Shown here: positions 1 through 64,000 of the stretch, in pieces
How the letters are laid out: every line of letters starts with the position of its first letter
Numbering within the stretch: position 1 is the stretch's first letter
Sequence record: NC_102531.1
Reading direction: 5' to 3' (one strand)
Source of the DNA: a phage
DNA: 64,000 nucleotides
Notes under the pieces: model-generated
Told to the model about the DNA's origin: nothing
Seen by the model: only the letters and a program-made list of their open reading frames with translations
Databases searched by the model: none
Position numbers and translations under genes: made by a program

Positions 1-397
1 CAACTTCAAGATCCATATCAAGCTGACCACCGATAGATCCGTAATCAACTATTCTGCCAGAAGAAGTTGCAGCAAGCTCACCAAAAACAGACCAGGCATT
101 TGCAGACACACCCCCAGCACCCTCTACAGTGGAGTCTGGGAGGATTATTTTAGGATAATCCCCGTTCCACGTGTAGTAGCGCTTAGTTTCTGGATCATAA
201 GCAAAGTCCTTCTTGCTCTTAAGATAACCACCCTCTGTGAAATAGACTATTTTAGTAATGCTGAGATCGTTGACAACATCATCAATCTTAGCCTTTCTTG
301 TCCCATCAGTCTGGTTGACAACCAAGAAGTCATCACTCAGGACTGTTTCTGCATCTTCAAGATCTGGAATTGGTATTGTAGGATAAGCTACAGCCAT
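1..397 (-). CDS. putative tail fibre / receptor-binding protein, N-terminal part (gene continues beyond window start)
   Basis: Open minus-strand frame running off the window edge; ATG at 395-397 with GGAGA-like RBS; translation begins MAVAYPTIPIPDLEDAETV...; position distal to baseplate genes. Function inferred from synteny only. Confidence 0.4.
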   Translation of the reverse strand, partial: MAVAYPTIPIPDLEDAETVLSDDFLVVNQTDGTRKAKIDDVVNDLSITKIVYFTEGGYLKSKKDFAYDPETKRYYTWNGDYPKIILPDSTVEGAGGVSANAWSVFGELAATSSGRIVDYGSIGGQLDMDLEV

Positions 398-406
398 GAT
401 TTCTCC

Positions 407-1123
407 TTAGTTAACATCAATAGCACGACCAGACTGGTTGGCAATAGCCTCATCATTGGAGGTAGCAATAACACCAGAGTATTCGCGCTCATCTGGAGCA
501 AGCGTCCAGGTATTGCGGTTAATGGTTTGTTCTGCCTCAGTCATCAGCAGATCTTTATCCTGAGTCAACAGAGAGCCTACAGGGATCGGGTTTTCCATCT
601 CAGGACCAGCATACTGGTTCCACCATGTGGCATCTCCGGTTCTAGGCAATCTGAAGTTGATCAGGTAGTACAGTTTATTAGCCCACTTAATCCAACCTTC
701 ATCATCACAGAGAGAGGTTGTCCCAGAATCAGGCTGTGGGTAGGTAAACTGATCAAGACCTACAAAAGCCAGCCTTACAATCTCGTTCTCTTTGGTAACA
801 ACCTCAAAGAACGCTTGGTATGTTCTCGATCTTCGATCCATGGTAGACTGGAAGTTTACGATGTTTAGTACATCCGGCTCTTGTCTTGCCACTTCCATAA
901 TCTTGTTATCAAGAACAGTCTTCATGACCTTCTTACTGAGAAAGTCCATATAAGGGAAGCCAAACAACTCGTCAAAGTACCAGCTCCCCTTCCACGTATT
1001 AAACCTCATCCACAAGCGCTGGCGTAGACTTACCTGGTTTGAATCTATCAACTCAAGACCTTTGTCTATCGCCAAATCGCCTGTCTGTGGGTCCATCAAT
1101 ATATCACTATAAAGCGTAGCCAT
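407..1123 (-). CDS. hypothetical tail/baseplate protein
   Basis: 238-aa ORF tightly packed in the tail module; no motif recognised. Confidence 0.35.
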   Translation of the reverse strand: MATLYSDILMDPQTGDLAIDKGLELIDSNQVSLRQRLWMRFNTWKGSWYFDELFGFPYMDFLSKKVMKTVLDNKIMEVARQEPDVLNIVNFQSTMDRRSRTYQAFFEVVTKENEIVRLAFVGLDQFTYPQPDSGTTSLCDDEGWIKWANKLYYLINFRLPRTGDATWWNQYAGPEMENPIPVGSLLTQDKDLLMTEAEQTINRNTWTLAPDEREYSGVIATSNDEAIANQSGRAIDVN

Positions 1124-1135
1124 GAAAGCCCTCTA

Positions 1136-1813
1136 TTAGTGCGGTCCACTTGTCTCGCCATCAGGGCAAGAGTGGGTATGACCTTTATATTCTGCATAGA
1201 ATGAATCCAAATCCACACCAGCAGCAGTTATAATTCTACCAGATGGGTCTATTGTGGCACCATTCATTCTGATATTTCCATCCACAGCAGCTCGCAAATT
1301 GGCAGCACCGTTAGTGAAAGAAAACTCCCCGCTGCTGTCGCACCGTAATGTCCCACCCGGTGTTTGAAGCTCAAAATCTCCAGAAGGTGTCAGTTTAAAA
1401 TAGACCTTATCATTCCATAACTCTACGTTATCAGGATCGATCTGTAAAGCGTTTGAGTCTGAATGAACAGAGGTTATTGCCCACCCAGGAAACAGGCCGT
1501 GAGTTTGTTGATCGTCGTTATTGTTTTCATTTCTCTCTGAAAACTGCAATCCTACAACATCACCAGCTTTAATAGGAAGTGTTAACCTTGCCTTTCCACT
1601 GTTTGCAGACATCACCTGAATTGGAACGTCATAGATAAGAGGGTATCTCTCCACATCTCCGTCATCAAACGTGGTTTCAGCTATTGGCTGCACGGCTGCA
1701 GAAGGGATACTGTAGTCTACACTGACAACTCTGGCCCTGATACTGGTGTGGTAGTCCCTCATTATTTTTTCTATAAAGGATCTTACAGCAGCATCTTTCC
1801 TATTTATTGCCAT
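1136..1813 (-). CDS. hypothetical baseplate protein (possible spike/hub)
   Basis: 225-aa ORF in tail module; C-terminal GHTHSCPDGETSGPH could be a metal-binding apex; speculative. Confidence 0.3.
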   Translation of the reverse strand: MAINRKDAAVRSFIEKIMRDYHTSIRARVVSVDYSIPSAAVQPIAETTFDDGDVERYPLIYDVPIQVMSANSGKARLTLPIKAGDVVGLQFSERNENNNDDQQTHGLFPGWAITSVHSDSNALQIDPDNVELWNDKVYFKLTPSGDFELQTPGGTLRCDSSGEFSFTNGAANLRAAVDGNIRMNGATIDPSGRIITAAGVDLDSFYAEYKGHTHSCPDGETSGPH

Positions 1814-2817
1814 TATACCTCCTCAGTTTTGTCAACAACCCCACCGACTGTTTCCCCAAGGCCAAGCTCTGTGATGTAATCACCTCCTTCTATGGTTCCT
1901 TTATGATGCACCGTGATCACCTTATAGAAGCCTGTATATTGCTTGCTTTTAAGATAAATAGTGGACTCTGGGAGGATAGCTCCGTTAAGGCATGTGGTTA
2001 CAGTAAGGCCAACATCCTCTCTCGGGTTTTTCTTTTTCTTTTTAGATGTCGAACCACCTTTGGCAGCAGCTTTAGCTTTTCGTTTTTTAGCAGGTTCTGG
2101 ATTTTTAGGGGTAGGAGATCCGTGCATCCCAGACTCTGCACTTATTTCAAACACAGAGTCTTTGAACCTTTTTCCAACCTTGGTCCAATACAAAGCCCCA
2201 TCCTGAACGCTAAATGTGGAGTTGGTCAGCCTTGCAAACCTGCGGAGGTTCTCTGCAGTGTTTCCAGAGAAAGCCATAGAGTATTGCAAAGTCTGGTTTC
2301 CAAAACCAACAACCCTACCTTTTGGCAAGTTCATATCCTTCAGCAGGTCATTAAGCACAGAGTTCAGAGGTGTGCCTTTCTGATAAGATCTTGTGCTTTG
2401 GCACTTAATGATGTTCTCAGTGCCATCCCCGAAGATGAACTTAGTTTTTCTGGTCGGACCTTCCCATCTGTCTTCAACAAACTCCACAGTTCCGGAGAAT
2501 ATTAACTGGTTCTCATTATCATAGCCAGCTTCAAACATAACTGCAAGGGCATCAGCCTGATGCATATCCAAATAGTTAACTGTATCGTCAGACAGGTTGT
2601 AAACTGTCACATAACCTTTGTTTGGCTCTTTGGTATTGTCCTTTTGTATGTCAAACTCTATATTGGCAGCACCAGTGTCCGAGCTAACTTCATAAACTCC
2701 GGAATCACTCTCCCCTTTCTTTTCAACAGATTTTGGGATATTGGTTTTTGATTTACCGCCATGTTCTACAGGACGACCAAACAATAATCGCCATGTTCTA
2801 CGTCTGTACTCTGCCAT
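1813..2817 (-). CDS. hypothetical tail/baseplate protein with lysine-rich segment
   Basis: 334-aa ORF; stop/start overlap with neighbours; internal KKRKAKAAAKGGSTSKKKKK stretch. Confidence 0.3.
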   Translation of the reverse strand: MAEYRRRTWRLLFGRPVEHGGKSKTNIPKSVEKKGESDSGVYEVSSDTGAANIEFDIQKDNTKEPNKGYVTVYNLSDDTVNYLDMHQADALAVMFEAGYDNENQLIFSGTVEFVEDRWEGPTRKTKFIFGDGTENIIKCQSTRSYQKGTPLNSVLNDLLKDMNLPKGRVVGFGNQTLQYSMAFSGNTAENLRRFARLTNSTFSVQDGALYWTKVGKRFKDSVFEISAESGMHGSPTPKNPEPAKKRKAKAAAKGGSTSKKKKKNPREDVGLTVTTCLNGAILPESTIYLKSKQYTGFYKVITVHHKGTIEGGDYITELGLGETVGGVVDKTEEV

Positions 2818-3197
2818 TATTCTAACCCTTGCTGTTCCTTGTAAAGATCAACCGGGGTGCCGTATACAAGTTGTAGCTCAGATCTCGCCCCAAGGTTATA
2901 TCTTCCAACCCTGCCCCAATATTGATCGTCTTTAAACGACAGCGCCATCAGTCTACCTTTCGGTAAATCATCTCGGTAATGCAGTCCGTCTAAAATATCT
3001 TGACAAGCTGTTACTTTTCTGGTTACTAAAGGGCTGTCACCTACTGGACCAAGAGATAACCACCAGGACTCATCCCTCTCATTCCATTGCATACGCATTT
3101 CATACGTTTCATTGTCTAAAACAACACGCATGGTTTGATCAGGAAAGCCGTCAATGTCCCACACAAAGGTAATTATGCACCAATCTTTAAGCTCCAT
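2817..3197 (-). CDS. hypothetical small tail/baseplate protein
   Basis: 126-aa ORF translationally coupled within tail module. Confidence 0.3.
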   Translation of the reverse strand: MELKDWCIITFVWDIDGFPDQTMRVVLDNETYEMRMQWNERDESWWLSLGPVGDSPLVTRKVTACQDILDGLHYRDDLPKGRLMALSFKDDQYWGRVGRYNLGARSELQLVYGTPVDLYKEQQGLE

Positions 3198-3209
3198 TAT
3201 ACGCTCTCC

Positions 3210-4121
3210 TTATTTCCCGTTAACTTTGTTGTAGTTTCCCTGCTCAGAGGGGACTATGGTAGAAGGTCTTCCATATTCCTGATAATACCAATCCGCAGCC
3301 GATTTGGTAACACCGTTTTCATCTGTCCACATCATAGATTTGTATGGCTGCCACTCCTCTGCAGCGTTTGTGGATGCAGTGTCTGCGAATGCTCCTGTGT
3401 CCCTCTTGTTACCCACGTTACTGCCATTCTTACAGTCGTTGACAGCACCTTTTTGCTGGGTTTTGCCTACTTTCTTAGGATTGCTGTATACAGTTGCATT
3501 AACAACCTTATTCAAGTAGAATGTGCGGAACTCTGTAAGCTCTACATCAAACACCATTGCAGCGCCTTCACCAACAGACTTGTTGGCAGAAAGACTGGTT
3601 ATGATGTAGTTCTCAAGAAGTCTCTCCTCGGTAACCAAAGAAACCAACTGTCGCTTATTGATAATCTCAGTCAAAGCCTCCAATGCAGCGCCTGGTCGCA
3701 TAGATGCTGCAGGGTTTTTAGAGTCAGTATTCCTATCAATGTAGTTTTGCTCATAAATTATGTGTGGAGATGTATTTACCCTACCAGTAAAAGAAAATAC
3801 ACCATCTTTAATTACAGCGTGGTCTGACAGGGTAGATTTATCTTCCACCGCAAACCCAGTCTTATCAACAGAATGTTTGAAAGAGTAATTCTCAACCTGA
3901 TCGAAGATAATGGCAAGATCGTTAGTAAAGTTTTTACCCTTCATCTCCGTATTGCGACCGCCATAGTTAAGACCGCTGACAAACATAGTGTACTTTACAT
4001 CGCTTTCAGTTTGCTGCTCTGCCTTTTCAGCCTTTGGAGATTTAACCTCTTGAGGCTTGTACAGGTCTTTTTCATCAACTATATTGCTTGGCATAACCTC
4101 TCCAGGACACTCCGATACCAT
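3210..4121 (-). CDS. hypothetical tail protein (immediately downstream of tape measure)
   Basis: 303-aa ORF; synteny only. Confidence 0.3.
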   Translation of the reverse strand: MVSECPGEVMPSNIVDEKDLYKPQEVKSPKAEKAEQQTESDVKYTMFVSGLNYGGRNTEMKGKNFTNDLAIIFDQVENYSFKHSVDKTGFAVEDKSTLSDHAVIKDGVFSFTGRVNTSPHIIYEQNYIDRNTDSKNPAASMRPGAALEALTEIINKRQLVSLVTEERLLENYIITSLSANKSVGEGAAMVFDVELTEFRTFYLNKVVNATVYSNPKKVGKTQQKGAVNDCKNGSNVGNKRDTGAFADTASTNAAEEWQPYKSMMWTDENGVTKSAADWYYQEYGRPSTIVPSEQGNYNKVNGK

Positions 4122-4159
4122 CTAGATATTGTATCATAAAATAGCCGTTTTTACAACAC

Positions 4160-4190
4160 CGATAAAATAAAGGGGGGCCGGAGCCCCCCT
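4160..4190 (-). terminator. rho-independent terminator candidate
   Basis: Minus-strand GC hairpin GGGGGGCTCCGGCCCCCC followed by TTTTATTTTAT, just downstream of the tape measure stop. Confidence 0.6.
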
Positions 4191-4200
4191 GCACAGTTTA

Positions 4201-6537
4201 TTACCAAAGGTCGGTAGACATGAAGTTGATATCTTTATTGTTCTCCCACTCAAGTTTTGCATCAAATATTTTGTTAAACTCACCCTCATCTATTGAAATC
4301 GTGATTTTCCCATCACTGATCTCTAAAGGTAGCATTTCCATAGTTCTTAATTGAGAAGCAAAACCAGGTCCACCCGGCAACGGAAGAGTCCCGCCCGGTA
4401 AGGTGTCCAAAGGATTAACAAGCCCGTTACCTCCCGATATGATATCTTTGCGAATCATATCGCTGATAGTATCCAGCTGCTGATTTCTTTCACTTAGTGG
4501 GTTGTAACGGTCATTAAATAATTCCCCGGCGCTTAGTATTGTACCGATAATGCCCAGCTTACCGAGCAGACCAACTTTGCCACCAGGTGTCTTGAGGCCA
4601 CCTCCACCTTTTCCTGCCGGAGCTCCACCACCAGATCCTTCTGTAGTAGCGGCACCCGCTGCTCCAGCTGCACCCCTTAGAAAGTTAAGGAATTTAAAGG
4701 TTTTTACAAGCATAGATGCCATGACAAAACCTTTTGTTAGGGCGTTGACGACCAGCATGATGGCAGCAGCAAACCCTGCCCATTTAGCGTAGCTAAAGGT
4801 GTCATGAAGCTCTTCAGAATATTCCTTCGTCTTGGCTGTTATGAACCCCCATTTAATCCCCCATTCAAGGAAAAACATGCGGATCTTGACTATAGTGTTG
4901 TTTAGTTCACCAACTACCCAGTTAAGGCCTCTCACAAACCCGCTAACAAAATCACCAGAGGCATCCCACACAAATTGCAGAGTCTCACCAGTGCGGATTA
5001 GTGTATAATAGAACTCTGTTAGTTCGTCAGACCAACGGGTGAACAGTTTCTGACGAGTCAGTTCGATAAAGGTTTTCAGTCTGTTTTCTGCCAGCACGTT
5101 AGACTTCTGCATTCTTTCATAACCAGCTGCAGATGCCTCGTTCATGTACTTAGCCACATACTTCATGATCTTGGCTGTTTTAACCTCGCCTTTCTTCATC
5201 ATATCCATGAACTGATCCATGGAGAGTTCAGAAAGACCAAAAGCCTCTTTGGTGGCCTTGATAAAAGGTTCGTATGCACCAGGCAATGCTTCAGCAAGCT
5301 GTTGCTTCAGTTCCTCGGACATTACTTGTCCCTTGCCAAGCATCTGTTGGATTGCCATAATACCGCGCTGGTATTTTACCTCATCGGCACCATAAGCAGC
5401 AGCATACTGGGAGTATGCAGAAAACAGCTCATGCACTTCCTGATTTGTCATCTGGTTTTTGGCGTTTACCGACATCTGGGCGTAACCTTGAAGACCAGAT
5501 TTGAGATCAAAACCAAGACGCATAGCCTCTTGCTGGACAAACGCAACCTCACTGTTGGCTTTGTTTGGATCTCCAGTAACAGCAGTAAGAGCAGCACTTG
5601 CCCCCTCCATCATGTGACCGGATCTGTTAACCGCAGCAAATCCAGAAAAAGCTGTATACGCAGCTGTTGCATTAATAACAGATCTACGTAAGTCTCTCAT
5701 GGCATCGCCTAGTGTAAGCGTTTGGCTGGTGGCGCTTTTAAACCCAGACTGCAGCGCTGACAGGTGGGCGTTAAAGGTTGACTTCTTCATCTCCCCGCGA
5801 GCAAACCTGGACTCTAACTCTGAGTATCCTGGCAAGCTTCCACGGAATCCGGCCCCATACTTGGCAGAAAGTCTTATCGCGGAGTTGTAGAGGTGGGTTC
5901 TCCTTGCCTCACGATCCGACATAAGCCTATTATCCATACCAGCTTTACTGTCTCTTCTTAGCTGTCTATGATAACGATTCATAGCGGCTGTCTGAGCTTT
6001 CACAAGGTTAGGGTCGGAAGCCACACCACCCATATTAGGGTTACCGGGGATATATTTGAAAGATTTGGCATTAGCCAAAACTCTTGCCTTAGGTGCCTTA
6101 TAACCACCGTAAGACACTGGTGCAGATTTGGCAGCCTTTTTGGCCTCTTTAGCTTGCTGCTGGTAGAACTTACGCATCCTAGCCATTTCTGGATTTTTAG
6201 CGGTAAGATTACCTACAGCTTGTTTACGTCTCGCATTCTCCCTACGTTCTATTGCAGCCCTTACTGCAGCCTCTTTCTTGGCCTGTGCTACGCTCTCTCT
6301 GTGCAGTTTAGCATTTGCCTGAGATTGCTGTCTGGCAACCCTCTGCATTGTCTGCTGGGTTTTAACAGCTACCGCCTGCCATCTACTCATGGGGTTGGCT
6401 GAGTTAAAATCCTCGCCCAGTTTCCTGAACTCCCTCCCAATACTGCGAATTTTCTCTACAGCTTTTTTGTAGGAGGAGTTCTCTATCTCAAAGCCAATCT
6501 TGTTGACTGTTGTGGCAACTATTTTGTTTGTAGCCAT
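4201..6537 (-). CDS. tail tape measure protein
   Basis: 778 aa, largest ORF of tail module; coiled-coil-like Ala/Gln/Lys-rich N-half, hydrophobic segments, Gly-rich tract AAGAAGAATTEGSGGGAPAGKGGGGLKTPGG; located after chaperone pair. Confidence 0.7.
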   Translation of the reverse strand: MATNKIVATTVNKIGFEIENSSYKKAVEKIRSIGREFRKLGEDFNSANPMSRWQAVAVKTQQTMQRVARQQSQANAKLHRESVAQAKKEAAVRAAIERRENARRKQAVGNLTAKNPEMARMRKFYQQQAKEAKKAAKSAPVSYGGYKAPKARVLANAKSFKYIPGNPNMGGVASDPNLVKAQTAAMNRYHRQLRRDSKAGMDNRLMSDREARRTHLYNSAIRLSAKYGAGFRGSLPGYSELESRFARGEMKKSTFNAHLSALQSGFKSATSQTLTLGDAMRDLRRSVINATAAYTAFSGFAAVNRSGHMMEGASAALTAVTGDPNKANSEVAFVQQEAMRLGFDLKSGLQGYAQMSVNAKNQMTNQEVHELFSAYSQYAAAYGADEVKYQRGIMAIQQMLGKGQVMSEELKQQLAEALPGAYEPFIKATKEAFGLSELSMDQFMDMMKKGEVKTAKIMKYVAKYMNEASAAGYERMQKSNVLAENRLKTFIELTRQKLFTRWSDELTEFYYTLIRTGETLQFVWDASGDFVSGFVRGLNWVVGELNNTIVKIRMFFLEWGIKWGFITAKTKEYSEELHDTFSYAKWAGFAAAIMLVVNALTKGFVMASMLVKTFKFLNFLRGAAGAAGAATTEGSGGGAPAGKGGGGLKTPGGKVGLLGKLGIIGTILSAGELFNDRYNPLSERNQQLDTISDMIRKDIISGGNGLVNPLDTLPGGTLPLPGGPGFASQLRTMEMLPLEISDGKITISIDEGEFNKIFDAKLEWENNKDINFMSTDLW

Positions 6538-6544
6538 GGTTTCC

Positions 6545-6588
6545 TCATAATAAAAAGGGCCAGATCCCAGAAAAGGAATCCGGCCCTT
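6545..6588 (-). terminator. hairpin plus U-tract (terminator/attenuator candidate) upstream of tape measure gene
   Basis: Minus-strand inverted repeat GGGCC...GGCCC followed by TTTTTATTAT. Confidence 0.35.
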
Positions 6589-6591
6589 AGA

Positions 6592-6950
6592 TTATCCTCT
6601 CCTGCGCTTAGCTTTCGCAGCAGCTGCGGCAGCCTTCTGCTCCCGCTCCATTTCCCTGTTTTGGACGGTATCTAGGAATTCTTCGATATCAAGATACTCA
6701 CAGAGCTTCAGGAAATACGCCATATCTGCAAGATTTAGCGATTCAAAATTTTCCCCTTTGAAATTCTTGAGCACCCTGCACCAAAGAAAGTCGAACCAGT
6801 TGAGTGAACTGTTCTTGGCTGCCCACTCACTGGCCCTCACAACAACCTTGCTTATTCCTGCTCTTCCGGAGTCTGATCCAGGTTGTTCACCTGCTGAATC
6901 ATACCCATCTGCTGTAACATCTCCAGAAGGCTTCCTAAACCGTCTTGTGT
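6592..6950 (-). CDS. tail assembly chaperone, -1 frame extension (GT-like fusion partner)
   Basis: Frame is open upstream of the annotated GTG and overlaps the 3' end of ORF 6852..7325 in the -1 frame; see slippery site. Confidence 0.45.
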
Positions 6951-7325
6951 GAAAAAACAGCCGTAGTTAACCTCCAGAACCTTACCTGCCAGCTTAATCA
7001 TCCCCAGCAGATGCCCTGCAAACACAACATCCGGGTTAAGCTTATCCACACCATCTACGGTAATATCTTCGAACAAGATTTTAAATAGCTCTTCAATAGA
7101 GTTATCATCAAGTTCTTGGAACAGGTAAGCCAGAGCTGTAGGAAGGACCTCTGCCATGTTCTGACCGCCTGAGATAATAGATCCACCGATAGCACCTAGC
7201 GGGACAGCCACAATCTTACCGATTTTAGGCATGTTTTTCATTGCTTTCATCGGTCCCCAGTGGGTGATCACAAAGTTGTGCCCTGCTAAATCAATCTCTG
7301 TTGTAGGTCTAAAGTTTATAGCCAT
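6852..7325 (-). CDS. tail assembly chaperone (G-like)
   Basis: 157-aa acidic ORF between tail tube and tape measure genes; synteny. Confidence 0.5.
   Translation of the reverse strand: MAINFRPTTEIDLAGHNFVITHWGPMKAMKNMPKIGKIVAVPLGAIGGSIISGGQNMAEVLPTALAYLFQELDDNSIEELFKILFEDITVDGVDKLNPDVVFAGHLLGMIKLAGKVLEVNYGCFFTQDGLGSLLEMLQQMGMIQQVNNLDQTPEEQE
6951..6957 (-). other. candidate -1 programmed ribosomal frameshift slippery heptamer (U UUU UUC)
   Basis: Minus-strand T TTT TTC in the 0 frame of the upstream chaperone ORF (codons ...GCFF...); the -1 frame downstream is open and is the frame of ORF 6592..6840. X XXY YYZ pattern, canonical position between tube and tape measure. Confidence 0.45.
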
Positions 7326-7435
7326 TTTATAGCATCCTTATTAGTCATGTTGTGCACCATATTTGTGTATTTTACCATGATTATGGTGCATTGTCAATTT
7401 AACCTTTCAAGCAATTCAAGAACGTGTGTCAAAAC

Positions 7436-7471
7436 CATAAAAGCAAAAAGCCCCACCCGAAGGTGAGGCTT
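7436..7471 (-). terminator. rho-independent terminator candidate
   Basis: Minus-strand hairpin AGCCTCACC-ttcg-GGTGGGGCT followed by TTTTTGCTTTTAT after the tube gene. Confidence 0.6.
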
Positions 7472-7487
7472 ATGCTAAAGTGTGCCC

Positions 7488-7961
7488 TTAGATAATACCT
7501 GCAAGACCTGCGAGGCCAGTAAGAGCACCAGTGATGTTATCACGGTTGAGCCATGCATCCAGAATACCGATATCCCAGTCCAGCTGACCTACTTCGGTTC
7601 CGTAAGTCAGGTCAGGCTGTTTCTGGATCCAACCAATTGTGGAAATACCAGGGCCCTGGCTACCTTCCAGCAGAACCGGGAAGAATACCAGGCCAGTAAT
7701 CGATGCCTGTTTCTGCCAGTCAGAAAGGTAAGCGTTCCATACAGAAGTGTTCTGCAAAGATACAGTCATAACACCAGATTGGTTACGAGACAGGGCAGCA
7801 GACATTTCGCCATCCACACCAACGTGAGGGTAGATGTTGTCTTCGTTTCTTGAAACAACGATCTTGGTGTCAGCAGCGAAGCCAGTGACACGCTGCTGCA
7901 TCAGATACAGTTTGACCTTTTTAGGGTCATACGCATAAGGAGTTAAAATTTGAGTTTCCAT
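7488..7961 (-). CDS. putative tail tube protein
   Basis: 157-aa ORF directly downstream of the sheath candidate and followed by a strong terminator; synteny. Confidence 0.5.
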   Translation of the reverse strand: METQILTPYAYDPKKVKLYLMQQRVTGFAADTKIVVSRNEDNIYPHVGVDGEMSAALSRNQSGVMTVSLQNTSVWNAYLSDWQKQASITGLVFFPVLLEGSQGPGISTIGWIQKQPDLTYGTEVGQLDWDIGILDAWLNRDNITGALTGLAGLAGII

Positions 7962-7971
7962 CTAGTCTTCC

Positions 7972-9348
7972 TTATTCAGTCATTGCAACAGCATTGGTGG
8001 ATTTAGAACCAACTTTGTCCAGAAGAACGTTGATCCGGATACGAACGAAGTGCAGGGCGTTGTTATACACCAGTTCTACTTTCACACCTTCCAGAACACG
8101 AGCAGCCAACTGATTGGTTGGGATTTCTGCACGTTTAGGAACTGTGATGATCGGGTCGTAGAATACATTATTGTCTTCGTCGAAACCTGTCAGGATCGCA
8201 CCATTCTTAATGCCAGTGTTGATTGGGTTGTTCATCAGGACAGACTTGATAACCGGAAGATCATCATCAGACATCTTCATGCTTAAACCCATGTTGGAGC
8301 GACGATGCATGTACCCAAACATAGATTCTTCAGATCTGAACTTGATCCAGTGTGCAAAACGAATAGCGTCTGCATACTGACCTGAAGCACACTTACCTTC
8401 CCAGAAAGCGCCAACACCGTTAATCATTCTGTAGAAGTTAACGTGGTTTTCCCAAATAGCCATACGCTGAGTTAAAGTCAGAGACGGTGCAATCACACCT
8501 GGCATCTGTTTTAAGTGCAAGCTGTCGCCGTAAGACGGATCGTTGGATGCCATAGCACCTATGATACCACCCTCCGGGAAGTCCTTATCTGCACGAGGAT
8601 CGTACATGCCGACACTGTCATATTGTGCAGCTTTCAGTTTGGTGGCGATGTTATTATCTTTACCAGTCACATCTTCTGCAGTAGAGTAGACATGCAGCTT
8701 GTAGTTAGCCTGAGCCCACTTAGCACATGCTTCGATGTCGGTGTGGTCTTCATGGCACAGGAAGTACCAATTGTCACGCTCAGCATTGATCTTATCAACT
8801 ACTGTAGAAGGTTTTTCAGCATTGGCGATATTTTTGATTGTATAGTTACCAGTATGATAACCAACGGTACAGTCACCAGTGATGGTGAGAACACCTTCAG
8901 CAGCCTCTACAGTGATATCGTTCAAGCTGTCATCTGCTTCAATTTTAGTCTTCATTGACTCTGCAATCTGAGTTGCACCTGTTCCACCAGAGATAGGCAC
9001 TATCAAAGAAGTATTGTAGCTACCTTTTGCAATAGTCATTACGACATCGGTATCAGCTGCGGCAGCAATACCTTTAAAATCTACAGTGGTCTTTTCTTTG
9101 GCCTGTCTGCCGATCATAACGTATTGTGGAGGGAATACACCACCAAAAGCTTTTGCTGCAAACTCATACGCTGCAGAGCCTTGTGCGAAACCATCTTCCA
9201 CCATCTGATCCAGCTCTGCATATACGCGAGCTCGCTCAGTAAAGTTGTTGTGGATAGCGATGAACAGGGGAGTTTCGAAACCTACAGTGTCAATAGGCTG
9301 GGTTCCGAGGTTAACTGTAACATCTACCACTTTATCTAAATATGGCAT
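7972..9348 (-). CDS. putative tail sheath protein
   Basis: 458-aa ORF upstream of tube and chaperones; size and order typical of contractile-tail sheath; no motif verified. Confidence 0.5.
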   Translation of the reverse strand: MPYLDKVVDVTVNLGTQPIDTVGFETPLFIAIHNNFTERARVYAELDQMVEDGFAQGSAAYEFAAKAFGGVFPPQYVMIGRQAKEKTTVDFKGIAAAADTDVVMTIAKGSYNTSLIVPISGGTGATQIAESMKTKIEADDSLNDITVEAAEGVLTITGDCTVGYHTGNYTIKNIANAEKPSTVVDKINAERDNWYFLCHEDHTDIEACAKWAQANYKLHVYSTAEDVTGKDNNIATKLKAAQYDSVGMYDPRADKDFPEGGIIGAMASNDPSYGDSLHLKQMPGVIAPSLTLTQRMAIWENHVNFYRMINGVGAFWEGKCASGQYADAIRFAHWIKFRSEESMFGYMHRRSNMGLSMKMSDDDLPVIKSVLMNNPINTGIKNGAILTGFDEDNNVFYDPIITVPKRAEIPTNQLAARVLEGVKVELVYNNALHFVRIRINVLLDKVGSKSTNAVAMTE

Positions 9349-9420
9349 TTGTTTCCTCTTAATATCTGTGCACGGATATCAAACACGCAGTGTAATCATT
9401 ACACTACACAATTATAACGA

Positions 9421-9972
9421 TTACTGACCACTGTCTGTAACCGCTTTACCAGAATTGGGTGAAGGGAAGTGTGTGGTTATTTCAGCCTTAATTCCCTCAA
9501 GATCCTCAAAAGCCCCAATGTCTGTTTCAACAAACCTTACGTTAAATGTCAGCATCACAGTGGCTCTATTTTCATACGTCTGCTTATTCAACGGCACTCT
9601 TTGAGGTGAGATTGTTGAATTGTTAGAGTAGGCAAAGCACGATCCCAGAGGGAAATACTTGTCATAAAACATTGGAAGGTTTATTGCTTGCAATACTCTG
9701 CTAAGTGCAGCATATGCCCTGCCACGATAAGCTGTTAGCAGATAGGTAACAGTGTAGCTGTGGGTGACGTAAGCATTACCCTCCGCATCTTGAAACTCAT
9801 TATCTTCCCAAGTGGTGGGATTGATCGCCAAGGTTTGTAAGAGTACAAACTCACCTTCCGGCTTCGGTATGGTAGAGCTTTCTGCCAGAACTACAGTTCT
9901 TCCTGTGGCAACCTTGACAAGCTTAGCAATGGCTGTTTCAAGATCAGAAAAAACTTTTTCGAAAGCTTCCAT
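9421..9972 (-). CDS. hypothetical neck / tail completion protein
   Basis: 183-aa ORF between capsid and sheath genes. Confidence 0.3.
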   Translation of the reverse strand: MEAFEKVFSDLETAIAKLVKVATGRTVVLAESSTIPKPEGEFVLLQTLAINPTTWEDNEFQDAEGNAYVTHSYTVTYLLTAYRGRAYAALSRVLQAINLPMFYDKYFPLGSCFAYSNNSTISPQRVPLNKQTYENRATVMLTFNVRFVETDIGAFEDLEGIKAEITTHFPSPNSGKAVTDSGQ

Positions 9973-10397
9973 CAGTTTTCTCCTTCAGGCTCTTCTACCA
10001 CAAAAAATCTATATCTCCCACCACCAGAGGTAACATATGCATCGCATTTTAAAACGGTAAACCATTTCAAGTCACCACGGATGTTAGGAAGTTGAATTTG
10101 ATCAGCCATTGCATATGTTCCTTCATCCGGACTATACAACTTGGTTGAGGAGTAAACTGTAAAAGCCTCGTACTGTCTGTCACCTTCAGGGTTTATTTGA
10201 GAGGAGTAATCTTTGGCTGCCCTTCCTGTCAACGGCTGCACAACACACTCTAAGACATCAAACTCTTCATACTCAAGTTCTAACCCCTCGTTGGCAAAAG
10301 GGCCACCAACTGTTTTGTTATACACTCTGTGGCGACCTTTGAATGTTTTACGAGGTATTAGTCTGTTCTTTCCTATCAGCTTATAACCTGCTGCCAC
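9972..10397 (-). CDS. hypothetical neck / head-tail joining protein
   Basis: 141-aa ORF, start/stop overlap with neighbour. Confidence 0.3.
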   Translation of the reverse strand: MAAGYKLIGKNRLIPRKTFKGRHRVYNKTVGGPFANEGLELEYEEFDVLECVVQPLTGRAAKDYSSQINPEGDRQYEAFTVYSSTKLYSPDEGTYAMADQIQLPNIRGDLKWFTVLKCDAYVTSGGGRYRFFVVEEPEGEN

Positions 10398-10412
10398 TCA
10401 ACCCCCTTATTT

Positions 10413-10883
10413 TTACTGTCCGATTTTAAAGGTTGCAGATTCAAGCAGCACATCGTAATGCCGCATAGCCTCGTTGAAGCCTTTCTCTTGTGCCCACTGC
10501 TCGCTAACAGTAGGATTACTAAACTGCCCAGCCTCAATAACAAACTGGATAGCTTTGGCCCCTGTGTCCCCCATCTGCTTAAGAATAGCCTCTGCACTTG
10601 ATCCTCTAGCCATAGCTCTCAACAATTTTTCTGTCAAGGTCTGTAATTGAGTGCTGTGAAATGCAAAGGCTGTCTCCATGAAATTGCGAACAGGCAGCCC
10701 GTTCCAACCGAAGTTGTGAATGGCTGCCAATGTTGCCATATTTAAGCCTGACGGGTGAGGTTCGTCATAAAAGCCGTAGGTTATTGTTTTACTTTCAAGT
10801 CTCACAAGTTCTTTGTAGAAGCGATCTAAACGCTTTAGGTTGAACCTTGTTTGACATTTAACCTTTAGCATTATATCCCTCAC
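10413..10883 (-). CDS. hypothetical head-tail connector protein
   Basis: 156-aa ORF in the connector region. Confidence 0.3.
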   Translation of the reverse strand: MRDIMLKVKCQTRFNLKRLDRFYKELVRLESKTITYGFYDEPHPSGLNMATLAAIHNFGWNGLPVRNFMETAFAFHSTQLQTLTEKLLRAMARGSSAEAILKQMGDTGAKAIQFVIEAGQFSNPTVSEQWAQEKGFNEAMRHYDVLLESATFKIGQ

Positions 10884-10924
10884 TAATGTATTTTACCACA
10901 AAGATACATCAAAAGCAACAATTT

Positions 10925-11602
10925 TTAAAAACTGCGTTTGCGTCTTGGGTGTCGAGGAGGTTGGTTATTTAGACCACTGATAGGTGTAATCCCCTGGACA
11001 TCGAACGGTCCGTTGCTGTTTTCATTAAATTTAACCCGAATTCCTTCGTCTACACGAACACCACCAATGATAATCATTCTGCTGTAAGCATCTAGCTCAG
11101 AATCTACATAGTCTGGGTGTGCCAGCAGCCAATCAAGGAAATCCTTCCATTGGGCGTAGGAAGATCCACCACGAATCTCTATGGTCTCATCACCTATTTT
11201 TTCCAGACGGGAAGTTATACTTGCATTACCACTGGACACTTCCTGCATCATCAGCCACCGCACAAGCTGCACAAGCACATTGTACTTAAGCAGAGGTAGC
11301 TTATCAGGGTCTGCTGGATAATTTAGTTTCAGCTTCTCCATGTCAAGGAATGTTTTAATTACCTCGTCAGGGAGGGTTTCCTCATCAACATTGCCAAGCA
11401 ACAACCTCATAATATTAATAAGGGGTTGGTCTGGATCAGGTTCCGGAGGTACAGGGTCTTCTTTTGGTGGTTCTTCTGGGGTATCAACTACACCATCATG
11501 GTTAGGCGGGGACTGGATAATCTCTTCATCTTCATACCATGCCATTTGAAAATACCTCGTAAAAATAAAGCCCCATTCCTGATTTGGAAGGGGCCTTAAC
11601 AA
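10925..11602 (-). CDS. hypothetical structural protein
   Basis: 225-aa ORF; Pro/Glu-rich linker PEEPPKEDPVPPEPDPDQP. Confidence 0.3.
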   Translation of the reverse strand: MLRPLPNQEWGFIFTRYFQMAWYEDEEIIQSPPNHDGVVDTPEEPPKEDPVPPEPDPDQPLINIMRLLLGNVDEETLPDEVIKTFLDMEKLKLNYPADPDKLPLLKYNVLVQLVRWLMMQEVSSGNASITSRLEKIGDETIEIRGGSSYAQWKDFLDWLLAHPDYVDSELDAYSRMIIIGGVRVDEGIRVKFNENSNGPFDVQGITPISGLNNQPPRHPRRKRSF

Positions 11603-11604
11603 AA

Positions 11605-12453
11605 TTATGCCAGTGCAGCCTCAAAATCTTTCATCATATTTTGGAAAGTTTTTGCCTTACTTAAGGTAACACCGTACTCTTTGGCGAAGGTTTGGAGTGC
11701 ATCTTTTGAACCACTTTTGTCATCTTCGTTGTTAAGAGCTGCGGCCTGCTGTAGTATGGCATCAACATCACTGCGAGAAGATCTTGATTCTTGTGCCTGT
11801 TCAGGATCCTGCTCAGTGCCTTCCTCCGGTGCAGTCGGGCCTTGGGATTCTTCACCACCACCACCAGGTTCAGTAGGACCTACAGGCGGCTCCGGCTCTG
11901 GTTCAGGCGGTGGAGCTATCGTAGAGACCAGTCCAAGATTTACAACCTGAGAACGTTTCTTAGGCCACTCAATGGTGAAAGTTTGGGTATCTTCTTCATA
12001 AACAATGCTGCATTGCTCATCGTTTATGGTCACTTTTTTAGGCATCCCTACAGGGTCCCATAGATGGCCCTCTGCCACGGAAACTTGGAAAGCCGCATCT
12101 ACCTCTTTAAACACTGACGGGGTGAGTGTGATATTGACATCCCCGCTTTGCAGTGTTAAAGTGCTTTCATCAAGGTTCTCTGTGAAGAACAGAAGAATAA
12201 CACCCATACGGATAGTTGAAATACCAGTATCAATTGGCAGTCCTGTATGTTTTGCAATCTTCTCGAAGAAGTCTACAATCGTTCTGCACGGATAGTGAAC
12301 ACTGCCGATAACGAATTCTGTTGGTGGCAGAAGGGCTGATAAGCCAACATTGATTTCTGGGTTATATTGTGCTAAAAATTGATAAAAACTTAACTGATTG
12401 TTGAAAACTCTTAATAGAGGATCATACTCAACTGGGTAGACGGTTCGCTTCAC
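11605..12453 (-). CDS. hypothetical structural protein with PE-rich linker
   Basis: 282-aa ORF; PPPEPEPEPPVGPTEPGGGG linker. Confidence 0.3.
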   Translation of the reverse strand: MKRTVYPVEYDPLLRVFNNQLSFYQFLAQYNPEINVGLSALLPPTEFVIGSVHYPCRTIVDFFEKIAKHTGLPIDTGISTIRMGVILLFFTENLDESTLTLQSGDVNITLTPSVFKEVDAAFQVSVAEGHLWDPVGMPKKVTINDEQCSIVYEEDTQTFTIEWPKKRSQVVNLGLVSTIAPPPEPEPEPPVGPTEPGGGGEESQGPTAPEEGTEQDPEQAQESRSSRSDVDAILQQAAALNNEDDKSGSKDALQTFAKEYGVTLSKAKTFQNMMKDFEAALA

Positions 12454-12469
12454 GGGACACTCCTGTTAA

Positions 12470-12510
12470 ACCCTAATAAATAAAAAGGGGAGGGGGAGAA
12501 CCCCCTCCCC
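12470..12510 (-). terminator. rho-independent terminator candidate
   Basis: Minus-strand GGGGAGGGGG-ttct-CCCCCTCCCC followed by TTTTTATTTATT downstream of the capsid gene. Confidence 0.65.
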
Positions 12511-12534
12511 ATATGGGATGAATCACCGTAGTGA

Positions 12535-13548
12535 TTATTCACTTTTCAGAGTTGCTTTAACAACCAGCTCTGGACGGGTGTTAACTGCCAGCATAGAGGT
12601 TTCAGATTCGATTTTCTGTTCTCTCAGGTAGGCAGAGTGTTTATACCACATATACAGTTCTTGTGCTGGGGTATTTGCATCTTCCACAGTGTCAGCTGGA
12701 GCAAAGTGCAGCTGGAACATCTGATCGATACCCATAGGCATCAGGCGAGCCTCACCGTCCGGAATGTTACCAGAGATGTCTTCGATGAAGGTCATGCCTT
12801 TGTGTTCGAACACACGGTAAATGCTCTGTTCGCCACCTGCACCCAGACGACGACGCAGCGGTTCCTGAGAAGAGCTGTAGTAGGTGTAAGCCAGCTCTAC
12901 CAGCGGATGATGAACCAGTGCAGAGAAGAATTTCGGAGAGCACAGCGCGATGATGTTGTAAGCACCAGCGTTGTCGCCAGCCTGAAGAGCAATGTGCAGA
13001 CGTGCATCTTCGATTACTTCCATCGGGTCCTGTGCTGCATTTTTAGGATCGATTTCGATAGATTTCTGGGAAACGCCCCACAGTTTGTAATAGTCATACT
13101 GACAGGTTGCATCACCAGGTGCATAGGATTTACCCAGAACTGCAGCAAAAAGAGCTTTTTCACGTAGGGTTTCGTGGCTCAGACGAATACGACGAACTAC
13201 ACGAGTAACCACGTCTTGCACAGTTTTCGGTGCATCCGGAGTGAAGTAGCGACGGAAGTTCTGAACGTCCGCAGCAGTGATTCCCTTATCCAGCGGGAAG
13301 AACGGGATGTTCAGGTTTTTGATCTGTGCACGTTCGCTATCAACGTAGTTACGTTCACCACCACGACGACGAGCGGCGATATCACCAACCACTTCATCAA
13401 CACGTTCGATCTGTGCGATTGTTGAGGTGCCAAGATGGGTTTCAAACAGATCCATACCAGTGATCAGGCGATATTGGCGCGGAACCAGTTCAAGAGTAGC
13501 ACCTAAATCAACAATACCAAAATCATCTTTACGCATTATTTTCTCCAA
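12535..13548 (-). CDS. putative major capsid protein
   Basis: 337-aa ORF downstream of scaffold and decoration-like genes, followed by a strong terminator; synteny and size. Confidence 0.5.
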   Translation of the reverse strand: MEKIMRKDDFGIVDLGATLELVPRQYRLITGMDLFETHLGTSTIAQIERVDEVVGDIAARRRGGERNYVDSERAQIKNLNIPFFPLDKGITAADVQNFRRYFTPDAPKTVQDVVTRVVRRIRLSHETLREKALFAAVLGKSYAPGDATCQYDYYKLWGVSQKSIEIDPKNAAQDPMEVIEDARLHIALQAGDNAGAYNIIALCSPKFFSALVHHPLVELAYTYYSSSQEPLRRRLGAGGEQSIYRVFEHKGMTFIEDISGNIPDGEARLMPMGIDQMFQLHFAPADTVEDANTPAQELYMWYKHSAYLREQKIESETSMLAVNTRPELVVKATLKSE

Positions 13549-13583
13549 ATAACTTTAAAATTTTGTTTCCCAAAGATCTAGGA

Positions 13584-13958
13584 TTATTCCTGAACTTTGT
13601 TGCCTTTGGCTTCGAGAGCTTCCAGAACTGCAGCAGGTGCAGCCGTGCCGCCAGCCACTTTAAGATGTTTTTTAGCGAAAGTAACGCCACGAACAGCAAC
13701 AACCAGTTTATACTTCTCGCCAACTTTCAGAGGCTCTGCCAGATTAACTTTACCAGAATCGTCAGGCAGAAGAGCGCGGTCAACCAGTACACCAAAGGTA
13801 TCTGAGCCATCTTGATTAGCCAGAGTGCCAGTTTTGGTAACTACTGCGCCAGCAACGTGATCAGCAGTAAGGGTAATTTCAATCTCTTTAAAGTTGAAAC
13901 CTGCATCGCTTGCATCTACTTTGCCGAGCACGATATCAGAATATTGAGTGGTGATCAT
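13584..13958 (-). CDS. putative head decoration / accessory capsid protein
   Basis: 124-aa Gly/Ala/Val-rich ORF between scaffold and capsid genes. Confidence 0.35.
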   Translation of the reverse strand: MITTQYSDIVLGKVDASDAGFNFKEIEITLTADHVAGAVVTKTGTLANQDGSDTFGVLVDRALLPDDSGKVNLAEPLKVGEKYKLVVAVRGVTFAKKHLKVAGGTAAPAAVLEALEAKGNKVQE

Positions 13959-13979
13959 TATTTTCCCCTATTACGCAAA

Positions 13980-14960
13980 TTATTTATTAGATTCTTTACG
14001 TGCACGAGCCAGAGCTTTAGCGACGTTTTCAGCAATAATATCTTCAGCAGATTTAGCAATGTCATCTACTACGACATCACCATCTTTGCCTTGCTCGGTA
14101 GTTGCGAACTCATCTTTAGCTTTTTCAACCTCAGCTTCCAGTTCAGCAATACGAGCTTGGGCTTTTTCCAGCAATGCAACAACAGAAGCATTAGCTTTGT
14201 CCAGCATGAATTCGACCAGAGTTGTGTGATCTTCTTCAGTAGCGAAGCTTAACGCTTGAGCTTTTTCCAGCATTTTAGCTTTTTCAACTTCTACCTGAGC
14301 CTTGATGATTTCTTCAGCTTTTTCATTGGTAGCCTTCAGTTCTTCGAACTGTTTCAGCAGGTCCAGGTACTCTTGAGACTTGGTTACGTCTTCCACCGGA
14401 TTCTCCTCGGTATTTGCGGATTTATCAACATTGTCCACAGCATCAGTAACAACCTCTTCTGTGGTTTCCTGTGCCGCTTTAATAAGTTTCCCTTCTTCAT
14501 CGAAGAGATCAGCGGTCATCTGCTCAAAAACTTGTTGGGTTTTTAACAGGGTGTATTGGTCAACAATACTTAAATCTTTACCTTCTTTAGCAGCTTTGTG
14601 AATGGTTACGTTGTCACAACGTTCTTCTAACCACCGCACACAAGCCTCTGCATCAGCCTGCGCCCACTCCCAATCTGGGTGTTCTTTTGCCCAAGCTTCT
14701 TCTTCAATCTCGAACCCGAGCAGGTGAGCCAGTGCCTTAGCATCGTCATACCACATATCGAAGAAACGACGAAGGTATTCTTCAAAGCTAAGTTCAACAG
14801 TAACTTGGCGAAGAGCCTTAACAATATCCTCTGTCAACTGCTCAGGCTGAAGATCGCTCTTCATTAAAAGAGATACAGGTCGATTGTTAGCGCTATAGCC
14901 TTGCGCCTTATGGCACAGGGCAATCCCTTTCTCTTTAATAGTGATTGTTTTTTCAGACAT
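13980..14960 (-). CDS. putative scaffolding protein
   Basis: 326-aa acidic protein with long Glu/Lys/Ala heptad-like C-terminal half; located between portal and capsid genes. Confidence 0.45.
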   Translation of the reverse strand: MSEKTITIKEKGIALCHKAQGYSANNRPVSLLMKSDLQPEQLTEDIVKALRQVTVELSFEEYLRRFFDMWYDDAKALAHLLGFEIEEEAWAKEHPDWEWAQADAEACVRWLEERCDNVTIHKAAKEGKDLSIVDQYTLLKTQQVFEQMTADLFDEEGKLIKAAQETTEEVVTDAVDNVDKSANTEENPVEDVTKSQEYLDLLKQFEELKATNEKAEEIIKAQVEVEKAKMLEKAQALSFATEEDHTTLVEFMLDKANASVVALLEKAQARIAELEAEVEKAKDEFATTEQGKDGDVVVDDIAKSAEDIIAENVAKALARARKESNK

Positions 14961-15379
14961 TACTCATTGCCCTCTTCTACAACACTGATCCCGAAGTTTA
15001 CGTTGGTGATCTCTCCAGTTTCTTCATCAACATTACCAGTTGCCTGAATGCTTAGGCCACCAACAATGCCAGCCTTCTTAGCTTCCCATAACTCAGGATT
15101 ATTGTATTTAACTTTAGCAACCCAAGAGCCAGCCTTGATGACCTGCTCAGTGCCAATTACTACAACATCAAACTCTTCTTGAATCCACGTCTTTTCAATA
15201 GTGAAAGCATCTGTAGAGGTCAAGTGAAAAAGGTTTTCAGAAACTAGGCCTGCGGCGTATGCTGCGTCCCAGTTATCTTTAGCCTTTTTGATGGTGTCTT
15301 TACTCATCCACTCACCGTGAGCATCTTTAGTGTCAGGTTCGTAGATGATTTCGTAGGAAATCATTTCTTCCTGTGGCAT
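14960..15379 (-). CDS. hypothetical head morphogenesis protein
   Basis: Track ORF 14960..15535 overlaps the portal 3' end; an internal ATG at 15379 avoids the overlap. No protease motif recognised. Confidence 0.3.
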   Translation of the reverse strand: MPQEEMISYEIIYEPDTKDAHGEWMSKDTIKKAKDNWDAAYAAGLVSENLFHLTSTDAFTIEKTWIQEEFDVVVIGTEQVIKAGSWVAKVKYNNPELWEAKKAGIVGGLSIQATGNVDEETGEITNVNFGISVVEEGNE

Positions 15380-15446
15380 CTTATTCCCCATGTGGATTAT
15401 TTTATCACGCCAAAGGAGGTTTTGCAACCCCCTGTGTTGATAATTT

Positions 15447-17003
15447 TTAATTTTCCATGTTGGATATGGAATTATCTCTGGTTGATGACATCTTAGAAGT
15501 GCCGTTGCCAGTGGATCCTGCAGCCATTCCATCACCAGCCCTACTAATGTCCTGGCCCAAGAGCTTCATCAGCTCTTCCTGATCCATGTCCTCGTCAAAT
15601 CTTTCATCAAACCCGCCTACTTCAAGAATCTTATTAATTACCGCAGGAGTTTTTGGCAAGTAACCTACAGCACCGATCCTCTGGACAAACTTGGAGAAGC
15701 TCTCCATATCCACTTCTTCAATCAGACCAGGTTTCAGTTTAGGCATATCATCATCTTCAAGGATGATACCATTCAATGCCAGAAGCTGTGGAATAAGATC
15801 TTTATTGAAGGCCTCAGTGATAATATCTATATCACGCTGAACAAAATGACCATGGATAGACTGTTTTGACTCAGACAGAGAGAAGGATCCAACGTTATCG
15901 TTACCGAGGTTAATAAAGCCAGCACCGAAACGGTCAAGAATCGCCTTCTTACGGGCATCAATCAAATCTTTAGTGGAATACTGCTTACCCATACCGTCAA
16001 CCCCCTTCAGGGTCATGGAGTAAAGCTCTTTACCAGACTTATCTCTATCAGACGGAAGTATAAAGAAACTTTGCTCACCACTATGGGCGTTTGCTGCGTC
16101 AAGCATAAGGTCTGCAACCATCCTCCCTTCCATTGAATTCGGGTCAATGCTGGCCTTGTTCAAAATATTGGAAGGAATTTTCAGCTCAAGCACACCACCA
16201 AGGTCTTTGGAACAGCCAACAACCTCAAGGTTTTCAATCAGAACTTTCTCACGGAAAGATCTGTAGCAACCTATCATCGGTGACACACCTGCGGGGTTAG
16301 ATTCTGTTCCTGACAGGGTCATGAGCATAAGCTTTTTAGCAGGGATGAAAATTTCAGGCTCATTAAAGCCTTTTGAAGGCATTGCAGCAAGAGGTCCAGC
16401 CCAGCGTGCATTCTGAGTGTTTAGAAATGCATTAGGTGATTGATAAATACCTGTCAGTGTTCTACTATTCTTGTCAAAGACAAACGGCTCTGATCTGGAC
16501 AAACTGGCCTGAGGTCGGAATGCAATTTTATCAATAAGAAGCATCCCGGCATATTTACCTTCTTTCTCTCTGCGGTATACTTTCTCAAACAGTGAAAAAC
16601 CATACTCGTTAAAGGTAGCCGCGCTTCTTGCAATATCTCGAAGAGTTTGTTGGTTTGCCAAATTACGCAAAGAATACTCTATAAGCTCGGCAGCTTTCTT
16701 AGAGTCTTCACTTTTAACATTATAAAGGATCTTAAAATCATTGAATGCTTTCGTGATGAAAACATATTTTGTATCTAAGGCAGTAGCAACTGTGGAATCA
16801 CATTTCATAGTCTCCACTGTAGCAATCAGTTGAGGCCAACGCAATTCCTCAACCATCATAGATTGCGATTCTGCCATAATTTGGGAAAGTGCGCCAGAAC
16901 CGATCTCACTCATACGAACATTATGAGTTGGTGCGCCTGCGTTCCCAGATTTATTCACAGTTTTGGCTGTGGCGTTGTGTTTCCTGCGGTTCTTTTTGGA
17001 CAC
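15447..17003 (-). CDS. putative portal protein
   Basis: 518-aa ORF directly downstream of the terminase large subunit; size and synteny. Confidence 0.55.
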   Translation of the reverse strand: MSKKNRRKHNATAKTVNKSGNAGAPTHNVRMSEIGSGALSQIMAESQSMMVEELRWPQLIATVETMKCDSTVATALDTKYVFITKAFNDFKILYNVKSEDSKKAAELIEYSLRNLANQQTLRDIARSAATFNEYGFSLFEKVYRREKEGKYAGMLLIDKIAFRPQASLSRSEPFVFDKNSRTLTGIYQSPNAFLNTQNARWAGPLAAMPSKGFNEPEIFIPAKKLMLMTLSGTESNPAGVSPMIGCYRSFREKVLIENLEVVGCSKDLGGVLELKIPSNILNKASIDPNSMEGRMVADLMLDAANAHSGEQSFFILPSDRDKSGKELYSMTLKGVDGMGKQYSTKDLIDARKKAILDRFGAGFINLGNDNVGSFSLSESKQSIHGHFVQRDIDIITEAFNKDLIPQLLALNGIILEDDDMPKLKPGLIEEVDMESFSKFVQRIGAVGYLPKTPAVINKILEVGGFDERFDEDMDQEELMKLLGQDISRAGDGMAAGSTGNGTSKMSSTRDNSISNMEN

Positions 17004-17011
17004 AAGCTTTA

Positions 17012-17046
17012 CCCCTCAAAACAGTATAACAAAATAGCCCTCGTGT
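17012..17046 (-). terminator. hairpin plus U-tract (terminator candidate)
   Basis: Minus-strand AGCCCTC-taacac-GAGGGCT followed by ATTTTGTTAT. Confidence 0.4.
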
Positions 17047-17105
17047 TAGAGGGCTAGTATCTCCGATTACTCTATTCTACCACATCTAATTAAGATTGGC
17101 AACAC

Positions 17106-18194
17106 TTAGATAAAACGCTTGAACATAGAAGGTGATGAGATTGATGGAATCACACAAGGAAGTGCTACCTCCTCTTTCTCCAGGAAATTAATCGCAGAAG
17201 CTACACAGTCAGCCCAGTCGTCTTTTCTGTTAAATGTTGATCTTTCCCCGTTGAATTTTTCAAGTTCGGTCAGAAATGCTTCCAGAGTATCAGGATGGAA
17301 ACTGGATTTTACAATCCTTACCATTCCTTGTTGGGCAAGATTGGCAAAAGGTGAGAACCTTGTCAGTTTAGACTTGTTGGAAGGCATTGGGTCTTCTTCA
17401 ACCCTAAACCCTTCGGCAAGCAAGGATCTGGAGGAGGTTAAGAACTCACTCTTACCTGCCTGACCGGGGTCCACAGAGAATACGATTATACAATCATCAC
17501 CATCAAACTGCGCCTGTTTCCTGATGATCACATCTCGTTCACCAGCCTTTTTACAGAACTTACCTTCCAGACCTGTGGAATACCTCCCGTCATCCACGTT
17601 CTCAGGACAATAATCCCCGGACAGGTAATAAAAGCCGTCGCTATCTTTACTTACCTTAACACTGGCGGTAAAGTCAGGAAATTTATTACCGGAAGTTCTC
17701 TCGGTTCCTGCTTTATCCCATGCCCTGCAAGACACTGATCCAAGGGGTACTCTATCGGCATCACGAAGGAAAGATCTTTGAAAATAGTTTGCACCCTCAG
17801 GCTTTGCAAACCAGTTACCATGGAGAAGCTGAGCTTTTTCAAGCTCGGGCAGACCTTCAAGGAAAGCAAGGTATTCTGGGTTGTCTCTCAAGCAGACAGG
17901 ATTATCGAATATTGTTGCGCCTATAAACGAGAATGACAACGGTCTCGGCTTGATCTCTACACCCAGTCCGTTAACAGTGGTGTATTTCTCTATCAACTCT
18001 TCTTTAGAGTCTCCCCAGATAAATTCACCGTCGCGTCGGATAAAATATCTTTTCTTACCGCATTTCTCCGGATCTGGATACCCCTCATCGTCCAACCACC
18101 ACCTAACCAGTTTGGCAAGCATGTGTTCTGAATCGGGGTTACAGCTGATAACCATTCTTGATGGATACTTTGACTGAGATCGCAGACGAGACAT
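17106..18194 (-). CDS. terL: terminase large subunit, exon 2 (nuclease domain)
   Basis: 362-aa ORF; frame is open only about 12 codons upstream of the first Met, so it cannot be contiguous with the ATPase exon; follows the Walker A/B exon across an intron. Confidence 0.75.
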   Translation of the reverse strand: MSRLRSQSKYPSRMVISCNPDSEHMLAKLVRWWLDDEGYPDPEKCGKKRYFIRRDGEFIWGDSKEELIEKYTTVNGLGVEIKPRPLSFSFIGATIFDNPVCLRDNPEYLAFLEGLPELEKAQLLHGNWFAKPEGANYFQRSFLRDADRVPLGSVSCRAWDKAGTERTSGNKFPDFTASVKVSKDSDGFYYLSGDYCPENVDDGRYSTGLEGKFCKKAGERDVIIRKQAQFDGDDCIIVFSVDPGQAGKSEFLTSSRSLLAEGFRVEEDPMPSNKSKLTRFSPFANLAQQGMVRIVKSSFHPDTLEAFLTELEKFNGERSTFNRKDDWADCVASAINFLEKEEVALPCVIPSISSPSMFKRFI

Positions 18195-18209
18195 CAGGTA
18201 GTCTATCTG

Positions 18210-19109
18210 CTCCCATTCGAATTGTGTCGTTTATGTTCGGGCAAGGTCGCTAGTCTTGCCCCGCCATTTTCAGGCAGCTGCATGTCTCCATGCAGACCAG
18301 ACTATATCTTATGAATGTGTAAATACTCTGCCGCTCTAAGAATAGTTTCCTCATCTTCTTGGAAGAAACCTAAAGCTCTGTTGCATTTATCACAAAGCAA
18401 CCCTCTTACAGCACCAGTTTTATGGTCATGATCAACACAAAAGAAATCTCTGTACCCTTGCATCCTATACTCATTAAGAGATATTCTACAAATGGCACAC
18501 TTATGATCTTGATCTGAGAGTAGACGATAGTATTCATCTTTTGTTATGTGAAATTTCTTCTCAATCTGATAAAACTTTTCACACATCTTACACCTGTTCG
18601 TAACCAGATATACTTTACCATAGTCACGTTTTGTGTAAAAACTATCAGCGAGCATACTTTCATGACAAGATTTGCATTCAAAAAGTTCACCTTTCTTCAG
18701 CAAGTCTTGAATAAACAATGCTGCGTCATCTCTCTTAACCATATTTTTATTTTTACGAGATCCACCCTTCCTGTAGTACATATAGCATTCCTTGCATGTA
18801 CCTGAGTATCCATCCTTGCTCTTAGATGATAAAAAGAAATCATCAATAGGCAGAACTCTTTGGCAATCCATACATTTTTAGTATTACACATTCACCCTCC
18901 CGTTTCGAATCGCTTGATTCTACGTCTTTCGACTAGTCGTTGAACGTTCATCCTCTCGGATGCTTCGCTGCGGATTATCTAAATTAACACACTGTTACCC
19001 TACCTTCGATCTCTCTTCGAAGCCTCTATTATGTTACCATAACAGGTTGGTGGTGTCAATAATAAAGATTTCCCCGCAATTAGGGAGGTTTTACGAGAGC
19101 TACAAATTA
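18210..19109 (-). mobile_element. group I intron interrupting terL (boundaries approximate)
   Basis: About 900 nt between the Walker B exon (ends ...MVCFDEG then stop) and exon 2. The 5' part contains strings resembling group I core elements (TAATTGCGGGGAAAT, AATCCGCAGC, GTTCAACGACTAGTCG); an HNH ORF lies in the 3' part. Confidence 0.6.
18302..18871 (-). CDS. intron-encoded HNH / endonuclease VII-family homing endonuclease
   Basis: 189 aa with CAICRISL...FCVDHDHKTGAVRGLLCDKCNRALG, the Endo VII-type Cys-DHDH-GxVRGLLC-CN signature; sits inside the terL intron. Confidence 0.7.
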   Translation of the reverse strand: MDCQRVLPIDDFFLSSKSKDGYSGTCKECYMYYRKGGSRKNKNMVKRDDAALFIQDLLKKGELFECKSCHESMLADSFYTKRDYGKVYLVTNRCKMCEKFYQIEKKFHITKDEYYRLLSDQDHKCAICRISLNEYRMQGYRDFFCVDHDHKTGAVRGLLCDKCNRALGFFQEDEETILRAAEYLHIHKI

Positions 19110-19535
19110 ACCCTCATCGAAGCAAACCATGGTGTACTCAAGACCCTGATGGTTAAGCTTATCTTGCACATACTCCATATGGCAGTATTTTACAACAGCT
19201 CCCTTTTTGCTTCTATCCCACTTACCAGTGTTCGGATCAAACCGTGGAAAAATGAACTTATGATCCTTCTCTCTGAACTTTGGCTTAATGTTTTCAGGCA
19301 GATCACTATAAATAGCTACTGCTTTAGGCCATAGTCCACCCTCACCTTCCAACTGTGGGGTTGTTCTTCGGAACATAACCACAGAGCTGTGTGGGTCATC
19401 AATAATTTTAAGTGGCATCAACTGCAAGAGGAACGACTTGCCAGACCCTGCGGCACCGCCGATTACCAAGATATCTGCATCGTTTTCGAGGATCATCTTC
19501 TGCTTTTCAGAACACGGTCCGTAAATCTTAGACAT
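19110..19535 (-). CDS. terL: terminase large subunit, exon 1 (ATPase domain)
   Basis: Walker A GGAAGSGKS and Walker B-like ...MVCFDE at the exon end; in-frame stop lies immediately inside the intron. Confidence 0.8.
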
Positions 19536-19822
19536 TAACCTCTCTCCTTTGGAAACAGTGTTCTAATATAGTCTTGCAAAATGATCAATTTAGCTCTATC
19601 ATTGCTACAAGACAGATTATTATCCCTCATAATGCCAGAATTCACTGCATCTGGCGCACCTTTCTTCAAAGGCATAGCTTTAGCAGGTGGTTTCATGGCA
19701 CCTTCTGGGGGTTTAACAATCAACCTTCCTACATCCGGAGGGTCAATCTTGTATTCTCTCTCAACGCTGGTTGCACACCCACATAATAACAAGCACGCAA
19801 TAAACAGTGTGGCAACTCTCAT
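19535..19822 (-). CDS. o-spanin (Rz1-like outer-membrane lipoprotein)
   Basis: 95 aa; signal peptide with lipobox-like LLLCGC, proline-rich KPPEGAMKPPAKAMP, C-terminus ...PKERG recalling lambda Rz1 ...SPSERG. Confidence 0.65.
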   Translation of the reverse strand: MRVATLFIACLLLCGCATSVEREYKIDPPDVGRLIVKPPEGAMKPPAKAMPLKKGAPDAVNSGIMRDNNLSCSNDRAKLIILQDYIRTLFPKERG

Positions 19823-20217
19823 CGATCCTCCTGATTGATACTCTCATTATAAATATCTATAAGCTGATCAGGAAGTGTTGACTTCTTACCTTCAGGTGAT
19901 TGGAGGTAGATAATCTGCTTTTCTCTACCTGCCCTCTCAGCTATATTTAATTTATCCTGTAGATCAGAAAGGGATTTTTCAAGGTTTTTAACCTCCTCTG
20001 CGTGGCCCATTTTAATTTTGTCGGCCTGCTTTTGTTGATGATCAAGGATCCGTTCCCACTTCAACTCTGTTGCTAACACACCTTCTTGGTAGGCTTCATT
20101 AAGCTTAGAGTTAAACCAATACACGGCCCCAAGATAAGCTGTACCTATAGCCGCTGCAAAAACTAAACCTTTTATGATCCCTCTATACCTACTCAGCCAT
20201 GTTAAACCTGAAATCAT
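19819..20217 (-). CDS. i-spanin (Rz-like)
   Basis: 132 aa; N-terminal TM helix GLVFAAAIGTAYLGAVYWF then coiled-coil-like periplasmic domain; 4-nt overlap with the o-spanin gene. Confidence 0.6.
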   Translation of the reverse strand: MISGLTWLSRYRGIIKGLVFAAAIGTAYLGAVYWFNSKLNEAYQEGVLATELKWERILDHQQKQADKIKMGHAEEVKNLEKSLSDLQDKLNIAERAGREKQIIYLQSPEGKKSTLPDQLIDIYNESINQEDR

Positions 20218-20227
20218 TTTAAGGCTC

Positions 20228-20268
20228 CAGAAACGAAAAAACCCCGCAGCTATACAGCTAACGGGGCG
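20228..20268 (-). terminator. rho-independent terminator candidate
   Basis: Minus-strand CCCCG...CGGGG hairpin followed by TTTTTTCGTTT. Confidence 0.5.
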
Positions 20269-20322
20269 GGTTAAAATTTAGTAACCTAAATAGATCGAAA
20301 CTAACTAAAAGGAGACTAATAC

Positions 20323-20592
20323 TTATCGAGGCACTCGGTGGATGATTCTAACAGTAACTGCGTTTTCATTCATCAAGTATGCATCTACATCTCTGTAAAT
20401 ATAAAACTTCTGCTCACTATCAACAACACAAGCTACCGCCCCTTCAGAGTTGTCTTCAAAAAAGACCACCACTGCATCGCAGCTGAGTTCATGATATGAC
20501 TCTCGAAGATTTACAGACAGAGGATTGAAATCGTCACGAAAATCTACGGTATGGGTTGGATTTACACGCTCTACAATTTTAAGTGTATACAT
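20323..20592 (-). CDS. hypothetical protein
   Basis: 89-aa ORF downstream of the tRNA cluster. Confidence 0.4.
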   Translation of the reverse strand: MYTLKIVERVNPTHTVDFRDDFNPLSVNLRESYHELSCDAVVVFFEDNSEGAVACVVDSEQKFYIYRDVDAYLMNENAVTVRIIHRVPR

Positions 20593-20638
20593 TTTAAAGG
20601 TTCCTTTTGTTTATATATGTTTAAAGTATAACTGAAAG

Positions 20639-20715
20639 TGGTCTCCACGGAGTGATTCGAACACTCGACCTCCTGATCCCAAATCAGGCGCTCTACCAAG
20701 CTGAGCTACGCGGAG
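20639..20715 (-). tRNA. tRNA-Pro (anticodon UGG)
   Basis: Hand-folded cloverleaf: C1-G72 acceptor, D-arm GCTC/GAGC, anticodon loop TTTGGGA, T-loop TTCGAAT, encoded CCA. Confidence 0.8.
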
Positions 20716-20726
20716 TATTTACTATT

Positions 20727-20801
20727 TGGTGGCCCTGGGTGGAATTGAACCACCGTCTGGCGATTATGAGTCGCTTGCTTGAACCTTCCAGCTACAGGGC
20801 C
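20727..20801 (-). tRNA. tRNA-Met or tRNA-Ile2 (anticodon CAU)
   Basis: Hand-folded: acceptor GGCCCTG/CAGGGCC, anticodon loop CTCATAA, T-arm GGTGG-TTCAATT-CCACC, encoded CCA. Confidence 0.7.
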
Positions 20802-20802
20802 T

Positions 20803-20878
20803 TGGTGCTGATGGCAGGACTTGAACCTACAACCTATTGATTACAAATCAATTGCACTACCGATTGTGCTACATCAGC
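20803..20878 (-). tRNA. tRNA-Thr (anticodon UGU)
   Basis: Hand-folded: acceptor GCTGATG/CATCAGC, D-arm GCAC/GTGC, anticodon loop TTTGTAA, T-loop TTCAAGT, encoded CCA. Confidence 0.8.
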
Positions 20879-20883
20879 AAAAA

Positions 20884-20982
20884 GGTGCTAGGTGATGGAA
20901 TCGAACCACCTATGTATTCAACGACTACCTCGTCTATTTTCAGGATTAAAAATCCTCGCCCTTGCCAAAGGGCTTACCTAGC
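20884..20982 (-). tRNA. atypical tRNA-like gene (99 nt; anticodon loop UUUUUAA, putative UUU; roughly 30-nt variable region)
   Basis: Perfect 7-bp acceptor GCTAGGT/ACCTAGC, D-arm GCCC/GGGC, T-arm GGTGG-TTCGATT-CCATC, anticodon hairpin AGGA-TTTTTAA-TCCT; the region between anticodon and T-arm is far longer than in canonical type I or II tRNAs. Confidence 0.4.
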
Positions 20983-21080
20983 TCAGTATGTTGACCATGT
21001 TGCTAGTCGGCGATGACGACTGTAACATTTGATAATCCGGTTCTGCTTCCGGCTTTCGCTTAATTACAAGGTCAACAATG

Positions 21081-21171
21081 TGGCGGAGAGTAATGGAATC
21101 GAACCATCATCGAGTCATACCCAACGGGACGGTTTTCAAGACCGCTTGAGCACCATTGCTCCCTACCCTCC
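21081..21171 (-). tRNA. tRNA-Ser (anticodon UGA)
   Basis: Hand-folded type II tRNA: anticodon loop CTTGAAA, long variable arm, T-arm GATGG-TTCGATT-CCATT, encoded CCA. Confidence 0.75.
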
Positions 21172-21285
21172 TTTATAAATTATACTGATAATGACACTGA
21201 TTTTCGAGCAGTTAGTGACTAGTATAAACGACGATAAATATCAATGCCATTATCTGTATTATTTATGCATCTAAAAATATAAATT

Positions 21286-21372
21286 TGGTGGGGAGTGGTG
21301 GAGTCGAACCACCCGAGTCGCAATGACAATAGATTTACAGTCTACACCGCTACCTCTACGGGATAACTCCCC
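21286..21372 (-). tRNA. tRNA-Tyr (anticodon GUA)
   Basis: Hand-folded type II tRNA: acceptor GGGGAGT/ACTCCCC, anticodon stem-loop GTAGA-CTGTAAA-TCTAT, long variable arm, T-arm GGTGG-TTCGACT-CCACC, CCA. Confidence 0.7.
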
Positions 21373-21376
21373 AATT

Positions 21377-21451
21377 TGGCACCCCGTACTGGACTCGAAC
21401 CAGTGTCAACGGCTTAGAAGGCCGCTGCTTTATCCACTAAGCTAACAGGGC
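21377..21451 (-). tRNA. tRNA-Arg (anticodon UCU)
   Basis: Hand-folded: D-arm GCTT-AGTGGATA-AAGC, anticodon stem-loop GCGGC-CTTCTAA-GCCGT, T-arm CTGG-TTCGAGT-CCAG, CCA; two G-U pairs in acceptor stem. Confidence 0.7.
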
Positions 21452-21509
21452 ACTGGGTGGCTTTCTTTTACACCTTAGCCGCCAGAAAAGGTGGGAGACC
21501 ATGTTTACA

Positions 21510-21538
21510 ATATTACACTGTTAAGCAAAGTTTGTCAA
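21510..21538 (-). promoter_or_regulatory. sigma70-like promoter of the tRNA operon
   Basis: Minus strand TTGACA - 17 nt - TAATAT, about 50 nt upstream of the tRNA-Arg 5' end. Confidence 0.6.
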
Positions 21539-21547
21539 GAAAATATT

Positions 21548-21886
21548 TTAGCTATTGCCAACAGGCTGTATTTCTGTAGTAAATGGCATAAAAGGTGCTG
21601 GTTTTTCAGCCTCTTCCACTACCACCTCTTCCTCTTCACCAAACATCTCATCATATTCTTCCTGCATTCGGTCTGCCTTATCAAGAACATACTCTGCAAT
21701 GCTTTGACGAATATTTTGTTTGGTTTTCGGGTCCAACATCAGCTCTCTTAAAACTTTGTGAGCTTCTGGAACCATCGCTATAAAAGATTCCTTCATATCA
21801 AGGATGTTCTTCTCTAGCTGAATGGCGTTGGACTCCTCTTTCAGAGGTCTGCCTCTACGGCGACGCTTTTTAGTTGTATCCGCCAT
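21548..21886 (-). CDS. small basic DNA-binding-like protein (AT-hook-like RRRRGRP; possible small terminase)
   Basis: ATG at 21886 with GGAGG RBS; MADTTKKRRRRGRPLKEE... then acidic C-terminus; assignment speculative. Confidence 0.4.
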   Translation of the reverse strand: MADTTKKRRRRGRPLKEESNAIQLEKNILDMKESFIAMVPEAHKVLRELMLDPKTKQNIRQSIAEYVLDKADRMQEEYDEMFGEEEEVVVEEAEKPAPFMPFTTEIQPVGNS

Positions 21887-21914
21887 GTTTCCTCCATTAT
21901 CACGTGATAGGTGG

Positions 21915-21943
21915 ATTTTATCATAGCAAATACTGATTGTCAA
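21915..21943 (-). promoter_or_regulatory. sigma70-like promoter
   Basis: Minus strand TTGACA - 17 nt - TAAAAT just upstream of the 21886 start; palindrome ATCACGTGAT between -10 and RBS. Confidence 0.55.
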
Positions 21944-22232
21944 GTTCGCCGCAGGGTGGTATTCCCTGCGACTTGTCCAGCGTCCTGGACCAGCAAGACC
22001 CAACAAGTGGGTTACCAGAGGCCTATTACCCGCGCTTCGGCTCGACCTTGTTACAGGTTGGCTGGGGTCACATCGTCATGTGCTGGCTGCCCCTACCATT
22101 TTAAGTGTGGTGCACTATCAAGCCCTCTAAGGGGAACTCAGTCTTCTCTGAACCCTGTTTCAAAGCATCCAGAGATAAAGCCATCAAATTCATCTTTAAA
22201 TTGGATATTCATCATGATACACGAAAACAACC

Positions 22233-22475
22233 TCATTGTAAAGCACAAATAAATAAAACATACTTAATTTGTTTGTTATCAGGCTCAGGGTAGAAGTAGA
22301 AGATCTTGCTATCACCGATCTGAACACCACCATCCCAACAACATAGCCCATAACCTGTATTCATACAAGCTAAGTCGTTGGCAAAATCTATTGCATCATC
22401 CAGTGCACGAAATTCACCTTCATCTTCTAAATAATCCTCATTCATGGAACGAAAAACGAGCTTAACCTTAAACAT
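22233..22475 (-). CDS. hypothetical protein
   Basis: 80-aa ORF with its own promoter. Confidence 0.45.
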   Translation of the reverse strand: MFKVKLVFRSMNEDYLEDEGEFRALDDAIDFANDLACMNTGYGLCCWDGGVQIGDSKIFYFYPEPDNKQIKYVLFICALQ

Positions 22476-22526
22476 AGCATTACCTGTAGACCTCGTAAGT
22501 TAAAATTGTATAACATCATATTGCAG

Positions 22527-22555
22527 ATCTTATCAGGTAACATTATTTTTGTCAA
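22527..22555 (-). promoter_or_regulatory. sigma70-like promoter
   Basis: Minus strand TTGACA - 17 nt - TAAGAT upstream of ORF 22233..22475. Confidence 0.55.
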
Positions 22556-22740
22556 CAGATTCCGGCCTTATCTCGCCTGTCTGCGTATTCTTTAATCGCA
22601 ACCTCATCTGCATTAGTGACTAAATCTTCAAAGTAATTCTCAAGCTCCTCGTCAATGTCAGGAGACCAGCTCTTTTTCCTGTCAGTGTGAATCGCAGACT
22701 TGTTAAACTTATTACAGTTCTTTGCTACCGGATTGTTCAT
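22552..22740 (-). CDS. hypothetical small protein
   Basis: 62-aa ORF, acidic C-terminus. Confidence 0.35.
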   Translation of the reverse strand: MNNPVAKNCNKFNKSAIHTDRKKSWSPDIDEELENYFEDLVTNADEVAIKEYADRRDKAGIC

Positions 22741-22751
22741 TAATCACCCCC

Positions 22752-23330
22752 TCATCGTTCACAGTAAATCTTATTTAACATTACCTCATCATTTGCAGAA
22801 AGGATATCTAGATATGCATCACCAAATCTACCTGCAACAACCTCTGCATGATACATCACTTCGTTAATATCGTCAAGAGTGATAACCGGATGACCGTATC
22901 TCTCTGAGTATTGTCTCAGAGTGCGATGTAGAGAGTCGTCATCATAGGAAGACTTTTTAATATCACAAACACGACGAATAGCCTTGATGTCGAAAAACCC
23001 TGTACGATACCAACCAAGAAAAAGGTTTCGTACAGTGTCAACACCTACATCAACACTATCAAGAACCTTATCTACAAGATAGCTGTCATCCTTTGGACCT
23101 GCTTCCTTAGTGCGAATGTAGTTGCCATCTTTTCCAGGCGACATCTCCTTCTCATCCCCAACCTGCATGCCATCATTTGGCGGTGTTAGCCACTTATCCG
23201 GATGCTTACGATCACGAGCGTTAGAATGATTACGCTGGAAACCGGGCTTCCACTTGAAAGTTTTCTCCATCTGTTCTTCATTCTGATAACGTTTTGCAAT
23301 CTTTTCACGGTCATCTTTGCGTGAACCCAT
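22752..23330 (-). CDS. hypothetical protein
   Basis: 192-aa ORF with strong RBS GAGGAGG; no motif recognised. Confidence 0.5.
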   Translation of the reverse strand: MGSRKDDREKIAKRYQNEEQMEKTFKWKPGFQRNHSNARDRKHPDKWLTPPNDGMQVGDEKEMSPGKDGNYIRTKEAGPKDDSYLVDKVLDSVDVGVDTVRNLFLGWYRTGFFDIKAIRRVCDIKKSSYDDDSLHRTLRQYSERYGHPVITLDDINEVMYHAEVVAGRFGDAYLDILSANDEVMLNKIYCER

Positions 23331-23833
23331 AGCTGCCTCCTCTTCAAGTTATAGAAAAACTCACTGTATCGCTTTGTAACGAGCTTTTCTATCAAACTGG
23401 TGCGATTGCATTACCTGGTATAGTTTATATAGCTGTGGAGCGATTTAGGGGCCTTCTTGTCAGTTTCCACACATAAACTTCATCCAAGCTCGCGCGGGAG
23501 ACTCTCAACCGACTCCTTACGGCGCTGGCAAGCTTTCGTCGGTGGTCCACATCAGTGCTAGGCCTTTGGCCTGCGCTATCGCTTCGCTCCCACACATGTT
23601 AACAGACCTGCATGTATGAACTTCTGTTATTGTGTGCACCAAGGAGGCCCGGCATCTCGCCCCTCGTAGGCGAGTGCCAATGAAGGGCCGACACTGCCCA
23701 TAGTAAGTAATAAATTTAAAACATGGTACTTAGGATCTAGTATATTCTACATAAGTTAAGTATATGTACTTAGTACCATAAGTACTAGATCTTTTATTTT
23801 TTATTATTTAGTTATTTTAGTTATATTCTTTAT

Positions 23834-23940
23834 GTGTCCGTATCACGGACAGTTAGTGTCCGTATTACGGGCAGATGTGTCCGCGTGACGGACAGTAGTG
23901 TCCGTATCACGGACAGTTAATAGTATCCGTTCCATGGCGA
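23834..23940. repeat. phased array of 4-5 palindromic 19-bp sites (iteron/operator-like), consensus GTGTCCGT-ATC-ACGGACAG
   Basis: Copies at 23834, 23856, 23877 and 23898 plus a degenerate copy at 23922; 21-22 bp period; each is a 7-3-7 inverted repeat. Confidence 0.8.
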
Positions 23941-23990
23941 ACATAAAACATACGAATCCTTATAGTACAGATATTTAAGTTTTTACTGGT

Positions 23991-24341
23991 CTAACCAGTT
24001 GTTGACATCCGAATAACTTCTTCTGGTGGCAAAACTTTGGAAAATGTGCATCTTTTACCTCTCCCTTGTGTGGATGTTTCAACCACTCCTGCACATTCTA
24101 AAGTTTTAACGCACGCTGCTGCTTTTGTTTTCTTTATCCCAACATCTGCTGCAATTTTCCTTGTGCTTGGTGTGAAGCGTGAATTTCCTCCAAGCTTATA
24201 CCAGTTGTGCAGGTAGCAGTATACGATCTTGTCATACAAGTCAAGAACAACAACCTCCCCAGTTGTGTCATTCAAAACTTTTGACATAGATAGTATTTCA
24301 AGGGGGACTTTAAGATATAGCAGCTTATCCCCATCTTTCAT
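23991..24341 (-). CDS. putative HTH DNA-binding protein
   Basis: 116 aa; C-terminal segment FTPSTRKIAADVGIKKTKAAACVKTLECAGVVE looks like helix-turn-helix; adjacent to the palindromic repeat array. Confidence 0.4.
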   Translation of the reverse strand: MKDGDKLLYLKVPLEILSMSKVLNDTTGEVVVLDLYDKIVYCYLHNWYKLGGNSRFTPSTRKIAADVGIKKTKAAACVKTLECAGVVETSTQGRGKRCTFSKVLPPEEVIRMSTTG

Positions 24342-24388
24342 ATCTCCTGATTCTCCTTGTGTGGCAATTTTCTTTAAAATAGCAGGGA

Positions 24389-24943
24389 TTACTCCCTGCT
24401 GTCAATATCAAAACTCATTGCAATACGGTATGCCTCTTCTAATGGTAAGAGTCTCCCCCACACATCCCAACCGACATCAAGCTGCCTGCCAAACAACTGT
24501 TGTGTGGTTCCGTGAGCATGACCGAACAGTTGGACTGATCCGTGAGGCTTTCTGTTCCACTTTGCAAACTGGTAATGGCTCATACAGATCAAATTCTTGT
24601 TGTGGCGAAGCTCGTAATAATCTACAACCTCATGACCGAACTCTTTCATAATTCTGACAGTCGTCCTTGTGTCATGGTTGCCACGAACAAGAATAATATG
24701 TCCGTTCAACATATTTAGAATATCTGGAAGTAAGTTGTTGATATTCTTATCATTAGTGCACGCAATATCTCCCAAGTGGAACACAGTGTCTGCAGGTGAC
24801 ACAACAGAGTTCCACTCGGCGATGATTCCTGCATTCATACTGTCAAGATTACGATTATACTGAGATCTGTGTTTTTGACATGAATCAAACTCCATGACCC
24901 GCTGGTGGAGAAAGTGTGTGTCGCTTGTTACAAAGTATTTCAT
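24389..24943 (-). CDS. calcineurin-like metallophosphoesterase (putative RNA 2',3'-end healing phosphatase)
   Basis: Start ATG 24943 (MKYFVTSDTHF...); motifs SDTHF, GDIACT, GNHD, GHAHG match the metallophosphatase signature. Confidence 0.65.
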   Translation of the reverse strand: MKYFVTSDTHFLHQRVMEFDSCQKHRSQYNRNLDSMNAGIIAEWNSVVSPADTVFHLGDIACTNDKNINNLLPDILNMLNGHIILVRGNHDTRTTVRIMKEFGHEVVDYYELRHNKNLICMSHYQFAKWNRKPHGSVQLFGHAHGTTQQLFGRQLDVGWDVWGRLLPLEEAYRIAMSFDIDSRE

Positions 24944-24950
24944 ACATTCC

Positions 24951-25361
24951 TCATTTAAGTTTAATGCAGTTTTTAAGCTGGCGTTCCATACGATCCACAA
25001 CCCTGTCTGGAACATCATGAATGCTTTTATTACCGTGGCGGTTTTCAACCACGATCACGGTATAACTATACCCATTACTGATTGCCATGTCAATATATTC
25101 TTGCACATGTTTTTCTTTTGTAAACGTATTACTTACCACGATACGGTCGTATCCCATACGCATCATATCTTCTACGTTATCTTTGCACCATTTTGCTGCA
25201 AGTGTTACTTTACTTGCATCCCAGTTGTAATTTCCGTCATCGTCGTACCAGAACATGTCGTTCTCAAAATGTGGATACAGACCTTCTAAAGATAGCGCAT
25301 TTGCCAGTGTTGATTTGCCAGACCCTGGTAGACCACGCACGATATATAGCATTTTAGACAT
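24951..25361 (-). CDS. P-loop polynucleotide kinase-like protein
   Basis: Start ATG 25361 with GGAGGA RBS; Walker A GLPGSGKST near N-terminus, VVSNTF later; small kinase resembling the T4 Pnkp kinase domain (from memory). Confidence 0.55.
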   Translation of the reverse strand: MSKMLYIVRGLPGSGKSTLANALSLEGLYPHFENDMFWYDDDGNYNWDASKVTLAAKWCKDNVEDMMRMGYDRIVVSNTFTKEKHVQEYIDMAISNGYSYTVIVVENRHGNKSIHDVPDRVVDRMERQLKNCIKLK

Positions 25362-25461
25362 AGTAATCCTCCGTTTTAATTTTAATGATAGTATACCTAA
25401 CTGTTTTGTTAATTTCAAGTGTTGACACTAGGTTATTTGTGTGGCAGGATAGACTGACAAA

Positions 25462-26397
25462 ATGACAAATGAGGAACGTATGATGAAGTATTTTAATGCA
25501 GACGACTTGGTTGACAAAGGTCTTGTAACCAGTAGATATTACCCAGATCTTGGGTTAAAGATCTATAAATATGCCAGAAAAGTATTTTACAACAATTTAT
25601 GGCATTTGTCCCCTCGTTTACTAGAGTGCCGAGGCATTGTTGTCGGTAATGAAGGAAATGTTGTGGCATGGCCCTTCACAAAAGTGTTTAACTTGGGAGA
25701 AAACTCCACCAACCTGCCTGACAATAAGCTTGTGACGGCGGTAGAGAAAAAGAACGGATTCCTTGGTGTGGTATCATCTCATAAAGGTGAACTATTGTTC
25801 TCAACAACCGGATCTATTGATTCTCCATATTGTAACCTCGCAAAGGAAACCATCCAGGAGCAATGTGGTAATTTAGATCTTATCAAGAAGGTTATGGGTA
25901 ATGAAAACATGACATTCATGTTTGAAATTTGTCACCCTTCAGATCCGCATATTGTTCAGGAAGATCATGGCGCATATTTGATAGGTTGCAGATATAATGA
26001 TTCTGGAATAATGCTACCAGAGGCAGCTTTAGATGGGATTGCCAAATACCTTGGTGCAAAACGTCCTCACACTGTGCGTGAAATTCCGTTCAGCTATGCA
26101 AAAGAATTAGCTGCAGAAACAAGAGGCGAAGGGTATATGATCCGTAAGCCTTACTACCCTTATGACCTGCAGCTGAAGATCAAGTCTCCATACTATCTGG
26201 CACGGAAGGCCGTAATGAGGTGTAAAGCTTGGAAGATTTGGGATGATGATATCTTTAAACGTGTTGACGAAGAGTTTTACGGCATGGTAAACTTCATTCG
26301 TAGCAATTACACAGAAGATGTGTGGAACTGTCTCCTGGAGCAGGAACGCCGCGAGATACTTGACTGCTATTTCCACAACGAGGACTATATGCAATGA
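25462..26397 (+). CDS. RNA ligase, T4 Rnl1 family
   Basis: LLECRGIVVGNEGNVVAWPFTKVFNLGEN and EKKNGFL parallel T4 Rnl1 ALECRGIMFE...KFFNLNEN and KEDGSL (recalled); alternative start ATG 25480 has the better RBS. Confidence 0.75.
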   Translation: MTNEERMMKYFNADDLVDKGLVTSRYYPDLGLKIYKYARKVFYNNLWHLSPRLLECRGIVVGNEGNVVAWPFTKVFNLGENSTNLPDNKLVTAVEKKNGFLGVVSSHKGELLFSTTGSIDSPYCNLAKETIQEQCGNLDLIKKVMGNENMTFMFEICHPSDPHIVQEDHGAYLIGCRYNDSGIMLPEAALDGIAKYLGAKRPHTVREIPFSYAKELAAETRGEGYMIRKPYYPYDLQLKIKSPYYLARKAVMRCKAWKIWDDDIFKRVDEEFYGMVNFIRSNYTEDVWNCLLEQERREILDCYFHNEDYMQ

Positions 26398-26744
26398 AGA
26401 AGTTGATTGTGTGGCTGGATGACTTGAGAGATCCGTCAAATTATGGGCTCCCAGACGCTATTTGGCTAAAGAATTCCTCCGAGTTTATGGATTTTATTGA
26501 CGATAATAGAAAGCTCTACAGACGCGTTTCTGAGTGGCATATGGACAACGACCTTGGAGAGGTATTCGAAGGGTACGATTGCCTATCTATGTTGGAGGAA
26601 AAATTTGTATTTGGTAAGCCTCCTGTAGTTGACAACGTGAAGATTTTCGTGCATACTTCTAACCCATCAGCTGCTCGTAAATTCATGCTTGCAGCTGACT
26701 CGTTTAAAAAGTTCGGAATAGAGATTAAACAAAACATCTACTGA
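26394..26744 (+). CDS. hypothetical protein translationally coupled to the RNA ligase
   Basis: ATGA overlap with the ligase stop; 116 aa; no motif recognised. Confidence 0.5.
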   Translation: MKKLIVWLDDLRDPSNYGLPDAIWLKNSSEFMDFIDDNRKLYRRVSEWHMDNDLGEVFEGYDCLSMLEEKFVFGKPPVVDNVKIFVHTSNPSAARKFMLAADSFKKFGIEIKQNIY

Positions 26745-26752
26745 GGACACTT

Positions 26753-27514
26753 ATGCGACGACTGATCATTATCTCCGGTGCTGGTTTGAGCGCTGAATCT
26801 GGTATCCCCACTTTCCGGTCTGGTGGCACTGCAATGTGGGAGAATTTCAGCATCAATGAGGTGTGTAACATCCACACCTTCGCCAAGAACTACTATAAGG
26901 TGCATGACTTTTACAATGCACGACGTGTAGCTCTGGGCAGTGTTGATCCTAACCTTGCACATCTCCGGATCGCTGAGTGGTATTCCCGCTGGTCTGGTCG
27001 TGTGATCAACATTACCACCAATGTGGATGATTTGCTGGAGCGTGCTGGTGTAAAACATGAAGATATTTTACATGTCCACGGGTATTTGCCAGAAATAGTC
27101 TATGAGGACGATGAAGGAAGTAACGTTATTAAGGACATTGGATACTCTGAGGTAGATGCAGGAAAGTATACCTGGGTTAAGCCTAATGTAGTGTTCTTCG
27201 GAGAAGTAGCTCCGAAGTATACAGACATGTACGACCTGTTGACTTCCCTTACGAGTAATGATATGGTTATCCTTGTAGGGTGTTCCAACACAGTTATCAA
27301 TTTTAACTGGGAGCTATTCCCTGCCTGCAATAAGGGAACCAAACTACTGATCGTTAACAAATACGACTCACAGCATCTAGAGGAGAATGGCATTTCACGT
27401 AGTGATATTTACCAATATGAGGATCGCGGCATCCCAGTTTGGTTTAACGGGGCGGTTGATGCTTTCTCTGATAAAACATTCATTGAGATCGTAGAAAACT
27501 TTATGGAACTTTAA
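26753..27514 (+). CDS. Sir2 (sirtuin)-family NAD-dependent enzyme, no recognisable Cys4 zinc module
   Basis: GAGLSAESGIPTFRSGG, TTNVDDL, HVHG, VVFFGE and VGCS line up with sirtuin Rossmann/catalytic motifs; no CxxC pairs between the HG and FGE motifs. Confidence 0.7.
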   Translation: MRRLIIISGAGLSAESGIPTFRSGGTAMWENFSINEVCNIHTFAKNYYKVHDFYNARRVALGSVDPNLAHLRIAEWYSRWSGRVINITTNVDDLLERAGVKHEDILHVHGYLPEIVYEDDEGSNVIKDIGYSEVDAGKYTWVKPNVVFFGEVAPKYTDMYDLLTSLTSNDMVILVGCSNTVINFNWELFPACNKGTKLLIVNKYDSQHLEENGISRSDIYQYEDRGIPVWFNGAVDAFSDKTFIEIVENFMEL

Positions 27515-27527
27515 AAGGAGACCTTTA

Positions 27528-28241
27528 ATGCTGAATACCAAATTGATTGACAACCTGGAAAAACTGTCCCAACCTGAAAACTACCTTTGGTCTGCTAACT
27601 GGGTGGAAAACTGGAACCGTGTGGCAGCTAAAGTGAAAAAATCATACACACCGTTCGAATTACAGCTTAGCTTCATTGAGGAAGAGTTCAATGAAGTTTT
27701 GGAAGAGCTGGAGAAAGGTGATGGTGGAGATCACCTGCTAAAAGAGGCCTGCGATCTTCACGTTGTCACAAGTTATGCCGCTTATCTTGTTAATGACAAT
27801 CACGAAAAGTGGTCAAGCCTGTTTGATAATCCACGAGGCCTTAAGTTCAAGATCGGTGAGTTCTATGATACCCTGATCGCTGCGAAAAACACACCTAAGC
27901 AAAGAGCGTCAGCTTACCGCTTAGCGGAGTTGTCAACAGCTTTGCTGTTCCAGCTTCGCGGCGATGTGTGCGGGATGATGCGTAAGGTTCTCAAATCGAA
28001 TGACAGCAAGTTTGCAAAGATTAACCATCTACGGTATTCACACGGTGCCAGTGCAGATATGCCTGCTGAACAACTCGTAGAGTTGGAGATTAAAGATCTT
28101 GAGCGACGCTTTGATGGTCGATATGAAGGTTTTGTTGCTAAGGAAGAATTCTACAACGGTAATAAAGTTATCATATTCCTTGACAGTAAAGGTAAGATCA
28201 TGAAGCCTTCAAGCTTCAAGGATGTAACAGAGTATATTTAA
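27528..28241 (+). CDS. MazG-like nucleotide pyrophosphohydrolase domain protein (N-terminal) with uncharacterised C-terminal half
   Basis: EEEFNEVLEELEKGDGGDHLLKEACDLHVV resembles the MazG/HisE all-alpha E-x2-E...E-x2-D metal-binding signature; 237 aa. Confidence 0.4.
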   Translation: MLNTKLIDNLEKLSQPENYLWSANWVENWNRVAAKVKKSYTPFELQLSFIEEEFNEVLEELEKGDGGDHLLKEACDLHVVTSYAAYLVNDNHEKWSSLFDNPRGLKFKIGEFYDTLIAAKNTPKQRASAYRLAELSTALLFQLRGDVCGMMRKVLKSNDSKFAKINHLRYSHGASADMPAEQLVELEIKDLERRFDGRYEGFVAKEEFYNGNKVIIFLDSKGKIMKPSSFKDVTEYI

Positions 28242-28248
28242 CAACATA

Positions 28249-28275
28249 GCCGGGATCACCCGGCTTTACTTGTTG
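28249..28275 (+). terminator. hairpin plus weak U-tract
   Basis: AGCCGGG-atca-CCCGGCT followed by TTACTTGTTG. Confidence 0.35.
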
Positions 28276-28283
28276 TGGAAAGT

Positions 28284-28613
28284 ATGCAAGTGAGGCAGAT
28301 AGTTATGTACAAGCACTCCAGAGATCTTGAAAACGATGCTGTGTTTGGGGATCAGATGAAAGAGTTGGTTAAACTCATAGGCAGAATAGAGGATAAGTTT
28401 GACACTAAGATCTACATCGACAGCAAAGTATTCAACCACAAAATATGGACAAATCTGTGTGTTGGACTACATGGAGATAAAGATGTGGTAAATTTAGTTG
28501 TAATTAAGTTCATAGTGTGGCAGAATAAAACTATAAATTATTACGATCCACACCTGCTGGTTTACCCGATAAAAGACCTATTAGATAAGGAGGACTGCAA
28601 TGCCGTTATTTAA
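28284..28613 (+). CDS. hypothetical protein
   Basis: ORF with ATG 28284 (track start 28275 is GTG). Confidence 0.4.
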   Translation: MQVRQIVMYKHSRDLENDAVFGDQMKELVKLIGRIEDKFDTKIYIDSKVFNHKIWTNLCVGLHGDKDVVNLVVIKFIVWQNKTINYYDPHLLVYPIKDLLDKEDCNAVI

Positions 28614-28869
28614 TCTTGCTAAACCTGTAGAAGCACACCAGTTTGACGGAAGCTCTTCATCAGTATCTGATCTGCAACGGTGGATTGATACAGGTGTGTT
28701 TACATCGTCACCTGTTCGGACCAGAGATCTTCGTCGCATGTGTGAGCTTGTAGAGCCGTTTGGTAACCTAGTCTTGTACCATGGAGATTGGTTAGTTGAC
28801 TTTATGGGAGACTGGTTGGTAATGAGTAAAGAAGAGATGTTTAAAATTTTTAAGGAAGAGGCCGAGTAA
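28600..28869 (+). CDS. hypothetical protein
   Basis: 89 aa, AAGGAGG RBS. Confidence 0.45.
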   Translation: MPLFNLAKPVEAHQFDGSSSSVSDLQRWIDTGVFTSSPVRTRDLRRMCELVEPFGNLVLYHGDWLVDFMGDWLVMSKEEMFKIFKEEAE

Positions 28870-30152
28870 TGCATCAAATCAAAACAACACTGTACGCACT
28901 GAATAAAGATGGCAGCTACCAACAGTGGAAAGTATTCACGGATGGTGATAAGGTTATCGTAGAGTTTGGCAAGCTTGATGGTAAACTGCAATACAAAGAG
29001 ACGATCTGCACACCTAAGAACGTGGGTCGCGCCAATGAAACTACAGCTGAGCAACAGGCCGAGCTGGAAGCGATCAGTAAGTGGGAAAAACAGGTCCGAC
29101 TTGGGTACGTGGAGAGTATGGAAGATTGTGAGCAAGGTGTTGATCTTCTACCCATGTTGGTGCATGACTACCTGAAGCGTGGCAAGGCACTTAAATTACC
29201 TTGCTGGATCTTGCGTAAGTTAGATGGCCTTCGTCTACTTGTTGTTTTCCAGAATGGTGAGCCTAAATTTATTTCCCGTGGTAATAAGTCCTACCCTATT
29301 CAAGGGAAGCTTCTGGAGCAACTTCGCTCTTTCCACCTAACCACCGGGATTAAACAGCTCGACGGAGAGCTCTATATTCATGGTCTGCCTCTGCAGAAAA
29401 TAGTATCTCTTGCTAAACGGTGGCGCACACAGGAAGAAATTCAGGCCGAGATCGATAAAGACTACGAGGCAGATAAAAAACGCCGTCAGGCTGCGATTAA
29501 AGCAGGTTTAGCAACATACAAAAACTTCAACAAGATGGACATTCCTGTTGATGTTGAGCCTGTTCGTGATGATTTGCGTTACGGAGGGTACTGCAGCTAC
29601 GACTTAGAGTATCATATTTTCGATATTCCTAGCGATAAGGTGTGGTGGGATCCTGAAACAGAGTCTGGACGCTGTAAGGATCTTATGGAGGCAAATGGTG
29701 CTATTGCTTCTTTGATGCTTGATCATATTAAGGTTGTTGATGCAGAGCTTGCATACACAGTTGATCGGTGCGAAGAGTCTGTTGGTATATTTATGTCTGA
29801 GGGATATGAAGGTACCATTATGCGTAACTTCTGTGGTAAATATGAGTATGGTCAGCGAACATCTGAAGCATTGAAATGGAAAAAGTTCAACGACGCAGAG
29901 GTGAAAGTTATTGACGTTGAGAAAGATAAGAATGATGAAGGTGTTCTTATCTGTGTTGACAAGGAAGGTGTTGTTGTTAAAATGAAGATGAAAGGCACGC
30001 ACGAGGAGCGTAGCTATGACAGGATGCAGGAAATGATCGGCAAGTTTATCACCTTCAAATACCAAGCAAGGACAGAAGACAACAACTACCAATTCCCTGT
30101 CGGTATCTGCGTTCGAAATGTTAACCCAGACACTTGGGAGGTGCTGGAATGA
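28869..30152 (+). CDS. ATP-dependent polynucleotide (DNA) ligase
   Basis: 427 aa; nucleotidyltransferase motif I KLDGLR (KxDGxR); TAATG overlap with upstream gene. Confidence 0.6.
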   Translation: MHQIKTTLYALNKDGSYQQWKVFTDGDKVIVEFGKLDGKLQYKETICTPKNVGRANETTAEQQAELEAISKWEKQVRLGYVESMEDCEQGVDLLPMLVHDYLKRGKALKLPCWILRKLDGLRLLVVFQNGEPKFISRGNKSYPIQGKLLEQLRSFHLTTGIKQLDGELYIHGLPLQKIVSLAKRWRTQEEIQAEIDKDYEADKKRRQAAIKAGLATYKNFNKMDIPVDVEPVRDDLRYGGYCSYDLEYHIFDIPSDKVWWDPETESGRCKDLMEANGAIASLMLDHIKVVDAELAYTVDRCEESVGIFMSEGYEGTIMRNFCGKYEYGQRTSEALKWKKFNDAEVKVIDVEKDKNDEGVLICVDKEGVVVKMKMKGTHEERSYDRMQEMIGKFITFKYQARTEDNNYQFPVGICVRNVNPDTWEVLE

Positions 30153-30276
30153 TGTAGGAAGGTTCAGTAGGTAACGGTAGCCAATTGAATGATGGTTTTT
30201 CAATTGGAACCTACATAACCACACCATGCAGTGTTGTTGATCGGGTTAGTTATGAGTAAACTGGAGAGTATGAAAA

Positions 30277-30747
30277 ATGAAACTTGATAAAAATGTTCAA
30301 CGAAAAGCTTTCTTGGATATGATCGCATATTCGGAAGGCACAGATAATGGTAGACAACCTACCAAGGATCGGGGATACGATGTCATAGTCGGAGGCAAGC
30401 TGTTCAGCGATTACAGCAAGCATCCCGGTGTTTACGTTAAGCTAAATGCTAAACTTACCTCCTCCGCTGCTGGGCGTTACCAGGTTTTGGAGAAGTTTGC
30501 TAAGCACTACATGAAACAGTTAGGATTACCAGATTTTGGCCCTGCCAGTCAGGACAAGATTGCGTTGCAACTGATTCGTGAGTGCAAGGCTCTCGTCGAC
30601 ATTGACGAAGGGCGTATCCACGAAGCTATCCGCAAATGCCGTTCCCGCTGGGCTTCGTTACCCGGTGCCGGATATGGTCAGCATGAACAGAAGATCGAGA
30701 AGTTGATCGAGGTGTTTAAAAAGGCAGGCGGCATTGTCCTGGATTGA
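30277..30747 (+). CDS. endolysin, lambda R-type lytic transglycosylase
   Basis: N-terminus NVQRKAFLDMIAYSEGTDNGRQPTKDRGYDVIVGG closely parallels lambda R NNQRKAFLDMLAWSEGTDNGRQKT...GYDVIVGG (recalled). Confidence 0.85.
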   Translation: MKLDKNVQRKAFLDMIAYSEGTDNGRQPTKDRGYDVIVGGKLFSDYSKHPGVYVKLNAKLTSSAAGRYQVLEKFAKHYMKQLGLPDFGPASQDKIALQLIRECKALVDIDEGRIHEAIRKCRSRWASLPGAGYGQHEQKIEKLIEVFKKAGGIVLD

Positions 30748-30750
30748 TCA

Positions 30751-30779
30751 TTGACATAACCACACGGACGTGGTATTGT
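30751..30779 (+). promoter_or_regulatory. sigma70-like promoter
   Basis: TTGACA - 17 nt - TATTGT. Confidence 0.45.
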
Positions 30780-30810
30780 TGCCTTATGAAATGTTCAGTA
30801 GGGTTTAACC

Positions 30811-31017
30811 ATGAAAGATTTTCTGTTGGCAATTTTGTTCATGGCAGCATGTCTGGCCTGTGGTGTTGTGTTTGCAGGTGAAACAGCGTATCTTGTCGAT
30901 GTATATCGGGACAATGGTAAACGTATTTGCCTTTATGAGACAAGTCAAGGTGAGCTATACGAGCTTGTGAAACAAGGCGAGGCTGGATCTTGTCCTCGGA
31001 CTCACTTCTTCGAATAA
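30811..31017 (+). CDS. small secreted or membrane-anchored protein
   Basis: 68 aa with N-terminal hydrophobic segment LLAILFMAACLACGVV. Confidence 0.4.
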   Translation: MKDFLLAILFMAACLACGVVFAGETAYLVDVYRDNGKRICLYETSQGELYELVKQGEAGSCPRTHFFE

Positions 31018-31027
31018 GGTTGGTAAT

Positions 31028-31246
31028 ATGGCTTTAGAAGGCACCGATTATATTCACGATTACCGTGGGAGTGCAGTGTATGTAGGTGATACTGTTGCAG
31101 TATACTACGGTTATGGTTCCCTGGAAACAGCGAAGGTCATACAGATCAAGAATGACCGTGCTAGGCTTGAAGTTTATTACTCTAATGGCGAAAGATCGAT
31201 TTCTAAGTGGAAAGATGGTCATTGTATGGTCAAATTGGAGGACTGA
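31028..31246 (+). CDS. hypothetical protein
   Basis: 72-aa ORF. Confidence 0.4.
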   Translation: MALEGTDYIHDYRGSAVYVGDTVAVYYGYGSLETAKVIQIKNDRARLEVYYSNGERSISKWKDGHCMVKLED

Positions 31247-31710
31247 TGGAAGACGGACGTTTAATGAAGTCTGAACGCAGGCTTATTGTGCAACTGATCC
31301 CAGAAACAGCTTGGTATAATAACCTCCGAAACGCTGTGAAGAAGAGTGAGTGGGATAAGATCCGTAAGAAGTGCTACAGAGAAGCCAACTACACTTGTGA
31401 GGTGTGCGGCGGTAAAGGCAGCAAACATCCAGTGGAGTGTCATGAACTTTACACTTTCGAAGAGGGAGTGATCCGGCTTGTAGGACTGATAGCGTTGTGC
31501 CCAGATTGTCACACATCGGTACATCCTGGGTTAGCAAATATCCGTGGAAAGTATGCTCAGGCAGTTAGTCAGTTAGCTAAGGTGAATAAGATCACCAAGG
31601 GTATGGCAGAGGCGTATTACCGAGACTGCTTTGCAGAGTGGCGTGAGCTTAGTAAAGTTCCAGAATGGAAGACTGACTTTTCGTGGATAGAGGGTTACCT
31701 TGATGGCTAA
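31246..31710 (+). CDS. zinc-binding HNH-like protein
   Basis: ATGA-overlap start with GGAGG RBS; CEVCGG...HPVECHE...LCPDCH cysteine/histidine pattern. Confidence 0.4.
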   Translation: MEDGRLMKSERRLIVQLIPETAWYNNLRNAVKKSEWDKIRKKCYREANYTCEVCGGKGSKHPVECHELYTFEEGVIRLVGLIALCPDCHTSVHPGLANIRGKYAQAVSQLAKVNKITKGMAEAYYRDCFAEWRELSKVPEWKTDFSWIEGYLDG

Positions 31711-31993
31711 GAGACCTGTAAAAGAGAAATTCGATAAGACAGCTTTTGTATTCGATACACCTCTGGACGATATCATCAGAGGTATGCAAGCCTTGTATCG
31801 GAAGGCTGAATCTGAGCAGTTGTCTGAATCAGAACTTTACTGGCTTAGTTGGTGGGAGTTAAACCTGCCTAAAGCTGAAAGTTCTTGTCTGAGAACTGTT
31901 AAAACGTGCGCCCAAGAAAACGCTGCACTTGGAATCTACCACAAAAGGAAAAGATCAACAAAAAGCTCTCCAAGAAAGACTAAAAAGTCTTGA
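31703..31993 (+). CDS. hypothetical protein with basic C-terminus
   Basis: ORF; C-terminal KRKRSTKSSPRKTKKS. Confidence 0.4.
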   Translation: MAKRPVKEKFDKTAFVFDTPLDDIIRGMQALYRKAESEQLSESELYWLSWWELNLPKAESSCLRTVKTCAQENAALGIYHKRKRSTKSSPRKTKKS

Positions 31994-32019
31994 CAAAAGT
32001 GTTATTAATCTGATATTAT
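31990..32019 (+). promoter_or_regulatory. sigma70-like promoter
   Basis: TTGACA - 17 nt - ATATTAT followed by AGGAGA RBS and ATG 32053. Confidence 0.6.
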
Positions 32020-32052
32020 CGGTCAGATATCTATAAACTAGGAGAACTAGAT

Positions 32053-32361
32053 ATGCTTAAAATTTTTATTGTTGAAGATAAAGATATTGTCCAGTTGTAT
32101 GCAAACGAGAATCATAAAGGTATGATTCTGAAGAAGGCAAGCAACCTTCATGAAAACACAATTCAACCTGGCGATGTAATTAAGATCTGTGGTTATATGA
32201 TACCAGACTCCTTGATGAAAATAACCCACCACTGGGGGTCTAATCCGTTCCTTTTTGAAAAGTATTGGGATGTTGAGTCACTTATTGCAGAGAGTGATGA
32301 TGCATTCCATTACAGCATCCAACCATCTTGCAGAATAACTAACAGGAGGGTCTTTGAGTAG
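32053..32361 (+). CDS. hypothetical protein
   Basis: 102-aa ORF downstream of a consensus promoter. Confidence 0.5.
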   Translation: MLKIFIVEDKDIVQLYANENHKGMILKKASNLHENTIQPGDVIKICGYMIPDSLMKITHHWGSNPFLFEKYWDVESLIAESDDAFHYSIQPSCRITNRRVFE

Positions 32362-33493
32362 AGAATATCCACTTATTGAGTCCATAGATTGTCTGGCTGA
32401 TCTTCTTGAACCTGACGCTATAGTTTATTATGACTTCGATCAGGTTGCATATCAAGCTGCAGCAAGTTGTGAAAAAAGGACAATTGAGGTAACACACAAA
32501 GCCTCCGGACGTAAGAAGATGTTTAAAACACGAACAGAGTTCTGGGGGCGGCAGAAGAACACCGTTGGTGGTTGGTTAAAAGCTGAGAATACCAACCGTG
32601 AAGCTGCATGTAAAAAGGCTGGCAAGGAGTTTATTCCGTGGACACGAGAAGATTTCGATGTCTTGGATATCCAAACCCCTGATCCTGTAGAGAACTGCTT
32701 GCACACAATTAAGTGTAAAGCTAATGCAGTCCTTAATTATCTCGGTATTCCGGAAGATCGGTGCGTGGGGGTACTTGGAGGCACAGGTAATTTCAGACTA
32801 GATCTTCCCATGCCGGAAAGATATAAAGCCAACCGTAACAATACTCTTCGACCACTGCTGCTTGGAGATGCAAGACAGTATCTCCAAAAGCAGTATAATG
32901 CTCAAGTGATCAACGGTATCGAGGCTGACGACTGGTTAGCTATCCAGCAATTTGAAGGTTGGAATCACTACCAAAAAACAGGTAAGTTCAACAAGTTTAT
33001 TATCTCTATTGATAAGGACCAAAGAACACTACCGGGGCTTGTGTTCGATCCTATGCGAAACGATAAGGGGGATTTTGTAAGGGAAACCCCTATGCTGATC
33101 GATAACGGTATGGGGAACATCTTCATGAAGCCTAATGGAGAGGTTGGTGGTTACGGAATGCTGTTCTTCGGATACCAAATGCTGTGTGGTGACTCTGCTG
33201 ACAACATCAAGCCGTATCAAGGACTTATCGGTAAGGGTAAGTTCGGAGATGCCTCAGCATTCTACCTACTGTCTCAGTGCAGCACTCCAAAGGAGATGTG
33301 GGTGGCTATTATTGATCAGTACAAGAAGTGGTTCCCGAAAGGTGTTGTTAAGTATACTGACTTCAATGGTATTGATCGTAGAATTTCCGTAGGTCAATGG
33401 ATGAGTATAATTTTTGACTGTTTGTATATGAAGCGAACATTCAATGATCAAACAAAACTTGTTAACGTTCTTAGAAATGTTGGAGCAATTTGA
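32354..33493 (+). CDS. 5'-3' exonuclease / flap endonuclease (Pol I 5'-nuclease, T4 RNase H-like)
   Basis: YKANR, GIEADD, ISIDKDQ and GDSADNIKPYQGLIGKGKFG correspond to FEN-family metal-binding and helix-hairpin-helix motifs. Confidence 0.7.
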   Translation: MSREYPLIESIDCLADLLEPDAIVYYDFDQVAYQAAASCEKRTIEVTHKASGRKKMFKTRTEFWGRQKNTVGGWLKAENTNREAACKKAGKEFIPWTREDFDVLDIQTPDPVENCLHTIKCKANAVLNYLGIPEDRCVGVLGGTGNFRLDLPMPERYKANRNNTLRPLLLGDARQYLQKQYNAQVINGIEADDWLAIQQFEGWNHYQKTGKFNKFIISIDKDQRTLPGLVFDPMRNDKGDFVRETPMLIDNGMGNIFMKPNGEVGGYGMLFFGYQMLCGDSADNIKPYQGLIGKGKFGDASAFYLLSQCSTPKEMWVAIIDQYKKWFPKGVVKYTDFNGIDRRISVGQWMSIIFDCLYMKRTFNDQTKLVNVLRNVGAI

Positions 33494-33825
33494 TGACTAA
33501 AAATTCTGTAGATAACGCAATTATGGAAGCTGTTTTTGAGGATGATCACACAACAGGGACACTTAAAACAAAAAATACATTCGTTGTTGCCACAGGTATG
33601 TGGCGGTTGTACGAAGATGACACCATTTCATACATCCTGTACACGGATGATTACGCAGATGACCGTGTATGGTCTGCTGTTTTAAAAGAGGATTGTGAGC
33701 TGATTGAGGGCGAGCGGTTATGCATGTTCACCAGTGTGGAAACAGATGTTAAGCTTTGCTCTCTCGTCTTGTTCAAAGATAAGGCTTATGCTCCTGATGA
33801 AGGAGAGGAGGATGAGGAAGCATGA
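33493..33825 (+). CDS. hypothetical acidic protein
   Basis: ORF with TGATG overlap; C-terminal EGEEDEEA. Confidence 0.4.
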   Translation: MTKNSVDNAIMEAVFEDDHTTGTLKTKNTFVVATGMWRLYEDDTISYILYTDDYADDRVWSAVLKEDCELIEGERLCMFTSVETDVKLCSLVLFKDKAYAPDEGEEDEEA

Positions 33826-34451
33826 GAGAGCGTCTATTATCCATAGACCAGTCGTTGACACACACAGCTTGCGTTGTATGGGACGATGGAAAGCCTGTTC
33901 ATAAGGTTGTGTTACGAACTCAAAGCTCATCTGCAAAAGAGAAGAAACCAGGGACGGTTTCTTTTGCAACAGCTGCTGAGCGTATTGACTGGATCTGCAA
34001 ACAGGTCAGATATTATATCCACACGCACGGCGTTGACACCGTAGTTATGGAAGGGCTTTCCTTTGGATCACGCGGGGATGCCACACGTGAACTGGCCGGG
34101 TTGTTTTACGGTCTTGAAATTATGCTTTGGGATGCCTTAGCTGATTGTGCAAATGACGGCCTGTTTAAGGTCCACACAGTGACACCAACAACCGCCAAAA
34201 AGTTTGCTCGCAGTCATCTTCCTGAAGAACTTGCTTTTGAGGAGAAGAAAAAGCTTGACAAAAAGACAGGTAAAGAGCATACTGTGAAGAAACCTGTTAC
34301 AATGGATAAAAAGTTGATGGTTAAGGCCTGCGAAGTATCTGAACCTGGGTTCCTAGACGGAATCAATTTGGTACAAGGTAAGGCCGATCTCGCAGATGCT
34401 TATTGGATAGGCAGGGCTCATCTGGAGGGATTATCGCAAAGCGTAAAATAA
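33822..34451 (+). CDS. RuvC-like Holliday junction resolvase
   Basis: N-terminal LLSIDQSLTHTACVV (Asp), central VVMEGLSFG (Glu), C-terminal KADLADAYWIG (Asp pair) in RuvC-fold order. Confidence 0.5.
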   Translation: MRERLLSIDQSLTHTACVVWDDGKPVHKVVLRTQSSSAKEKKPGTVSFATAAERIDWICKQVRYYIHTHGVDTVVMEGLSFGSRGDATRELAGLFYGLEIMLWDALADCANDGLFKVHTVTPTTAKKFARSHLPEELAFEEKKKLDKKTGKEHTVKKPVTMDKKLMVKACEVSEPGFLDGINLVQGKADLADAYWIGRAHLEGLSQSVK

Positions 34452-35008
34452 GAAAGAAAGCTGTCAAAGCCCCAGTTCATAACGGGTGGTTAAAAGATTC
34501 TAAGGACATAGCCAACTTTCGAAAAGAATTGTCAGAGGAGCAGGATGGTCTTGATCCGATCTTGTGCGAGCCACTTCGTAAGCCTTGTTTAGATCATGAT
34601 CATCTGACTGGTCGTTGCAGGGGTGTTTTGTCTCAATGCACTAATACCTTTGAGGGGTATGTGCTTAAATACTGGATGAAATACTGTAACGAGTATACAG
34701 ATTGCAGTTTATCAGAGGCGTTGCGCCGGATGGCTGACTATTTGGAGAAAGACTACAGCGACTTCCCGCTCCACAAAAACTACAGAGATGATATGACAAA
34801 GTTCTTGAGGAGATGCTCTAAAGCTACGATTATTGCACGAGCAGAATCTGATCTCAATCTTGTCATTAATCCAGAGTGCACCAAGCATGAGGCTATTGAG
34901 TTCTACATGCAGGAGTTTATAAAGAAAACTGAGGAGAGAGATTTCTATGGGGATGAAAAAGGTATTCAATCCTTGCGACTCAGTCCTGATCAGGATGAAA
35001 TACCGTAA
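34403..35008 (+). CDS. endonuclease VII / HNH-family nuclease (start uncertain)
   Basis: CLDHDHLTGRCRGVLSQCTN resembles the Endo VII core also seen in the intron ORF; track start is TTG with no clear RBS. Confidence 0.45.
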   Translation: MDRQGSSGGIIAKRKIRKKAVKAPVHNGWLKDSKDIANFRKELSEEQDGLDPILCEPLRKPCLDHDHLTGRCRGVLSQCTNTFEGYVLKYWMKYCNEYTDCSLSEALRRMADYLEKDYSDFPLHKNYRDDMTKFLRRCSKATIIARAESDLNLVINPECTKHEAIEFYMQEFIKKTEERDFYGDEKGIQSLRLSPDQDEIP

Positions 35009-35168
35009 CTGGAAAGGTGTTGTTGCAGATCGCTGCGTTACTGAGCCTAATTTATGGTTTGGCTCTACAGAGTATCATAAAGAAGAGCAGTGGTTGATGC
35101 ATGCCTTTGATGTAGACAAGGGCGAATATCGTGACTTCGCTTTAAAAGACATTCTTCAGTTTTACTAA
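34995..35168 (+). CDS. hypothetical small protein
   Basis: Short ORF, start ambiguous. Confidence 0.25.
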   Translation: MKYRNWKGVVADRCVTEPNLWFGSTEYHKEEQWLMHAFDVDKGEYRDFALKDILQFY

Positions 35169-35180
35169 GGAATCTTGACG

Positions 35181-36164
35181 ATGATGACAAAGTTAACTCT
35201 TGAGCAAATTTTAACACTAAAGCAACAGGGATACACTAATAGACAAATTGCTCGTGAATTTTTAGGCCGTGAGTCACGTGAGAGCTGGATCCGACTACAG
35301 CTTAAACGTGCACAAGAGAATATGTCAGAGATTGTAGGAGAAGCAACGGAGCGCTTCCTTGAAGAGCACAAAGGTGCTAAAGTTTGGGTGTATGATACAG
35401 AAACATCCCCAACAAACGGCTGGTTCTTTGGGCACTATAAGACCAACATTCAAACCTGTGGTATTGAAGTTATGCCCTATATGCTAACTTTCGCAGGTAA
35501 GTGGTTAGACAGCCCTAGTGTGGTTGACTGCGCTCTTCCCGATTACAAAATGTGGGATGAGGATATTCACAATGATCTCGAATTGATTCAGGATTTGTGG
35601 TATTATCTGGATAAATGTGATGTCGCAGTAGCCCACAATTCAGGTTTTGACTGCGGGTGGGCCAACCAACGATTTGCATTTCACGGGTTGCCTCCAACAA
35701 GCCCCTACAAAGAGGTTGACACCCTTAAAATGATCAAGAAGGCATTCCGTTTGAATGCAAACACTTTGGAGTATGCATGCAAATACTTCCAACTTGCCCG
35801 ACAGAAACTGATTGACCACACATTTGAAATGTGGATCAAGTGTGTTCACGGTGACCTTGAGGCGTTTAAACAGATGCGGGAGTACAATGTTGGTGATATC
35901 TTGTCTCTGGAAGGCCTGTATTTGCTGGCTCGCCCGTTTACTAAGCAGCACCCAAATATGTCATTGTACTATCAAGACGAGGAGCCAAAAGTTCGTTGTC
36001 CACGCTGTGGTGGAGAACACCTTCACGAGGAAGAAGCTTTGGCGTATACTCAACTGAGCGCATTTAAAACATACCGCTGCGAAGGTTGTGGATCTGTTGT
36101 TCGTGATCGTAACAACATCCGTACCAGAGAAGAAATGAAAAACACCCTGATTCAGATAATCTAA
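35181..36164 (+). CDS. DEDD-family 3'-5' exonuclease with N-terminal HTH-like segment
   Basis: VYDTETS, AHNSGFD and YNVGD match DnaQ-like exonuclease motifs; N-terminal QQGYTNRQIAREF resembles an HTH. Confidence 0.55.
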   Translation: MMTKLTLEQILTLKQQGYTNRQIAREFLGRESRESWIRLQLKRAQENMSEIVGEATERFLEEHKGAKVWVYDTETSPTNGWFFGHYKTNIQTCGIEVMPYMLTFAGKWLDSPSVVDCALPDYKMWDEDIHNDLELIQDLWYYLDKCDVAVAHNSGFDCGWANQRFAFHGLPPTSPYKEVDTLKMIKKAFRLNANTLEYACKYFQLARQKLIDHTFEMWIKCVHGDLEAFKQMREYNVGDILSLEGLYLLARPFTKQHPNMSLYYQDEEPKVRCPRCGGEHLHEEEALAYTQLSAFKTYRCEGCGSVVRDRNNIRTREEMKNTLIQII

Positions 36165-36168
36165 CAAT

Positions 36169-36200
36169 TATAGGGAGGCTTGTGCCTCCCTTTTCCTTTT
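36169..36200 (+). terminator. rho-independent terminator candidate
   Basis: AGGGAGGC-ttgt-GCCTCCCT followed by TTTCCTTTT. Confidence 0.55.
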
Positions 36201-36209
36201 GGAGGCACT

Positions 36210-37028
36210 TTGAGCAAGAAAGAGTCCAACGACAAATATTACACAAACCCTGAGTATGCAGAATATCTTGTTGATAAAGTAAAAGATAAGTATGGGAATT
36301 GTGCATACGTTGAGCCTTCTGCTGGAAGGGGTTCTTTTTCAAAACTATTTTCAGAGATACTGTCGTACGATTTAGTACCAGATCCTGAATTTGAAGGACC
36401 AACACCATGCATTCAGGCAAACTTCTTGGAGGTGCATCCCAAGGCAGATGTCTTCATAGGTAACCCACCATTTGGCAAGAATTCATCCTTAGCTTGCAAA
36501 TTCTTTAACCATTGTGCATCATTGCTAGAGCTTGGAGGGGCTATAGCCTTCATCTTGCCACGGACATTTGAAAAAATATTTTTTGCAAACAAACTGGACA
36601 TGTCGATGCACCTTGTCTACAGTGAAAGGTGCCCTAAGAACTCGTTTTTACTTAATGGCAAACCTTATGACGTGCCATGTGTTTTCCAAATTTGGGAGAA
36701 AAAGGCGTGCAATAGGGATCCTGTAGAGATTGGAGAGAATAAGTTATTTTCTTTTAGCACACCAGATGACTACGACTTCTGTGTAAGACGTGTTGGGTAT
36801 AATGCTGGAAAAGTATTGGGGGAGGATGATCCAAAATCTGAAGAATCTACATATTTCATAAAATCTTTAGTTGACGGTGTTGACAGAGTGTTTGCTGAAT
36901 GCTATTCTTCTTTTCAAGAAGAAGCAGGTAAGACTGCTGGAATGAAGAGTATAGGCAAGAAAGAACTACAATACATTTTGGAGACCCGGTATGATCAAAA
37001 GCATAGACTTGACCAAAGAACTTACTGA
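36210..37028 (+). CDS. putative DNA methyltransferase (NPPF motif)
   Basis: FIGNPPFG catalytic motif and candidate SAM site EPSAGRGSF; likely TTG start at 36210 after GGAGG, because the track start lies inside the terminator hairpin. Confidence 0.5.
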   Translation: MSKKESNDKYYTNPEYAEYLVDKVKDKYGNCAYVEPSAGRGSFSKLFSEILSYDLVPDPEFEGPTPCIQANFLEVHPKADVFIGNPPFGKNSSLACKFFNHCASLLELGGAIAFILPRTFEKIFFANKLDMSMHLVYSERCPKNSFLLNGKPYDVPCVFQIWEKKACNRDPVEIGENKLFSFSTPDDYDFCVRRVGYNAGKVLGEDDPKSEESTYFIKSLVDGVDRVFAECYSSFQEEAGKTAGMKSIGKKELQYILETRYDQKHRLDQRTY

Positions 37029-37449
37029 TGCAAAAGCTTTTGGTGAGACAGCGGTACAAAGGGGGCAGGCGATGGGACTGGCACTACCTTTCGTCTTAAA
37101 AGAGCACTTTACAGATTTTCAACTTATCAAAGGTGATAAGGGAATTCTTATCCTGGAGCATAAGTTGAGTAAGAAACGCTATAAAGTCGTTTTTAATTCT
37201 AAAGCTCCAACAAAACTGGGATTCAGAACTTACAATCTTAACCCATCCTACACTAAGGGTGTTGGAAGGGTAGAACAACAGCATTTCAGTGCCAGAGCTT
37301 CTTTAGCTCCTTTGATGCTAAATTTCTCAGGGGTGGCTTTAGGATACCTTGATAAGAAAAGAGTTCTTCATGTTCGTTTCACAGACTTTGTAACGCTTTT
37401 AGCTAACAATGAGGTTGATGAAAAGGGACGTGTAAAAACAAACTTCTAA
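36991..37449 (+). CDS. hypothetical protein
   Basis: 152-aa ORF, GGAGAC RBS, overlaps the methyltransferase 3' end. Confidence 0.4.
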   Translation: MIKSIDLTKELTDAKAFGETAVQRGQAMGLALPFVLKEHFTDFQLIKGDKGILILEHKLSKKRYKVVFNSKAPTKLGFRTYNLNPSYTKGVGRVEQQHFSARASLAPLMLNFSGVALGYLDKKRVLHVRFTDFVTLLANNEVDEKGRVKTNF

Positions 37450-37476
37450 TAACGCATAGTATGATTGGAGACCGAA

Positions 37477-37668
37477 ATGACACTAGAGTTAACAATTCCA
37501 GACAGCTTTTCAGAAAACTTTATCCCAGAAATGATGAGTAAGATGCGATCATTGCTTGATCAGATTGAGGAAGCTGTTTGGGAAGACGATGCTGTAGTGG
37601 CTAACGAGCTGGTAGATAAGTGTAAAAGTATTATTGATGCAGTTGAAGAATACCACGGAGGTTTTTGA
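37477..37668 (+). CDS. small acidic protein
   Basis: 63 aa; GGAGA RBS. Confidence 0.4.
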   Translation: MTLELTIPDSFSENFIPEMMSKMRSLLDQIEEAVWEDDAVVANELVDKCKSIIDAVEEYHGGF

Positions 37669-38282
37669 TGGATATTATTGTTCTTAACGCCCCACCTAGC
37701 AGTGGCAAGGATCACATTGCAGATCTCTTGTTGGAAGCTATTCCTAACTCACACCACCGTGAGGTTAAGGAAATGCTCTTCAGTGTGGCAATTAAGGCAG
37801 CTGGTGTAACCCCTCAACTCTGGAATGCACTTTATGACCGCCACTACAAGGAAGAGCCTTGCCCTTTCTTAATGATAGACGGCAAGCATGTTTCTCCGCG
37901 AGAATGGATGATCCATTGTAGTGAAAATCTGATTAAACCTATCTTTGGTGAAGATGCTTTCGGTAAAGCCGCAGTCGCATCTTTGAAGAAAGATTTCCCT
38001 GAAGGTAAAGGGGTTGTTGTTTACTCCGATGGTGGATTCAAAGAGGAGCTGGCATGCCTTAGTGAGTACGCATACAGCACAGGTGGAGATCTGTTGTTGT
38101 TCCGTATTCACCGTGTAGGATATGACTGGGGAAATGATTCCAGAACCTATCTAAGTCTGGAAAAGAACGGAATAAAAGGGGTTGAGTTTGATGTTGTAAA
38201 CCCTGAAGGTGCACCTTGGGAATGTGCATCGGAGATTGTGTGCAAGTATATTGATGCTAAAGAGGCCCAAGCAGAATGTTAA
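37668..38282 (+). CDS. putative deoxynucleoside monophosphate kinase
   Basis: N-terminal P-loop-like NAPPSSGKD; resemblance to T4 gp1 N-terminus (recalled). Confidence 0.4.
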   Translation: MDIIVLNAPPSSGKDHIADLLLEAIPNSHHREVKEMLFSVAIKAAGVTPQLWNALYDRHYKEEPCPFLMIDGKHVSPREWMIHCSENLIKPIFGEDAFGKAAVASLKKDFPEGKGVVVYSDGGFKEELACLSEYAYSTGGDLLLFRIHRVGYDWGNDSRTYLSLEKNGIKGVEFDVVNPEGAPWECASEIVCKYIDAKEAQAEC

Positions 38283-38869
38283 TCGGAATTGATGTAGATT
38301 TGACACTGGTAGATTCAGGAACAGCATGGTGGGAGTGGTTGGAGCGTTTGTATGGTCCAGCCAGTAAGACAGTCGCTAAACCTTCTAACGGGCTGATGTA
38401 TTACGATCTGTCAAAGTATTGGCCTGATCGCCCAAAAGAAAACATCATAGGGCCTTTTGATTTTTGGAGTGACCCGTTCCTCTACGACTTTCTTAAGCCT
38501 GAAGGGGGGGCTATTGAGGTTATGAAAGATTTGGTGGCTCGTGGTCACAAGCTTGCATTTATCTCGGTATGCAAGAAAGGTCACCTTGCATCTAAATCAA
38601 GGTTCTTAAAGCGTTGGACCAGTGATTTTATGGATCTGGACGATCACACCCAGGGCCACGGCTTCTACGCCACACATTTCAAAGGAAATGTGGCTGTAGA
38701 TGTTATAATTGACGACAGGCATGAATACCTGAACCAATTCGCTTCACGACCTGAAGTTATTAAAATCCTAAAAGATACGCCTTATGAGCAATTCGAGGAG
38801 TTAAAGGTCAGTGTTGACTATACCGCTAATAGCTGGTATAAAATAGGAAAGTTTTTAGAAGGTATTTGA
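38276..38869 (+). CDS. HAD-superfamily phosphatase-like protein (possible nucleotidase)
   Basis: N-terminal IGIDVDLTL fits HAD motif I DxDxT. Confidence 0.35.
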   Translation: MLIGIDVDLTLVDSGTAWWEWLERLYGPASKTVAKPSNGLMYYDLSKYWPDRPKENIIGPFDFWSDPFLYDFLKPEGGAIEVMKDLVARGHKLAFISVCKKGHLASKSRFLKRWTSDFMDLDDHTQGHGFYATHFKGNVAVDVIIDDRHEYLNQFASRPEVIKILKDTPYEQFEELKVSVDYTANSWYKIGKFLEGI

Positions 38870-38870
38870 A

Positions 38871-39071
38871 ATGGGTAGATGTTCTAAAGGTGGCGATCCT
38901 GTAGTCAGATATGGAGACTGGCTAGAGGTATATAATCTGGAGGGGAAGCTGGTGTATGCTTCCAGGATCACCCAGGATATGTGCTCTGATATGTTTAACA
39001 GGTACCTTGCATTTAAGGCCAACATAAACCCAGACGAAATTTCCAAAATTAAAACAAGGAGAGCTAAATAA
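38871..39071 (+). CDS. hypothetical small protein
   Basis: 66-aa ORF. Confidence 0.4.
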   Translation: MGRCSKGGDPVVRYGDWLEVYNLEGKLVYASRITQDMCSDMFNRYLAFKANINPDEISKIKTRRAK

Positions 39072-40054
39072 TGCTAAAACTGTGCACTGCAAAGATTATT
39101 GCTGACAGCATTTCCGAGAAAGGTAAGCGTATAACCACTTTTGAGCTAGAGTATCCTAGAATCATTCACTCTGAACTCATGACACACCGAGTTTTCAGCA
39201 GAAACGCCATGTCCTCTCGTGCAGTACCTGTTAACAAAATGCTGCAGCAGGTTGTGGAAAATCCTGCAATGCCAGTTCGTTTTGGTGTAAACCAGCGAGG
39301 TATGGAGGATGGTGGCGATCACGATCAGAAGATCCGTGTCGAGTATACTGATCTTGAGTTCTCTCCTGAAGAGTTCTGGAAAGAAGCTGCCAAAAATGCA
39401 GCCTGGCATGCTGAGAAGTTTGCTCTTGCTGGATACCATAAGCAGGTGTGTAACCGCTTAGTAGAGCCGTTTCAGCGCATGAAAACAGTTGTAACAAGCA
39501 CCGAGTGGAATAATTTTTTCCACCTCCGTTGCTGGCACGATGCGGATCCTACGATTCAGATGTTGGCTAATTGTATGTGGGAGGCTATGGCTAATAGCAC
39601 TCCTGAAATCCTTAAACCCGGTCAATGGCACACCCCATATGTAGAGCACATTTATTTGGACGGTGAGTTTAACTATGCTGTACGGGATGCAGAAGGAAAG
39701 CTCTGCGTTCTCAATACTGAAGAAGCTCTGTCTATTAGTGCAAGCTGTTGTGCACAAGTATCTTATCGCAATATTGACAGCACGTTTGAAAAGGCAGACA
39801 ATGTGGCTAAAAAATTGATTGGTGGGGATCGTATTCATGCAAGCCCTTACGAGCACCAGGCAACACCTATGGATCACGATAATGCAATGGAACGTTTAAA
39901 CTACTATCTGTCTTCATGTGAAATCACACAAGACAGTTGTGTTTGGCAGGAAGGTGTAACCCATCAAGACCGTGATGGTAAATTCTGGTCTGCCAACTTT
40001 TGTGGGTGGGTTCAGCACAGACAACTGCTTAATAACCACTTCATGAAAGGTTAA
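39071..40054 (+). CDS. thyX: flavin-dependent thymidylate synthase
   Basis: ELMTHRVFSRNAMSSRA fits the ThyX RHR-x7-S signature region; embedded in a nucleotide-metabolism block. Confidence 0.6.
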   Translation: MLKLCTAKIIADSISEKGKRITTFELEYPRIIHSELMTHRVFSRNAMSSRAVPVNKMLQQVVENPAMPVRFGVNQRGMEDGGDHDQKIRVEYTDLEFSPEEFWKEAAKNAAWHAEKFALAGYHKQVCNRLVEPFQRMKTVVTSTEWNNFFHLRCWHDADPTIQMLANCMWEAMANSTPEILKPGQWHTPYVEHIYLDGEFNYAVRDAEGKLCVLNTEEALSISASCCAQVSYRNIDSTFEKADNVAKKLIGGDRIHASPYEHQATPMDHDNAMERLNYYLSSCEITQDSCVWQEGVTHQDRDGKFWSANFCGWVQHRQLLNNHFMKG

Positions 40055-40080
40055 TCCTATCACAGTGATAGGTAACTTTT
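40054..40080 (+). terminator. hairpin plus T-tract
   Basis: CCTATCAC-a-GTGATAGG followed by TAACTTTT. Confidence 0.35.
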
Positions 40081-40083
40081 GTG

Positions 40084-40112
40084 TTGACTAATAGTATCAG
40101 ATAATCTATAAT
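40084..40112 (+). promoter_or_regulatory. consensus sigma70-like promoter
   Basis: TTGACT - 17 nt - TATAAT. Confidence 0.65.
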
Positions 40113-40140
40113 AATGGCTCACTTTGTTGGTGAGCCAGAA

Positions 40141-40614
40141 ATGGAGACAGATATGAGTAATGTTATGATTCCTAAAAAGACATTTATTTCAGTTACTTTA
40201 GATTTCCTAGCTACCGTCCCTGGGTTTAACGTTCGCACACGAAACGGTCTCCGAGCTGCACTCTTCGCCGTAGGGTTTGATTTAAAAAATATTGATGTTC
40301 TTCGTGGAAAAAACGTTCGATGCAAAAATAAGCCAACCCATTATCGAAAGGCAGATGTATTTGCTGGTGTCATGCGTGCAGACTTTAGATACCCACAAAT
40401 GTATAACGGTGTAGATATTTTAGATGTAGATAAAGCACCTGGTGAGGCAATGCTTGTTCAAGATCTCCCGTATGATATCCCCGTAGAGGATCGTGTTAAT
40501 GTAAGAAAGTATACAAAACAATCTGAAAAGGCTGAAGATATTCATATTGTTGATGAACCTTTCAATTTTGAAGATCTGCATCGCCTGGAAAAATTATTCG
40601 GTATTGAAAGCTAA
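40141..40614 (+). CDS. hypothetical protein
   Basis: The track start 40114 sits about 2 nt after the -10 element, so a downstream ATG (40141 or 40153) is more likely. Confidence 0.45.
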   Translation: METDMSNVMIPKKTFISVTLDFLATVPGFNVRTRNGLRAALFAVGFDLKNIDVLRGKNVRCKNKPTHYRKADVFAGVMRADFRYPQMYNGVDILDVDKAPGEAMLVQDLPYDIPVEDRVNVRKYTKQSEKAEDIHIVDEPFNFEDLHRLEKLFGIES

Positions 40615-40624
40615 GGTGGTGAAG

Positions 40625-40855
40625 ATGAGTCATAACTCCAAGTGGAAGGATCTTGGTTTTGCAAGTCGGGCAGAATATGTTGGTTGGCTTTGGTTCAACG
40701 GCCTGACAAACGATATTAAAATGTATGATGATGTTTATTATGACGAGTATACAGGTAAGATTATAAATATCTCTGTAGAAGAGGATACCTTTATCCAGCA
40801 AGATACTGATACCTGCCTTGATAAATACGTTAATGAAGTGGAGGAAGCAAATTGA
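40625..40855 (+). CDS. hypothetical small protein
   Basis: GGTGG RBS, ATG 40625. Confidence 0.4.
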   Translation: MSHNSKWKDLGFASRAEYVGWLWFNGLTNDIKMYDDVYYDEYTGKIINISVEEDTFIQQDTDTCLDKYVNEVEEAN

Positions 40856-43167
40856 TCACCAAGGTAATTAAAAGCAACGGATGTGAAGTGGCATTCGATC
40901 CAGAACGTTTAAATAAGGCAGCTATTTTCGGTGACGACGGTAACGGCAATTGGTCACATATTGCACTGGATGCATACAAACGACTGTATGATGGATGTAC
41001 AACCAAAGAAGTTAACCAAGCTATTATAGACTCCTGTGTTAGCCGTAAAGACGAAGCACATTCCCGTATGGCTGGTCGTGTTCTTATTGGTCAGATTTAT
41101 AAAGAGGCTTTTGGAGGGTTTACAAAGATCCCTTCCTTACCATCATTTTACAACGACATGGTTGAGAAAGGGTATTGGGAGGATATGGGTTACAGCTTTA
41201 CCGAGTTAAACACTTTAGGCACTGTTATTGATCACAGTAAAGATCTCGGTTATGGCTATGCAGTCCTTAAACAGTTTCGCGACAAATACGGGATCAAGGA
41301 TACTCTTAAAGACACCTTGTTTGAATCTCCCCAGATGATGTTTATGGGGATAGCAATGGCTGTCATGAAGAATATGCCGAAAGAACGTCGTATCAACGAT
41401 GTTGTAAAATTATACACTTATCTGTCCGACTTAAAGATCAATGCCCCGACACCGTACTTAAACGGGCTGCGCACAGGTAAGACAGGATATGCATCTTGTT
41501 GTGTAATAAAAGCTGACGATACAGCAAAATCTATTGGTGTGGCACGTGAAGTTGCGTACACAATGACGGTTAACCAAGCAGGCATCGGCTACTACTTATC
41601 CTCAAGATCTGCAGGCGATGGTGTTCGTGGTAACACTATTAAACATATGGGTAAGATTCCATATTATCGAGGTATTGATGCTGGTGTTAAGGAGAACAGA
41701 CAACAATCACGTGGCGGTTCTGCAACAGTATCATTCCTTGCACTGGACCCGCAGATTGATGAGCTAATCCGTTTGAGAAACCCTATGACTGTTGCTTCAA
41801 AAAGAATCAACACCATGGACTACTCCATCGGTATTAATAGGTCGTTTATCAACCGTGTGGCTAAGAATTTGGATTGGATGCTTGTTTCTTATAAGCACGC
41901 ACCTCAACTGCATGAGGGTATCTTCACCATGTCTATGGAGGAGTTTGATGCAGAGGTTGATCGTATTGCTAAAGATGACAGTATTCCTAAAACATGGATC
42001 CGAGCCAGAGATCTTGCTGTTGAACTGATCACGCAGCGTACTGAGGTGGGAAGGCTGTATGTATACTGGACAGATGAGATGAATAGGCATACACCTTTTA
42101 AAGATGTGATCTATTCAAGCAACCTGTGTGCAGAAATAGCCCTCCCGACAAAAGGCTATTCAGACATGCGTAATATCTTCAAGTACGATGTTGATGATGG
42201 TGAGGTTGCATTGTGCTTCCTGTCATCTCTTGTAGCTGGAAGGGTTACCCCAGAGGAGTATGAGGATGTTGCATACTACACGGTGCTTATGATTGACAAT
42301 GTTATGGAAATCATGACATATCCGTATGAAAATATGGAGAGCACTGTTAAAAAACGCAGATCCATCGGGGTTGGCCTTACCAATGTTGCACATTTTATTG
42401 CCAGCCACAAGGTTACTTACGGATCTCCTGAAAGTAAACAGCTTGTTCACGATCTTGCAGAACTTCACAGCTACAGCTTGCATAAGGCAAGTTTACGGTT
42501 GGCAAAAGAGCGTGGTGTCTGCGAGTGGATGTATAAAACAAAATATCCAGAAGGCTGGTTACCAATCGACACTTATAACAAAGAGGTCGATAGTGTGGTG
42601 AAAGATCCTTCTCTTAAACAGGATTGGGAAGGGTTACGTAAAGAAATCATTGAAAATGGTGGGCTACGTAATAGCGTTCTTGAAGCATATATGCCTAATG
42701 AAAGCTCTTCGCTGGCAACAAACACCACTAACGGGGTTTATCCTGTCCGTGAGCACATTATCTTTAAAAAGTCGCCACAAGGGCAGGTGCTGTTTATCGT
42801 TCCTGACTATGATGAGTTGAAAGAGTATTACACTTCGGCTTGGGACGTTGATACTAACGACATGATCGATATGTATGCTGTGATTCAAAAATTCACAGGT
42901 CAGGCAATCAGCGCGGATTTATACATAGACTACACCAAGTTGAAAGATGGTAAAATTTCAATGAAGGAGCAGCTAGGGTACCTTATCCGTGCCACTAAAT
43001 TCGGGATGAAGACATGGTATTATTTAAACTCTAGGGTTGGTGCTGGTGACTCCTTGGCAGAGGAACTTCATGCCAAGAAACAGGCTGAAGATGAAACCAG
43101 AAAGAACTATCCTTTGATTGCAGATAGTTCAGTTGAAGATCCGTATTGCGAAAGTTGTGCACTATAA
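40852..43167 (+). CDS. nrdA: ribonucleotide reductase class I alpha subunit
   Basis: 771 aa; N-terminal ATP-cone-like VIKSNGCEVAFDPERLNK; followed by nrdB and a glutaredoxin. Confidence 0.8.
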   Translation: MITKVIKSNGCEVAFDPERLNKAAIFGDDGNGNWSHIALDAYKRLYDGCTTKEVNQAIIDSCVSRKDEAHSRMAGRVLIGQIYKEAFGGFTKIPSLPSFYNDMVEKGYWEDMGYSFTELNTLGTVIDHSKDLGYGYAVLKQFRDKYGIKDTLKDTLFESPQMMFMGIAMAVMKNMPKERRINDVVKLYTYLSDLKINAPTPYLNGLRTGKTGYASCCVIKADDTAKSIGVAREVAYTMTVNQAGIGYYLSSRSAGDGVRGNTIKHMGKIPYYRGIDAGVKENRQQSRGGSATVSFLALDPQIDELIRLRNPMTVASKRINTMDYSIGINRSFINRVAKNLDWMLVSYKHAPQLHEGIFTMSMEEFDAEVDRIAKDDSIPKTWIRARDLAVELITQRTEVGRLYVYWTDEMNRHTPFKDVIYSSNLCAEIALPTKGYSDMRNIFKYDVDDGEVALCFLSSLVAGRVTPEEYEDVAYYTVLMIDNVMEIMTYPYENMESTVKKRRSIGVGLTNVAHFIASHKVTYGSPESKQLVHDLAELHSYSLHKASLRLAKERGVCEWMYKTKYPEGWLPIDTYNKEVDSVVKDPSLKQDWEGLRKEIIENGGLRNSVLEAYMPNESSSLATNTTNGVYPVREHIIFKKSPQGQVLFIVPDYDELKEYYTSAWDVDTNDMIDMYAVIQKFTGQAISADLYIDYTKLKDGKISMKEQLGYLIRATKFGMKTWYYLNSRVGAGDSLAEELHAKKQAEDETRKNYPLIADSSVEDPYCESCAL

Positions 43168-43171
43168 TTTT

Positions 43172-43195
43172 AAAGGGGCTTCGGCCCCATTTTAG
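43172..43195 (+). promoter_or_regulatory. intercistronic hairpin between nrdA and nrdB
   Basis: GGGGC-ttcg-GCCCC followed by ATTTTAG. Confidence 0.35.
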
Positions 43196-43206
43196 AGGTT
43201 AGAATA

Positions 43207-44295
43207 ATGGCTGTATTTAATGCTGAGAACACCGCTCATAAAACTGGTGACTATCCGCTGTTTCTGGGACAGCAAATGGGTATGTACGACTCTATCAACA
43301 AAAAATATCCACAACTGTTTGAACTGTACAAAAAACAAAAAGAACAAGATTGGGCAGAGGATGAAGTGGATTTGTCGCAATCTATTTCAGATTTTGTAAC
43401 ATGCTCAAAGTCAACTTATGACGTGATGGTGCAGACCTTGATGTGGCAATGGGAGGCTGATAGCGTTGCGGCAAGATCGATCATCTGCCTCTTTTCACCA
43501 TTCATCACTAATAGTGAGCTTTTCACTCTATTGATGAAACAGTCAGAGATTGAAGTTCTTCACGCACTAACCTACTCAGAGATTGTTAGACAATGCCTCC
43601 CTAATGCTCGTGAGATCATAGAAGAGATTCAGGAAAACCAAAACGTTCTGAGCAGATCCGGCGTTATTGTCAAATACATGCAGGAACTCGAGGTTATTGG
43701 TGCAAAATACCGACTGGATCCTTCTAGTGTTGAAGAAGATATTGTGCGGAAATGCATTCTTAGGGCGCTTTTTGCACTTTTAGCTCTGGAAAGTATTGAG
43801 TTTATTGCAAGTTTTGCATGCACTTTCGCAGTAGCTGAACAGGGTATTTTTGTTCAGGTGGCGCAGCTTGTTCAAAAAATCATGCTTGACGAAATGCTGC
43901 ATTCGAAAGGTGATTTTGCCATCATTGATATCCTGCTTAATGATCCCGCATGGGAGAAAAGCTTCCTTGAGATAAAGGGAGAGTTAAAAGAGATTCTTGA
44001 TGAAGTACGAACCAAGGAGTACGGTTGGAGCGACTATATTTTCAGCGAAGGAAGAGCGATTATAGGTCTTAATTCACCATTGCTTAAAGAATGGGTTGAC
44101 TATAACTGTTCACCGATTTATGATTACTACGACATCGACAAAGACTTTGTGCCGCCAACAAAGGACCCGCTACCGTTTATGCAGGTGTGGATGAAACCTT
44201 CATTGCAACAGACGGCGAACCAAGAAATGTCGAACACTGACTACCGCGTCAACACAACTGTTAACGACGCTGAAGAAGAAATTTGGGAGTTTTAA
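43207..44295 (+). CDS. nrdB: ribonucleotide reductase class I beta subunit
   Basis: 362 aa immediately downstream of nrdA; His/Glu-containing helices; size and synteny. Confidence 0.7.
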   Translation: MAVFNAENTAHKTGDYPLFLGQQMGMYDSINKKYPQLFELYKKQKEQDWAEDEVDLSQSISDFVTCSKSTYDVMVQTLMWQWEADSVAARSIICLFSPFITNSELFTLLMKQSEIEVLHALTYSEIVRQCLPNAREIIEEIQENQNVLSRSGVIVKYMQELEVIGAKYRLDPSSVEEDIVRKCILRALFALLALESIEFIASFACTFAVAEQGIFVQVAQLVQKIMLDEMLHSKGDFAIIDILLNDPAWEKSFLEIKGELKEILDEVRTKEYGWSDYIFSEGRAIIGLNSPLLKEWVDYNCSPIYDYYDIDKDFVPPTKDPLPFMQVWMKPSLQQTANQEMSNTDYRVNTTVNDAEEEIWEF

Positions 44296-44298
44296 TAT

Positions 44299-44577
44299 AT
44301 GAGCTGTGAAAAATCTTTTTTCTTTATTATTTACGGTAAAGATAACTGCCCACATTGTGTAAGAGCAAAAGAATTTGCAGTCAGTAAAGGTCTGCCTTTT
44401 GTATATAAGACACTTGGCGAGGGTTACACAAAAGAAGAGCTTATTGAGAAGTGTAGTCCAATCGTGCCCAGAACGTTGCCGCAGATCTTCTTAGAAAGCA
44501 ATCTTGAAAGTGTCCATATAGGCGGTGCCGACGATTTCATCTCTTTTGTTAAGAATGGTTTTGGAGAGAAAAAGTGA
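44299..44577 (+). CDS. glutaredoxin / NrdH-like redoxin
   Basis: 92 aa with CPHC active-site motif near the N-terminus. Confidence 0.6.
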   Translation: MSCEKSFFFIIYGKDNCPHCVRAKEFAVSKGLPFVYKTLGEGYTKEELIEKCSPIVPRTLPQIFLESNLESVHIGGADDFISFVKNGFGEKK

Positions 44578-46697
44578 AAGTTGTAAAACGGGACGGTAGA
44601 GAAGAGTTCTATAACGGAATTAAGGTGATCAAGGCGGCAGAGTCCGCCTTACTTGAGTCTGGACATACTGAAGAAGAGGCTTACCGGATCGCCTGTGCGG
44701 TTAATGAAGTTGTTGCTAACAATCTACCAACCGACCAGTGCACGATCTCTGTAAAAAATATCCATATCCTTGTTGAAGACGCTCTTATGGATATGGGTTT
44801 AAAATGTGCAGCCAGAGAATACATCCAGTATAGACAGACAAGAGATAATAACAGAGAGGCAGGTGGAAAACTGCTTGCAGATATTAGTGGCTTCTTGGAT
44901 CGCACTTGTGATGAATTTACAAAAGAAAACGCAAATAAGCCCACCAATCATGTACACACTCATCGTGACCTGCTTGCAGGCATCCTTAGCAAACACCTTG
45001 CATCAACACAGATCCTGCCAGACCGTGTCTCAGAAGAGCACAATAAAGGCTTCATCCATGTGCATGATCTTGACTACCTGATTAGTCCGTTAACAAACTG
45101 TTGTTTGGTAAATTATCCAGATATGTTGGAAAACGGATTCAACATTGGTAACGCCCATGTCAGTAAGCCGAAGTCAATAGGGGTTGCAACAACAATCCTT
45201 AGCCAAATCTCTAGTGCAGTAGCTAGTGCTCAATATGGTGGTCAGACTATGAGCCATATTGATCATTATCTGGCACAGTATGCTGAGGCGACTTATGAGA
45301 AGAACCTTAAATTTTGCCAGGAACATTGGTTGCCAGATGCTGAGACTGTTGCAATGCAAATGACAGATAAAGACGTATTTGACAGCATGCAGACTTTGCT
45401 CTATCAAATCAATACGTTAACTTCTGTCAACGGGCAAACTCCATTTATCACATTAAGTTTAGGGCTGGATACCTCGGTCTTTGGTAGAATGATTACCAAA
45501 AACTACTTGAAAGTCCACAAAATGGGTCTTGGTGAAGAACGTATCACACCTGTGTTCCCTAAAGTGCTGTTCTTCCTGGAAGAGGGTGTCAACATGAACC
45601 CTGGGGATCCTAACTATGATTTGAAACGATTAGCTCTGGAGTGCTGTGCAGAACGTATCTACCCTGACTTCGTATCTGTACCACTAAATAGAAAAGTGAC
45701 AGGCTCGACAGATGGCAAAGTAACGAGCATGGGTTGCCGGAGTTTTCTTAGCAAATACAACGACTTGGAAACAGGTGAGGAGAAATACCTAGGCAGATTC
45801 AACTTGGGTGTTGTTAGTCTTAACCTGCCAATGATTGCGGCAAAAGCTAAGACGGAAGGTGTTGATTTCTTTGCCGTTATTGACGAGTATCTGGATTTGG
45901 CATATGAAGCTCACCTTGTAAGGGTTAACCGTCTGAAAGGCACTAAGGCAGGGCAGAACCCTATCATGTGGTGTGAAGGCGCTCTTGCTCGCCTGGATCC
46001 TGAAGAGAGTATTGATAAACTCTTCTATGACGGGTACGCTTCCATCAGTATTGGGTATATTGGTGTGTATGAAACCTGTCAGATTTTGGGTAGAGAGGGT
46101 GACAAGGCTTTAGCTCTTGGAATCCTTCAGCACATGAGAGATGCTTGTGAGCGATACAAGAAGGAAAGTAGACTAGCGTTTAGCTTGTACGGCACTCCTT
46201 CTGAGAGTCTATGCTATAAAGCTGCAACCTGTCTGGATCGTGAATATCCGGAAGTGTTGAAGCACGAGCATGAATATCTCACCAACAGTTTCCATCAGCC
46301 AGTATGGATAAATAGCTCTCCTTTTGATAAGTGGAAGTATGAGGAAGGTTTTGCTATGATCTCCTCTGGTGGCAACATCGGATACGTAGAGACACCTAAC
46401 CTGAAAAACAACTTGGATGCTTTAGAGGCTCTTGTTGACTTCGGGTATAAACACATTATGTATTTTGGTATTAATCAACCTGTGGATAAATGTCTCAAGT
46501 GTGGTTTCTCTGGTGAGTTCAGTGCAACAGCTAAAGGGTTCTGCTGCCCTGCGTGCGGATGCCACGATGAACAATATATCTCAGTGATCCGAAGAGTGTC
46601 TGGATACCTTTCCAGTCCTAACTCCCGTCCTTACAATAAAGGTAAGCAAGCGGAAGTTATCGAGCGAGTTAAGCACTATGGAAGTTGTAGTTGCTGA
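44574..46697 (+). CDS. nrdD: anaerobic ribonucleotide reductase class III
   Basis: 707 aa; N-terminal ATP cone; C-terminal zinc ribbon CLKCGF...CCPACGC and glycyl-radical motif RRVSGYL. Confidence 0.8.
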   Translation: MKVVKRDGREEFYNGIKVIKAAESALLESGHTEEEAYRIACAVNEVVANNLPTDQCTISVKNIHILVEDALMDMGLKCAAREYIQYRQTRDNNREAGGKLLADISGFLDRTCDEFTKENANKPTNHVHTHRDLLAGILSKHLASTQILPDRVSEEHNKGFIHVHDLDYLISPLTNCCLVNYPDMLENGFNIGNAHVSKPKSIGVATTILSQISSAVASAQYGGQTMSHIDHYLAQYAEATYEKNLKFCQEHWLPDAETVAMQMTDKDVFDSMQTLLYQINTLTSVNGQTPFITLSLGLDTSVFGRMITKNYLKVHKMGLGEERITPVFPKVLFFLEEGVNMNPGDPNYDLKRLALECCAERIYPDFVSVPLNRKVTGSTDGKVTSMGCRSFLSKYNDLETGEEKYLGRFNLGVVSLNLPMIAAKAKTEGVDFFAVIDEYLDLAYEAHLVRVNRLKGTKAGQNPIMWCEGALARLDPEESIDKLFYDGYASISIGYIGVYETCQILGREGDKALALGILQHMRDACERYKKESRLAFSLYGTPSESLCYKAATCLDREYPEVLKHEHEYLTNSFHQPVWINSSPFDKWKYEEGFAMISSGGNIGYVETPNLKNNLDALEALVDFGYKHIMYFGINQPVDKCLKCGFSGEFSATAKGFCCPACGCHDEQYISVIRRVSGYLSSPNSRPYNKGKQAEVIERVKHYGSCSC

Positions 46698-46760
46698 TAC
46701 TTGACAAAAGCCACAAGGATGTGGCATATTATTGACACACCGTGAGTTAGGAGGTGCAGT

Positions 46761-46877
46761 ATGTCATCAGGTATTTATAAAATTTGCAAGTGCGGCTGTA
46801 GTTGCAATCTTCGTTGGTGCAAGGCACTAGACGATTTTATTTGGCATTGCCCTAAATGTGATGCGGAGTATCTATGA
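46761..46877 (+). CDS. small cysteine-rich protein (38 aa)
   Basis: GGAGGTG RBS; MSSGIYKICKCGCSCNLRWCKALDDFIWHCPKCDAEYL; ATGA overlap with nrdG start. Confidence 0.45.
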   Translation: MSSGIYKICKCGCSCNLRWCKALDDFIWHCPKCDAEYL

Positions 46878-47347
46878 ACATTGTCGGATACACAGAAATA
46901 TCTTACACCGAAGGGCCAGGTATTAGAACTGCCTTGTGGGTATCTGGGTGCCCACACGCTTGCCATGGTTGCTTTAATCAGGCATTTTGGTCAAAAGATA
47001 AGGGGAGAGAGTTCACTGAAGAAGACTTGCAAAAAATCTTGTCAGATCTAGATAACCCGTCTGTGTGCGGTATCTCTCTGCTGGGTGGAGAACCCTTAGC
47101 ATACTATAATGAGCCAGGTATTATTAGCCTGATGGAGAAAATTAAGGAAAAATTTGGTGACAAGAAAACCATTCTTGTATATACTGGGTTCACATTTGAC
47201 CATATCTCTAGTGATGTTCTTAAACTGGCTGATATCATCATTGACGGTAAGTATGTAAAAGATTTACCAACCAAGAAACCGTTCCGAGGCAGCGATAACC
47301 AAAGAATGTTTAAAAAAGTAGCAGGCGGTTGGGTTCAGGTAGACTAG
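46874..47347 (+). CDS. nrdG: anaerobic RNR activating enzyme (radical SAM)
   Basis: GCPHACHGC gives the CxxxCxxC radical-SAM cluster motif; directly downstream of nrdD. Confidence 0.8.
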   Translation: MNIVGYTEISYTEGPGIRTALWVSGCPHACHGCFNQAFWSKDKGREFTEEDLQKILSDLDNPSVCGISLLGGEPLAYYNEPGIISLMEKIKEKFGDKKTILVYTGFTFDHISSDVLKLADIIIDGKYVKDLPTKKPFRGSDNQRMFKKVAGGWVQVD

Positions 47348-47350
47348 TTG

Positions 47351-47380
47351 TTGACAAAGCTTGGTGTAGATAGGTATAAT
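47351..47380 (+). promoter_or_regulatory. consensus sigma70-like promoter
   Basis: TTGACA - 18 nt - TATAAT followed by GGAGGTG RBS. Confidence 0.65.
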
Positions 47381-47411
47381 TATCGTAAAATGAAAGCAGA
47401 GGAGGTGCCAA

Positions 47412-47525
47412 ATGGCTAAAAAAGCCTTGAATAAGGCGTACAAGAAAGAGATTGCGCTTGAGCTTAAGAAAAAACACAAGCGTGAAAAGAAACATCATGA
47501 AGATGAAGAGGGGGTGCAACAGTGA
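47412..47525 (+). CDS. small lysine-rich basic protein (37 aa)
   Basis: MAKKALNKAYKKEIALELKKKHKREKKHHEDEEGVQQ; strong promoter and RBS. Confidence 0.45.
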   Translation: MAKKALNKAYKKEIALELKKKHKREKKHHEDEEGVQQ

Positions 47526-47872
47526 CACAAGAACGTATCGATTTGGCTAATAAGTTTGTAGATCTCATTTTGCCACGGTTAGTTACTCAACATGCAGATG
47601 CTATTTCTACTAATCTTGATGGCTTACGCCTAATGCTGAATCGCACAGATGACCCTCGTATTCGGGCTGATTTAGAAGCCTCTGCCAACAAACTGGAAAA
47701 GTTCTTGCAAGTAGACACGCAAGAAGCCTTGCACAAGATTATGGTGGAAGGTTTCTCTAAAGAATTTACCATTAAAGAGCTTAAGGAGCTGATCCACCAA
47801 GAAGAGATGAATATCCGAGTTCAGGCTGTTGCAAGCAGCATGGAAGCGGCTATTGAAAAACTGTTGCAGTAA
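47522..47872 (+). CDS. hypothetical protein
   Basis: 116-aa ORF coupled to the upstream small gene. Confidence 0.45.
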   Translation: MTQERIDLANKFVDLILPRLVTQHADAISTNLDGLRLMLNRTDDPRIRADLEASANKLEKFLQVDTQEALHKIMVEGFSKEFTIKELKELIHQEEMNIRVQAVASSMEAAIEKLLQ

Positions 47873-47910
47873 AAGTACTTGGCACATCTAAATCTGAAAG
47901 GAGTCCCAAC

Positions 47911-48699
47911 ATGGGTCGAGCTAAAGAAACAAAACGCATGCGTGATGAAGCTAGAGAGGCTCGAAAATCTGATCGCCTGCGTAAGGCTGCTGAGAAATTT
48001 GCTGACGAAAGAGAGCACACCGCTCCAGCTCTCCGACCAATGAATAAGAAGCAGCAAAAGTATCTTGATTATCTAGGGTCACGTAAGATTATTATTGTAA
48101 ACGGTGTGTTTGGATCCGGTAAGACATTCATGGCATCTGCATATGCAGGTGATCTTCTGCGTAAGAACGAGATTGATAAGATCATTGTTGCACGTCCTTA
48201 CGTCCAGACAGGAAAGACTTCAGGATTTAAACCCGGAAATGCAATGCAGAAACTGTGGCCCTATCTTCGAAGCATGATGGACACGATTTGTCGTCGTGTT
48301 GGCAAAGGTGCTTTTGCCGCAATGCTGGGAGACGGTCAGAACAGTCGTATCGAGATTTGTGAGGTTGAAAGCATTCGTGGTCGTAGTTTCGATGAGCGAT
48401 GCTTTGTCCTGATTGACGAGGCACAGCAAACTAACCCTGAAGAAATGTTGTCAATTATCACAAGGATCTCTGATCAAGCCACCCTTGTAATTATGGGTGA
48501 TAATAGCCAACGTGACATCCCTGGTAAATCTGGCCTTGCGTGGGTGACGGATTTCTTTACTCGTCATCCAGATCCTGAGGTTGGAATGATCAGCTTTGAT
48601 AGTCCAGACGATGTCGTTCGTTCCGGGTTGGGCCGTCAGATCGCACTCAATCTTATTGAGGATCGTGCAAATCATGTTTGGACCCCTGTTTCCGAGTAA
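47911..48699 (+). CDS. phoH: PhoH-like ATPase
   Basis: Walker A GVFGSGKTF and Walker B-like FVLIDEAQ. Confidence 0.8.
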   Translation: MGRAKETKRMRDEAREARKSDRLRKAAEKFADEREHTAPALRPMNKKQQKYLDYLGSRKIIIVNGVFGSGKTFMASAYAGDLLRKNEIDKIIVARPYVQTGKTSGFKPGNAMQKLWPYLRSMMDTICRRVGKGAFAAMLGDGQNSRIEICEVESIRGRSFDERCFVLIDEAQQTNPEEMLSIITRISDQATLVIMGDNSQRDIPGKSGLAWVTDFFTRHPDPEVGMISFDSPDDVVRSGLGRQIALNLIEDRANHVWTPVSE

Positions 48700-48743
48700 T
48701 ACAGAAGGGTGGTTATTCCACCCTTAAATATCTAAAACAGTTG

Positions 48744-48772
48744 TTGACAAATAGGTAAGCTTTAGATATTAT
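48744..48772 (+). promoter_or_regulatory. sigma70-like promoter
   Basis: TTGACA - 17 nt - TATTAT. Confidence 0.6.
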
Positions 48773-48800
48773 TATCGGACAAAACAGAGAGAAGGACAGT

Positions 48801-49112
48801 ATGGCTACAATACAAGAGAAACTGAATAAAATATACTGCCTGTTTGTCTATAACGGCGAGACAATTTTGGCAAATAAAGGATCCAAGAATGTGTGGACCA
48901 AGGACAGCGGTGGTAATATAATTAACTTAGCGTTGCTACGTGAGCGCCGACACAGATTCTTTATCGAGTCTCGAATTATTGAAAGCAGCACTTGCTACAG
49001 AACAGGCGATAAAGTAATTGTTGACAATGATACGTGGTATGTGGTAGACTGGCAATCATTGAGTTGTGATGCTTCTGACAATCGTAAGTATTCCATAGTG
49101 ATTGCTAAATAA
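48801..49112 (+). CDS. hypothetical protein
   Basis: 103-aa ORF. Confidence 0.45.
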   Translation: MATIQEKLNKIYCLFVYNGETILANKGSKNVWTKDSGGNIINLALLRERRHRFFIESRIIESSTCYRTGDKVIVDNDTWYVVDWQSLSCDASDNRKYSIVIAK

Positions 49113-49172
49113 AGGTAAATGTGAATCAGGTTTAAATAAATAGCTTTCAACTTCCAATATTAAGGATTTCTC

Positions 49173-50222
49173 ATGAATTTAACACCTCGCAGCACCATGG
49201 TACACGGCATGAAAGAGAAACAGAACGGTTTCGAACCTATGAGTAATAAAATGTTTGGTATGCCGGGCGGTATCATGGAAACATACAGCTACCCAACACC
49301 TGTTGTTGACCACGTTCTTTATATCGACGATTTGGAAGACCTGCAGGATCATATGTCTCGCCTGCAGACGATCCGTATGGCTCAGCCTGAAGAAAGCATT
49401 CGAGTGATCATTAACAGCCCTGGTGGTTGCGTGCACATTGCGATGGCTTATCTGCAGGCATTCCGCGAGTCTCAGGCAAGCGTTGTTGCACATGCGGAAG
49501 GGATGTGCTGCTCTGCTGGAACAATCTTATGGCTGGGTTGCAAAGAACGTACTGTGGCTCCGGACACAGAATTTATGTTCCACTACTATCAAGGTGGCAC
49601 TTATGGTAACGGTGTGAACATGAATACTCAGGTCAGCTACTGGAAAAAGCGTTTCGAACGCCTGATCGAAAAATACTACGGTTGGGTGCTGACAGAAGAT
49701 GAGATCGCATCCATCACAGCTGGTGGTGAAGTGTGGTTGGACGGAGAGGAGCTGGCAGCTCGAACTGGAGCTATCATTCTGGATGAAGGTAACATACAAC
49801 GCATCCAGAACGGACAAAAACCGAAAAAGCTTCTGGCAAAAGGTGATGAAGAAGGTGTGCTAGGTGAAGCAGGTCTCCCGGAGATTCACCAGTGTACCTC
49901 TTTAGATGAGTTAGTTCATGCTGTTGAATCTGCAAAAGCTGGTGGTTCGAAAGGTGATGTTCACACTGTGTTCCTGAACCTGCAGATGGAAAGTGGTGAG
50001 ACCGTTAAGATTGCCTTAGGTGAGATTACCTCAGAAGATCTGCAGCGATTCTCTGTCGTTGAACTTCAAGACATTTTGTCCCAATTGAAGACAACCCTAA
50101 ACGGCGGTGAAGAGGTTAAGGTAAAAGATAAGACTCGCAAGCGTCTGGTGGACAATATTATTAAAACAGCAAAAGAGCTCAATGAAAAAATCCTGGGTGC
50201 AGGAATTGTCGAAGAAGCTTAA
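49173..50222 (+). CDS. ClpP-family (S14) serine protease with C-terminal extension
   Basis: INSPGG and catalytic-Ser-like CCSAG; about 120-aa C-terminal extension; located in the early block rather than the head module. Confidence 0.55.
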   Translation: MNLTPRSTMVHGMKEKQNGFEPMSNKMFGMPGGIMETYSYPTPVVDHVLYIDDLEDLQDHMSRLQTIRMAQPEESIRVIINSPGGCVHIAMAYLQAFRESQASVVAHAEGMCCSAGTILWLGCKERTVAPDTEFMFHYYQGGTYGNGVNMNTQVSYWKKRFERLIEKYYGWVLTEDEIASITAGGEVWLDGEELAARTGAIILDEGNIQRIQNGQKPKKLLAKGDEEGVLGEAGLPEIHQCTSLDELVHAVESAKAGGSKGDVHTVFLNLQMESGETVKIALGEITSEDLQRFSVVELQDILSQLKTTLNGGEEVKVKDKTRKRLVDNIIKTAKELNEKILGAGIVEEA

Positions 50223-50233
50223 ACATTAATTCT

Positions 50234-50258
50234 AAAGCCCTCTTCGGAGGGCTTTTAT
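50234..50258 (+). terminator. rho-independent terminator candidate
   Basis: AAGCCCTC-ttcg-GAGGGCTT followed by TTAT. Confidence 0.55.
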
Positions 50259-50273
50259 GATCTGGAGATTTGC

Positions 50274-50807
50274 ATGACTTGTGCTCGAAAACCTGATGAA
50301 CAACGTAACGCCTACGATGAGTATGTGACACCGGAGTGGTGTGCAGAAGGGCTGTATGACCTTATTCCGTTCCCAGAAGACTGGACCTACTTAGAGCCTT
50401 GCAGGAATAGTGCCTCAGGTGTGTTCTACTCCCGTATGCCGTTAGGATCTGCATGGGGAGAAATACAAGAAGGTGTTGACTATCTGAATACAGAATACAA
50501 CCATGTTGACTGTATTATCACCAACCCACCATACAGCCTGGCTCGTGAGTTTGTAGACAAGGCGTTGAAAGATGCTGACGTAGTTATTATGCTTTTGCGT
50601 CTTAATTTTCTGGAAAGCAAAGCCAGATTTGAATGGTGGCTTGATAATGCACCTACTACTGTGATCACAATATCTAAGCGTCCATCATTTCAATCAAACG
50701 GCAGAACTGACGGGCAAGCATATGCATATTTTGTGTGGGATAAGAAAAACCGTTTAGACTTGCCGCCGTTTATGTGGTTGGCACCCCCAGAGGTAGACCT
50801 GAAATGA
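50274..50807 (+). CDS. putative DNA N6-adenine (or N4-cytosine) methyltransferase
   Basis: 177 aa with ITNPPY catalytic motif. Confidence 0.55.
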   Translation: MTCARKPDEQRNAYDEYVTPEWCAEGLYDLIPFPEDWTYLEPCRNSASGVFYSRMPLGSAWGEIQEGVDYLNTEYNHVDCIITNPPYSLAREFVDKALKDADVVIMLLRLNFLESKARFEWWLDNAPTTVITISKRPSFQSNGRTDGQAYAYFVWDKKNRLDLPPFMWLAPPEVDLK

Positions 50808-51088
50808 AAATGAGTGCTAAGGACAAATTACACCAGTTAGCGCTAAAACGTCCTGTAACGCTTCCTGACGAGCTTAACTCCATTTATGATGCGATTGTAG
50901 GAGAGATACAAAATAAAGCGTTAGCAGGCTTTCTGGGGTGCGGATTTTCGATAAATCTACCCTCGCATCTCTCAGATTACTTCCCGCACATTGTTGGAGA
51001 TTTAAGGGCAGGAGGTCTGCAGGTAGATGTTGTTGGCATCTCCCCAGAGAAAAATAATACGGTTGCCTACTTGACAGTAACCTGGTAG
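50804..51088 (+). CDS. hypothetical protein
   Basis: ATGA-overlap start. Confidence 0.4.
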   Translation: MKMSAKDKLHQLALKRPVTLPDELNSIYDAIVGEIQNKALAGFLGCGFSINLPSHLSDYFPHIVGDLRAGGLQVDVVGISPEKNNTVAYLTVTW

Positions 51089-51124
51089 TTGTGTATTGTT
51101 GTTTTCAACAAGAGGGGGTCATTT

Positions 51125-51364
51125 ATGTACAAGTCATTTTCAATCTACTCAAGACAGGCGAAACACTACACAGAGATCCTGATCACTCAGAAAAAATCTG
51201 TGGAAGGTGAGTGGGAATATCACCATAAAATGTTGCGTCCAGACTGGGTTTTTGATAGACTTATTGCTATGATCCCTCTCGGAGAAGTATACCCTCTGAC
51301 AGCCCATCGCGATGTTTGGGATTTAATTGATTACATAGATTCATTTAAGGAGCCTAGATTATGA
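51125..51364 (+). CDS. hypothetical protein
   Basis: AGGGGG RBS, ATG 51125. Confidence 0.4.
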   Translation: MYKSFSIYSRQAKHYTEILITQKKSVEGEWEYHHKMLRPDWVFDRLIAMIPLGEVYPLTAHRDVWDLIDYIDSFKEPRL

Positions 51365-51762
51365 AGATTGAGATTACTAAAGAAGGTAAGAAAGTGTCCG
51401 GCAACTATGCAACAGTAATTCGGGATTTAATGTTTGAAGCCACTAAGATCGGTACATCTAAAGTTGGTCAAACTGTTAGTGTGCAAAGTAATATCGCCAC
51501 AGGAGAGAAGGTATTCATTGTGGTCAAAGGGCAGGATCCTGTGGAAGGAACAGTGGGCCGAGGAGGTTACCTGTGCATTTCTGAAGAGCCTCGTATGTTA
51601 GTGGCTGACTCCGCTACTATAGGTGGGAAACGTGTGGGCGAGGCGGATGAGGTAATGATTATCCAGCCTGTTGACCCAGATGATCCAGCAACTTGGGTGG
51701 TAGGAAATGAAATCTTCTCTTTAGAAGAGTTATCCTTCCCAGCCCCGCGCTCTGTTCAGTAA
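51361..51762 (+). CDS. small protein, MKIE/MKVK paralog family
   Basis: Starts MKIEIT; internal VVKGQD motif shared with paralogs. Confidence 0.45.
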   Translation: MKIEITKEGKKVSGNYATVIRDLMFEATKIGTSKVGQTVSVQSNIATGEKVFIVVKGQDPVEGTVGRGGYLCISEEPRMLVADSATIGGKRVGEADEVMIIQPVDPDDPATWVVGNEIFSLEELSFPAPRSVQ

Positions 51763-51801
51763 TAATTTATCTTACCAGGGACGGTAGAAGCAGGAGGTAG
51801 C

Positions 51802-52035
51802 ATGAAAGTTAAATTTCTTACAGATTTAGGGTACCCTTCCTTGGTTGACTGTGTTGGTAAAATTGTGGAAGCAAAACGGCTATCTGCAAACGAGAATGTT
51901 GTCCTGGTTAAAGGGAAGGATTTACTAGCTGCAGGTGCAGAGTCTGGCAGGATCTCTCCTGATTATATGTATTACCTATCTTTAAGTAATCTGCCAGAGC
52001 GAGGCGGTAAAGGCCTTGAAGTTGTGGAGGAGTGA
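51802..52035 (+). CDS. small protein, MKVK paralog family
   Basis: MKVKFL...VKGKDLLAAGA...LEVVEE. Confidence 0.45.
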   Translation: MKVKFLTDLGYPSLVDCVGKIVEAKRLSANENVVLVKGKDLLAAGAESGRISPDYMYYLSLSNLPERGGKGLEVVEE

Positions 52036-52040
52036 CAGGT

Positions 52041-52565
52041 ATGCTTCTGATTAACTGGGAAGACCTCTATGGGGACAAAGACCCTGTTGCGTTTGTTGAT
52101 CGTAGGTGGAGATACACTGAAGAACAACTGGCGGCAAAAAATTTAACTGCAAAACGCAGAAAGATCATCCAGTGCAAGTACAAATACGCACAGTTTGCTG
52201 CAAAAGTGTCTCCACAAATCGAGAGCTTTGTGCTTAAATTGTATGACGAGTACCTCAAATTCAAATTGGATTTTGTACAGATATACCGTGCACAGATACG
52301 CCCAGATACCAGCATTTGTAGATGGAAGGTTGTTTGTGACGGTAAAGATTTGCCACTCAGCTTGACAATTGAGCAGCGTTGGGGGTATCATGAGTGCGGT
52401 CTGTATGAGACTTGGGATGTCATTGCAGATCCTGCTAAGTACCTGAACACAGAGGAGCTGGAATATATCAATAAGGTTATTCTAGACATGTTTTTCAGCT
52501 ACACTCGTGAAAACTCTGAGAAAGAACGGGATAATTTTCTTAACACCATCAGCAACCATCCGTAG
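52041..52565 (+). CDS. hypothetical protein
   Basis: 174-aa ORF. Confidence 0.45.
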   Translation: MLLINWEDLYGDKDPVAFVDRRWRYTEEQLAAKNLTAKRRKIIQCKYKYAQFAAKVSPQIESFVLKLYDEYLKFKLDFVQIYRAQIRPDTSICRWKVVCDGKDLPLSLTIEQRWGYHECGLYETWDVIADPAKYLNTEELEYINKVILDMFFSYTRENSEKERDNFLNTISNHP

Positions 52566-52595
52566 TATACAATTTAACCTACAAAGGGAGGACCA

Positions 52596-52832
52596 ATGAG
52601 TATAAATGTTGTGCTAATAGGTTACCTGGTAATGTCCGTTATAACAGCGGTATTCTTGACAGGTGTATGCATCGTGTCCAGACGAAGGGTGAAGTTTGAT
52701 GATTTTATCACCATCATCACTGCTGCACCTTTTTGGCCTGTTGTTATCTTCATCGTGATAATGTGCCTGGTTGATTACTACAAGAATATCCGTAAGGAGA
52801 AAAAGGAGGGTAGGGATGGAGACCGCACCTAA
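52596..52832 (+). CDS. small membrane protein (two predicted TM helices)
   Basis: Two hydrophobic stretches followed by a basic tail. Confidence 0.45.
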   Translation: MSINVVLIGYLVMSVITAVFLTGVCIVSRRRVKFDDFITIITAAPFWPVVIFIVIMCLVDYYKNIRKEKKEGRDGDRT

Positions 52833-52968
52833 AACTGTTTATACTGTTCTTAAAGAGATTGCGTTCTACGCAGATCTTAGCCAGGCACCTTTATGGGAAA
52901 AGAGCATGTATTTAAAATGGTGCGTTAATTTAGGGAGGCCTTCCAGTGTTTCAAGCCATGTTTATTGA
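52816..52968 (+). CDS. hypothetical small protein
   Basis: AAGGAGGG RBS before ATG 52816. Confidence 0.3.
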   Translation: METAPKTVYTVLKEIAFYADLSQAPLWEKSMYLKWCVNLGRPSSVSSHVY

Positions 52969-53051
52969 GATGCTATCTGGGGTATTGTTACTGGTAGCCA
53001 TCTTAGGTGGTGCAGTTCTGATGTATAACTATCTTGAAAAAGGAGACAGCA

Positions 53052-53237
53052 ATGGTAAAAAATAAATCTTTAGAGCAGGCTGAAAACCTTCTCCACGAGC
53101 TGGTAAAGGAGTGGAAAGTTGAATACTCAGATTTTAATGCACGAGAGGGTGAAGATTATTGGCCTACGGAGCGCTCAGAGGGAGAATGGTATCAAGATTT
53201 TATAGAGTGGTTATATCAGACGTGCGATGAGGGGTGA
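53052..53237 (+). CDS. hypothetical small acidic protein
   Basis: AAGGAG RBS before ATG 53052. Confidence 0.4.
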   Translation: MVKNKSLEQAENLLHELVKEWKVEYSDFNAREGEDYWPTERSEGEWYQDFIEWLYQTCDEG

Positions 53238-53239
53238 CG

Positions 53240-53704
53240 ATGTTTGTTAAATATGTAAAAACGTGCCTCAACAGTCTTGGCAGAGAGCATTGGTACACCT
53301 TGCTTGAAAAAGGGGAAATTTTAACAAAATCTGGAAAGATAACTTTGATACCTCTTGATAGTAAAGGTAAAGACCCGTCACGACTTGTTATAGATGATTA
53401 CGTTACAGGTGTGACGTTCGAGGTCTCTGTGGAGAGGTTAATACGCAGAGCTGGCGGCCCTTATGACCGAAGAGAGTATGTTTTCGATTCCGTTACAGAG
53501 ATGGGGGAGCATCCGTCTTTAATGTTCAGGATGGTAATCAGGGATATGAGGTCATCTATAGATAGGATCGTAAAGGACATTAAGGAACCTTTTAGAGTAA
53601 AAGTTAAGAAGTTTTTCGATTCTAAGATTAACATACTCGCCGTTGCACTAGGTGTAGTTCAACTTCTGTTAATTTTGCACTATTTTGAACTACCATTTAA
53701 GTAG
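53240..53704 (+). CDS. hypothetical protein with C-terminal TM helix
   Basis: ORF; C-terminal ILAVALGVVQLLLILHYF. Confidence 0.45.
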   Translation: MFVKYVKTCLNSLGREHWYTLLEKGEILTKSGKITLIPLDSKGKDPSRLVIDDYVTGVTFEVSVERLIRRAGGPYDRREYVFDSVTEMGEHPSLMFRMVIRDMRSSIDRIVKDIKEPFRVKVKKFFDSKINILAVALGVVQLLLILHYFELPFK

Positions 53705-53766
53705 TAGTTGAGATATGGCACAAAGGATGTGCCATAGTGAAATAAACTAAGAAAGAGGTAGAGAGA

Positions 53767-54114
53767 ATGCCAAAGATTAAAACGTTATTACTGTGGGTAG
53801 CTGTTTTAGCTTTTATAGGGTACTGGACTTGGGAAACTGAATTAAAAGATATCGGATATACCAGTCTTGAGAGCAAGGCGTGCATTGGCATAACCGATGC
53901 GTTCAGGCAAAATGCTATGGATCACGAATGTGTTGATGCAGATATAGATGAGAAACTGTCTAAGGACAAAGATTTTTACCATGGGCATGCTTTACTTGAT
54001 AGTGGTGACACTGTAGAGTTCTGGTCGTGGTTTCGTGAAGATGGAACAATAAAAACAGCAGTAAAGATCTCTAACAAAGAGTTAATGCTGTTGCAGCAAA
54101 AGGAGGCTCAATGA
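53767..54114 (+). CDS. hypothetical protein with N-terminal TM/signal segment
   Basis: N-terminal LLLWVAVLAFIGYWTW. Confidence 0.45.
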   Translation: MPKIKTLLLWVAVLAFIGYWTWETELKDIGYTSLESKACIGITDAFRQNAMDHECVDADIDEKLSKDKDFYHGHALLDSGDTVEFWSWFREDGTIKTAVKISNKELMLLQQKEAQ

Positions 54115-54398
54115 TCTGGATATCCTATGCTGATGGCACCATGCTGTATACTGCAGGTACCAGATATGAAGTTCAGGAGAACGATAAAAAATTTATCGTA
54201 AAAACATTTGACAAGGACGACAACCTTTTGCTAGAATTGACTTACAAAGTTGGAGAGGTATCCAATATCCAGTTGGATTGTGGTCATAAAGATAATCCAC
54301 TCAAAAAACCTGGAGTAGGTAAGGCTTCAGAAGAACGTCTGTCTCGTATTGCAGAAAGCGTTTCTCCCCAAAAATCTAAGAAGAGGACTAGAAAATGA
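54111..54398 (+). CDS. hypothetical protein
   Basis: 95-aa ORF, coupled. Confidence 0.4.
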   Translation: MIWISYADGTMLYTAGTRYEVQENDKKFIVKTFDKDDNLLLELTYKVGEVSNIQLDCGHKDNPLKKPGVGKASEERLSRIAESVSPQKSKKRTRK

Positions 54399-54589
54399 AA
54401 AACTTACATTTTAACACTTATTACTACAACACATTGAATGATTTGTATTATATTGTTCGAAGTAAAAGTCCTGAAACAGTCCTATTCTGCCGCGAACCTT
54501 TCAAAGGGGAGGAAGTAGAGTCTGAGATGAATGTTAGCCAGATCACCTCTTTGTTGCTCTCAGGCGCAATGGAAGAAGCAATATTCTAA
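54395..54589 (+). CDS. hypothetical small protein
   Basis: 64-aa ORF. Confidence 0.4.
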   Translation: MKNLHFNTYYYNTLNDLYYIVRSKSPETVLFCREPFKGEEVESEMNVSQITSLLLSGAMEEAIF

Positions 54590-54607
54590 ACCAGGCGGGA
54601 GGGTTTT

Positions 54608-54793
54608 ATGAAGCACTATTGCCTGTCTGGTAGAATGGGTGCAGATTGTGATTGGGTTTTCTTAAAACTTGTCAGCATTCGAGAGTTCATCCCAGAGGAA
54701 GAGCAAGAAAGCGAGCTGATGTCATGGATCAACCATTACGGTAACACTTTTCGGCATGTTAAGGTAGAAGAGTTGCCAAGCGAGGCTGATTGA
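54608..54793 (+). CDS. hypothetical small protein
   Basis: 61-aa ORF. Confidence 0.4.
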   Translation: MKHYCLSGRMGADCDWVFLKLVSIREFIPEEEQESELMSWINHYGNTFRHVKVEELPSEAD

Positions 54794-54888
54794 CTATGAT
54801 TGCATCAATATTAACGTTTATGGGTGGCGTGGCATTCGGATTCATTGTTTGCCTGTTTATAGTGATTATGTCTATGCGAGGCTGAATT

Positions 54889-55185
54889 ATGAAACTTTTT
54901 GAGTGGTTTAAAAAGTTTAAATATAAAGCTGTAGCCATCGTGCCGTGGTCCATTCAGTGGGTTGATGAAGGTGGTCTACCGATACCTGGTGACAAAGATA
55001 CTGGGTACTGGATTATGATGGAGAACGGGTTTGGAAAGCGAAAGTATACGTGCACAAACTCTACTCGATCTGCACTTAACAGGGTGCCGGGTTACAAACT
55101 TATGGTTGTGTGGAAAATGTCAGGCGTGCCTCCAGCCAATGCTCAATTTCTTACTGACAATCCGACCACGGTAGAGGGAGATTGA
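54889..55185 (+). CDS. hypothetical protein
   Basis: 98-aa ORF. Confidence 0.4.
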   Translation: MKLFEWFKKFKYKAVAIVPWSIQWVDEGGLPIPGDKDTGYWIMMENGFGKRKYTCTNSTRSALNRVPGYKLMVVWKMSGVPPANAQFLTDNPTTVEGD

Positions 55186-55187
55186 TA

Positions 55188-55469
55188 ATGAAAAAGATTA
55201 ACAGTAGTGAAGTCGAGTTTAAACTTGTCGGAAAAGGCACTTACTGGGAAGTTCGTCAAAAGGTATATTTGTTCGGTCTTATTCCCTACTGGTCTAAATT
55301 CTACTGGGGAGCTAACGAGTTGGGAAGATACGCCACCAAATCAATGGCACTTATTGGTATAGCAGAGTACATTGCAGCCAGAGATAGGGTTGGAGACACT
55401 TATTACTACACTGCTGACGATATTCGTAACAGTGTTTACGTCCCACAACCACCTGATGGAGACCGTTGA
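55188..55469 (+). CDS. hypothetical protein
   Basis: ORF with GAGGGAG RBS. Confidence 0.4.
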   Translation: MKKINSSEVEFKLVGKGTYWEVRQKVYLFGLIPYWSKFYWGANELGRYATKSMALIGIAEYIAARDRVGDTYYYTADDIRNSVYVPQPPDGDR

Positions 55470-55693
55470 TGAAAGTTAAAGTTTTAGATTCAAGCTTCTA
55501 TATTGGTCAGGAGCCTTTAGTAGGGAAAGTGTTTACTGCTGTACCTAACGAAGATTACCCTGACCTTTTAAAAATAAAAGGGGCAGATCTTATTGCCGCT
55601 GGTGCATCTCAGGACTGCTTTGACAGTCAGTGGACCTACAACTTTGCCCTAGGTGAGGATGTGGAGATCGTGGAGGACGATCATGAAGGTTAA
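55469..55693 (+). CDS. small protein, MKVK paralog family
   Basis: MKVKVLD...IKGADLIAAGA...VEIVEDDHEG. Confidence 0.45.
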   Translation: MKVKVLDSSFYIGQEPLVGKVFTAVPNEDYPDLLKIKGADLIAAGASQDCFDSQWTYNFALGEDVEIVEDDHEG

Positions 55694-55937
55694 AATTCTT
55701 GACTCTAACGTCTACTTGGGGCAATCCTTCCTGAAAGGAAAGGTCGTCCCTGCGGTATACTTTGAAGGGTTGCCGTGGGATGATCCTGTGCGGCAACATC
55801 ACAGTTATGTAGGCCACAACGTGGTGTTTATTTTAGGATCAGACCTGATCACCGCTGGTGCACCTGAATATTATTTCGGGGAAGAGTCCTATTATGCCTT
55901 TGGGGTAGGGTCAGACGCAGATATTGTAGAGCTGTGA
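55683..55937 (+). CDS. small protein, MKVK paralog family
   Basis: MKVKILD...ILGSDLITAGA...ADIVEL; overlaps upstream paralog by 11 nt. Confidence 0.45.
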   Translation: MKVKILDSNVYLGQSFLKGKVVPAVYFEGLPWDDPVRQHHSYVGHNVVFILGSDLITAGAPEYYFGEESYYAFGVGSDADIVEL

Positions 55938-55949
55938 TGGGTAACCGTT

Positions 55950-56348
55950 GTGAAAAATAAACTGTTCAAAGTTACAATGAAAATTCGCGGAGCTTGGAGC
56001 GTAAAGCAAGGGCGTATCCCCGAATTTGAGAAAGACTTCTACGTAGTCTCCACCTCGGAGGAGGCTGCATGCTGGCAGGCTGGCTATGCCTATGCAAGAA
56101 CCTGGTACGAAGGATACCAGACTGGTGGCTATGACGGAGAAATTATCAGCAAAGGTGTAGAAGAAATTAATGTGTTGACAAGTGAAAAAGTTTTTGTTAT
56201 AGTGCATCCAGATTCCAGAGTAAAGCATTACTGGAATGCCAGAACAAAAACTTGGACACCGTTTGCAGATTCTGCTACACCACTTTTAAACCAGAAAGCT
56301 CTTGACTCTGTCCCAAGCTATGGTGTTGTTGAAGAAAAGCTAAACTGA
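55950..56348 (+). CDS. paralog family B protein (HP-x-S...YW...WTP motif)
   Basis: VIVHPDSRVKHYWNARTKTWTP matches VMRHPHSNIAYYWDVLNNEWTP in ORF 58157..58552. Confidence 0.45.
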   Translation: MKNKLFKVTMKIRGAWSVKQGRIPEFEKDFYVVSTSEEAACWQAGYAYARTWYEGYQTGGYDGEIISKGVEEINVLTSEKVFVIVHPDSRVKHYWNARTKTWTPFADSATPLLNQKALDSVPSYGVVEEKLN

Positions 56349-56365
56349 AACAGTGAGGTGCCACT

Positions 56366-56656
56366 ATGATGGATTTAGTTCTGAATATGGATAACGCAGG
56401 AGAGTTTAAAGACGATGGTGTAACAAGCATGGACAAACCCTGCTCTGCTAAGGTTGACTCAAAATGGACCTACAAGTTTGACGGAGAGATCTTCGCAAAT
56501 GATGAGAAGGTTGTAGATGCTGCAGCCATTTTGAACGCTCTAGGGTACGACCCTGTGAATTCTTTGATCAAGGATCCTGTTGAGTTTGCAGAGTATGTTC
56601 GAAAAATGGCAGATCTTGCTGTAGATATTTTAAAAACTATCGACAACAAGCTGTAA
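56366..56656 (+). CDS. hypothetical protein
   Basis: 96-aa ORF. Confidence 0.4.
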   Translation: MMDLVLNMDNAGEFKDDGVTSMDKPCSAKVDSKWTYKFDGEIFANDEKVVDAAAILNALGYDPVNSLIKDPVEFAEYVRKMADLAVDILKTIDNKL

Positions 56657-56662
56657 AAACTG

Positions 56663-56691
56663 TTGACACAACGCTTCAGATTTAGTATCAT
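56663..56691 (+). promoter_or_regulatory. sigma70-like promoter followed by a 5' UTR hairpin (56700-56720)
   Basis: TTGACA - 17 nt - TATCAT, then AAGAGGG-tttggtt-CCCTCTT and CTTTAAAA before ATG 56739. Confidence 0.55.
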
Positions 56692-56738
56692 TGTTTTCAA
56701 AGAGGGTTTGGTTCCCTCTTCTTTAAAAGGAACACGTT

Positions 56739-57056
56739 ATGCAAATTGAAATCACTGGCAACGTAGAAATCACTGAAGGTATGGTGTCTTTCATTTCCCA
56801 CAAAATGTCTAAGCTGGAGCGTTTGCACCCCTCTGCCAACTATGCACGTGTGAGTGTAAAAGTTGAAAATGATCACCAGGAAGTTATGGCGTTCATTTTT
56901 GACACTTCCGGAAAAGAAGTTATTGCCAAAGCTAAAGGCAGTGATGCTTACGAGGCAACTGACCGTATGGTAGATGTTGCAGCACGTCAGTTGGCTAAAT
57001 GTGGTGGAAAGAAAGGTAAGGGGAAAGGCAAAGTAAAGATTGACTTTGGAGAATGA
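56739..57056 (+). CDS. hypothetical protein (MQIEITG N-terminus, Gly/Lys-rich C-terminus)
   Basis: 105-aa ORF downstream of promoter; C-terminal CGGKKGKGKGKVK. Confidence 0.45.
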   Translation: MQIEITGNVEITEGMVSFISHKMSKLERLHPSANYARVSVKVENDHQEVMAFIFDTSGKEVIAKAKGSDAYEATDRMVDVAARQLAKCGGKKGKGKGKVKIDFGE

Positions 57057-57193
57057 GGTGCTACAATGGGCGTGATTAAGAAACTAGTCCCAAATGTAGA
57101 GATTGCATGCTTTGAAATTATGTTTGCAATCGCAGTTGTAGTTAATGTGTTAGGTTACGGCTATTAATATCAAATAATTGAGGAGACCTCTAA

Positions 57194-57463
57194 ATGAAAA
57201 TTAAATTATTCAAAACTGAGCTGGCAGACAAAAACTGTGGACTGGTTGAAGGCATGATCGTTGAAGCACAACCAGTAGACTACATGAAGGTGGTTCGTGA
57301 TGCCCTGGGTGAAGGTTTTGATCTGATGGAGCCAGCTCTGCGAGAAGATGTTATCGAGATGGCTAAAAAGCACACACCTGAAGGTTTGGTGGTGTTTGTT
57401 GCACCGGGTAACGGAGAAGAGTTGATTGTAACTCCTGATGTGTATGAGGTTGTAGAGGAATAA
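57194..57463 (+). CDS. small protein, MKIK paralog family
   Basis: MKIKLFK...ends YEVVEE. Confidence 0.45.
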   Translation: MKIKLFKTELADKNCGLVEGMIVEAQPVDYMKVVRDALGEGFDLMEPALREDVIEMAKKHTPEGLVVFVAPGNGEELIVTPDVYEVVEE

Positions 57464-57556
57464 TCCTGCTTGGATTAGCATACTGCCTCAATAAGAAGAA
57501 AAGTTTGTAATTACTTGTGGGAAAGGAATCCCCATTCTTGCCAGAGGTGATACTAT

Positions 57557-57820
57557 ATGATTGTTTATTTTAAAACTTCAGGTGGATACCCTGATTCTCA
57601 AAGCTTGATCGGAAAAACGTGCACAGCATACTCACCTCTTGATGAGGAGGTAAGCGATATCCTACGGGATATGTATCGGATTGATCCGCAAGAAGCTTTT
57701 GATCAAAACCTTGTATTTGTCAAGGGCTTAGACCTGAAGTCATTGGGAGCATTCCCTGAAGCAGATGATGATGCCGTTTATTCGTTCATGACTCCTTTTG
57801 AAGCTATGGTTGTTGGGTGA
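57557..57820 (+). CDS. small protein, paralog family (VFVKGLDLKSLGA)
   Basis: Shares the KG-DL...GA motif. Confidence 0.4.
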   Translation: MIVYFKTSGGYPDSQSLIGKTCTAYSPLDEEVSDILRDMYRIDPQEAFDQNLVFVKGLDLKSLGAFPEADDDAVYSFMTPFEAMVVG

Positions 57821-57824
57821 TAAT

Positions 57825-58157
57825 ATGAAAGTACGTTTTATTGGTGAAACAATTCCTGTGCATCTCCGGTCGCCTGAGGATTCTGCAGATCTTGCATCTC
57901 AAAAGGCAAGAGGTTATGATAAGAAAGTAACCTCAACCGATGTAGAGCTTGAGGCCACTAGTCTACCTGACCCTGCTGCATTCTTTAATCATTATGGGTA
58001 CTATTTCAGCAACCTGATGAATATCGGTGAGCTTGTGTTTATTAGTGGTGGAGAAATTGTTAGCAAGCTTGGCGGCGATCCGGATGTCTTTCCTGAAACC
58101 TGTCCTTTTGCATTTATAGTAGGTTCAGATGTGGAAGTTATTGAGGAGGTTCGGTAA
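57825..58157 (+). CDS. small protein, MKVK paralog family
   Basis: MKVRFIG...IVGSDVEVIEEVR. Confidence 0.45.
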   Translation: MKVRFIGETIPVHLRSPEDSADLASQKARGYDKKVTSTDVELEATSLPDPAAFFNHYGYYFSNLMNIGELVFISGGEIVSKLGGDPDVFPETCPFAFIVGSDVEVIEEVR

Positions 58158-58552
58158 TGGTAAGTCTATACCGTGTTGAGTATAGCTCAGACACTGTATA
58201 CAACGTAAGAAGCAAAGATCGCAGTGACAGAGTGCAAGAAATGTATGTTCTTGCAGACAGTCCGTTATCTGCAGCGTTTAAGGCAGGAGCTCTTGCATCT
58301 CGTTGGAAATTCGAGGGCGGATCTTTCTATGAAGAAACTCTTGAAGATTCTGTTGTTATTTCTTCTGTAGAGGTTTCAACTGACTACGAAGGGAAAAAGT
58401 TCGTAATGCGGCACCCACACAGCAACATTGCGTACTATTGGGATGTTCTGAACAACGAGTGGACCCCAGATCTTCAGAAGGCTACTGTGCTAACACCGTT
58501 TTTGGCAGATAAGTTCCCACCAGAAGGTAATTTATTCACACTGTTTCAGTAA
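58157..58552 (+). CDS. paralog family B protein (HP-x-S...YW...WTP motif)
   Basis: Paralog of ORF 55950..56348. Confidence 0.45.
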   Translation: MVSLYRVEYSSDTVYNVRSKDRSDRVQEMYVLADSPLSAAFKAGALASRWKFEGGSFYEETLEDSVVISSVEVSTDYEGKKFVMRHPHSNIAYYWDVLNNEWTPDLQKATVLTPFLADKFPPEGNLFTLFQ

Positions 58553-58570
58553 TTTTCTTGCACACAGGTG

Positions 58571-58599
58571 TTGACAACGCCAACCCTGTGTGAAATAAT
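58571..58599 (+). promoter_or_regulatory. sigma70-like promoter flanked by an 8-bp inverted repeat
   Basis: TTGACA - 17 nt - AATAAT; CACACAGG (58561-58568) and CCTGTGTG (58585-58592) bracket the -35 and spacer. Confidence 0.5.
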
Positions 58600-58631
58600 A
58601 CCTTCATCTTAACAAGACAGGAGACTGATTG

Positions 58632-58889
58632 ATGAAGATTAAATTGAAAAACCTTGAAACGGCAGAGATTCAGGACGGTGTTGATTTCCGTTCTAAAGAT
58701 GGTGACATCTTAGAGGTAAATCTCCCAACCTACGAGCTGATTAAAGGTTTTGGCAACGTTCCGGAAGAGGATATTACAGAAATTCTTATGATGTTGATTC
58801 TTGACGGAACTGTGTTTGTAGGTGAAGGTGAGAACGCTATTGCAATCCCAGGCCATTTTTATGAAGTAGTTGACGAAGAGGTGCTGTAA
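58632..58889 (+). CDS. small protein, MKIK paralog family
   Basis: MKIKLKNL...ends YEVVDEEVL. Confidence 0.45.
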   Translation: MKIKLKNLETAEIQDGVDFRSKDGDILEVNLPTYELIKGFGNVPEEDITEILMMLILDGTVFVGEGENAIAIPGHFYEVVDEEVL

Positions 58890-59240
58890 ATGAAAGTAGA
58901 AATTACCGGTTTTGATACTAATGTGGTTCCGGAAGATATTTTAGCTAACTTGCCGGAAGGTTTTGGTAACGGTGTTGTGGTGGATGCTGTTCCTCCTACC
59001 AAGGACATTCTGCTGCAGTATGGTGTAGCAGAGGAAGATGTCGATAAAGTTCTTACAATGATGGCAATCGATCGTGTTGTCGTTGTTAAAGGTCTCGATA
59101 ATTTTGAGAGTGATCCCCTGATTATTCGTGGAGATGACTACAAAATCATCGATAATGAAGGCCAAGAGTTCTATGAGCCTTGTGCAGAAGATATTCTTAA
59201 CTTATTACTGGAAGCAGGCACCGAAGAGGAGGACGAATAA
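58890..59240 (+). CDS. small acidic protein, paralog family
   Basis: MKVEITG...VVVKGLDNF...EEEDE. Confidence 0.45.
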   Translation: MKVEITGFDTNVVPEDILANLPEGFGNGVVVDAVPPTKDILLQYGVAEEDVDKVLTMMAIDRVVVVKGLDNFESDPLIIRGDDYKIIDNEGQEFYEPCAEDILNLLLEAGTEEEDE

Positions 59241-59569
59241 TGAAGATTGACCCGTTACTGAAGGCTCGTGCAGAAAAAGCGTACACCATTAAGCTGACCA
59301 ACCTGGTTCCTACTTGTCATCCAGATGTAGGTTGGCCTGAAGGTCTGGTAGAGGGGACTGTAACAGCTGCATACCTTCCTAACATCAAATACCTTATGGA
59401 AATCTTAGAGATGGAGGAGGAAACTGCAGAACAGTTCCAGTTGGATATGAAACAGAGTGGGACTCTGGTTATTCACGGGTGGTATAATACTAAAGATGCA
59501 GAAGACCCTCTGGTAACTTCTAATCTGGCATATGAAATCTTAGGGCCTTTGAACCTGGAGGAAGACTAA
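59240..59569 (+). CDS. hypothetical small acidic protein
   Basis: 109-aa ORF, coupled. Confidence 0.4.
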   Translation: MKIDPLLKARAEKAYTIKLTNLVPTCHPDVGWPEGLVEGTVTAAYLPNIKYLMEILEMEEETAEQFQLDMKQSGTLVIHGWYNTKDAEDPLVTSNLAYEILGPLNLEED

Positions 59570-59856
59570 TGAAAGATCTGGTTAAGATTAAGATTAAAGA
59601 TACCAATGGGGAGCTCAGCCATTTTGGAATTAATGATGGTGACGAACTGATCGCACACCTGCCTACCAAGGAGGTTGTAAGCAAAGCAGTTGCCGGAGAA
59701 GAAGCTGCAATGCAGGCTGCAGGTGTGGATGAAAACTATGTAGCTATGTGCATGTGCCGAGATCAGGTTGTTCTGTATAAAGCGTATCGACCAAACGGAG
59801 CCACGGAGTGGCTTGTATTCCGACCAGATGGATATGAAATCTTAGAGGCACTATGA
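59569..59856 (+). CDS. hypothetical small protein
   Basis: 95-aa ORF, coupled. Confidence 0.4.
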   Translation: MKDLVKIKIKDTNGELSHFGINDGDELIAHLPTKEVVSKAVAGEEAAMQAAGVDENYVAMCMCRDQVVLYKAYRPNGATEWLVFRPDGYEILEAL

Positions 59857-59945
59857 TAAATCTTGCCAAGGTTGCAACAGTTCTGTTAATTATTTGCTGG
59901 TCAGTAACCTTAACACTGTGTCTTGTATTTCAGTAAGGTGCTTGT

Positions 59946-60209
59946 ATGAACATCCTGATGTGGGTTGTAGCAGTGGCGTTTGTTGCATGTTTTTGCTGCT
60001 GGGTTGCGGTGAGGATTTCTATAGCTACCCTTCGGAAGTTGGGGTTCTCAGAGTGGGATATTAATATCCTTTCTTTTCGCAATGAAACAATCTCAGCCGC
60101 CCTGCTCTGTAAGAAATTCAAGTGGGAACCTTGCGAGGTCATGAACTATCTAAGAACAGGAGATATCCCTGAAAGATTTAAAAAAGTTCTTGACGGCAAG
60201 GATAAATGA
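59946..60209 (+). CDS. small membrane protein
   Basis: N-terminal hydrophobic helix MWVVAVAFVACFCCWVAV. Confidence 0.4.
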   Translation: MNILMWVVAVAFVACFCCWVAVRISIATLRKLGFSEWDINILSFRNETISAALLCKKFKWEPCEVMNYLRTGDIPERFKKVLDGKDK

Positions 60210-60364
60210 CAGTATAGTGACTAACAAGAGGTGAGGAGTGACTGATTTTACTGAAGCTTTAATGATGGCCTTGTCTGTTTTAGTGCTATCGGTGTGTTTT
60301 GGGGCGTTATTCACATCTCTGGTTAAAGTTTTACATACAGTATTATTACCCAAGGAGCGCAGTA

Positions 60365-60619
60365 ATGACAAAGATTGACTTAAATGCTGGAGACCATGTT
60401 GTTGTCAAATGCATCGGAGATTATCTTGGATTCACAATCGGCAATACTTACGAGGCGGTAGTGGCGAAGGTTTACCATGATAAAGTCCTCAGTCTTGTAT
60501 TTGACTGCGATGATGATGATGGGGATGACCGATACGTCTGTGAGGTACTGGCACGAGACGATAGTGAAGACCAGAAATTCCTGGTTATTGAACTGAATGG
60601 TATTTTTGTAGAACGTTAA
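60365..60619 (+). CDS. hypothetical small acidic protein
   Basis: AAGGAG RBS before ATG 60365. Confidence 0.45.
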   Translation: MTKIDLNAGDHVVVKCIGDYLGFTIGNTYEAVVAKVYHDKVLSLVFDCDDDDGDDRYVCEVLARDDSEDQKFLVIELNGIFVER

Positions 60620-60647
60620 TTTAAAACAACATAAGGAGACTCCTACT

Positions 60648-60953
60648 ATGGCTAAATCTAAAGTTGAACTGTTCACCTCTCTTCCTTCTGACACTGCAGA
60701 ACGTGATCGCCTTCGCAAAACAATCGAAGAACTGGTGGAACTCCAGCTTCAGATTAAAGATCTGAAAGATGCCATCAAGGATATCATTCTTGTTGAGAAG
60801 CAGGATCATCTGTATTCTCCTAAATTCATCAAATCTCTGGTGGCTACCGAGTTCGATATTCGCTATGAGGCTGAAAAACGTCGAGCTAAAATCGAAGAAG
60901 AGGTTGAGCACATGTCTGAGGCAGACATTCTGTTCAAACGCTCTGTAGAATAA
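60648..60953 (+). CDS. hypothetical protein
   Basis: AAGGAGAC RBS; followed by a terminator. Confidence 0.5.
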   Translation: MAKSKVELFTSLPSDTAERDRLRKTIEELVELQLQIKDLKDAIKDIILVEKQDHLYSPKFIKSLVATEFDIRYEAEKRRAKIEEEVEHMSEADILFKRSVE

Positions 60954-60957
60954 TGAC

Positions 60958-60985
60958 AAAGAGGGGCCCAAGCCCCTCTTTTACT
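60958..60985 (+). terminator. rho-independent terminator candidate
   Basis: AGAGGGGC-ccaa-GCCCCTCT followed by TTTACT. Confidence 0.55.
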
Positions 60986-61005
60986 ATCCATGAAGGAGAT
61001 TTGAG

Positions 61006-61332
61006 ATGGGTATACCGATTACTGTAAAAGAACTAAATGAACGTGATGCAGGCGGTCTATGGCCTGCACGAAAAATCCGCTGCGTCTATATGAAAGAGAA
61101 TCTTGAACATCTTGATCAACAGATCAAGGTCGGTGATATTTTCGAGGTCTTCTATTCCAATCGTCGCAACTGGGAAACCATTCAGCCTTCTGGTTTTGTT
61201 CTTGCCAAACTTGACACTGGAGAAGTGATTATCCCTGGGTTGGATATTGTCTTCGAAATTATCCAGGAGTGGGATCCGGATAAGATTAGATACGAAGAAT
61301 TATTCGGTAAAGGTATTATCAAACCTGTGTGA
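61006..61332 (+). CDS. hypothetical protein
   Basis: GAAGGAG RBS, 108 aa. Confidence 0.5.
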   Translation: MGIPITVKELNERDAGGLWPARKIRCVYMKENLEHLDQQIKVGDIFEVFYSNRRNWETIQPSGFVLAKLDTGEVIIPGLDIVFEIIQEWDPDKIRYEELFGKGIIKPV

Positions 61333-61340
61333 GGTGGATT

Positions 61341-61622
61341 ATGTCTACAAAGGCGGCTAAATACTCCTACATGCCATCAACCTCTGCAGAGGTAGACTTT
61401 AGTTTCGATGTGTTCCCACTATTTGAGGTGGTTCTGGCATACCCAACAATACTATCCACTCCTGAATCACTTGTGCCTGTTAAGTTGCAGAACGCTATGC
61501 ATTCTATGCACTACAACAATAAATGTAGGCACAGATGGTGTCAGGACGAGGAAAAAGATCTGGACAGTTTGAGAGATTTTGACAATCACCTTTTGACACC
61601 TTTCAGCTACTCCAAACCTTGA
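61341..61622 (+). CDS. hypothetical protein
   Basis: GGTGG RBS before ATG 61341. Confidence 0.45.
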   Translation: MSTKAAKYSYMPSTSAEVDFSFDVFPLFEVVLAYPTILSTPESLVPVKLQNAMHSMHYNNKCRHRWCQDEEKDLDSLRDFDNHLLTPFSYSKP

Positions 61623-61663
61623 TAAGCCCTCATGGGTATAGCAAAATATCAAATTTAAGACAC

Positions 61664-61692
61664 CTAGGACGCTCTATGGCGTCCTTTTCTTT
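61664..61692 (+). terminator. rho-independent terminator candidate
   Basis: AGGACGC-tctatg-GCGTCCT followed by TTTCTTT. Confidence 0.6.
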
Positions 61693-61854
61693 ATCTGGTG
61701 CACGATTGCATACCTTGGACAGATAATCTCGTTACAGAGCGTTTAAGGACGGTCTATAAACAAATCTCTCTTTCGAGCGTAGCGAGAACGCACGTCCGTT
61801 TTGGCCCAAATCACCATACGCTCGGATTTTAACCAAACCCTCGCGGCGTTTCTG

Positions 61855-61883
61855 TTGACACATTGCCGCTCCAGTGATAATAT
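61855..61883 (+). promoter_or_regulatory. sigma70-like promoter
   Basis: TTGACA - 17 nt - TAATAT followed by GGAGAAT RBS. Confidence 0.55.
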
Positions 61884-61903
61884 CCACACATCGTTTGGAG
61901 AAT

Positions 61904-62005
61904 ATGGAATACACAATGAGAACATTGTCCGAAGTTTTAGTGGTGATCCTGATGATCATTACGTCCATAGCGGCTGTTGCCGGAATACTCACGGGTGGAA
62001 CATGA
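61904..62005 (+). CDS. tiny hydrophobic peptide (33 aa, single TM helix)
   Basis: MEYTMRTLSEVLVVILMIITSIAAVAGILTGGT behind promoter and RBS; stop overlaps the next start. Confidence 0.4.
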   Translation: MEYTMRTLSEVLVVILMIITSIAAVAGILTGGT

Positions 62006-62217
62006 CTACCACACATGCGTCTGAAGAGACATCCGAAGGAGTGACCATATGTTGCCCATTGGCTGAGCCAGTGAAAGAGGAAAACTTCGATTCTGAAGAT
62101 TCTCCATCTTCGCTCCAGGTAGATCCTGAGGCTGATGACCTGACGTGGGAAGACATCGTAGATATCTGGTTCTCTATTATGCCTGAGCACGAAGAGTTCA
62201 GAGGTGGTAGACTATGA
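62002..62217 (+). CDS. small highly acidic protein
   Basis: MTTTHASEETSEGVTICCPLAEPVKEENFDSEDSPSSLQVDPEADDLTWEDIV...; GGGTGG RBS; preferred over the antisense ORF 61732..62190. Confidence 0.45.
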   Translation: MTTTHASEETSEGVTICCPLAEPVKEENFDSEDSPSSLQVDPEADDLTWEDIVDIWFSIMPEHEEFRGGRL

Positions 62218-62337
62218 AGCACCGAGCCCACACAGGTTCCTCATGCTAAAGCATGGCCTGAAGAGGCAAACGTGCATAATTCCAGCGTGTTGTAACGTGT
62301 AAACCCTGTTCACACTCTCATTTCCAGAGGAGATTCA

Positions 62338-62553
62338 ATGAAGATAGAAATATTTGGTGGAGCTGACAACACTCGTGGCCTGATTTACCTTGAATTCGAT
62401 GAATCATACCTGCCAGAGGTGTTAAATATAGACTCTGTTGCTGAGGCTTTGGGAGTAAACCCTAAAGAACTCCACTCTTGTGCTGAGATCGATGGTTGGG
62501 AGGAGACCATGAACATTGATTTCAGTGAAGTAGAGGATGAACCGCTGGACTGA
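62338..62553 (+). CDS. small acidic protein (MKIEIFG, paralog-like)
   Basis: AGAGGAG RBS, 71 aa. Confidence 0.45.
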   Translation: MKIEIFGGADNTRGLIYLEFDESYLPEVLNIDSVAEALGVNPKELHSCAEIDGWEETMNIDFSEVEDEPLD

Positions 62554-62679
62554 CACACAATTAGCTGCCTGGCTAAAGTGCTGGAGCACCTATAACACAT
62601 CTTTCAACTAAATTTCCTACCACCACAATCACTTACCTCCCACACATGACTGTTTGCTTGTTTAGTGAGCAGTCATGCC

Positions 62680-62707
62680 TTGACATTCTTGCCTATCCTG
62701 ATAAAAT
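62680..62707 (+). promoter_or_regulatory. sigma70-like promoter with no downstream ORF
   Basis: TTGACA - 16 nt - TAAAAT, preceded by inverted repeat CATGACTG...CAGTCATG; downstream 300 nt lacks a convincing ORF. Confidence 0.45.
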
Positions 62708-64000
62708 TAAGTTCTTCTCTTTTCTTTTACCGAGTAATTCGGGTTTTCTGTTCTCTTCGGTTTGAAGGGGTATGGAGATACACCTGAGTGAACAGGGTGA
62801 ACAACCGAACATTTGGCTATGGCATTAGCATGGCGAAGCGGACGGGTGACGAAAGAGGGGCCGGAGGACACCAGTCACTGCCATATGATATATGGGTGAT
62901 AACCTGAAGAGTCTGAATAAGTGTTTAAGTACCAGTCAGAGGAAAAGGTGAATGGTAGCCGAAGGGGGAGGGGGGTTTCTTGTATCTTTAATTTGTATAT
63001 TATGTATACACTTGTAAACCAATCTCATCTGAATCTGTTTACCACACAAAGCGGATAGAGACAAATATTGCCTATTAAACTTGAATTATTTATAGAAAAT
63101 ACCACAACACCACTTAAGTCTTTGATTTTACACACAAATCCTACAAATATCCTACCTTCATATTTAACATACCTGTAACATATTCCATACTCTACCTGCC
63201 TGATCAATTTCCCCAACTACATACCCATATTTTCCCTGTCTGTACTACCCATGCCCCGCCGGGAGTCCCGTCATATCTGGCTTTCCAGCAAATATCACAC
63301 CCACAAATATCATTGCCTGAAGAGGGTTTCATCCCATAATACCTGCCTTGCCTGAAGAGCGCTTCATACACCACGTAAATTTTTTAATTGACCCCTCCCC
63401 GCCGCCGGAGAGGTTGGCTTTTCCCACACAGACCTGAAGAGTCAGCCAGAAATATCTGAACAGGTCCAGTTCTGCCACGATTTTGACCTGACATACAGGA
63501 GCGCTGCCCTGTCAGGAGCCGTAGCGACTGGAGTGCTGCCAGGCGGACGGAATGGGAATACTTCTCATTCTTATAATAATTCTCAAATATCGAGGCAGTG
63601 AGGCAAATTAATAGGCCAGGCCGTTCACACAGTGGCACAACATTTGCAACCTATCTTGGGCGGGTGAATGAGAATACCTATCATTGTGAGAACTGTTATC
63701 ATTACGGGCAATTTAACATAATACCCATTATGCGCACCACTGGCGATACATACAGGGATTGATAACATGGGTTACTGTTTACGCACATAACAATTATATT
63801 TCTTACTATTTGTGTGGGATATAGTTAGCAGCCGATAGATTAGATATTAACCTGCAGACTTCTGACCGTCCAGACGTCTAAACGCCCACACACCAAGGAT
63901 TATACATACACTCCTGAATGTAAACAGGGCCGCAAAAATGCTACCATACAAGCTTGTAAATTTTCCATGCAGCACTTGACAAAGAGGAGAAAAACTTGTC

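Follow-up and report, generated by a model that had tools for sequence, protein, structure and literature searches.

The window analysed here, 64,000 nucleotides of phage DNA (NC_102531.1), carries a cluster of six genes that we read, with a probability of roughly 0.6, as an rV5-type phage RNA break-repair module working by the mechanism proposed below. A role in RNA repair is quite likely for the core of kinase, end-healing enzymes and ligase, while an NAD-dependent step of the sirtuin on RNA ends is tentative and stands at less than even odds, and it is doubtful that the MazG-like protein forms part of the repair pathway. The first-pass annotation had set this combination apart from the classical T4 system. 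Recognition of the combination is not new: the exact neighbourhood, with phage V5 as prototype, had already been published with a prediction of NAD-dependent RNA repair, the sirtuin acting like Tpt1/KptA on RNA 2′-phosphates (PMC9503650). Its authors, Iyer, Burroughs, Anantharaman and Aravind, classed it as a type 2 sirtuin-centred neighbourhood of Escherichia phage V5 and Proteus phage Mydo (Viruses 14:1977; Iyer et al., 2022; PMC9503650) and arrived independently at the reading given here. The cluster was therefore already known in silico, and is confirmed by our analysis.

Gene layout and phage group

The window comes from an rV5-like Vequintavirus and shares 97.6% identity with E. coli phages already sequenced. 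Six ORFs on divergent strands had been described at first pass, and all of them were verified in position and strand. The features of the region are as follows.

20639..21451, minus strand: array of seven phage tRNA genes (ARAGORN and Rfam)
24389..24943, minus strand: calcineurin-like metallophosphoesterase, 184 aa (Pfam Metallophos/Metallophos_2, over the gathering score)
24951..25361, minus strand: minimal P-loop kinase of the polynucleotide 5′-kinase type, 136 aa (AAA_33, 9.5e-10)
25362..25479: intergenic region from which the kinase and phosphoesterase genes run left and the ligase operon runs right
25462..26397, plus strand: Rnl1-type ATP-dependent RNA ligase (PF09511 RNA_lig_T4_1, 56.4 bits, cutoff 28.3)
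26394..26744, plus strand: cREC protein, 116 aa (PF20274 cREC_REC, 54.5 bits, cutoff 27; 1.9e-14)
26753..27514, plus strand: zinc-ribbon-less sirtuin, 253 aa (PF02146 SIR2, 5.9e-27)
27528..28241, plus strand: all-alpha NTP pyrophosphohydrolase of the MazG / dimeric-dUTPase superfamily, 237 aa
28248..28265: G+C-rich hairpin with a 7-pair stem (6 G-C), a loop of 4 and then a T-rich tail
28275-28613 and 28600-28869, plus strand: two small unknown ORFs, syntenic companions
28869-30152, plus strand: ATP-dependent DNA ligase (Pfam DNA_ligase_A_M and OB_2)

The rightward genes are tightly packed: the ligase stop and the cREC start share 4 nt (ATGA), and gaps of only 8 and 13 nt separate cREC from the sirtuin and the sirtuin from the MazG-like gene. 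From the ligase to the hairpin at 28248-28265 there is no terminator-like site. The hairpin starts 7 nt past the MazG-like stop codon and is the probable end of a four-gene rightward unit; since terminator-like sites are no more numerous here than in shuffles, the hairpin serves as a consistency argument only. The sirtuin sits inside the ligase operon, as the first-pass annotation had it, and ligase, cREC, sirtuin and MazG-like genes lie in one compact unit that the kinase and phosphoesterase face across a transcription switch. The flip in gene direction at the ligase/kinase boundary coincides with the genome-wide switch in transcription and GC skew, at ~25.4 kb. Within the intergenic region, where the skew changes sign, there are two leftward sigma-70-like sites (25418-25390 and 25412-25385, 10/12 matches each), and no convincing rightward one was found. 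Unlike this divergent layout, related phages carry all these genes on a single strand. The ligase ORF had been opened at 25462 (311 aa), but its start is most likely ATG 25480, giving 305 aa, because a GAGGA lies 5 nt upstream of that ATG and a BASEL relative is annotated with the equivalent start. The tRNA array is 4 kb from the ligase, the distance reported at first pass, and 2.9 kb from the phosphoesterase; its tRNAs are possible substrates, or a possible bypass of anticodon nucleases, and are taken as context only.

The kinase, end-healing and ligase core

Pfam and PDB profile matches agree with the initial assignment of kinase, phosphoesterase and ligase to families suited to the healing and sealing of RNA ends. 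In the PDB, the top matches of the kinase profile are Pnkp1 (4xrp, 1.8e-6), T4 Pnkp (2e-5) and the Clostridium thermocellum (Cth) Pnkp kinase (2e-5), with a Rhizopus RNA kinase also among them; its best solved relatives are thus polynucleotide kinases, and the protein at 24951..25361 is not a dNMP kinase. It further matches phrog_505 'polynucleotide kinase' (1.6e-9) and the kinase part of phrog_8238, a fused kinase-ligase family. Its P-loop (G10-T18) and D35 are invariant, the latter aligning with the Asp that T4 and Cth Pnkp use in catalysis.

The ligase matches phrog_562 (1e-65), and the only PDB match of its profile is T4 Rnl1 (2c5u, 9e-9), which keeps it in the Rnl1 family; no structure of Trl1 was matched. 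It is 27% identical to T4 Rnl1 over 182 aa, with K96 paired to T4 K99, and K96-x-N98-G99, E155, E223-G224 and K239-x-K241 are invariant. It scores under the NCBIfam equivalog cutoff for T4 RnlA (40.8 versus 242) and is a distant relative of T4 Rnl1.

The phosphoesterase matches phrog_547 (9e-52), and its metal motifs D8-x-H10, G58-D59, G88-N89-H90, H123 and G141-H142-x-H144 are invariant across 17 homologues. Among solved structures its sole close relative is Aquifex aq_1665 (1xm7, 1e-16), with no match to Pnkp or lambda phosphatase; in NCBIfam it weakly matches PdeM, a ligase-associated DNA-damage phosphoesterase, at 21 bits against a cutoff of 150. It is a candidate for healing 2′/3′-phosphate or cyclic-phosphate ends, or for processing ADP-ribose phosphate by-products. 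The 116-aa product, labelled unknown at first pass, turned out to be a cREC protein with invariant D9 D10, H49-x-D51-N-D53, H87-x-S89-N-P and K96. The cREC domain is receiver-like, and opening of 2′,3′-cyclic or 1″,2″-cyclic phosphates has been predicted for it (PMC7824862).

The MazG-like protein and the DNA ligase

Related phages of ~90 to 153 kb keep the gene set together with order and orientation shuffled, their proteins being 40-60% identical, and the cluster there includes homologues of the two small ORFs and the DNA ligase in varying order. The MazG-like gene is placed after the DNA ligase in these relatives, not after the sirtuin. The MazG-like call of the first-pass annotation holds for the all-alpha NTP-PPase fold, and the protein matches phrog_671 'nucleotide pyrophosphohydrolase' (4e-22), but it falls short of the Pfam PRA-PH threshold (13.7 versus 21.3), has no NCBIfam match, carries a C-terminal beta-hairpin and finds its nearest fold in dimeric dUTPases. 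Because of this fold, and because the gene travels with the DNA ligase and not with the sirtuin, its place in RNA repair is questionable, and it may serve DNA-precursor metabolism.

Taken further, the cluster could be a general nucleic-acid-end and DNA-precursor module instead of an island devoted to tRNA repair. In that case, kinase and phosphoesterase would work on DNA nicks as well, together with the neighbouring ATP-dependent DNA ligase, and a dUTPase or dNTP house-cleaning enzyme without a part in RNA repair would be the identity of the MazG-like protein. T4 Pnkp itself acts on both DNA and RNA ends, all related phages examined have the DNA ligase inside the cluster, and the weak PdeM match and the genes further downstream (DNA exonucleases, thymidylate synthase, ribonucleotide reductases) point in the same direction. 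We nevertheless hold this to be somewhat unlikely: no DNA role is known for an Rnl1-type RNA ligase or a cREC domain, the PdeM score is far under its cutoff, the MazG-like gene in the window follows the sirtuin directly with no terminator-like site between them, and MazG was named a recurrent partner by Iyer et al. (PMC9503650).

The sirtuin and its neighbours

The Sir2-family call stands on the PF02146 match. SIRT5 and CobB are the best PDB sequence matches of the protein, and its AF2 model (pLDDT 85) has CobB as its top Foldseek match (TM 0.83); it derives from class III (CobB/SIRT5-like) sirtuins. The NAD-binding residues, the FGE loop and catalytic His109 are kept, as is the Tyr54/Arg57 dyad with which that class binds anions, and GAG, S16-G17, F21-R22, Y54/R57, N90-D92 and H109-G110 are invariant in its clade. 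No clade member has Cys pairs between HG and FGE, the zinc ribbon having been lost clade-wide. In sirtuins this ribbon is part of the peptide-binding cleft. Every NCBIfam CobB model scores the protein far under cutoff. We propose that it is an NAD-dependent 2′-phosphate remover or ADP-ribosyltransferase.

The wider neighbourhoods of this clade bear both ways on the NAD-dependent step suggested at first pass, taken here to act on RNA ends. HAD_SAK_2 lies within 1.3 kb of a zinc-less sirtuin in 28 of 58 IMG/VR loci, mostly in T5-like phages, although these loci are phylogenetically non-independent and perhaps represent five or six lineages; 19 of the 58 have no RNA-repair neighbour at the sensitivity used. 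RlaP and NADAR flank the sirtuin in a contig with T4-phage-type genes, marine phage contigs have it together with a NadR-like NMN adenylyltransferase and HAD_SAK_2, and an Rnl1 ligase lies 1.2 kb from it in a 608-kb jumbo phage. Recurrence beside RNA-end enzymes in unrelated phage groups fits such a step, the one put forward in the published hypothesis (PMC9503650). Against it, sirtuin and ligase module can be separated: in phi92-like phages cREC-phosphoesterase-ligase-kinase-DNA ligase-MazG is intact with the sirtuin ~30 kb off, and in one other member of the phi92 group the sirtuin sits among small unannotated genes. No fusion to an RNA-repair domain occurs among the best 150 representatives.

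This separation, the 19 loci and the lack of fusions would also suit a protein-directed enzyme, a desuccinylase/deacetylase or protein ADP-ribosyltransferase that alters host or phage proteins at an early stage of infection and lies beside the ligase in a shared early/middle gene block, not a shared pathway. Its nearest sequences and folds are indeed protein deacylases, and the catalytic His, the FGE loop and the Tyr/Arg dyad, which binds the succinyl/malonyl carboxylate, are all present. We consider this unlikely in view of the clade-wide loss of the zinc ribbon, the poor CobB scores, the adjacency, in a number of unrelated phage lineages, to HAD_SAK_2, RlaP, Rnl1, cREC or a PNK-type kinase, and the lack of a neighbouring macro domain of the type found with protein-ADP-ribosylating sirtuins (PMC9503650). 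Counter-defence against NAD-based immunity, by consuming or modifying NAD-derived signals and not by RNA repair, is very improbable: distant clade members do lie beside NAD-salvage or ADP-ribose-processing genes (NadR-like NMN adenylyltransferase, NADAR, a nucleoside deoxyribosyltransferase-like protein) and Vequintavirinae have further NAD/ADPr counter-defence genes such as that for the NADAR protein AdfN (PMC11825919), but NAD+ use by the sirtuin would worsen host NAD depletion, no immune signal is known as a sirtuin substrate, and the most frequently recurring neighbours are RNA-end enzymes.

A proposed repair pathway

In the RNA break-repair reading, host anticodon nucleases or other metal-independent RNases would leave tRNA ends with a 2′,3′-cyclic phosphate and a 5′-OH. 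The kinase would phosphorylate the 5′ end, cREC and/or the metallophosphoesterase would open and remove the cyclic phosphate, and the Rnl1-type ligase would then seal the break. Should opening leave a 2′-phosphate, which is what happens in fungi on the Trl1 route, the sirtuin would strip it using NAD+. Here, a phosphate oxygen would attack C1″ of NAD+, followed by attack of the His-activated ribose 2″-OH on phosphorus, a chemistry that formally parallels both Tpt1/KptA and ordinary sirtuin deacylation. The ADP-ribose cyclic phosphate by-product would be cleared by cREC, the phosphoesterase or the pyrophosphohydrolase.

The data do not require a 2′-phosphate junction, because the ligase resembles T4 Rnl1, for which a 2′-phosphate is unnecessary, and does not match Trl1. 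Likewise, the intact metallophosphoesterase could finish 3′-end healing unaided, as in bacterial Pnkp, so that no task would remain for the sirtuin. The Tyr/Arg dyad would suit a desuccinylase just as well. Our literature search found no demonstrated activity for any module protein, any cREC domain or any member of the zinc-less sirtuin clade, and no experimental test of the published sirtuin/RNA-repair prediction; the locus is a good lead for experiment.

Comparison with known systems

Like T4 Pnkp and Rnl1, which act against the PrrC anticodon nuclease, the module combines a 5′-kinase, 3′-end healing and an Rnl1-family ligase. Its kinase, however, is a stand-alone 136-aa protein, 3′ healing would presumably fall to the metallophosphoesterase and/or cREC in place of the T4 HAD phosphatase, the ligase is shorter than RnlA by 60-70 aa at its C terminus and far under the equivalog score, and the T4 system has no counterpart of the sirtuin or the NTP-PPase. 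With C. thermocellum Pnkp/Hen1 and Capnocytophaga Pnkp1-Rnl-Hen1 it shares a P-loop kinase, a calcineurin-type phosphoesterase and an ATP-dependent ligase, but here the proteins are separate, the ligase is of the Rnl1 type, the phosphoesterase has no specific similarity to that of Pnkp, and the cluster showed no Hen1 methyltransferase.

The proposed logic is that of fungal and plant Trl1 with Tpt1, where a phosphodiesterase leaves a 2′-phosphate and a 5′ kinase, an Rnl1-superfamily ligase and NAD+-dependent 2′-phosphate removal complete the repair; yeast Trl1 also has Asn in motif I (K-x-N-G), as does the ligase here. In contrast, the cyclic phosphodiesterase would be cREC and not a 2H enzyme, and the NAD-dependent enzyme a sirtuin and not the ART-fold Tpt1. 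In Trl1, 2′-phosphate dependence is enforced by a His-Arg-Arg triad (PMC11404444).

The sirtuin shares with CobB and SIRT5 a Rossmann core, NAD motifs, the catalytic His and the Tyr-x-x-Arg dyad (TM-score ~0.8), and differs in a Cys-free beta-hairpin in place of the zinc ribbon, a TTNVD core motif instead of TQNID, and its phage-encoded linkage to RNA-end enzymes. Unlike dimeric dUTPases, MazG and HisE, the MazG-like protein lacks sequence-level family membership and has an extra C-terminal beta-hairpin with an invariant GKIxKP motif.

From the type 2 neighbourhood of Iyer et al. there are no essential differences: the phage genus is the same, with 97% identity of the window to rV5-like phages, and so is the whole gene set (T4-like tRNA ligase, nucleotide kinase, calcineurin-like phosphoesterase, cREC, sirtuin and MazG-superfamily pyrophosphatase). 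Our analysis adds that the kinase is nearest to solved polynucleotide kinases and the MazG-like fold to dimeric dUTPases, that the sirtuin is detachable in phi92-like phages, and that the DNA ligase and two small ORFs are constant companions of the module.

Gene layout and close relatives

The repair locus lies at the switch between two genome blocks, a leftward one with structural, lysis and tRNA genes and a rightward one with DNA ligase, exonucleases, thymidylate synthase and ribonucleotide reductases, and the sign of the GC skew flips at this switch, at about 25 kb. All six open reading frames (ORFs) that the first-pass annotation had grouped as a split RNA-repair island are present, each with a protein-family match, and span 3.9 kb in total:

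24389-24943 (-), metallophosphoesterase
24951-25361 (-), polynucleotide kinase-type P-loop kinase
25462-26397 (+), Rnl1-type RNA ligase
26394-26744 (+), cREC protein
26753-27514 (+), zinc-less sirtuin
27528-28241 (+), MazG-like protein

The rightward genes are packed as in an operon, with the ligase stop codon overlapping the cREC start, gaps of 8 nt to the sirtuin and 13 nt to the MazG-like gene, and a G+C-rich hairpin 7 nt 3′ of this fourth gene. A sigma-70 scan gave no convincing rightward promoter in the kinase/ligase intergenic region, but picked out an internal promoter-like site ahead of the sirtuin, at 26629-26657. As the total of 23 sites is no higher than in shuffles (16.2 ± 5.1), neither outcome is used here.

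More than 100 sequenced rV5-like phages (Vequintavirus), members of the BASEL collection among them, match the region 24000-28600 along its entire length at 97.6% identity. The six genes appear in these records under the names phosphoesterase, polynucleotide kinase/ATPase, RNA ligase, hypothetical protein, Sir2-family deacetylase, and hypothetical protein or nucleotide pyrophosphohydrolase. In one viral record, NC_041869.1 (L063, 21481-22745), the product names look shifted, as the 305-aa ligase ORF is named "hypothetical protein" and the 116-aa cREC ORF "putative RNA ligase and tail attachment protein". Eighteen records titled "Campylobacter phage" also match 24000-28600 over the full length, 16 of which give Campylobacter jejuni as host; the one of the eighteen that is among the matches listed, MG065655, is about 97% identical to the region. 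For records matching a region of an E. coli phage, this host attribution looks doubtful.

Two further features were observed around the locus. On the minus strand, the phosphoesterase is directly followed by a gene for a 116-aa helix-turn-helix protein (23991-24341, -; DUF6945/HTH_36; phrog_12838, "replication initiation protein"), which lies near the skew switch, and the two together may mark the neighborhood of a replication origin. At 20884-20982 (-) there is a tRNA-like gene of 97-99 nt that ARAGORN fails to type ("anticodon atcc") and that reaches only 35.5 bits with Rfam. Direct reading shows the anticodon loop TTTTTAA, hence the anticodon UUU (Lys), and behind it an extra arm of ~25-30 nt; the counterpart in a BASEL relative is labelled tRNA-Lys. 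A long variable arm is unusual on tRNA-Lys(UUU), the tRNA targeted by PrrC and PARIS.

Ligase, kinase and phosphoesterase

The RNA ligase matches the T4 Rnl1-type family PF09511 with 56.4 bits (gathering threshold 28.3) and phrog_562 at 1e-65. Across 11 ligase homologues, motifs I (K96-K-N98-G99), III (E155), IV (E223-G224) and V (K239-x-K241) are invariant, as are R57, K74 and F76, the counterparts of T4 R54, K75 and F77. Pairwise alignment places K96 on the T4 Rnl1 nucleophile K99, with Thr116 occupying the position of T4 K119. A profile of the 11 homologues run against all PDB sequences returned T4 Rnl1 only (2c5u, 9e-9), in a match that runs from motif I past motif V, which upholds the earlier assignment to the Rnl1 family. 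Against TIGR02308, the NCBIfam equivalog model of T4 RnlA, the protein scores 40.8 bits versus a cutoff of 242. By these profile scores, it is a distant subfamily of the T4 Rnl1 type rather than an orthologue of T4 Rnl1. An attempt to place it nearer to T4 Rnl1, or nearer to fungal Trl1, an enzyme that requires a 2′-phosphate and has a His-Arg-Arg triad, gained nothing from the same PDB search, in which no Trl1 structure came up. The ligase probably starts at 25480, where GAGGA precedes the start codon and a BASEL relative is annotated alike. Single-sequence PDB searches with the ligase, the kinase and the MazG-like protein gave nothing useful, and profiles were required.

The kinase matches AAA_33 and the PHROG polynucleotide-kinase family. 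A Pnkp-type kinase is recognized by a P-loop and a general-base Asp ~20 residues downstream, and both were found: the P-loop G10-x-x-G13-x-G15-K16-S17-T18 and D35 are both invariant, with D35 aligned to the catalytic Asp of the T4 "NRDDY" and Cth "SSDF" motifs. In the PDB ranking of a profile built from 11 kinase homologues, Capnocytophaga Pnkp1 (4xrp, 1.8e-6) comes first, followed by T4 Pnkp (1.5e-5 and 2.1e-5) and the C. thermocellum Pnkp kinase domain (2e-5), with a Rhizopus (fungal) RNA 5′-kinase also among the top matches. Deoxynucleoside and thymidylate kinases are 100 to 10,000 times weaker than polynucleotide kinases, and gluconate, nucleoside and thymidylate kinases all have much lower scores. 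This ranking, with the PHROG assignment, rules out a dNMP kinase and bears out the polynucleotide kinase proposed at first pass; the profile matches class the protein as PNK-type.

The phosphoesterase matches the Metallophos family and has the complete motif set for a dinuclear metal center (D8-x-H10, G58-D59, G88-N89-H90, H123 and G141-H142-x-H144), invariant in 17 homologues. Its profile finds Aquifex aq_1665 in the PDB (1e-16), then GpdQ and YfcE weakly; the same search gave no match that would indicate specific kinship to Pnkp or lambda phosphatase.

The cREC protein

The 116-aa ORF of the ligase operon had been left as an unknown, a label that no longer holds: it is identified as cREC by its match to PF20274 (54.5 bits, threshold 27). 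The receiver-type Asp residues D9, D10 and D51/D53 are invariant, together with S89 and K96. For a cREC gene, the expected neighbors are RNA ligases or NAD/ADPr enzymes, never histidine kinases, and the context seen here agrees: the gene overlaps the ligase stop codon, and in 12 of 16 related viral loci cREC lies within the ligase/phosphoesterase cluster. The remaining four comprise one fragment of 585 bp and three distant loci in whose vicinity no module gene was detected. The family was defined, and its role in cyclic-phosphate processing predicted, by Iyer et al. (2021; PMC7824862), and its activity, hydrolysis of 2′,3′-cyclic or 1″,2″-cyclic phosphates, is a prediction across the whole family (Iyer et al., 2022; PMC9503650).

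A group of related phages of about 147-149 kb (loci L040, L050 and L054) has no detectable cREC. In L040, a 162-aa ORF (9302-9790, +) follows the kinase, with only a 75-aa ORF between it and the sirtuin, and L050 and L054 have an ORF at the equivalent position. The 162-aa ORF is a candidate cREC replacement. A search for a 2H phosphoesterase in the place of cREC in this group met ORFs with no Pfam match.

A zinc-less sirtuin clade

The sirtuin matches PF02146 at 5.9e-27. Its NAD-binding motifs and catalytic histidine (GAGxS, F21-R22, N90-x-D92 and H109-G110) are invariant in the clade, and in both sequence and predicted fold it comes closest, among solved relatives, to the class III deacylases SIRT5 and CobB, with CobB on top in a Foldseek search with the predicted model. 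Also invariant are Y54 and R57, which align with SIRT5 Y102 and R105, the Tyr/Arg dyad that in SIRT5 holds the carboxylate of succinyl-lysine. The zinc ribbon (CxxC...CxxC) is absent: none of 21 clade members has Cys pairs between HG and FGE, and the predicted model has a Cys-free hairpin at 110-128 in its place. Of the best 150 cluster representatives from a library of 1.84 billion proteins, at least 31 are of this zinc-less "TTNVD" form. Because the zinc ribbon is lost and all CobB equivalog models of NCBIfam stay below cutoff (best 122 bits versus 243), the protein is assigned on its sequence to a distinct clade and is no CobB orthologue. A test for homology to the ART fold of Tpt1/KptA was negative, the sirtuin having a Sir2 fold, and any relation to Tpt1/KptA is one of functional analogy only. 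A Rosetta-stone search, which asked whether any of the best 150 of the 1.84 billion representatives joins the zinc-less sirtuin to an RNA-repair domain, gave nothing informative; the ten longest consist of SIR2 only, one with added WG repeats.

The MazG-like protein and two small ORFs

The MazG-like protein scores 13.7 bits against Pfam PRA-PH, below the threshold of 21.3, and thus falls outside Pfam MazG/PRA-PH membership, and an NCBIfam search gave no match. Some homologues have a precomputed PF01503 match, and the protein itself matches PHROG 671 at 4e-22. Its fold is the expected helical bundle, in which the metal ligands are EExxE and an Asp downstream of it. This fold is dUTPase-like, and the gene accompanies DNA ligase. 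Between the MazG-like gene and DNA ligase are two small ORFs:

28275-28613 (+), orf112, phrog_7684, no Pfam match
28600-28869 (+), orf89, phrog_14585, no Pfam match

Both are kept inside the RNA-ligase/DNA-ligase cluster in phages of about 90 to 153 kb, despite shuffled gene order, and may be unrecognized parts of the module.

Conservation of the module among phages

We searched the ORFs of 58 viral loci with a zinc-less sirtuin and of 16 with cREC using profiles of the window proteins. Relatives of about 90 to 153 kb, with proteins 40-60% identical to those of the window, have the set together on one strand, in the order orf112, phosphoesterase, RNA ligase, cREC, kinase, sirtuin, DNA ligase, orf89 and MazG-like. 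As these relatives keep a one-strand order, both the divergent arrangement seen in the window and the placing of its MazG-like gene directly behind the sirtuin are specific to Vequintavirus. The phi92-like phages (about 149 kb) have the cluster without the sirtuin (cREC, phosphoesterase, RNA ligase, kinase, DNA ligase and MazG-like), and in one member of this group the sirtuin is surrounded by unannotated small genes. The 58 sirtuin loci stem from no more than a handful of independent lineages. In 28 of the loci, mostly in T5-like phages, HAD_SAK_2 is found at most 1.3 kb from the sirtuin, and no RNA-end-enzyme neighbor was found in 19.

The sirtuin clade is thus repeatedly met next to other RNA-end enzymes, and several individual loci show other arrangements. 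On two phi92-like contigs (L072 and L073), the sirtuin-free cluster is intact at about 7950-14150, and their own sirtuins (L035 and L034) are about 30 kb off. Locus L074 has cREC, phosphoesterase, DNA ligase and MazG-like genes, with the RNA ligase and kinase not detected. A contig with T4-phage-type genes has the order RlaP-Sir2-NADAR (L081, 4917-7181), and on two marine phage contigs (L082, 6001-7888; L083, 531-4423) Sir2 is followed by a 389-aa NadR-like protein (CTP_transf_like and CoaE kinase). The NadR-like protein is of the NMN adenylyltransferase type, and HAD_SAK_2 is nearby in L083. A 608-kb jumbo phage (L057, 7582-10705) has an Rnl1 ligase-arginase-Sir2 order, with the ligase 1.2 kb from the sirtuin.

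A proposed repair pathway

The analysis shows the protein families, their catalytic residues, the operon-like packing and a conserved linkage; the repair mechanism itself is inferred. In the pathway proposed as the most likely, the kinase would place a phosphate on RNA 5′-OH ends, the 2′,3′-cyclic phosphate would be resolved by cREC and/or the phosphoesterase, the ligase would seal the break, and the sirtuin would then take off a 2′-phosphate at the expense of NAD+. The Tpt1 reaction (PMC11417386) and sirtuin deacylation share a logic of two steps, in which a substrate oxygen attacks C1″ of NAD+ and the ribose 2″-OH then attacks the electrophilic center of the substrate, which makes NAD+-dependent 2′-phosphate removal by a sirtuin plausible. 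The retained His109 and the anion-binding dyad would fit such an activity, but a desuccinylase would fit these residues equally well.

Three points argue against the sirtuin step being needed. The ligase resembles T4 Rnl1, unlike Trl1; the intact metallophosphoesterase could complete 3′-end healing alone; and the sirtuin is detachable from the module. We give a probability of roughly 0.3 to the joint reading that the zinc-less phage sirtuin is an RNA 2′-phosphotransferase, that cREC is a non-2H cyclic phosphodiesterase, and that the Tyr/Arg dyad holds the phosphate.

Relation to published predictions and known systems

The window contains the type-2 sirtuin RNA-repair neighborhood set out for V5-like phages, namely a sirtuin with a T4-like tRNA ligase, cREC, a nucleotide kinase, a MazG pyrophosphatase and the optional calcineurin-like phosphoesterase, and the same work proposes a KptA-like sirtuin that removes 2′-phosphates (Iyer et al., 2022; PMC9503650). 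The locus, and in essence the idea of the first-pass annotation, is thus already in print as a prediction; the observation is confirmed and its interpretation reasonable. Because the neighborhood and the hypothesis have been out since 2022, little is added as discovery, and as the phosphotransferase prediction is published, novelty would lie in its demonstration. Added here are the PNK-type kinase, the fold and DNA-ligase company of the MazG-like protein, and the separable sirtuin. Among open-access papers and preprints, a search for experiments on phage sirtuins, on cREC or on RNA repair in rV5 found only the two comparative papers of the Aravind group; papers on NARP3 and DarTG1 have no bearing on the locus.

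The locus is of value as a well-defined starting point for experiments in a tractable E. coli phage: rV5-type phages are genetically tractable and have close relatives in BASEL, so the question is directly testable. If the sirtuin removes RNA 2′-phosphates with NAD+, sirtuin chemistry would reach nucleic acids, the Tpt1 reaction would have a second, independent solution, and RNA repair would be linked to the NAD+ economy that many defense systems attack.

Cleavage of tRNA is a common bacterial weapon against phages, and the T4 Pnkp/Rnl1 route is, to our knowledge, the only repair route studied in depth. In the rV5-type module, kinase, phosphoesterase and ligase are split into separate proteins and stand beside two enzymes of predicted chemistry, cREC and the zinc-less sirtuin. 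Should the joint reading be true, bacteriophages would have re-invented the fungal Trl1/Tpt1 pathway in the form of the rV5 module, and its sirtuin, a non-homologous analogue of Tpt1/KptA, would be the first sirtuin to act on a nucleic-acid phosphate rather than an acyl-lysine.

Follow-up and report, generated by a model that had tools for sequence, protein, structure and literature searches.

Why an rV5-like phage should encode a sirtuin amid enzymes of RNA end repair, and whether the 116-residue protein encoded just ahead of it is its partner, are the questions raised by this locus. It lies in a 64,000-nt stretch of sequence record NC_102531.1 (the window), whose DNA is 97% identical to that of rV5-like phages; the phage is an rV5-like Vequintavirus. 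The preferred reading, to which we assign a probability somewhat below one half (about 0.45), is that the Rnl1-cREC-sirtuin-MazG unit, together with divergently oriented kinase and metallophosphoesterase genes, constitutes an RNA end-healing and -sealing cassette in which the sirtuin would act in the manner of Tpt1 and cREC would open cyclic phosphates. The cassette is already published as an RNA-repair cluster of rV5-like E. coli phages and is not a new kind of system: section 3.7.3 of PMC9503650 sets out its neighborhood and mechanism with phage V5 as the prototype. The Tpt1-like role of the sirtuin is likewise in print as a prediction; novelty would lie in its confirmation.

Layout of the locus

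What is shown directly is the identity of the genes, their catalytic motifs (intact in all six cassette enzymes), their tight packing, and the fact that phages of the rV5, Mydo and ~150-kb types all conserve the cassette. The four forward genes of the cassette (Table 1) would form one transcription unit with cREC and the sirtuin in the middle. Both of the ORFs singled out by the original prediction are where it placed them: the ATG of cREC (26394-26396) overlaps the TGA of the ligase (26395-26397) as ATGA, and the cREC stop codon (26742-26744) closely precedes the sirtuin ATG at 26753. The tight spacing stands; the gap, given as 9 nt, is 8 nt (26745-26752). The GAGGA Shine-Dalgarno sequence of the sirtuin gene overlaps the cREC stop codon, and 13 nt separate the sirtuin from MazG. 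The ligase start at 25480 is favored by GAGGA at 25471-25475, and the same start is annotated in Bas52.

Table 1. Features of the cassette and its flanks, numbered from the first letter of the window
Feature	Position	Strand	Remarks
Metallophosphoesterase, calcineurin-like, 184 aa	24389..24943	-	candidate 3'-end healing enzyme
P-loop polynucleotide-kinase-like kinase, 136 aa	24951..25361	-	candidate 5'-end healing enzyme
T4 Rnl1-type RNA ligase, 305 aa from ATG	25480..26397	+	ORF opens at 25462
cREC, 116 aa	26394..26744	+	stand-alone receiver-fold protein, predicted cyclic-phosphate phosphoesterase
Sirtuin, 253 aa	26753..27514	+	class-III-derived, without Cys4 zinc site
MazG-like nucleotide pyrophosphohydrolase, 237 aa	27528..28241	+	phrog_671
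GC-rich hairpin, 7 pairs (6 G-C)	28248..28265		directly past MazG stop; likely terminator
ATP-dependent DNA ligase, 427 aa	28869..30152	+	Pfam DNA_ligase_A_M, DNA_ligase_OB_2

A scan for terminator-like sequences by consensus match yields one hairpin only, after MazG, and its sequence makes it the likely terminator of the Rnl1-cREC-Sir2-MazG unit. A promoter scan of the intergenic region at 25362-25479 yields no qualifying forward-strand site. (A perfect TTGACA is found at 25421-25426, with a -10 element that is weak when read by eye; no promoter is claimed.) A tRNA cluster lies ~3 kb upstream of the cassette. Every locus of the rV5, Mydo or ~150-kb type has the DNA ligase gene next to the cassette.

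The metallophosphoesterase retains its DxH, GD, GNHD and GH..HAH motifs (Pfam Metallophos_2, E=4.1e-7; Metallophos, E=7e-7; phrog_547 'phosphoesterase', E=1e-52), and its nearest PDB sequence is 1xm7. The kinase has the P-loop GLPGSGKS (Pfam AAA_33, E=1.6e-9; Zeta_toxin, E=4.7e-6), and matches phrog_2071 and phrog_505 'polynucleotide kinase'; no sequence in the PDB is related to it at E<=0.01. (The Bas52 annotations of these proteins are 'putative phosphoesterase' and 'polynucleotide kinase', respectively.) The K96-x-N-G adenylylation motif is present in the Rnl1-type ligase (Pfam RNA_lig_T4_1, E=4.9e-15; phrog_562, E=1e-65). The MazG-like protein ('nucleotide pyrophosphohydrolase' phrog, E=4e-22; weak Pfam PRA-PH) has two ExxE motifs and a dN/dS of 0.064; MazG is named as a component of the sirtuin neighborhood in the pertinent passage of PMC9503650.

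The sirtuin and its small domain

The sirtuin matches Pfam SIR2 (PF02146) over profile positions 1-178 of 180 (E=5.9e-27, 95.2 bits, cut-off 24), and phrog_2162 (E=3e-109). Because the Pfam matches of the sirtuin and of cREC lie above the gathering cut-offs, these genes are not chance. SIRT5, CobB and Sir2Af are the nearest PDB sequences, and the AF2 model (pLDDT 90, pTM 0.88) keeps the sirtuin fold, with CobB (6rxq) as the best Foldseek match (E=5e-18, TM 0.75-0.84). The landmark motifs on which the original prediction relied are all present (GAGLSAESGIPTFRSGG, TTNVDDL, HVHG, VFFGE and VGCS), and the alignment that it put forward as the means of overturning the assignment instead finds the catalytic His and NAD-binding residues in place: H109, F21, R22, N90, D92, S178, N202, Y54 and R57 are kept in 120/120 homologues, G9/A10/G11 in 119 and S13 in 118. 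H109, G9-A10-G11-S13 and F21-R22 align to H116, G21-S25 and F33-R34 of Sir2Tm, and N90, D92, S178 and N202 to its N99, D101, S189 and N214. Y54 and R57 align with the Tyr and Arg of the CobB Y-x-x-R pocket, the anion-binding, acidic-acyl pair of SIRT5 and CobB; in the phage protein this pair could bind phosphate. Relative to a 93%-identical relative, dN/dS is 0.065, with differences mostly at third codon positions.

The claim that zinc-binding Cys pairs are missing between HG and FGE is borne out. The 37-residue HG-to-FFGE segment has 0 Cys, where E. coli CobB and T. maritima Sir2 have 4 each, and the only Cys of the protein are at positions 38, 177 and 192. The columns of Sir2Tm C124, C127, C148 and C151 are occupied by Y, D, gap and gap, the second Cys pair of CobB-like sirtuins being lost with a 7-residue deletion. 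In an alignment-based count, each of 120 homologues has <=2 Cys in this segment, and the zinc Cys columns are empty. Structure prediction, called for to examine this loss, still models the three-stranded sheet of the small domain without zinc (AF2 pLDDT ~94-97); conserved Y131 and W141 probably hold the sheet together. The Gln preceding N-x-D ('QN[IV]D') is Thr in 120/120 homologues, and this change and the zinc-less small domain together define the clade. The 'VYPAA' loop of canonical sirtuins is 'INFNW'. (A coupling of the loop change to zinc loss was considered and rejected: almost the entire subfamily lacks the loop.) Loss of the zinc ligands, the Q-to-T change and replacement of 'VYPAA' together fit a non-canonical substrate.

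On the other hand, the phage protein may be a conventional CobB/SIRT5-type lysine deacylase (deacetylase or desuccinylase) that resets host or phage acylation, its targets possibly including the neighboring ligases, whose catalytic residue is lysine. cREC would then repair RNA separately, with Rnl1, and adjacency in rV5 would reflect early-gene clustering. We consider this rather unlikely. It accords with the best sequence and structure matches, with retention of the full catalytic set, including the SIRT5-type pocket, and with an acidic pI (4.9; clade median 5.1) like that of CobB and Sir2Tm. Against it, scores fall far under every NCBIfam CobB cut-off (NF001753 / NF040867: 122.3 vs 243 bits; 103.5 vs 320 bits), and the three altered elements (zinc module, QN[IV]D Gln and 'VYPAA' loop) are all near the substrate/NAD site in canonical sirtuins.

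Comparison with macrodomain-linked and defense SIR2 proteins, also suggested at the outset, yields a match to neither, and both identities were rejected. PADLOC returns no SIR2 defense model for the sirtuin (only a spurious 13.6-bit match), SIR2_2 (PF13289) is below cut-off (E=0.027), and the neighbors (Rnl1, cREC, MazG, kinase, phosphoesterase) include no Macro protein. All that is shared with ThsA, DSR1/2, SIR2-HerA and SirTM is the SIR2 superfamily; there is no HerA, SLOG, TIR or Macro neighbor here. These results bear on a reading that we regard as improbable, in which the sirtuin serves host takeover or counter-defense as an ADP-ribosyltransferase or NAD+ glycohydrolase that modifies a protein or nucleic acid of the host or uses up signals derived from NAD, with cREC and MazG degrading ADP-ribose-derived products. 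Sirtuins can ADP-ribosylate or hydrolyze NAD+ (PMC9503650, section 3.3.2), and the MazG gene here, like the fusion of cREC to Nudix in jumbo phages described in passages of the same paper, suits breakdown of ADP-ribose derivatives. However, there is no likeness to NADase SIR2 families of the defense type, no macrodomain or other de-ADP-ribosylase is a neighbor, and the catalytic His is invariant although simple NAD+ hydrolysis needs none.

cREC and the distribution of the cassette

The 116-residue protein was originally assigned no known fold, which no longer holds: it matches Pfam cREC_REC (PF20274; E=1.9e-14, 54.5 bits, cut-off 27), as do all of its full-length homologues, and has a receiver (CheY-like) fold with conserved aspartates. 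Its acidic pocket comprises D9/D10, D51-x-D53 and T88/S89, plus H87 and K96, and its dN/dS is 0.08 relative to a 93%-identical relative, the differences again falling mostly at third codon positions. In contrast with CheY-like receivers, cREC stands alone, lacks a histidine-kinase partner and has an additional conserved D-x-D, H-T-S-N-P and K96; the prediction is of an enzyme rather than a switch. The family is defined in PMC7824862 and is never found with histidine kinases. Cyclic phosphodiesterase activity is a prediction for the family as a whole in the relevant passages of PMC9503650, which state that cREC 'remain[s] experimentally uncharacterized', and our literature search found no experimental report on any cREC protein or on this sirtuin clade.

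Of 63 sirtuin loci, 12 contain the cassette; among the 24 cREC loci whose neighbors were scanned, 15 do so. Direct cREC-sirtuin adjacency is confined to the rV5 type; six Mydo-type loci have a kinase gene between the two, and the sirtuin and the cREC cassette are both present but 31-35 kb apart on at least six contigs of ~150 kb. (The order in the ~150-kb phages is cREC-phosphoesterase-Rnl1-kinase.) Where cREC occurs in a sirtuin locus, it directly follows Rnl1 in seven of eight cases; in the eighth (L036) it is upstream of the phosphoesterase. A further lineage of 28 T5-like loci has the sirtuin beside HAD_SAK_2, a different predicted RNA-repair phosphatase, and a pattern scan for cREC finds no match on the contigs holding them. 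Ligase, kinase and cREC are all missing from the vicinity of 28 sirtuin loci, and 12 loci lie among DNA methyltransferases. Thus, the sirtuin is a detachable member of the cassette, and cREC tracks Rnl1 and the phosphoesterase, not the sirtuin. The passages of PMC9503650 on this system mention neither of these features, nor the Q-to-T change, nor the loss of zinc ligands ('zinc' occurs once in the text).

Distant relatives of the sirtuin, located with an alignment as query (single-sequence searches gave 0 loci for P0202 and 4 for P0183), have mixed neighbors: a GNAT acetyltransferase is among the three nearest genes in 3 of 48 loci, and the 25 leading Pfam families (of 40) for 142 neighbors include no Macro family. 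In L040, L050 and L055 the place between kinase and sirtuin is taken by an ORF of phrog_652; searches of Pfam, with E allowed up to 10, and of PDB sequences lend no support to a guess that it is NADAR.

This distribution bears on both questions. A model in which cREC physically associates with the sirtuin or regulates it as a subunit, for instance as a receiver switch that accepts a phosphate, has the 8-nt gap, the overlapping Shine-Dalgarno sequence, the common operon and the classic regulatory use of receiver domains to recommend it, but hardly seems probable given the limitation of adjacency to the rV5 type, the intervening Mydo-type kinase and distant ~150-kb arrangement, the T5-like contigs with no cREC match, and the lack of any pairing of cREC with histidine kinases (PMC7824862). 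The original interpretation is partly supported overall; cREC is probably better grouped with Rnl1 and the phosphoesterase than with the sirtuin as its subunit. Detachment of the sirtuin in most lineages, with cREC following Rnl1 instead, keeps a protein-deacylase role in play, as does the occasional nearby GNAT acetyltransferase. Arguing against that role, the sirtuin repeatedly neighbors RNA-end phosphoesterases, and these span three unrelated folds (cREC, metallophosphoesterase and HAD_SAK).

Predicted RNA repair and known systems

In the RNA-repair reading, the cassette would most likely mend tRNAs cut by host anticodon nucleases. The receiver-type pocket of cREC would open a cyclic phosphate (an RNA 2',3'-cyclic end or ADP-ribose 1'',2''-cyclic phosphate), and the sirtuin, with NAD+, would take off an RNA 2'-phosphate as Tpt1/KptA does (both after Iyer et al. 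2022). The phosphate would attack C1'' of NAD+; attack by the ribose 2''-OH, aided by His109, would then lead to release of nicotinamide and ADP-ribose cyclic phosphate, and MazG would next cut the nucleotide by-product. The tRNA cluster, gene packing, recurrence of the cassette and the sirtuin-HAD_SAK_2 loci count for this model, as does retention of both sirtuin and cREC cassette on the ~150-kb contigs despite their separation. So does the occurrence of KptA mainly in other phage groups: its distribution among phages and that of the sirtuin clade are largely non-overlapping, and Escherichia and Salmonella are absent from its named genus counts. Counting against it are the need of a normal protein deacylase for every retained residue, a pI unlike that expected for an RNA-binding enzyme, detachment from the cassette and the heterogeneous neighbors of distant relatives, the KptA encoded by the E. 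coli host, and the ability, in principle, of kinase, metallophosphoesterase and Rnl1 to complete healing and sealing with no 2'-phosphate step.

The fuller proposal, that this is the first sirtuin with a physiological nucleic-acid-phosphate substrate (an RNA 2'-phosphotransferase convergent with Tpt1/KptA), that cREC opens cyclic phosphates, and that yeast/plant-style (2'-phosphate) tRNA repair exists beside T4-style repair in rV5-like phages, is offered tentatively. If true, the chemistry of sirtuins would cover RNA phosphate ends as well as acyl-lysine, receiver domains would acquire a function in catalysis beyond two-component signaling, and it would be explained how widespread coliphages (therapy candidates and BASEL phages among them) survive tRNA-cleaving defenses.

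The locus is already a prototype in the literature, and the window is that of an ordinary rV5-like phage. The gene set is identical to that given for configuration 2 ('Escherichia phage V5 / Proteus phage Mydo') in the corresponding passages of Iyer, Burroughs, Anantharaman & Aravind 2022 (PMC9503650): sirtuin, T4-like tRNA ligase, cREC, nucleotide kinase, MazG and calcineurin-like phosphoesterase, all six within 24389-28241. With the class III sirtuins CobB, SIRT5 and Sir2Af the phage protein has in common the Rossmann fold, GAGxS, F-R, N-x-D, catalytic His, G-x-S and Y-x-x-R (TM 0.75 to CobB), and it differs from them in its missing Cys4 zinc site, Gln-to-Thr change, 'INFNW' loop and RNA-repair context. 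Its likeness to Tpt1/KptA is confined to the two-step NAD+-dependent 2'-phosphate removal predicted in passages of PMC9503650. Tpt1/KptA has an ADP-ribosyltransferase fold in place of the sirtuin Rossmann fold, and the phage sirtuin is a proposed functional analogue, not a family member. T4 counters the PrrC anticodon nuclease with its Pnkp and Rnl1 pathway. This tRNA healing and sealing likewise combines kinase, 3'-phosphoesterase and Rnl1-type ligase; the present cassette has separate polypeptides and three genes (cREC, sirtuin and MazG) that are absent from T4. Its phosphoesterase is calcineurin-like rather than HAD, as in Clostridium thermocellum Pnkp.

Gene layout and selection

Across positions 25400-28300 the window shares 90-97.4% identity with 120 phage records, and almost all of these are rV5-like Escherichia myoviruses of the Vequintavirinae (among them naam, rV5_ev147, slur16, BASEL phage RudolfGeigy/Bas52). 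(Some 18-25 'Campylobacter phage' records with Campylobacter jejuni as host, e.g. MG065655.1, MG065652.1, MG065676.1 and MG065677.1, share 96-98% identity with this E. coli rV5-like region; several are without annotation or just ~59 kb, and the host label looks like mis-assignment or contamination.) The annotation of Bas52 places a phosphoesterase and a polynucleotide kinase in one direction and, in the other, an RNA ligase, a hypothetical protein, a 'sirtuin domain NAD-dependent deacetylase', three further hypotheticals and an ATP-dependent DNA ligase.

The 116-aa receiver-fold protein (cREC) and the sirtuin are flanked on one side by an RNA ligase of the T4 Rnl1 type (Pfam E=4.9e-15; K96-x-N-G motif) and on the other by a phrog_671 pyrophosphohydrolase that is MazG-like and has two ExxE motifs. 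Two genes run in the opposite direction: one encodes a polynucleotide-kinase-like protein with the P-loop GLPGSGKS, the other a calcineurin-like phosphoesterase with DxH, GD, GNHD and GH..HAH motifs. The locus comprises a full set for healing and sealing RNA ends plus three extra genes, and a tRNA cluster lies ~3 kb upstream. ARAGORN designates one tRNA gene (20884-20982, 99 nt) 'tRNA-???' and gives it a 4-base anticodon (atcc); its Bas52 counterpart is annotated tRNA-Lys. The RNA ligase ORF opens with ATG 25462, but ATG 25480 is the favored start, judged by GAGGA at 25471-25475 and by the annotation of Bas52. TTGACA at 25421-25426, in the divergent intergenic region, is a perfect -35 hexamer with a weak -10.

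Features of the cassette and its surroundings
Feature	Coordinates	Strand	Remarks
7 tRNA genes	20639-21451	-	ARAGORN; Pro-TGG, Met/Ile-CAT, Thr-TGT, Ser-TGA, Tyr-GTA, Arg-TCT and 'tRNA-???'
116-aa ORF (cREC)	26394-26744	+	own TGA 26742-26744
253-aa ORF (sirtuin)	26753-27514	+	ATG start
GC-rich hairpin	28248-28265	both	after MazG stop; perfect 7-bp palindrome AGCCGGG-ATCA-CCCGGCT; terminator score on either strand

The original prediction had both ORFs at exactly these coordinates, and its quoted sirtuin motifs are all found, as is the ATGA overlap, in which the ATG of the 116-aa ORF shares bases with the TGA of an upstream 311-aa ORF. The stop of the 116-aa ORF and the sirtuin ATG are 8 nt apart, and a GAGGA Shine-Dalgarno sequence overlaps that stop. 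Compared with a 93%-identical relative (L002), the sirtuin has a dN/dS of 0.065 and the 116-aa ORF one of 0.08, with differences mostly at third codon positions. By this measure both are expressed genes under selection, not chance ORFs. (At cREC residue 113, in the '..R.NY' C-terminus, at least 90% of homologues have Arg and this phage has Gln; Gln113 also occurs in at least one of the closest relatives (P0122), and the preceding position is Lys.)

A sirtuin with a zinc-free small domain

Profile searches place the 253-aa protein in Pfam SIR2 (E=5.9e-27) and in phrog_2162 (E=3e-109). Its nearest solved sequences, SIRT5, E. coli CobB and Sir2Af1/2 (E ~1e-21 to 1e-19), are all class III sirtuins. 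In a residue alignment with ten phage relatives, CobB (from the MG1655 genome) and Sir2Tm (T. maritima Sir2, identical to PDB 1yc5_A), the Sir2Tm zinc ligands C124, C127, C148 and C151 correspond to Y, D, gap and gap, with a 7-residue deletion at the second Cys pair. Among 120 close homologues the segment between HG and FFGE holds no Cys in 67, one in 51, two in 2 and more than two in none; the second Cys-pair columns are empty in all. The catalytic and NAD-binding residues are in place: H109 (catalytic His), F21, R22, N90, D92, S178 and N202 occur in 120/120, the glycines, alanine and serine of GAGxS in 118-119/120, and the class III Y54-x-x-R57 motif is likewise conserved. The Gln of canonical 'QN[IV]D' is Thr in 120/120.

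An AlphaFold2 model (60 sequences; pLDDT 90, pTM 0.88), whose best structural matches are CobB, Sir2Af1 and SIRT5 (E=5e-18, TM 0.75), has a zinc-free small domain that retains a three-stranded sheet (110-118, 124-128, 142-146) at the zinc-ribbon site, with block-mean pLDDT ~94-97. Alignment and model together therefore uphold the structural part of the original prediction, the lack of Cys pairs between HG and FGE, and describe a sirtuin with a complete catalytic center and a small domain free of zinc.

A search of 1.84 billion cluster representatives yielded 5,646 relatives at E<=1e-3. In the best 150 of these, 86 have at least 4 Cys as CxxC...CxxC, mostly with Gln, and 56 have 0-2 Cys, mostly with Thr (Gln with at least 4 Cys, 72; Thr with none, 29; Thr with at least 4, 10; Gln with none, 8). 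Because the '(D)IGY...KPNVV' hairpin landmarks are common to zinc-bearing and zinc-less groups, the zinc-less form appears to derive from a zinc-ribbon ancestor with its scaffold kept, probably stabilized by conserved Y131 and W141. The 'VYPAA' loop common to CobB and Sir2Tm is 'INFNW' in the phage sirtuin. A tie between this change and zinc loss was rejected, since the loop is gone across nearly the whole subfamily ('YP' is kept in just 10 of the best 150 of 5,646); on these alignments its loss is a subfamily trait.

Gene contexts across phages

The 63 viral sirtuin-clade loci fall into several contexts. In 28, T5-like, NrdD ... sirtuin is followed by a HAD_SAK_2 'Swiss-army-knife' RNA-repair phosphatase, the arrangement outlined as configuration 3 in PMC9503650 (Iyer et al. 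2022). A ligase/kinase cassette lies within 8 kb in 12, in another 12 the sirtuin's neighbors are DNA methyltransferases and members of two unknown families, phrog_8514 and phrog_9509, and 11 are other. Loci encoding cREC numbered 25, and the neighbors of 24 were newly scanned. Profile search included, cREC comes within 8 kb of the sirtuin in just 8 loci, immediately after Rnl1 in seven and upstream of the phosphoesterase in one (L036). Six Mydo-type loci have the order phosphoesterase, Rnl1, cREC, kinase, sirtuin, DNA ligase ... MazG, so that the kinase separates cREC from the sirtuin. In ~150-kb phages cREC shares a cassette with phosphoesterase, Rnl1, kinase, DNA ligase and MazG (two such loci are without detectable Rnl1 and kinase), and the sirtuin is on the same contigs, 31-35 kb away. 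The two genes thus co-occur in these genomes, yet cREC stays with Rnl1 and the phosphoesterase, its constant partners; the sirtuin is the detachable element. This counts against the 116-aa protein as a physical partner of the sirtuin, a reading of the original prediction that is very unlikely; the observation itself is confirmed, and its interpretation is supported in part.

In a further 48 unique loci of distant relatives, mostly zinc-bearing sirtuins and many on jumbo-phage contigs, the three genes closest to the sirtuin vary (GNAT acetyltransferase 3, 2H/Acb1 2, HAD_SAK 1, NUDIX 1, NAMPT 1), and cREC is within the locus in 2. The RNA-repair link thus belongs to the enterobacterial-phage clade, not to the whole subfamily.

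Several loci have features of their own. An unrelated phrog_652 ORF of ~160 aa lies between kinase and sirtuin in L040 (7251-7787), L050 (7076-7561) and L055 (7087-7572), where the cassette is present and cREC not detectable; a NADAR-like ADP-ribose-processing domain was suspected in it but found no support in sequence searches of Pfam and PDB. In the ~150-kb group (L032-L035, L037, L038, L041, L051, L054, L056, L058) a ~205-aa phrog_8514 protein is consistently upstream of the sirtuin, the very acidic phrog_9509 also precedes it in six loci, and a DNA methyltransferase is near in most; of these proteins, just the methyltransferases have a Pfam domain. In L036 the cREC domain takes up the C-terminal half of a stop-to-stop frame of 229 codons (2287-2973); from the first ATG the N-terminal extension is ~60 residues with no Pfam match, and may represent a longer variant or an unrecognized start codon. 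In Ralstonia phage RSP15 (NC_030948.1, match H144) the Rnl1 match lies in a gene whose annotation is 'metallophosphoesterase', a hint that a phosphoesterase-ligase is fused or mis-annotated there.

Mechanism and relation to known systems

Tpt1 and sirtuins alike make a first attack on NAD+ C1'', then an attack by the ribose 2''-OH, and a Tpt1-like sirtuin would proceed in the same way. With this chemistry in common, the invariant His and Y54/R57, which we take to be an anion-binding pair, would be needed in either reaction, and by analogy a Tpt1-like model is chemically attractive. We assign a probability of roughly 0.45 to the published model of this kind for sirtuin and cassette. It is supported by the repeated adjacency of the sirtuin clade to RNA-end phosphoesterases of three unrelated folds, and by a distribution roughly complementary to that of KptA. 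KptA has 98 phage records, chiefly from jumbo phages of Erwinia, Dickeya, Klebsiella and Serratia and from Clostridioides phages; its named genus counts include neither Escherichia nor Salmonella. These two genera, with 372 and 287 records, dominate the 980 records of the sirtuin clade. That the sirtuin acts on RNA 2'-phosphate together with a catalytic receiver domain is a tentative proposal.

Several points stand against the Tpt1-like model. With a pI of 4.9 (clade median 5.1; CobB and Sir2Tm 5.4) the protein is acidic, and it is often found apart from the cassette. Kinase, phosphoesterase and ligase could be enough by themselves, and the E. coli host already encodes kptA. Moreover, the residues kept are exactly the protein-deacylase set, which argues for a conventional deacylase, a reading that we nevertheless consider rather unlikely; an ADP-ribosyltransferase or NADase is improbable.

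NCBIfam, PADLOC and SIR2_2 scores set the protein apart from CobB orthologues and from defence-type SIR2 proteins. It falls below every NCBIfam CobB cut-off (122 vs 243 bits), and is thus rejected as a CobB orthologue; a defence-type SIR2 is likewise rejected, since the PADLOC defence library gave nothing credible and Pfam SIR2_2 only E=0.027. No experimental follow-up of the published cREC and sirtuin prediction was found in the literature searched, where two apparent matches proved irrelevant, and PMC9503650, where it deals with cREC, calls it experimentally uncharacterized. The feature is real but already known: Pfam and PHROGs cover both families, public genomes that are nearly identical number in the hundreds, and PMC9503650 sets out the neighborhood and the predicted mechanism with this very locus as prototype.

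Follow-up and report, generated by a model that had tools for sequence, protein, structure and literature searches.

Probable Architecture of the Non-coding Right Genome End of an rV5-like Vequintavirus: a Direct Terminal Repeat, a Pre-repeat Module and a Putative Conserved Transcription Unit

The last 1.45 kb of the 64-kb window (the whole stretch of DNA that we analyzed) very probably represent the right end of a Vequintavirus genome; this end is non-coding and composed, as we propose, of a conserved transcription unit, a pre-repeat module and a direct terminal repeat. The terminus as such is known biology, to which the present analysis adds some detail that is apparently undescribed; published genome notes on these phages give the coordinates of the repeat only and leave its flanking motifs undescribed. 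The features on which our reading is built are the following (a slash marks a repeat boundary).

62338-62553, plus strand: final gene of the rightward gene block in the ORF list (71 aa, hypothetical protein), after which an ORF-free gap starts
62645-62677, plus strand: 14-bp hairpin CATGACTGTTTGCT / AGTGAGCAGTCATG with a loop of 5 nt, separated by 2 nt from the -35 hexamer
62680-62707, plus strand: predicted sigma-70 promoter with an extended -10 region (TTGACA, 16 nt, TG-n-TAAAAT), reading toward the terminal repeat
62714-62975, plus strand: ultraconserved, Vequintavirus-specific block, predicted from conservation, promoter and composition to be transcribed and non-coding
62976-63140: AT-rich, indel-prone spacer, with indels or replacement in Mangalyan and A147
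63040-63541, plus strand: pre-repeat module common to the subfamily, with a C/A-rich stretch, short repeats and a GC hairpin
63316, 63351 and 63433, plus strand: CCTGAAGAG copies from the motif scan, with a further copy upstream of the module at 62903
63145, 63290, 63305 and 63450, plus strand: AAATATC repeats from the motif scan
63380-63541: indel-rich zone (indels in relatives) that closes the module
63390-63415, plus strand: GC hairpin in the pre-repeat module
63535-63550, plus strand: left boundary (putative cut-site) motif GCTGCCA/GGCGGACGG, the repeat beginning at 63542
63542-64000: right-end copy of the direct terminal repeat (459 bp), matching the mapped repeat of relatives
63585-63591, plus strand: AAATATC copy within the repeat, at a distance of 43 nt from the left boundary
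63711-63737, plus strand: 27-nt box ATTTAACATAATACCCATTATGCGCAC with the inverted repeat CATAAT-N4-ATTATG, kept across the subfamily
63975-64000, plus strand: right-end motif CTTGACAAAGAGGAGAAAAACTTGTC/ (TTGACA, purine run, TTGTC), the EdH4 record ending at the same base

Genomic Context of the Non-coding Segment

Compared with 121 Vequintavirus records, the segment exhibits 95-97% identity, and we assign the phage represented by the 64-kb window to this genus as an rV5-like Escherichia coli myophage. An ORF-free gap of about 2.4 kb, bordered by convergent gene blocks on both sides, begins with positions 62554-64000 (1.45 kb); in the records of relatives, this gap runs for about 1 kb past the terminal repeat, on the opposite genome end. 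Neither this continuation nor the nature of the last 459 bp as a repeat had been identified in the first-pass annotation of this DNA. The gene preceding the gap (62338-62553) is an annotated CDS in magaca, naswa, Alma, EdH4, rV5, and FV3, and the gap itself is left unannotated in most related records. In the rV5 paper, a "non-coding" box and a switch in GC skew are drawn at its location, and the cumulative GC skew of our window reaches its maximum at about 63000.

The longest ORF within 62554-64000 comprises 84 aa on the minus strand (63384-63638) and spans the indel-rich zone, where 32 nt are missing in relatives; none of the ORFs of 62554-64000 matched a PHROG family. These findings bear out the earlier view that no convincing ORF follows the promoter. 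Two compositional peculiarities that had been pointed out before were likewise reproduced by our counts: 62760-62985 is purine-rich (64.6% purine), and 63040-63330 is biased toward C and A (60.5% C+A and 10.7% G, placing it among the top 0.1% of windows of equal length). A sensitive blastn search for DNA homologues outside the genus returned Vequintavirus sequences only (90-97% identity), and the cross-genus signal in the gap DNA is confined to short motifs.

A Direct Terminal Repeat Forms the Genome End

We assign 63542 as the first base of the repeat (boundary at 63541/63542) and 64000 as the physical right end of the genome, because these positions agree to the base with the 459-bp repeat of LL12, EdH4, HdK5, ECP2309, and YN3, for which the repeat is defined by PhageTerm or by the ends of the records. 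The EdH4 record contains an identical 459-bp sequence on both of its ends; its base 1 aligns to 63542, its final base corresponds to the final base of our window, and 63542-64000 is 97.8% identical to EdH4 positions 1-459 and 135573-136031. In LL12, the direct terminal repeat was mapped from virion reads and sits in the non-coding gap between convergent transcripts; the PhageTerm repeat of this phage (104966-105424) corresponds to 63542-64000 of the window (PMC6658697). The records of HdK5, ECP2309, and YN3 possess the same repeat at both ends. In the literature, the length of the repeat is given as 458 bp in EdH4 and HdK5 and as 459 bp in Gotham (PMC6563267, PMC7471380, PMC6658697). There is no material difference between the repeat described here and that of LL12, EdH4, HdK5, and Gotham: it is the same sequence (95-98% identity) of equal length, with the same boundaries and the same position in the gap. 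A genome terminus or terminal-repeat boundary had been one of the options raised by the first-pass annotation, and it is confirmed by the base-exact boundaries of the relatives' 459-bp repeat.

An exact 62-mer of the repeat matched a single IMG/VR contig, a relative with 95.6% identity. We searched the 64-kb window for a second copy of the repeat and found none; in the present isolate we see the right-end copy alone, and its duplication is deduced from close relatives. In accordance with short-repeat (T7-type) packaging, the virion DNA would be linear and non-permuted.

Short Motifs at and Upstream of the Repeat Are Kept in Six Genera

Both boundaries of the repeat carry motifs that recur outside the genus Vequintavirus. 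They are shared with KPP-1, the PhageTerm-defined repeat of which is 514 bp long: a motif related to our left-boundary motif is present at its PhageTerm-defined boundary, and its repeat ends with ...CTTGACAAGGAGAGAGAATTGTGT. Related left-boundary motifs are found at the equivalent place in PVP-SE1, Av-05, A73, and CR9, and sequences related to the right-end motif are found at the equivalent position in PVP-SE1 and A73. Within the repeat, AAATATC is located 34-46 nt inside the known or inferred repeat start, on the plus strand only, in all six genera. The 27-nt box can be aligned across the six genera as well; a 51-nt query for this box matched Avunavirus, Seunavirus, Certrevirus, Mydovirus, Septuagintavirus, and others (81-93% identity over 27-37 nt), with all matches in unannotated DNA. 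We infer that this box is a candidate protein-binding (pac-like) site.

Upstream of the repeat, short motifs are present in a single orientation. The first-pass annotation had reported at least four copies of a motif at about 62895, 63317, 63349, and 63443, and we indeed found CCTGAAGAG at 62903, 63316, 63351, and 63433. A fifth copy of this cluster is located at 62257, and CTGAAGAG is found at 62021. The 64-kb window contains eight copies of CCTGAAGAG (0.63 expected), a number reached in none of 100 shuffles; all eight reside on the plus strand, and five of them fall within 1.2 kb. The 988 nt that precede the repeat contain five plus-strand copies of CT[GA]AAG and no minus-strand copy, compared with 0.47 copies on average and three at most in shuffled sequences. 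The same one-sided distribution was observed in each of the six genera, with two to seven plus-strand copies upstream of the repeat and none on the minus strand (each P <= 0.05 versus shuffles); the repeat and the left-end unique DNA hold only zero to one plus-strand copies, again in all six. Positions 63431-63447 match KPP-1 at 16 of 17 positions. Throughout the six Vequintavirinae genera, CT[GA]AAG, AAATATC, the GC hairpin, the cut-site motif, and the 27-nt box follow each other in the same order, and the rest of the non-coding DNA is unalignable among them.

One might regard the gap as a mere buffer or termination zone between convergent operons, of which the repeats, hairpins, and promoter-like site would be by-products. 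The gap does lie between convergent blocks, it contains several hairpins, and some genomes lose individual repeat copies; single CCTGAAGAG copies are mutated in FV3, in an IMG/VR contig, and in Mangalyan, at a rate similar to that of the background. We nevertheless consider this explanation quite improbable, since six genera whose DNA is otherwise unalignable have retained the motifs in the same order and with the same orientation and spacing, since the conserved motifs coincide with the cut sites, and since 62645-62975 is conserved like tRNA genes.

Comparison with the Packaging Region of Phage T7

To our knowledge, nearly all mechanistic knowledge of short-repeat packaging is derived from T7 and T3. 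In T7, arrays of CCTAAAG are present in one orientation beside and inside the 160-bp repeat, and the phiOR promoter precedes the right repeat copy by about 550 bp; the packaging signal of this phage is bipartite and consists of pacB and pacC (PMC9860248). The T7 terminus and the one studied here have in common a short, non-permuted terminal repeat, one-orientation arrays of a 7-9-nt motif adjoining this repeat (T7 CACCTAAAGAGGGTC is similar to GCCTGAAGAGGGTT of the window), and a promoter that precedes the right repeat copy and is directed into it. They differ in that the T7 arrays flank the repeat on both sides and extend into it, whereas those described here are found upstream only; in that the T7 promoter is served by the phage's own RNA polymerase, whereas the promoter found here is of the host sigma-70 type; and in the length of the repeat (160 bp versus 459 bp). 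A further contrast concerns the terminase, the large subunit of which matches Pfam Terminase_6N/6C in the present phage; this terminase belongs to the T4-like Terminase_6 type of Pfam and is intron-split.

Because of the conservation of the motifs in six genera and the analogy to T7, the reading that we can best infer for 63040-64000 is that of a packaging site, at which concatemer junctions would be recognized and cut; of the packaging or replication site suggested by the first-pass annotation, it is the packaging part that is favored. The module at 63040-63541, together with the sites inside the repeat, would constitute the cis-acting region for recognition and cutting of the concatemer. Terminase, probably through its small subunit, would bind the motifs of the module and would cut at GCTGCCA/GGCGGAC and at ...TTGTC/. 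The single repeat copy present at each concatemer junction would be duplicated via strand-displacement synthesis, as has been proposed for T7.

A Conserved Predicted Promoter Reads toward the Repeat

The predicted promoter upstream of the module (TTGACA at 62680-62685, TAAAAT at 62702-62707, and TG at 62699-62700) matches the consensus at 11 of 12 positions and is the top-scoring site in 61500-64000. Across 18 genomes, the two hexamers and the TG show no variation, and the spacer carries three substitutions; this pattern of fixed hexamers and a variable spacer shows that the putative promoter is under selection. Transcription is predicted to start near 62714. Our literature search for a Vequintavirus transcriptome found none.

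The first-pass annotation had described the TTGACA-16-TAAAAT promoter as being flanked by an 8-bp inverted repeat. The promoter itself stands, but the inverted repeat is positioned wholly upstream of the -35 hexamer, and its 8-bp arms are the outer portion of the 14-bp hairpin at 62645-62677. As RNA, this hairpin folds with -19.1 kcal/mol (z = -4.83), a value equaled by none of 200 shuffled sequences, and it is invariant in 18 genomes. It is likely to be the 3' hairpin of the upstream operon transcripts or, alternatively, a regulator site.

The Block behind the Promoter Is Ultraconserved and Restricted to Vequintavirus

Pairwise identity in the block that follows the promoter is 98.5-99.6% per 100 nt, compared with 88-99% (mostly 92-98%) in the flanking genes. 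With this degree of conservation, the block ranks in the 99th percentile of the 400-nt windows over about 50 kb and equals the tRNA cluster; it is at least 99% identical in 61 of 117 records. Its 5' leader is pyrimidine-rich and contains a small hairpin and a U-run (62730-62752). The stretch at 62760-62985 consists of 35% G, more than every other window of equal size across the 64 kb. The block terminates at a G5AG6 tract (62964-62975), past which conservation drops sharply, and the 156 nt at 62985-63140 are 71% AT (top 0.2% of the window). We found no match to 62580-62995 among 5,426 E. coli genomes, and a 20-mer of the conserved block matched two IMG/VR contigs and no more. The block is absent from A73, KPP-1, PVP-SE1, Av-05, and CR9, which represent five other genera, and it is therefore not essential to the shared packaging mechanism. 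As judged from these comparisons, the conserved unit is under very strong purifying selection and occurs in Vequintavirus only.

The gap might encode one or more overlooked small proteins, the candidates being a 39-aa ORF at 62788-62907 and a minus-strand ORF of 44-49 aa (the "structural protein" of APCEc02). The records of Mangalyan, Alma, and APCEc02 do annotate small ORFs here, and a GGAG sequence is located about 9 nt ahead of the GTG at 62788. We regard this idea as very improbable in view of the missing PHROG match for every ORF and of the finding that seven of the eight variable sites within the ORF starting at 62788 are non-synonymous; furthermore, an alternative ATG at 62772 is missing in three genomes. 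The "structural protein" ORF lies over the indel zone and varies in sequence and length among genomes, and the APCEc02 paper is without proteomics. The small "hypothetical proteins" annotated in the gap of some records are probably spurious.

Is the Conserved Unit a Template for a Non-coding RNA?

A search of Rfam 15 with 60000-64000 gave no match at E <= 1, and the best matches to 62600-63050 scored 10-13 bits against gathering scores of 45-109. No tRNA or tmRNA was found in the region, nor was a terminator found after the G tract. The fold energy of the conserved unit is no more favorable than that of shuffles (z = -1.07). In the predicted fold, six of its nine variable sites are unpaired, two are wobble-compatible, one is pair-breaking, and none is compensatory, at an identity of 98-100% that leaves little variation. 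The motif CUGAAGA fits the CUGANGA core of the hammerhead ribozyme; this candidate was rejected since there was no Rfam hammerhead match even at E <= 10. On inspection by eye, stem II of the copy at 62903 is mismatched (G-G) at its base and no canonical stem III is present, and the remaining copies are without GAAA.

The earlier suggestion that the region is the template of a non-coding RNA is favored by the invariant promoter hexamers and the ultraconserved block, but it finds no backing in Rfam matches or covariation; for 62714-62975, we consider it plausible. The host sigma-70 promoter would fire toward the repeat and would yield a G-rich, non-coding transcript of about 260 nt that ends at G5AG6 and is followed by AT-rich DNA. 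Its product would most likely be an early non-coding RNA. Alternatively, transcription itself, or an R-loop, might serve replication priming or junction processing.

The combination of a promoter and G-rich DNA resembles the design of ColE1 RNA II, T4 oriF/oriG, the T7 primary origin, and mitochondrial LSP-CSBII. With ColE1 RNA II, T4 oriF/oriG, and LSP-CSBII, it shares a promoter and a G-rich non-template strand, here extending to G5AG6, that is followed by AT-rich DNA; it differs from such transcription-primed origins in being limited to one genus. Together, 62645-62975 and the AT-rich DNA after it might be a transcription-primed replication origin. Host RNA polymerase would produce a G-rich RNA that persists in an R-loop with the aid of the G5AG6 tract and primes the T7-like replisome of the phage beside readily melting DNA. 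A strong promoter is present, the G content of the non-template strand reaches its maximum in the window directly before DNA that ranks among the most AT-rich, conservation ends sharply at the G tract, the turning point of the GC skew is located here, and the gene products of rV5 include a family-A DNA polymerase as well as a primase-helicase of the gp4-like type. Yet the block is missing in the other five Vequintavirinae genera, the replication genes of which are the same; the rV5 authors ascribed the change in skew to the direction of transcription; and the G tract comprises two runs only. On balance, we think that an origin of this type is unlikely.

Equally tentative, and in our estimation unlikely, is the broader proposition that 62645-62975 is a new type of phage element, be it a G-rich RNA, made by host RNA polymerase from the consensus promoter to the G5AG6 tract, that acts in cis (through an R-loop or a hybrid G-quadruplex) for priming of replication or for marking the neighboring concatemer junction for terminase, or else an abundant early non-coding RNA of a new kind with an action on the host. 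If true, a cis-acting G-rich RNA would be the bacterial-virus counterpart of the mitochondrial LSP-CSBII switch.

Implications for Vequintavirus Genomes and Their Packaging

The exact ends fix the start and the orientation of the genome, and they account for the two-fold coverage encountered in assemblies. The six-genus comparison provides a parts list for short-repeat packaging, comprising cut-site motifs, the 27-nt box, and oriented upstream repeats, and this list applies to therapeutic phages of E. coli, Salmonella, Klebsiella, and Cronobacter, which form a large group. From the ultraconserved promoter unit, in turn, a novel phage non-coding RNA or a cis element that depends on transcription could emerge.

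Identity and setting of the intergenic gap

The final 1.45 kb of the window matched 121 phage records at 95-97% identity, all of them assigned to the genus Vequintavirus, the rV5-like E. coli myophages; a sensitive blastn search with this segment returned no match beyond this genus. Nineteen of the 121 are GenBank "Campylobacter phage" entries with the same Vequintavirus taxonomy line. Such entries (17-19 records) are 90-97% identical to the E. coli Vequintavirus of the window, those fetched are flagged UNVERIFIED, and they probably represent mislabelled or contaminant phages. In annotated relatives the final rightward gene stops at window position 62553, and about 2.4 kb separates it from the next genes, which are on the opposite strand; the region therefore falls within an ORF-free gap that two convergent gene blocks enclose. 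The rV5 genome paper depicts this gap region as a "non-coding" box without ORFs, with a change in GC skew, at rV5 104425-105475; the cumulative GC skew of the window peaks at about 63000. Its minimum (minus to plus switch) is found at about 25000 and probably marks the promoter region from which two gene blocks diverge.

The lack of a convincing ORF noted in the first-pass annotation was borne out: the longest ORF has 84 aa, and there were no PHROG family matches. A 44-aa minus-strand "structural protein" annotated in APCEc02 (3813-3947 of that sequence, roughly window 63366-63500) was rejected as a candidate, its ORF not being conserved; the paper describing APCEc02 includes no proteomics; the RefSeq label is probably wrong. 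Further upstream, annotation of window 61630-62338 is sparse and inconsistent (none in magaca or naswa, differing small ORFs in Alma, rV5 and JeffSchatz). A second good promoter-like site (10/12, with TG) is present at 61855-61883, and the start of the gene-poor zone may lie some 900 bp ahead of the region studied here.

Every element described in the first pass was found in the sequence. The main features of the region are:

62645-62677, 14-bp hairpin (-19.1 kcal/mol, z = -4.8)
62680-62685, promoter -35 hexamer TTGACA, followed by a 16-nt spacer
62699-62700, TG
62702-62707, promoter -10 hexamer TAAAAT
62760-62985, purine-rich stretch (64.6% purine, 35% G)
62964-62975, G5AG6
62985-63140, AT-rich stretch (71% AT)
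63040-63330, C/A-biased stretch (C+A 60.5%, G just 10.7%)
63542-64000, 459-bp terminal repeat
63711-63737, 27-nt box within the repeat

The promoter scores 11/12 and is the top site within 61500-64000, and no other stretch of the same size in the 64 kb has a higher G content than 62760-62985. The 8-bp inverted repeat thought to flank the promoter does exist; it forms the outer portion of the 14-bp hairpin and lies upstream of the -35 hexamer, not on either side of the promoter. The repeated motif CCTGAAGAG occurs eight times in the window versus 0.63 expected, always on the plus strand, with five copies within 62257-63441; beyond these, an additional CTGAAGAG is present at 62021. Window 61630-62338 contains two CTGAAGAG copies (62021 and 62258).

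The window ends in the right-hand terminal repeat

A genome terminus or terminal-repeat boundary was among the options raised initially, and this one proved correct. Both ends of the EdH4 record (MK327930) consist of one and the same 459-bp sequence, which is 97.8% identical to window 63542-64000; the record and the window have their final base in common. The same 459-bp sequence is found at both record ends of HdK5, ECP2309 and YN3, at the end of the ECP2303 record and at the start of the Pr121LW record; window 63542-64000 also aligns exactly onto the published repeat interval of LL12. Because of this alignment with the repeat intervals of EdH4, LL12 and other relatives, we read the window's final 459 bp as the right-end repeat copy and position 64000 as the physical end. 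No second copy was found within the 64-kb window; the left-end copy falls outside it. Three papers independently report the Vequintavirus terminal repeat, with a 458-bp terminal redundancy for EdH4 and HdK5 (PMC6563267), 459-bp terminal repeats with a single fixed packaging start for Gotham (PMC7471380) and the PhageTerm interval 104966-105424 for LL12 (PMC6658697). For this genus, both the terminus and its repeat were already known.

In an 11-genome alignment of the gap, the terminal repeat is about 94-96% conserved. Indel-rich, highly variable zones directly adjoin both of its boundaries on the outside:

63380-63541 of the window, ahead of the right-end repeat
4457-4800 of the naswa sequence, about 350 bp following the left-end repeat

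The left-end unique DNA of naswa (4457-5500, outside the window) runs for about 1 kb after the repeat without ORFs and contains many TGACA and GTTTACA repeats, two copies of GCCATGCCATTCGTTTGCAT and a long perfect hairpin.

A motif architecture shared by six genera

We compared the gap with those of KPP-1 (Mydovirus), A73 (Septuagintavirus), PVP-SE1 (Seunavirus), Av-05 (Avunavirus) and CR9 (Certrevirus). All five possess the same anatomy, convergent blocks separated by a 1.8-2.5-kb gap with the repeat in its middle; that of KPP-1 is 514 bp, as defined by PhageTerm. Despite the absence of any overall DNA alignment of the gap between the window and these genera, short motifs recur in identical order among all six. 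CT[GA]AAG is present upstream of the repeat in two to seven plus-strand copies and no minus-strand copy per genus (P <= 0.05 in each, dinucleotide shuffles). AAATATC has copies upstream, plus one copy 34-46 nt within the repeat in every genus. The remaining shared motifs are:

Motif 3, C-rich GC hairpin, ACCCCTCCCCGCC...GGAG
Motif 4, left boundary motif, GCTGCCA|GGCGGAC or GCTAGACGGAC
Motif 5, 27-nt box, ATTTAACATAATACNNNTTATRCGCAC, about 170-225 nt inside the repeat
Motif 6, right-end motif, TTGACA, a purine run, then TTGTC or TTGTGT

In the window the 27-nt box reads ATTTAACATAATACCCATTATGCGCAC, with the inverted repeat CATAAT-N4-ATTATG, and it was found in every genus examined. A 51-nt query containing it matched 224 records; in other genera it is 81-93% identical and always lies in unannotated DNA. 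Homologous sigma-70-like sites are present in KPP-1 and PVP-SE1 as well; each has an extended -10, overlaps one of the CTGAAG copies and is directed at the repeat. Since the motifs recur in the same order across genera, the motif noted in the first pass is, by sequence comparison, a real, orientation-specific and subfamily-wide feature. What suggests a function for the architecture is its conservation, together with analogy.

T7, whose ends we took from its sequence record, has a similar layout. CCTAAAG copies lie around and inside its 160-bp repeat on a single strand (11 at the left end, five at the right), and the copy closest to the right repeat is CACCTAAAGAGGGTC, compared to GCCTGAAGAGGGTT in the window. 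The phiOR promoter, directed into the right repeat, is located upstream of it at a distance of about 550 bp; the T7 packaging signal has been described as pacB together with pacC (PMC9860248). Unlike in T7, the short repeats of the Vequintavirinae are one-sided, and the window promoter is of the host type, whereas phiOR is not. The left boundary of the window repeat, GCCAGGCGGACGG (63538-63550), is nearly copied within the ultraconserved block as GCGAAGCGGACGG (62833-62845), and in the T7 and KPP-1 repeats CGGAC likewise occurs close to the left end; these likenesses may be coincidence.

An ultraconserved promoter unit

Identity over window 62645-62975 amounts to 98.5-99.6% per 100 nt, exceeding nearly all flanking 100-nt bins. 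Among 400-nt windows (five genomes, about 50 kb) this block ranks at the 99th percentile, and those outranking it belong almost entirely to the tRNA cluster, with one coding segment besides. At least 99% identity is reached over this block in 61 of 117 records, and over the repeat in none. Conservation begins at the upstream hairpin and ends sharply after G5AG6: three genomes diverge wholly from the very next base, and the length of the G-run differs among genomes. The -35, TG and -10 elements do not vary among the 18 aligned genomes, whereas three substitutions fall in the spacer, as would be expected, at the sequence level, of a functional promoter. The unit is missing from all five other genera examined; in the A73 gap, a terminator leads directly into the C/A-rich stretch.

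Searches of the unit yielded no Rfam match, no tRNA or tmRNA, no E. coli match and no PHROG family for its ORFs. Substitutions in the 62788 frame are mostly non-synonymous, and three genomes lack the ATG at 62772. That the unit encodes an RNA is a plausible hypothesis. Its predicted fold is not better than shuffles (z = -1.07), and none of its nine variable sites shows a compensatory change; six are unpaired (including the loop of the hairpin CCATAT-GAT-ATATGG, with three variants), two keep their pair through wobble and one breaks it. The succession of a promoter, extremely G-rich DNA, a G tract and then AT-rich sequence would, by analogy, also fit an R-loop or primer-type element; the layout presumably resembles ColE1 RNA II, T4 oriF/oriG and mitochondrial CSBII. 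There is a small chance that the unit is something new.

Further annotation of the window

Within a cluster of seven tRNAs (20639-21451), ARAGORN predicts a tRNA-like gene of 99 nt at 20884-20982 whose anticodon has four bases (atcc). The large terminase gene is split (minus strand, 17109-19535), in agreement with the terminase intron reported in the rV5 genome paper:

19110-19535, minus strand, Terminase_6N part
18305-18871, ORF with an Endonuclease_7 domain, between the two terminase parts
17109-18194, minus strand, Terminase_6N/6C part

Known and new features

In the literature searched, we found no publication on the motif architecture that surrounds the repeat throughout the subfamily or on the genus-specific ultraconserved promoter unit. 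Both merit modest follow-up.
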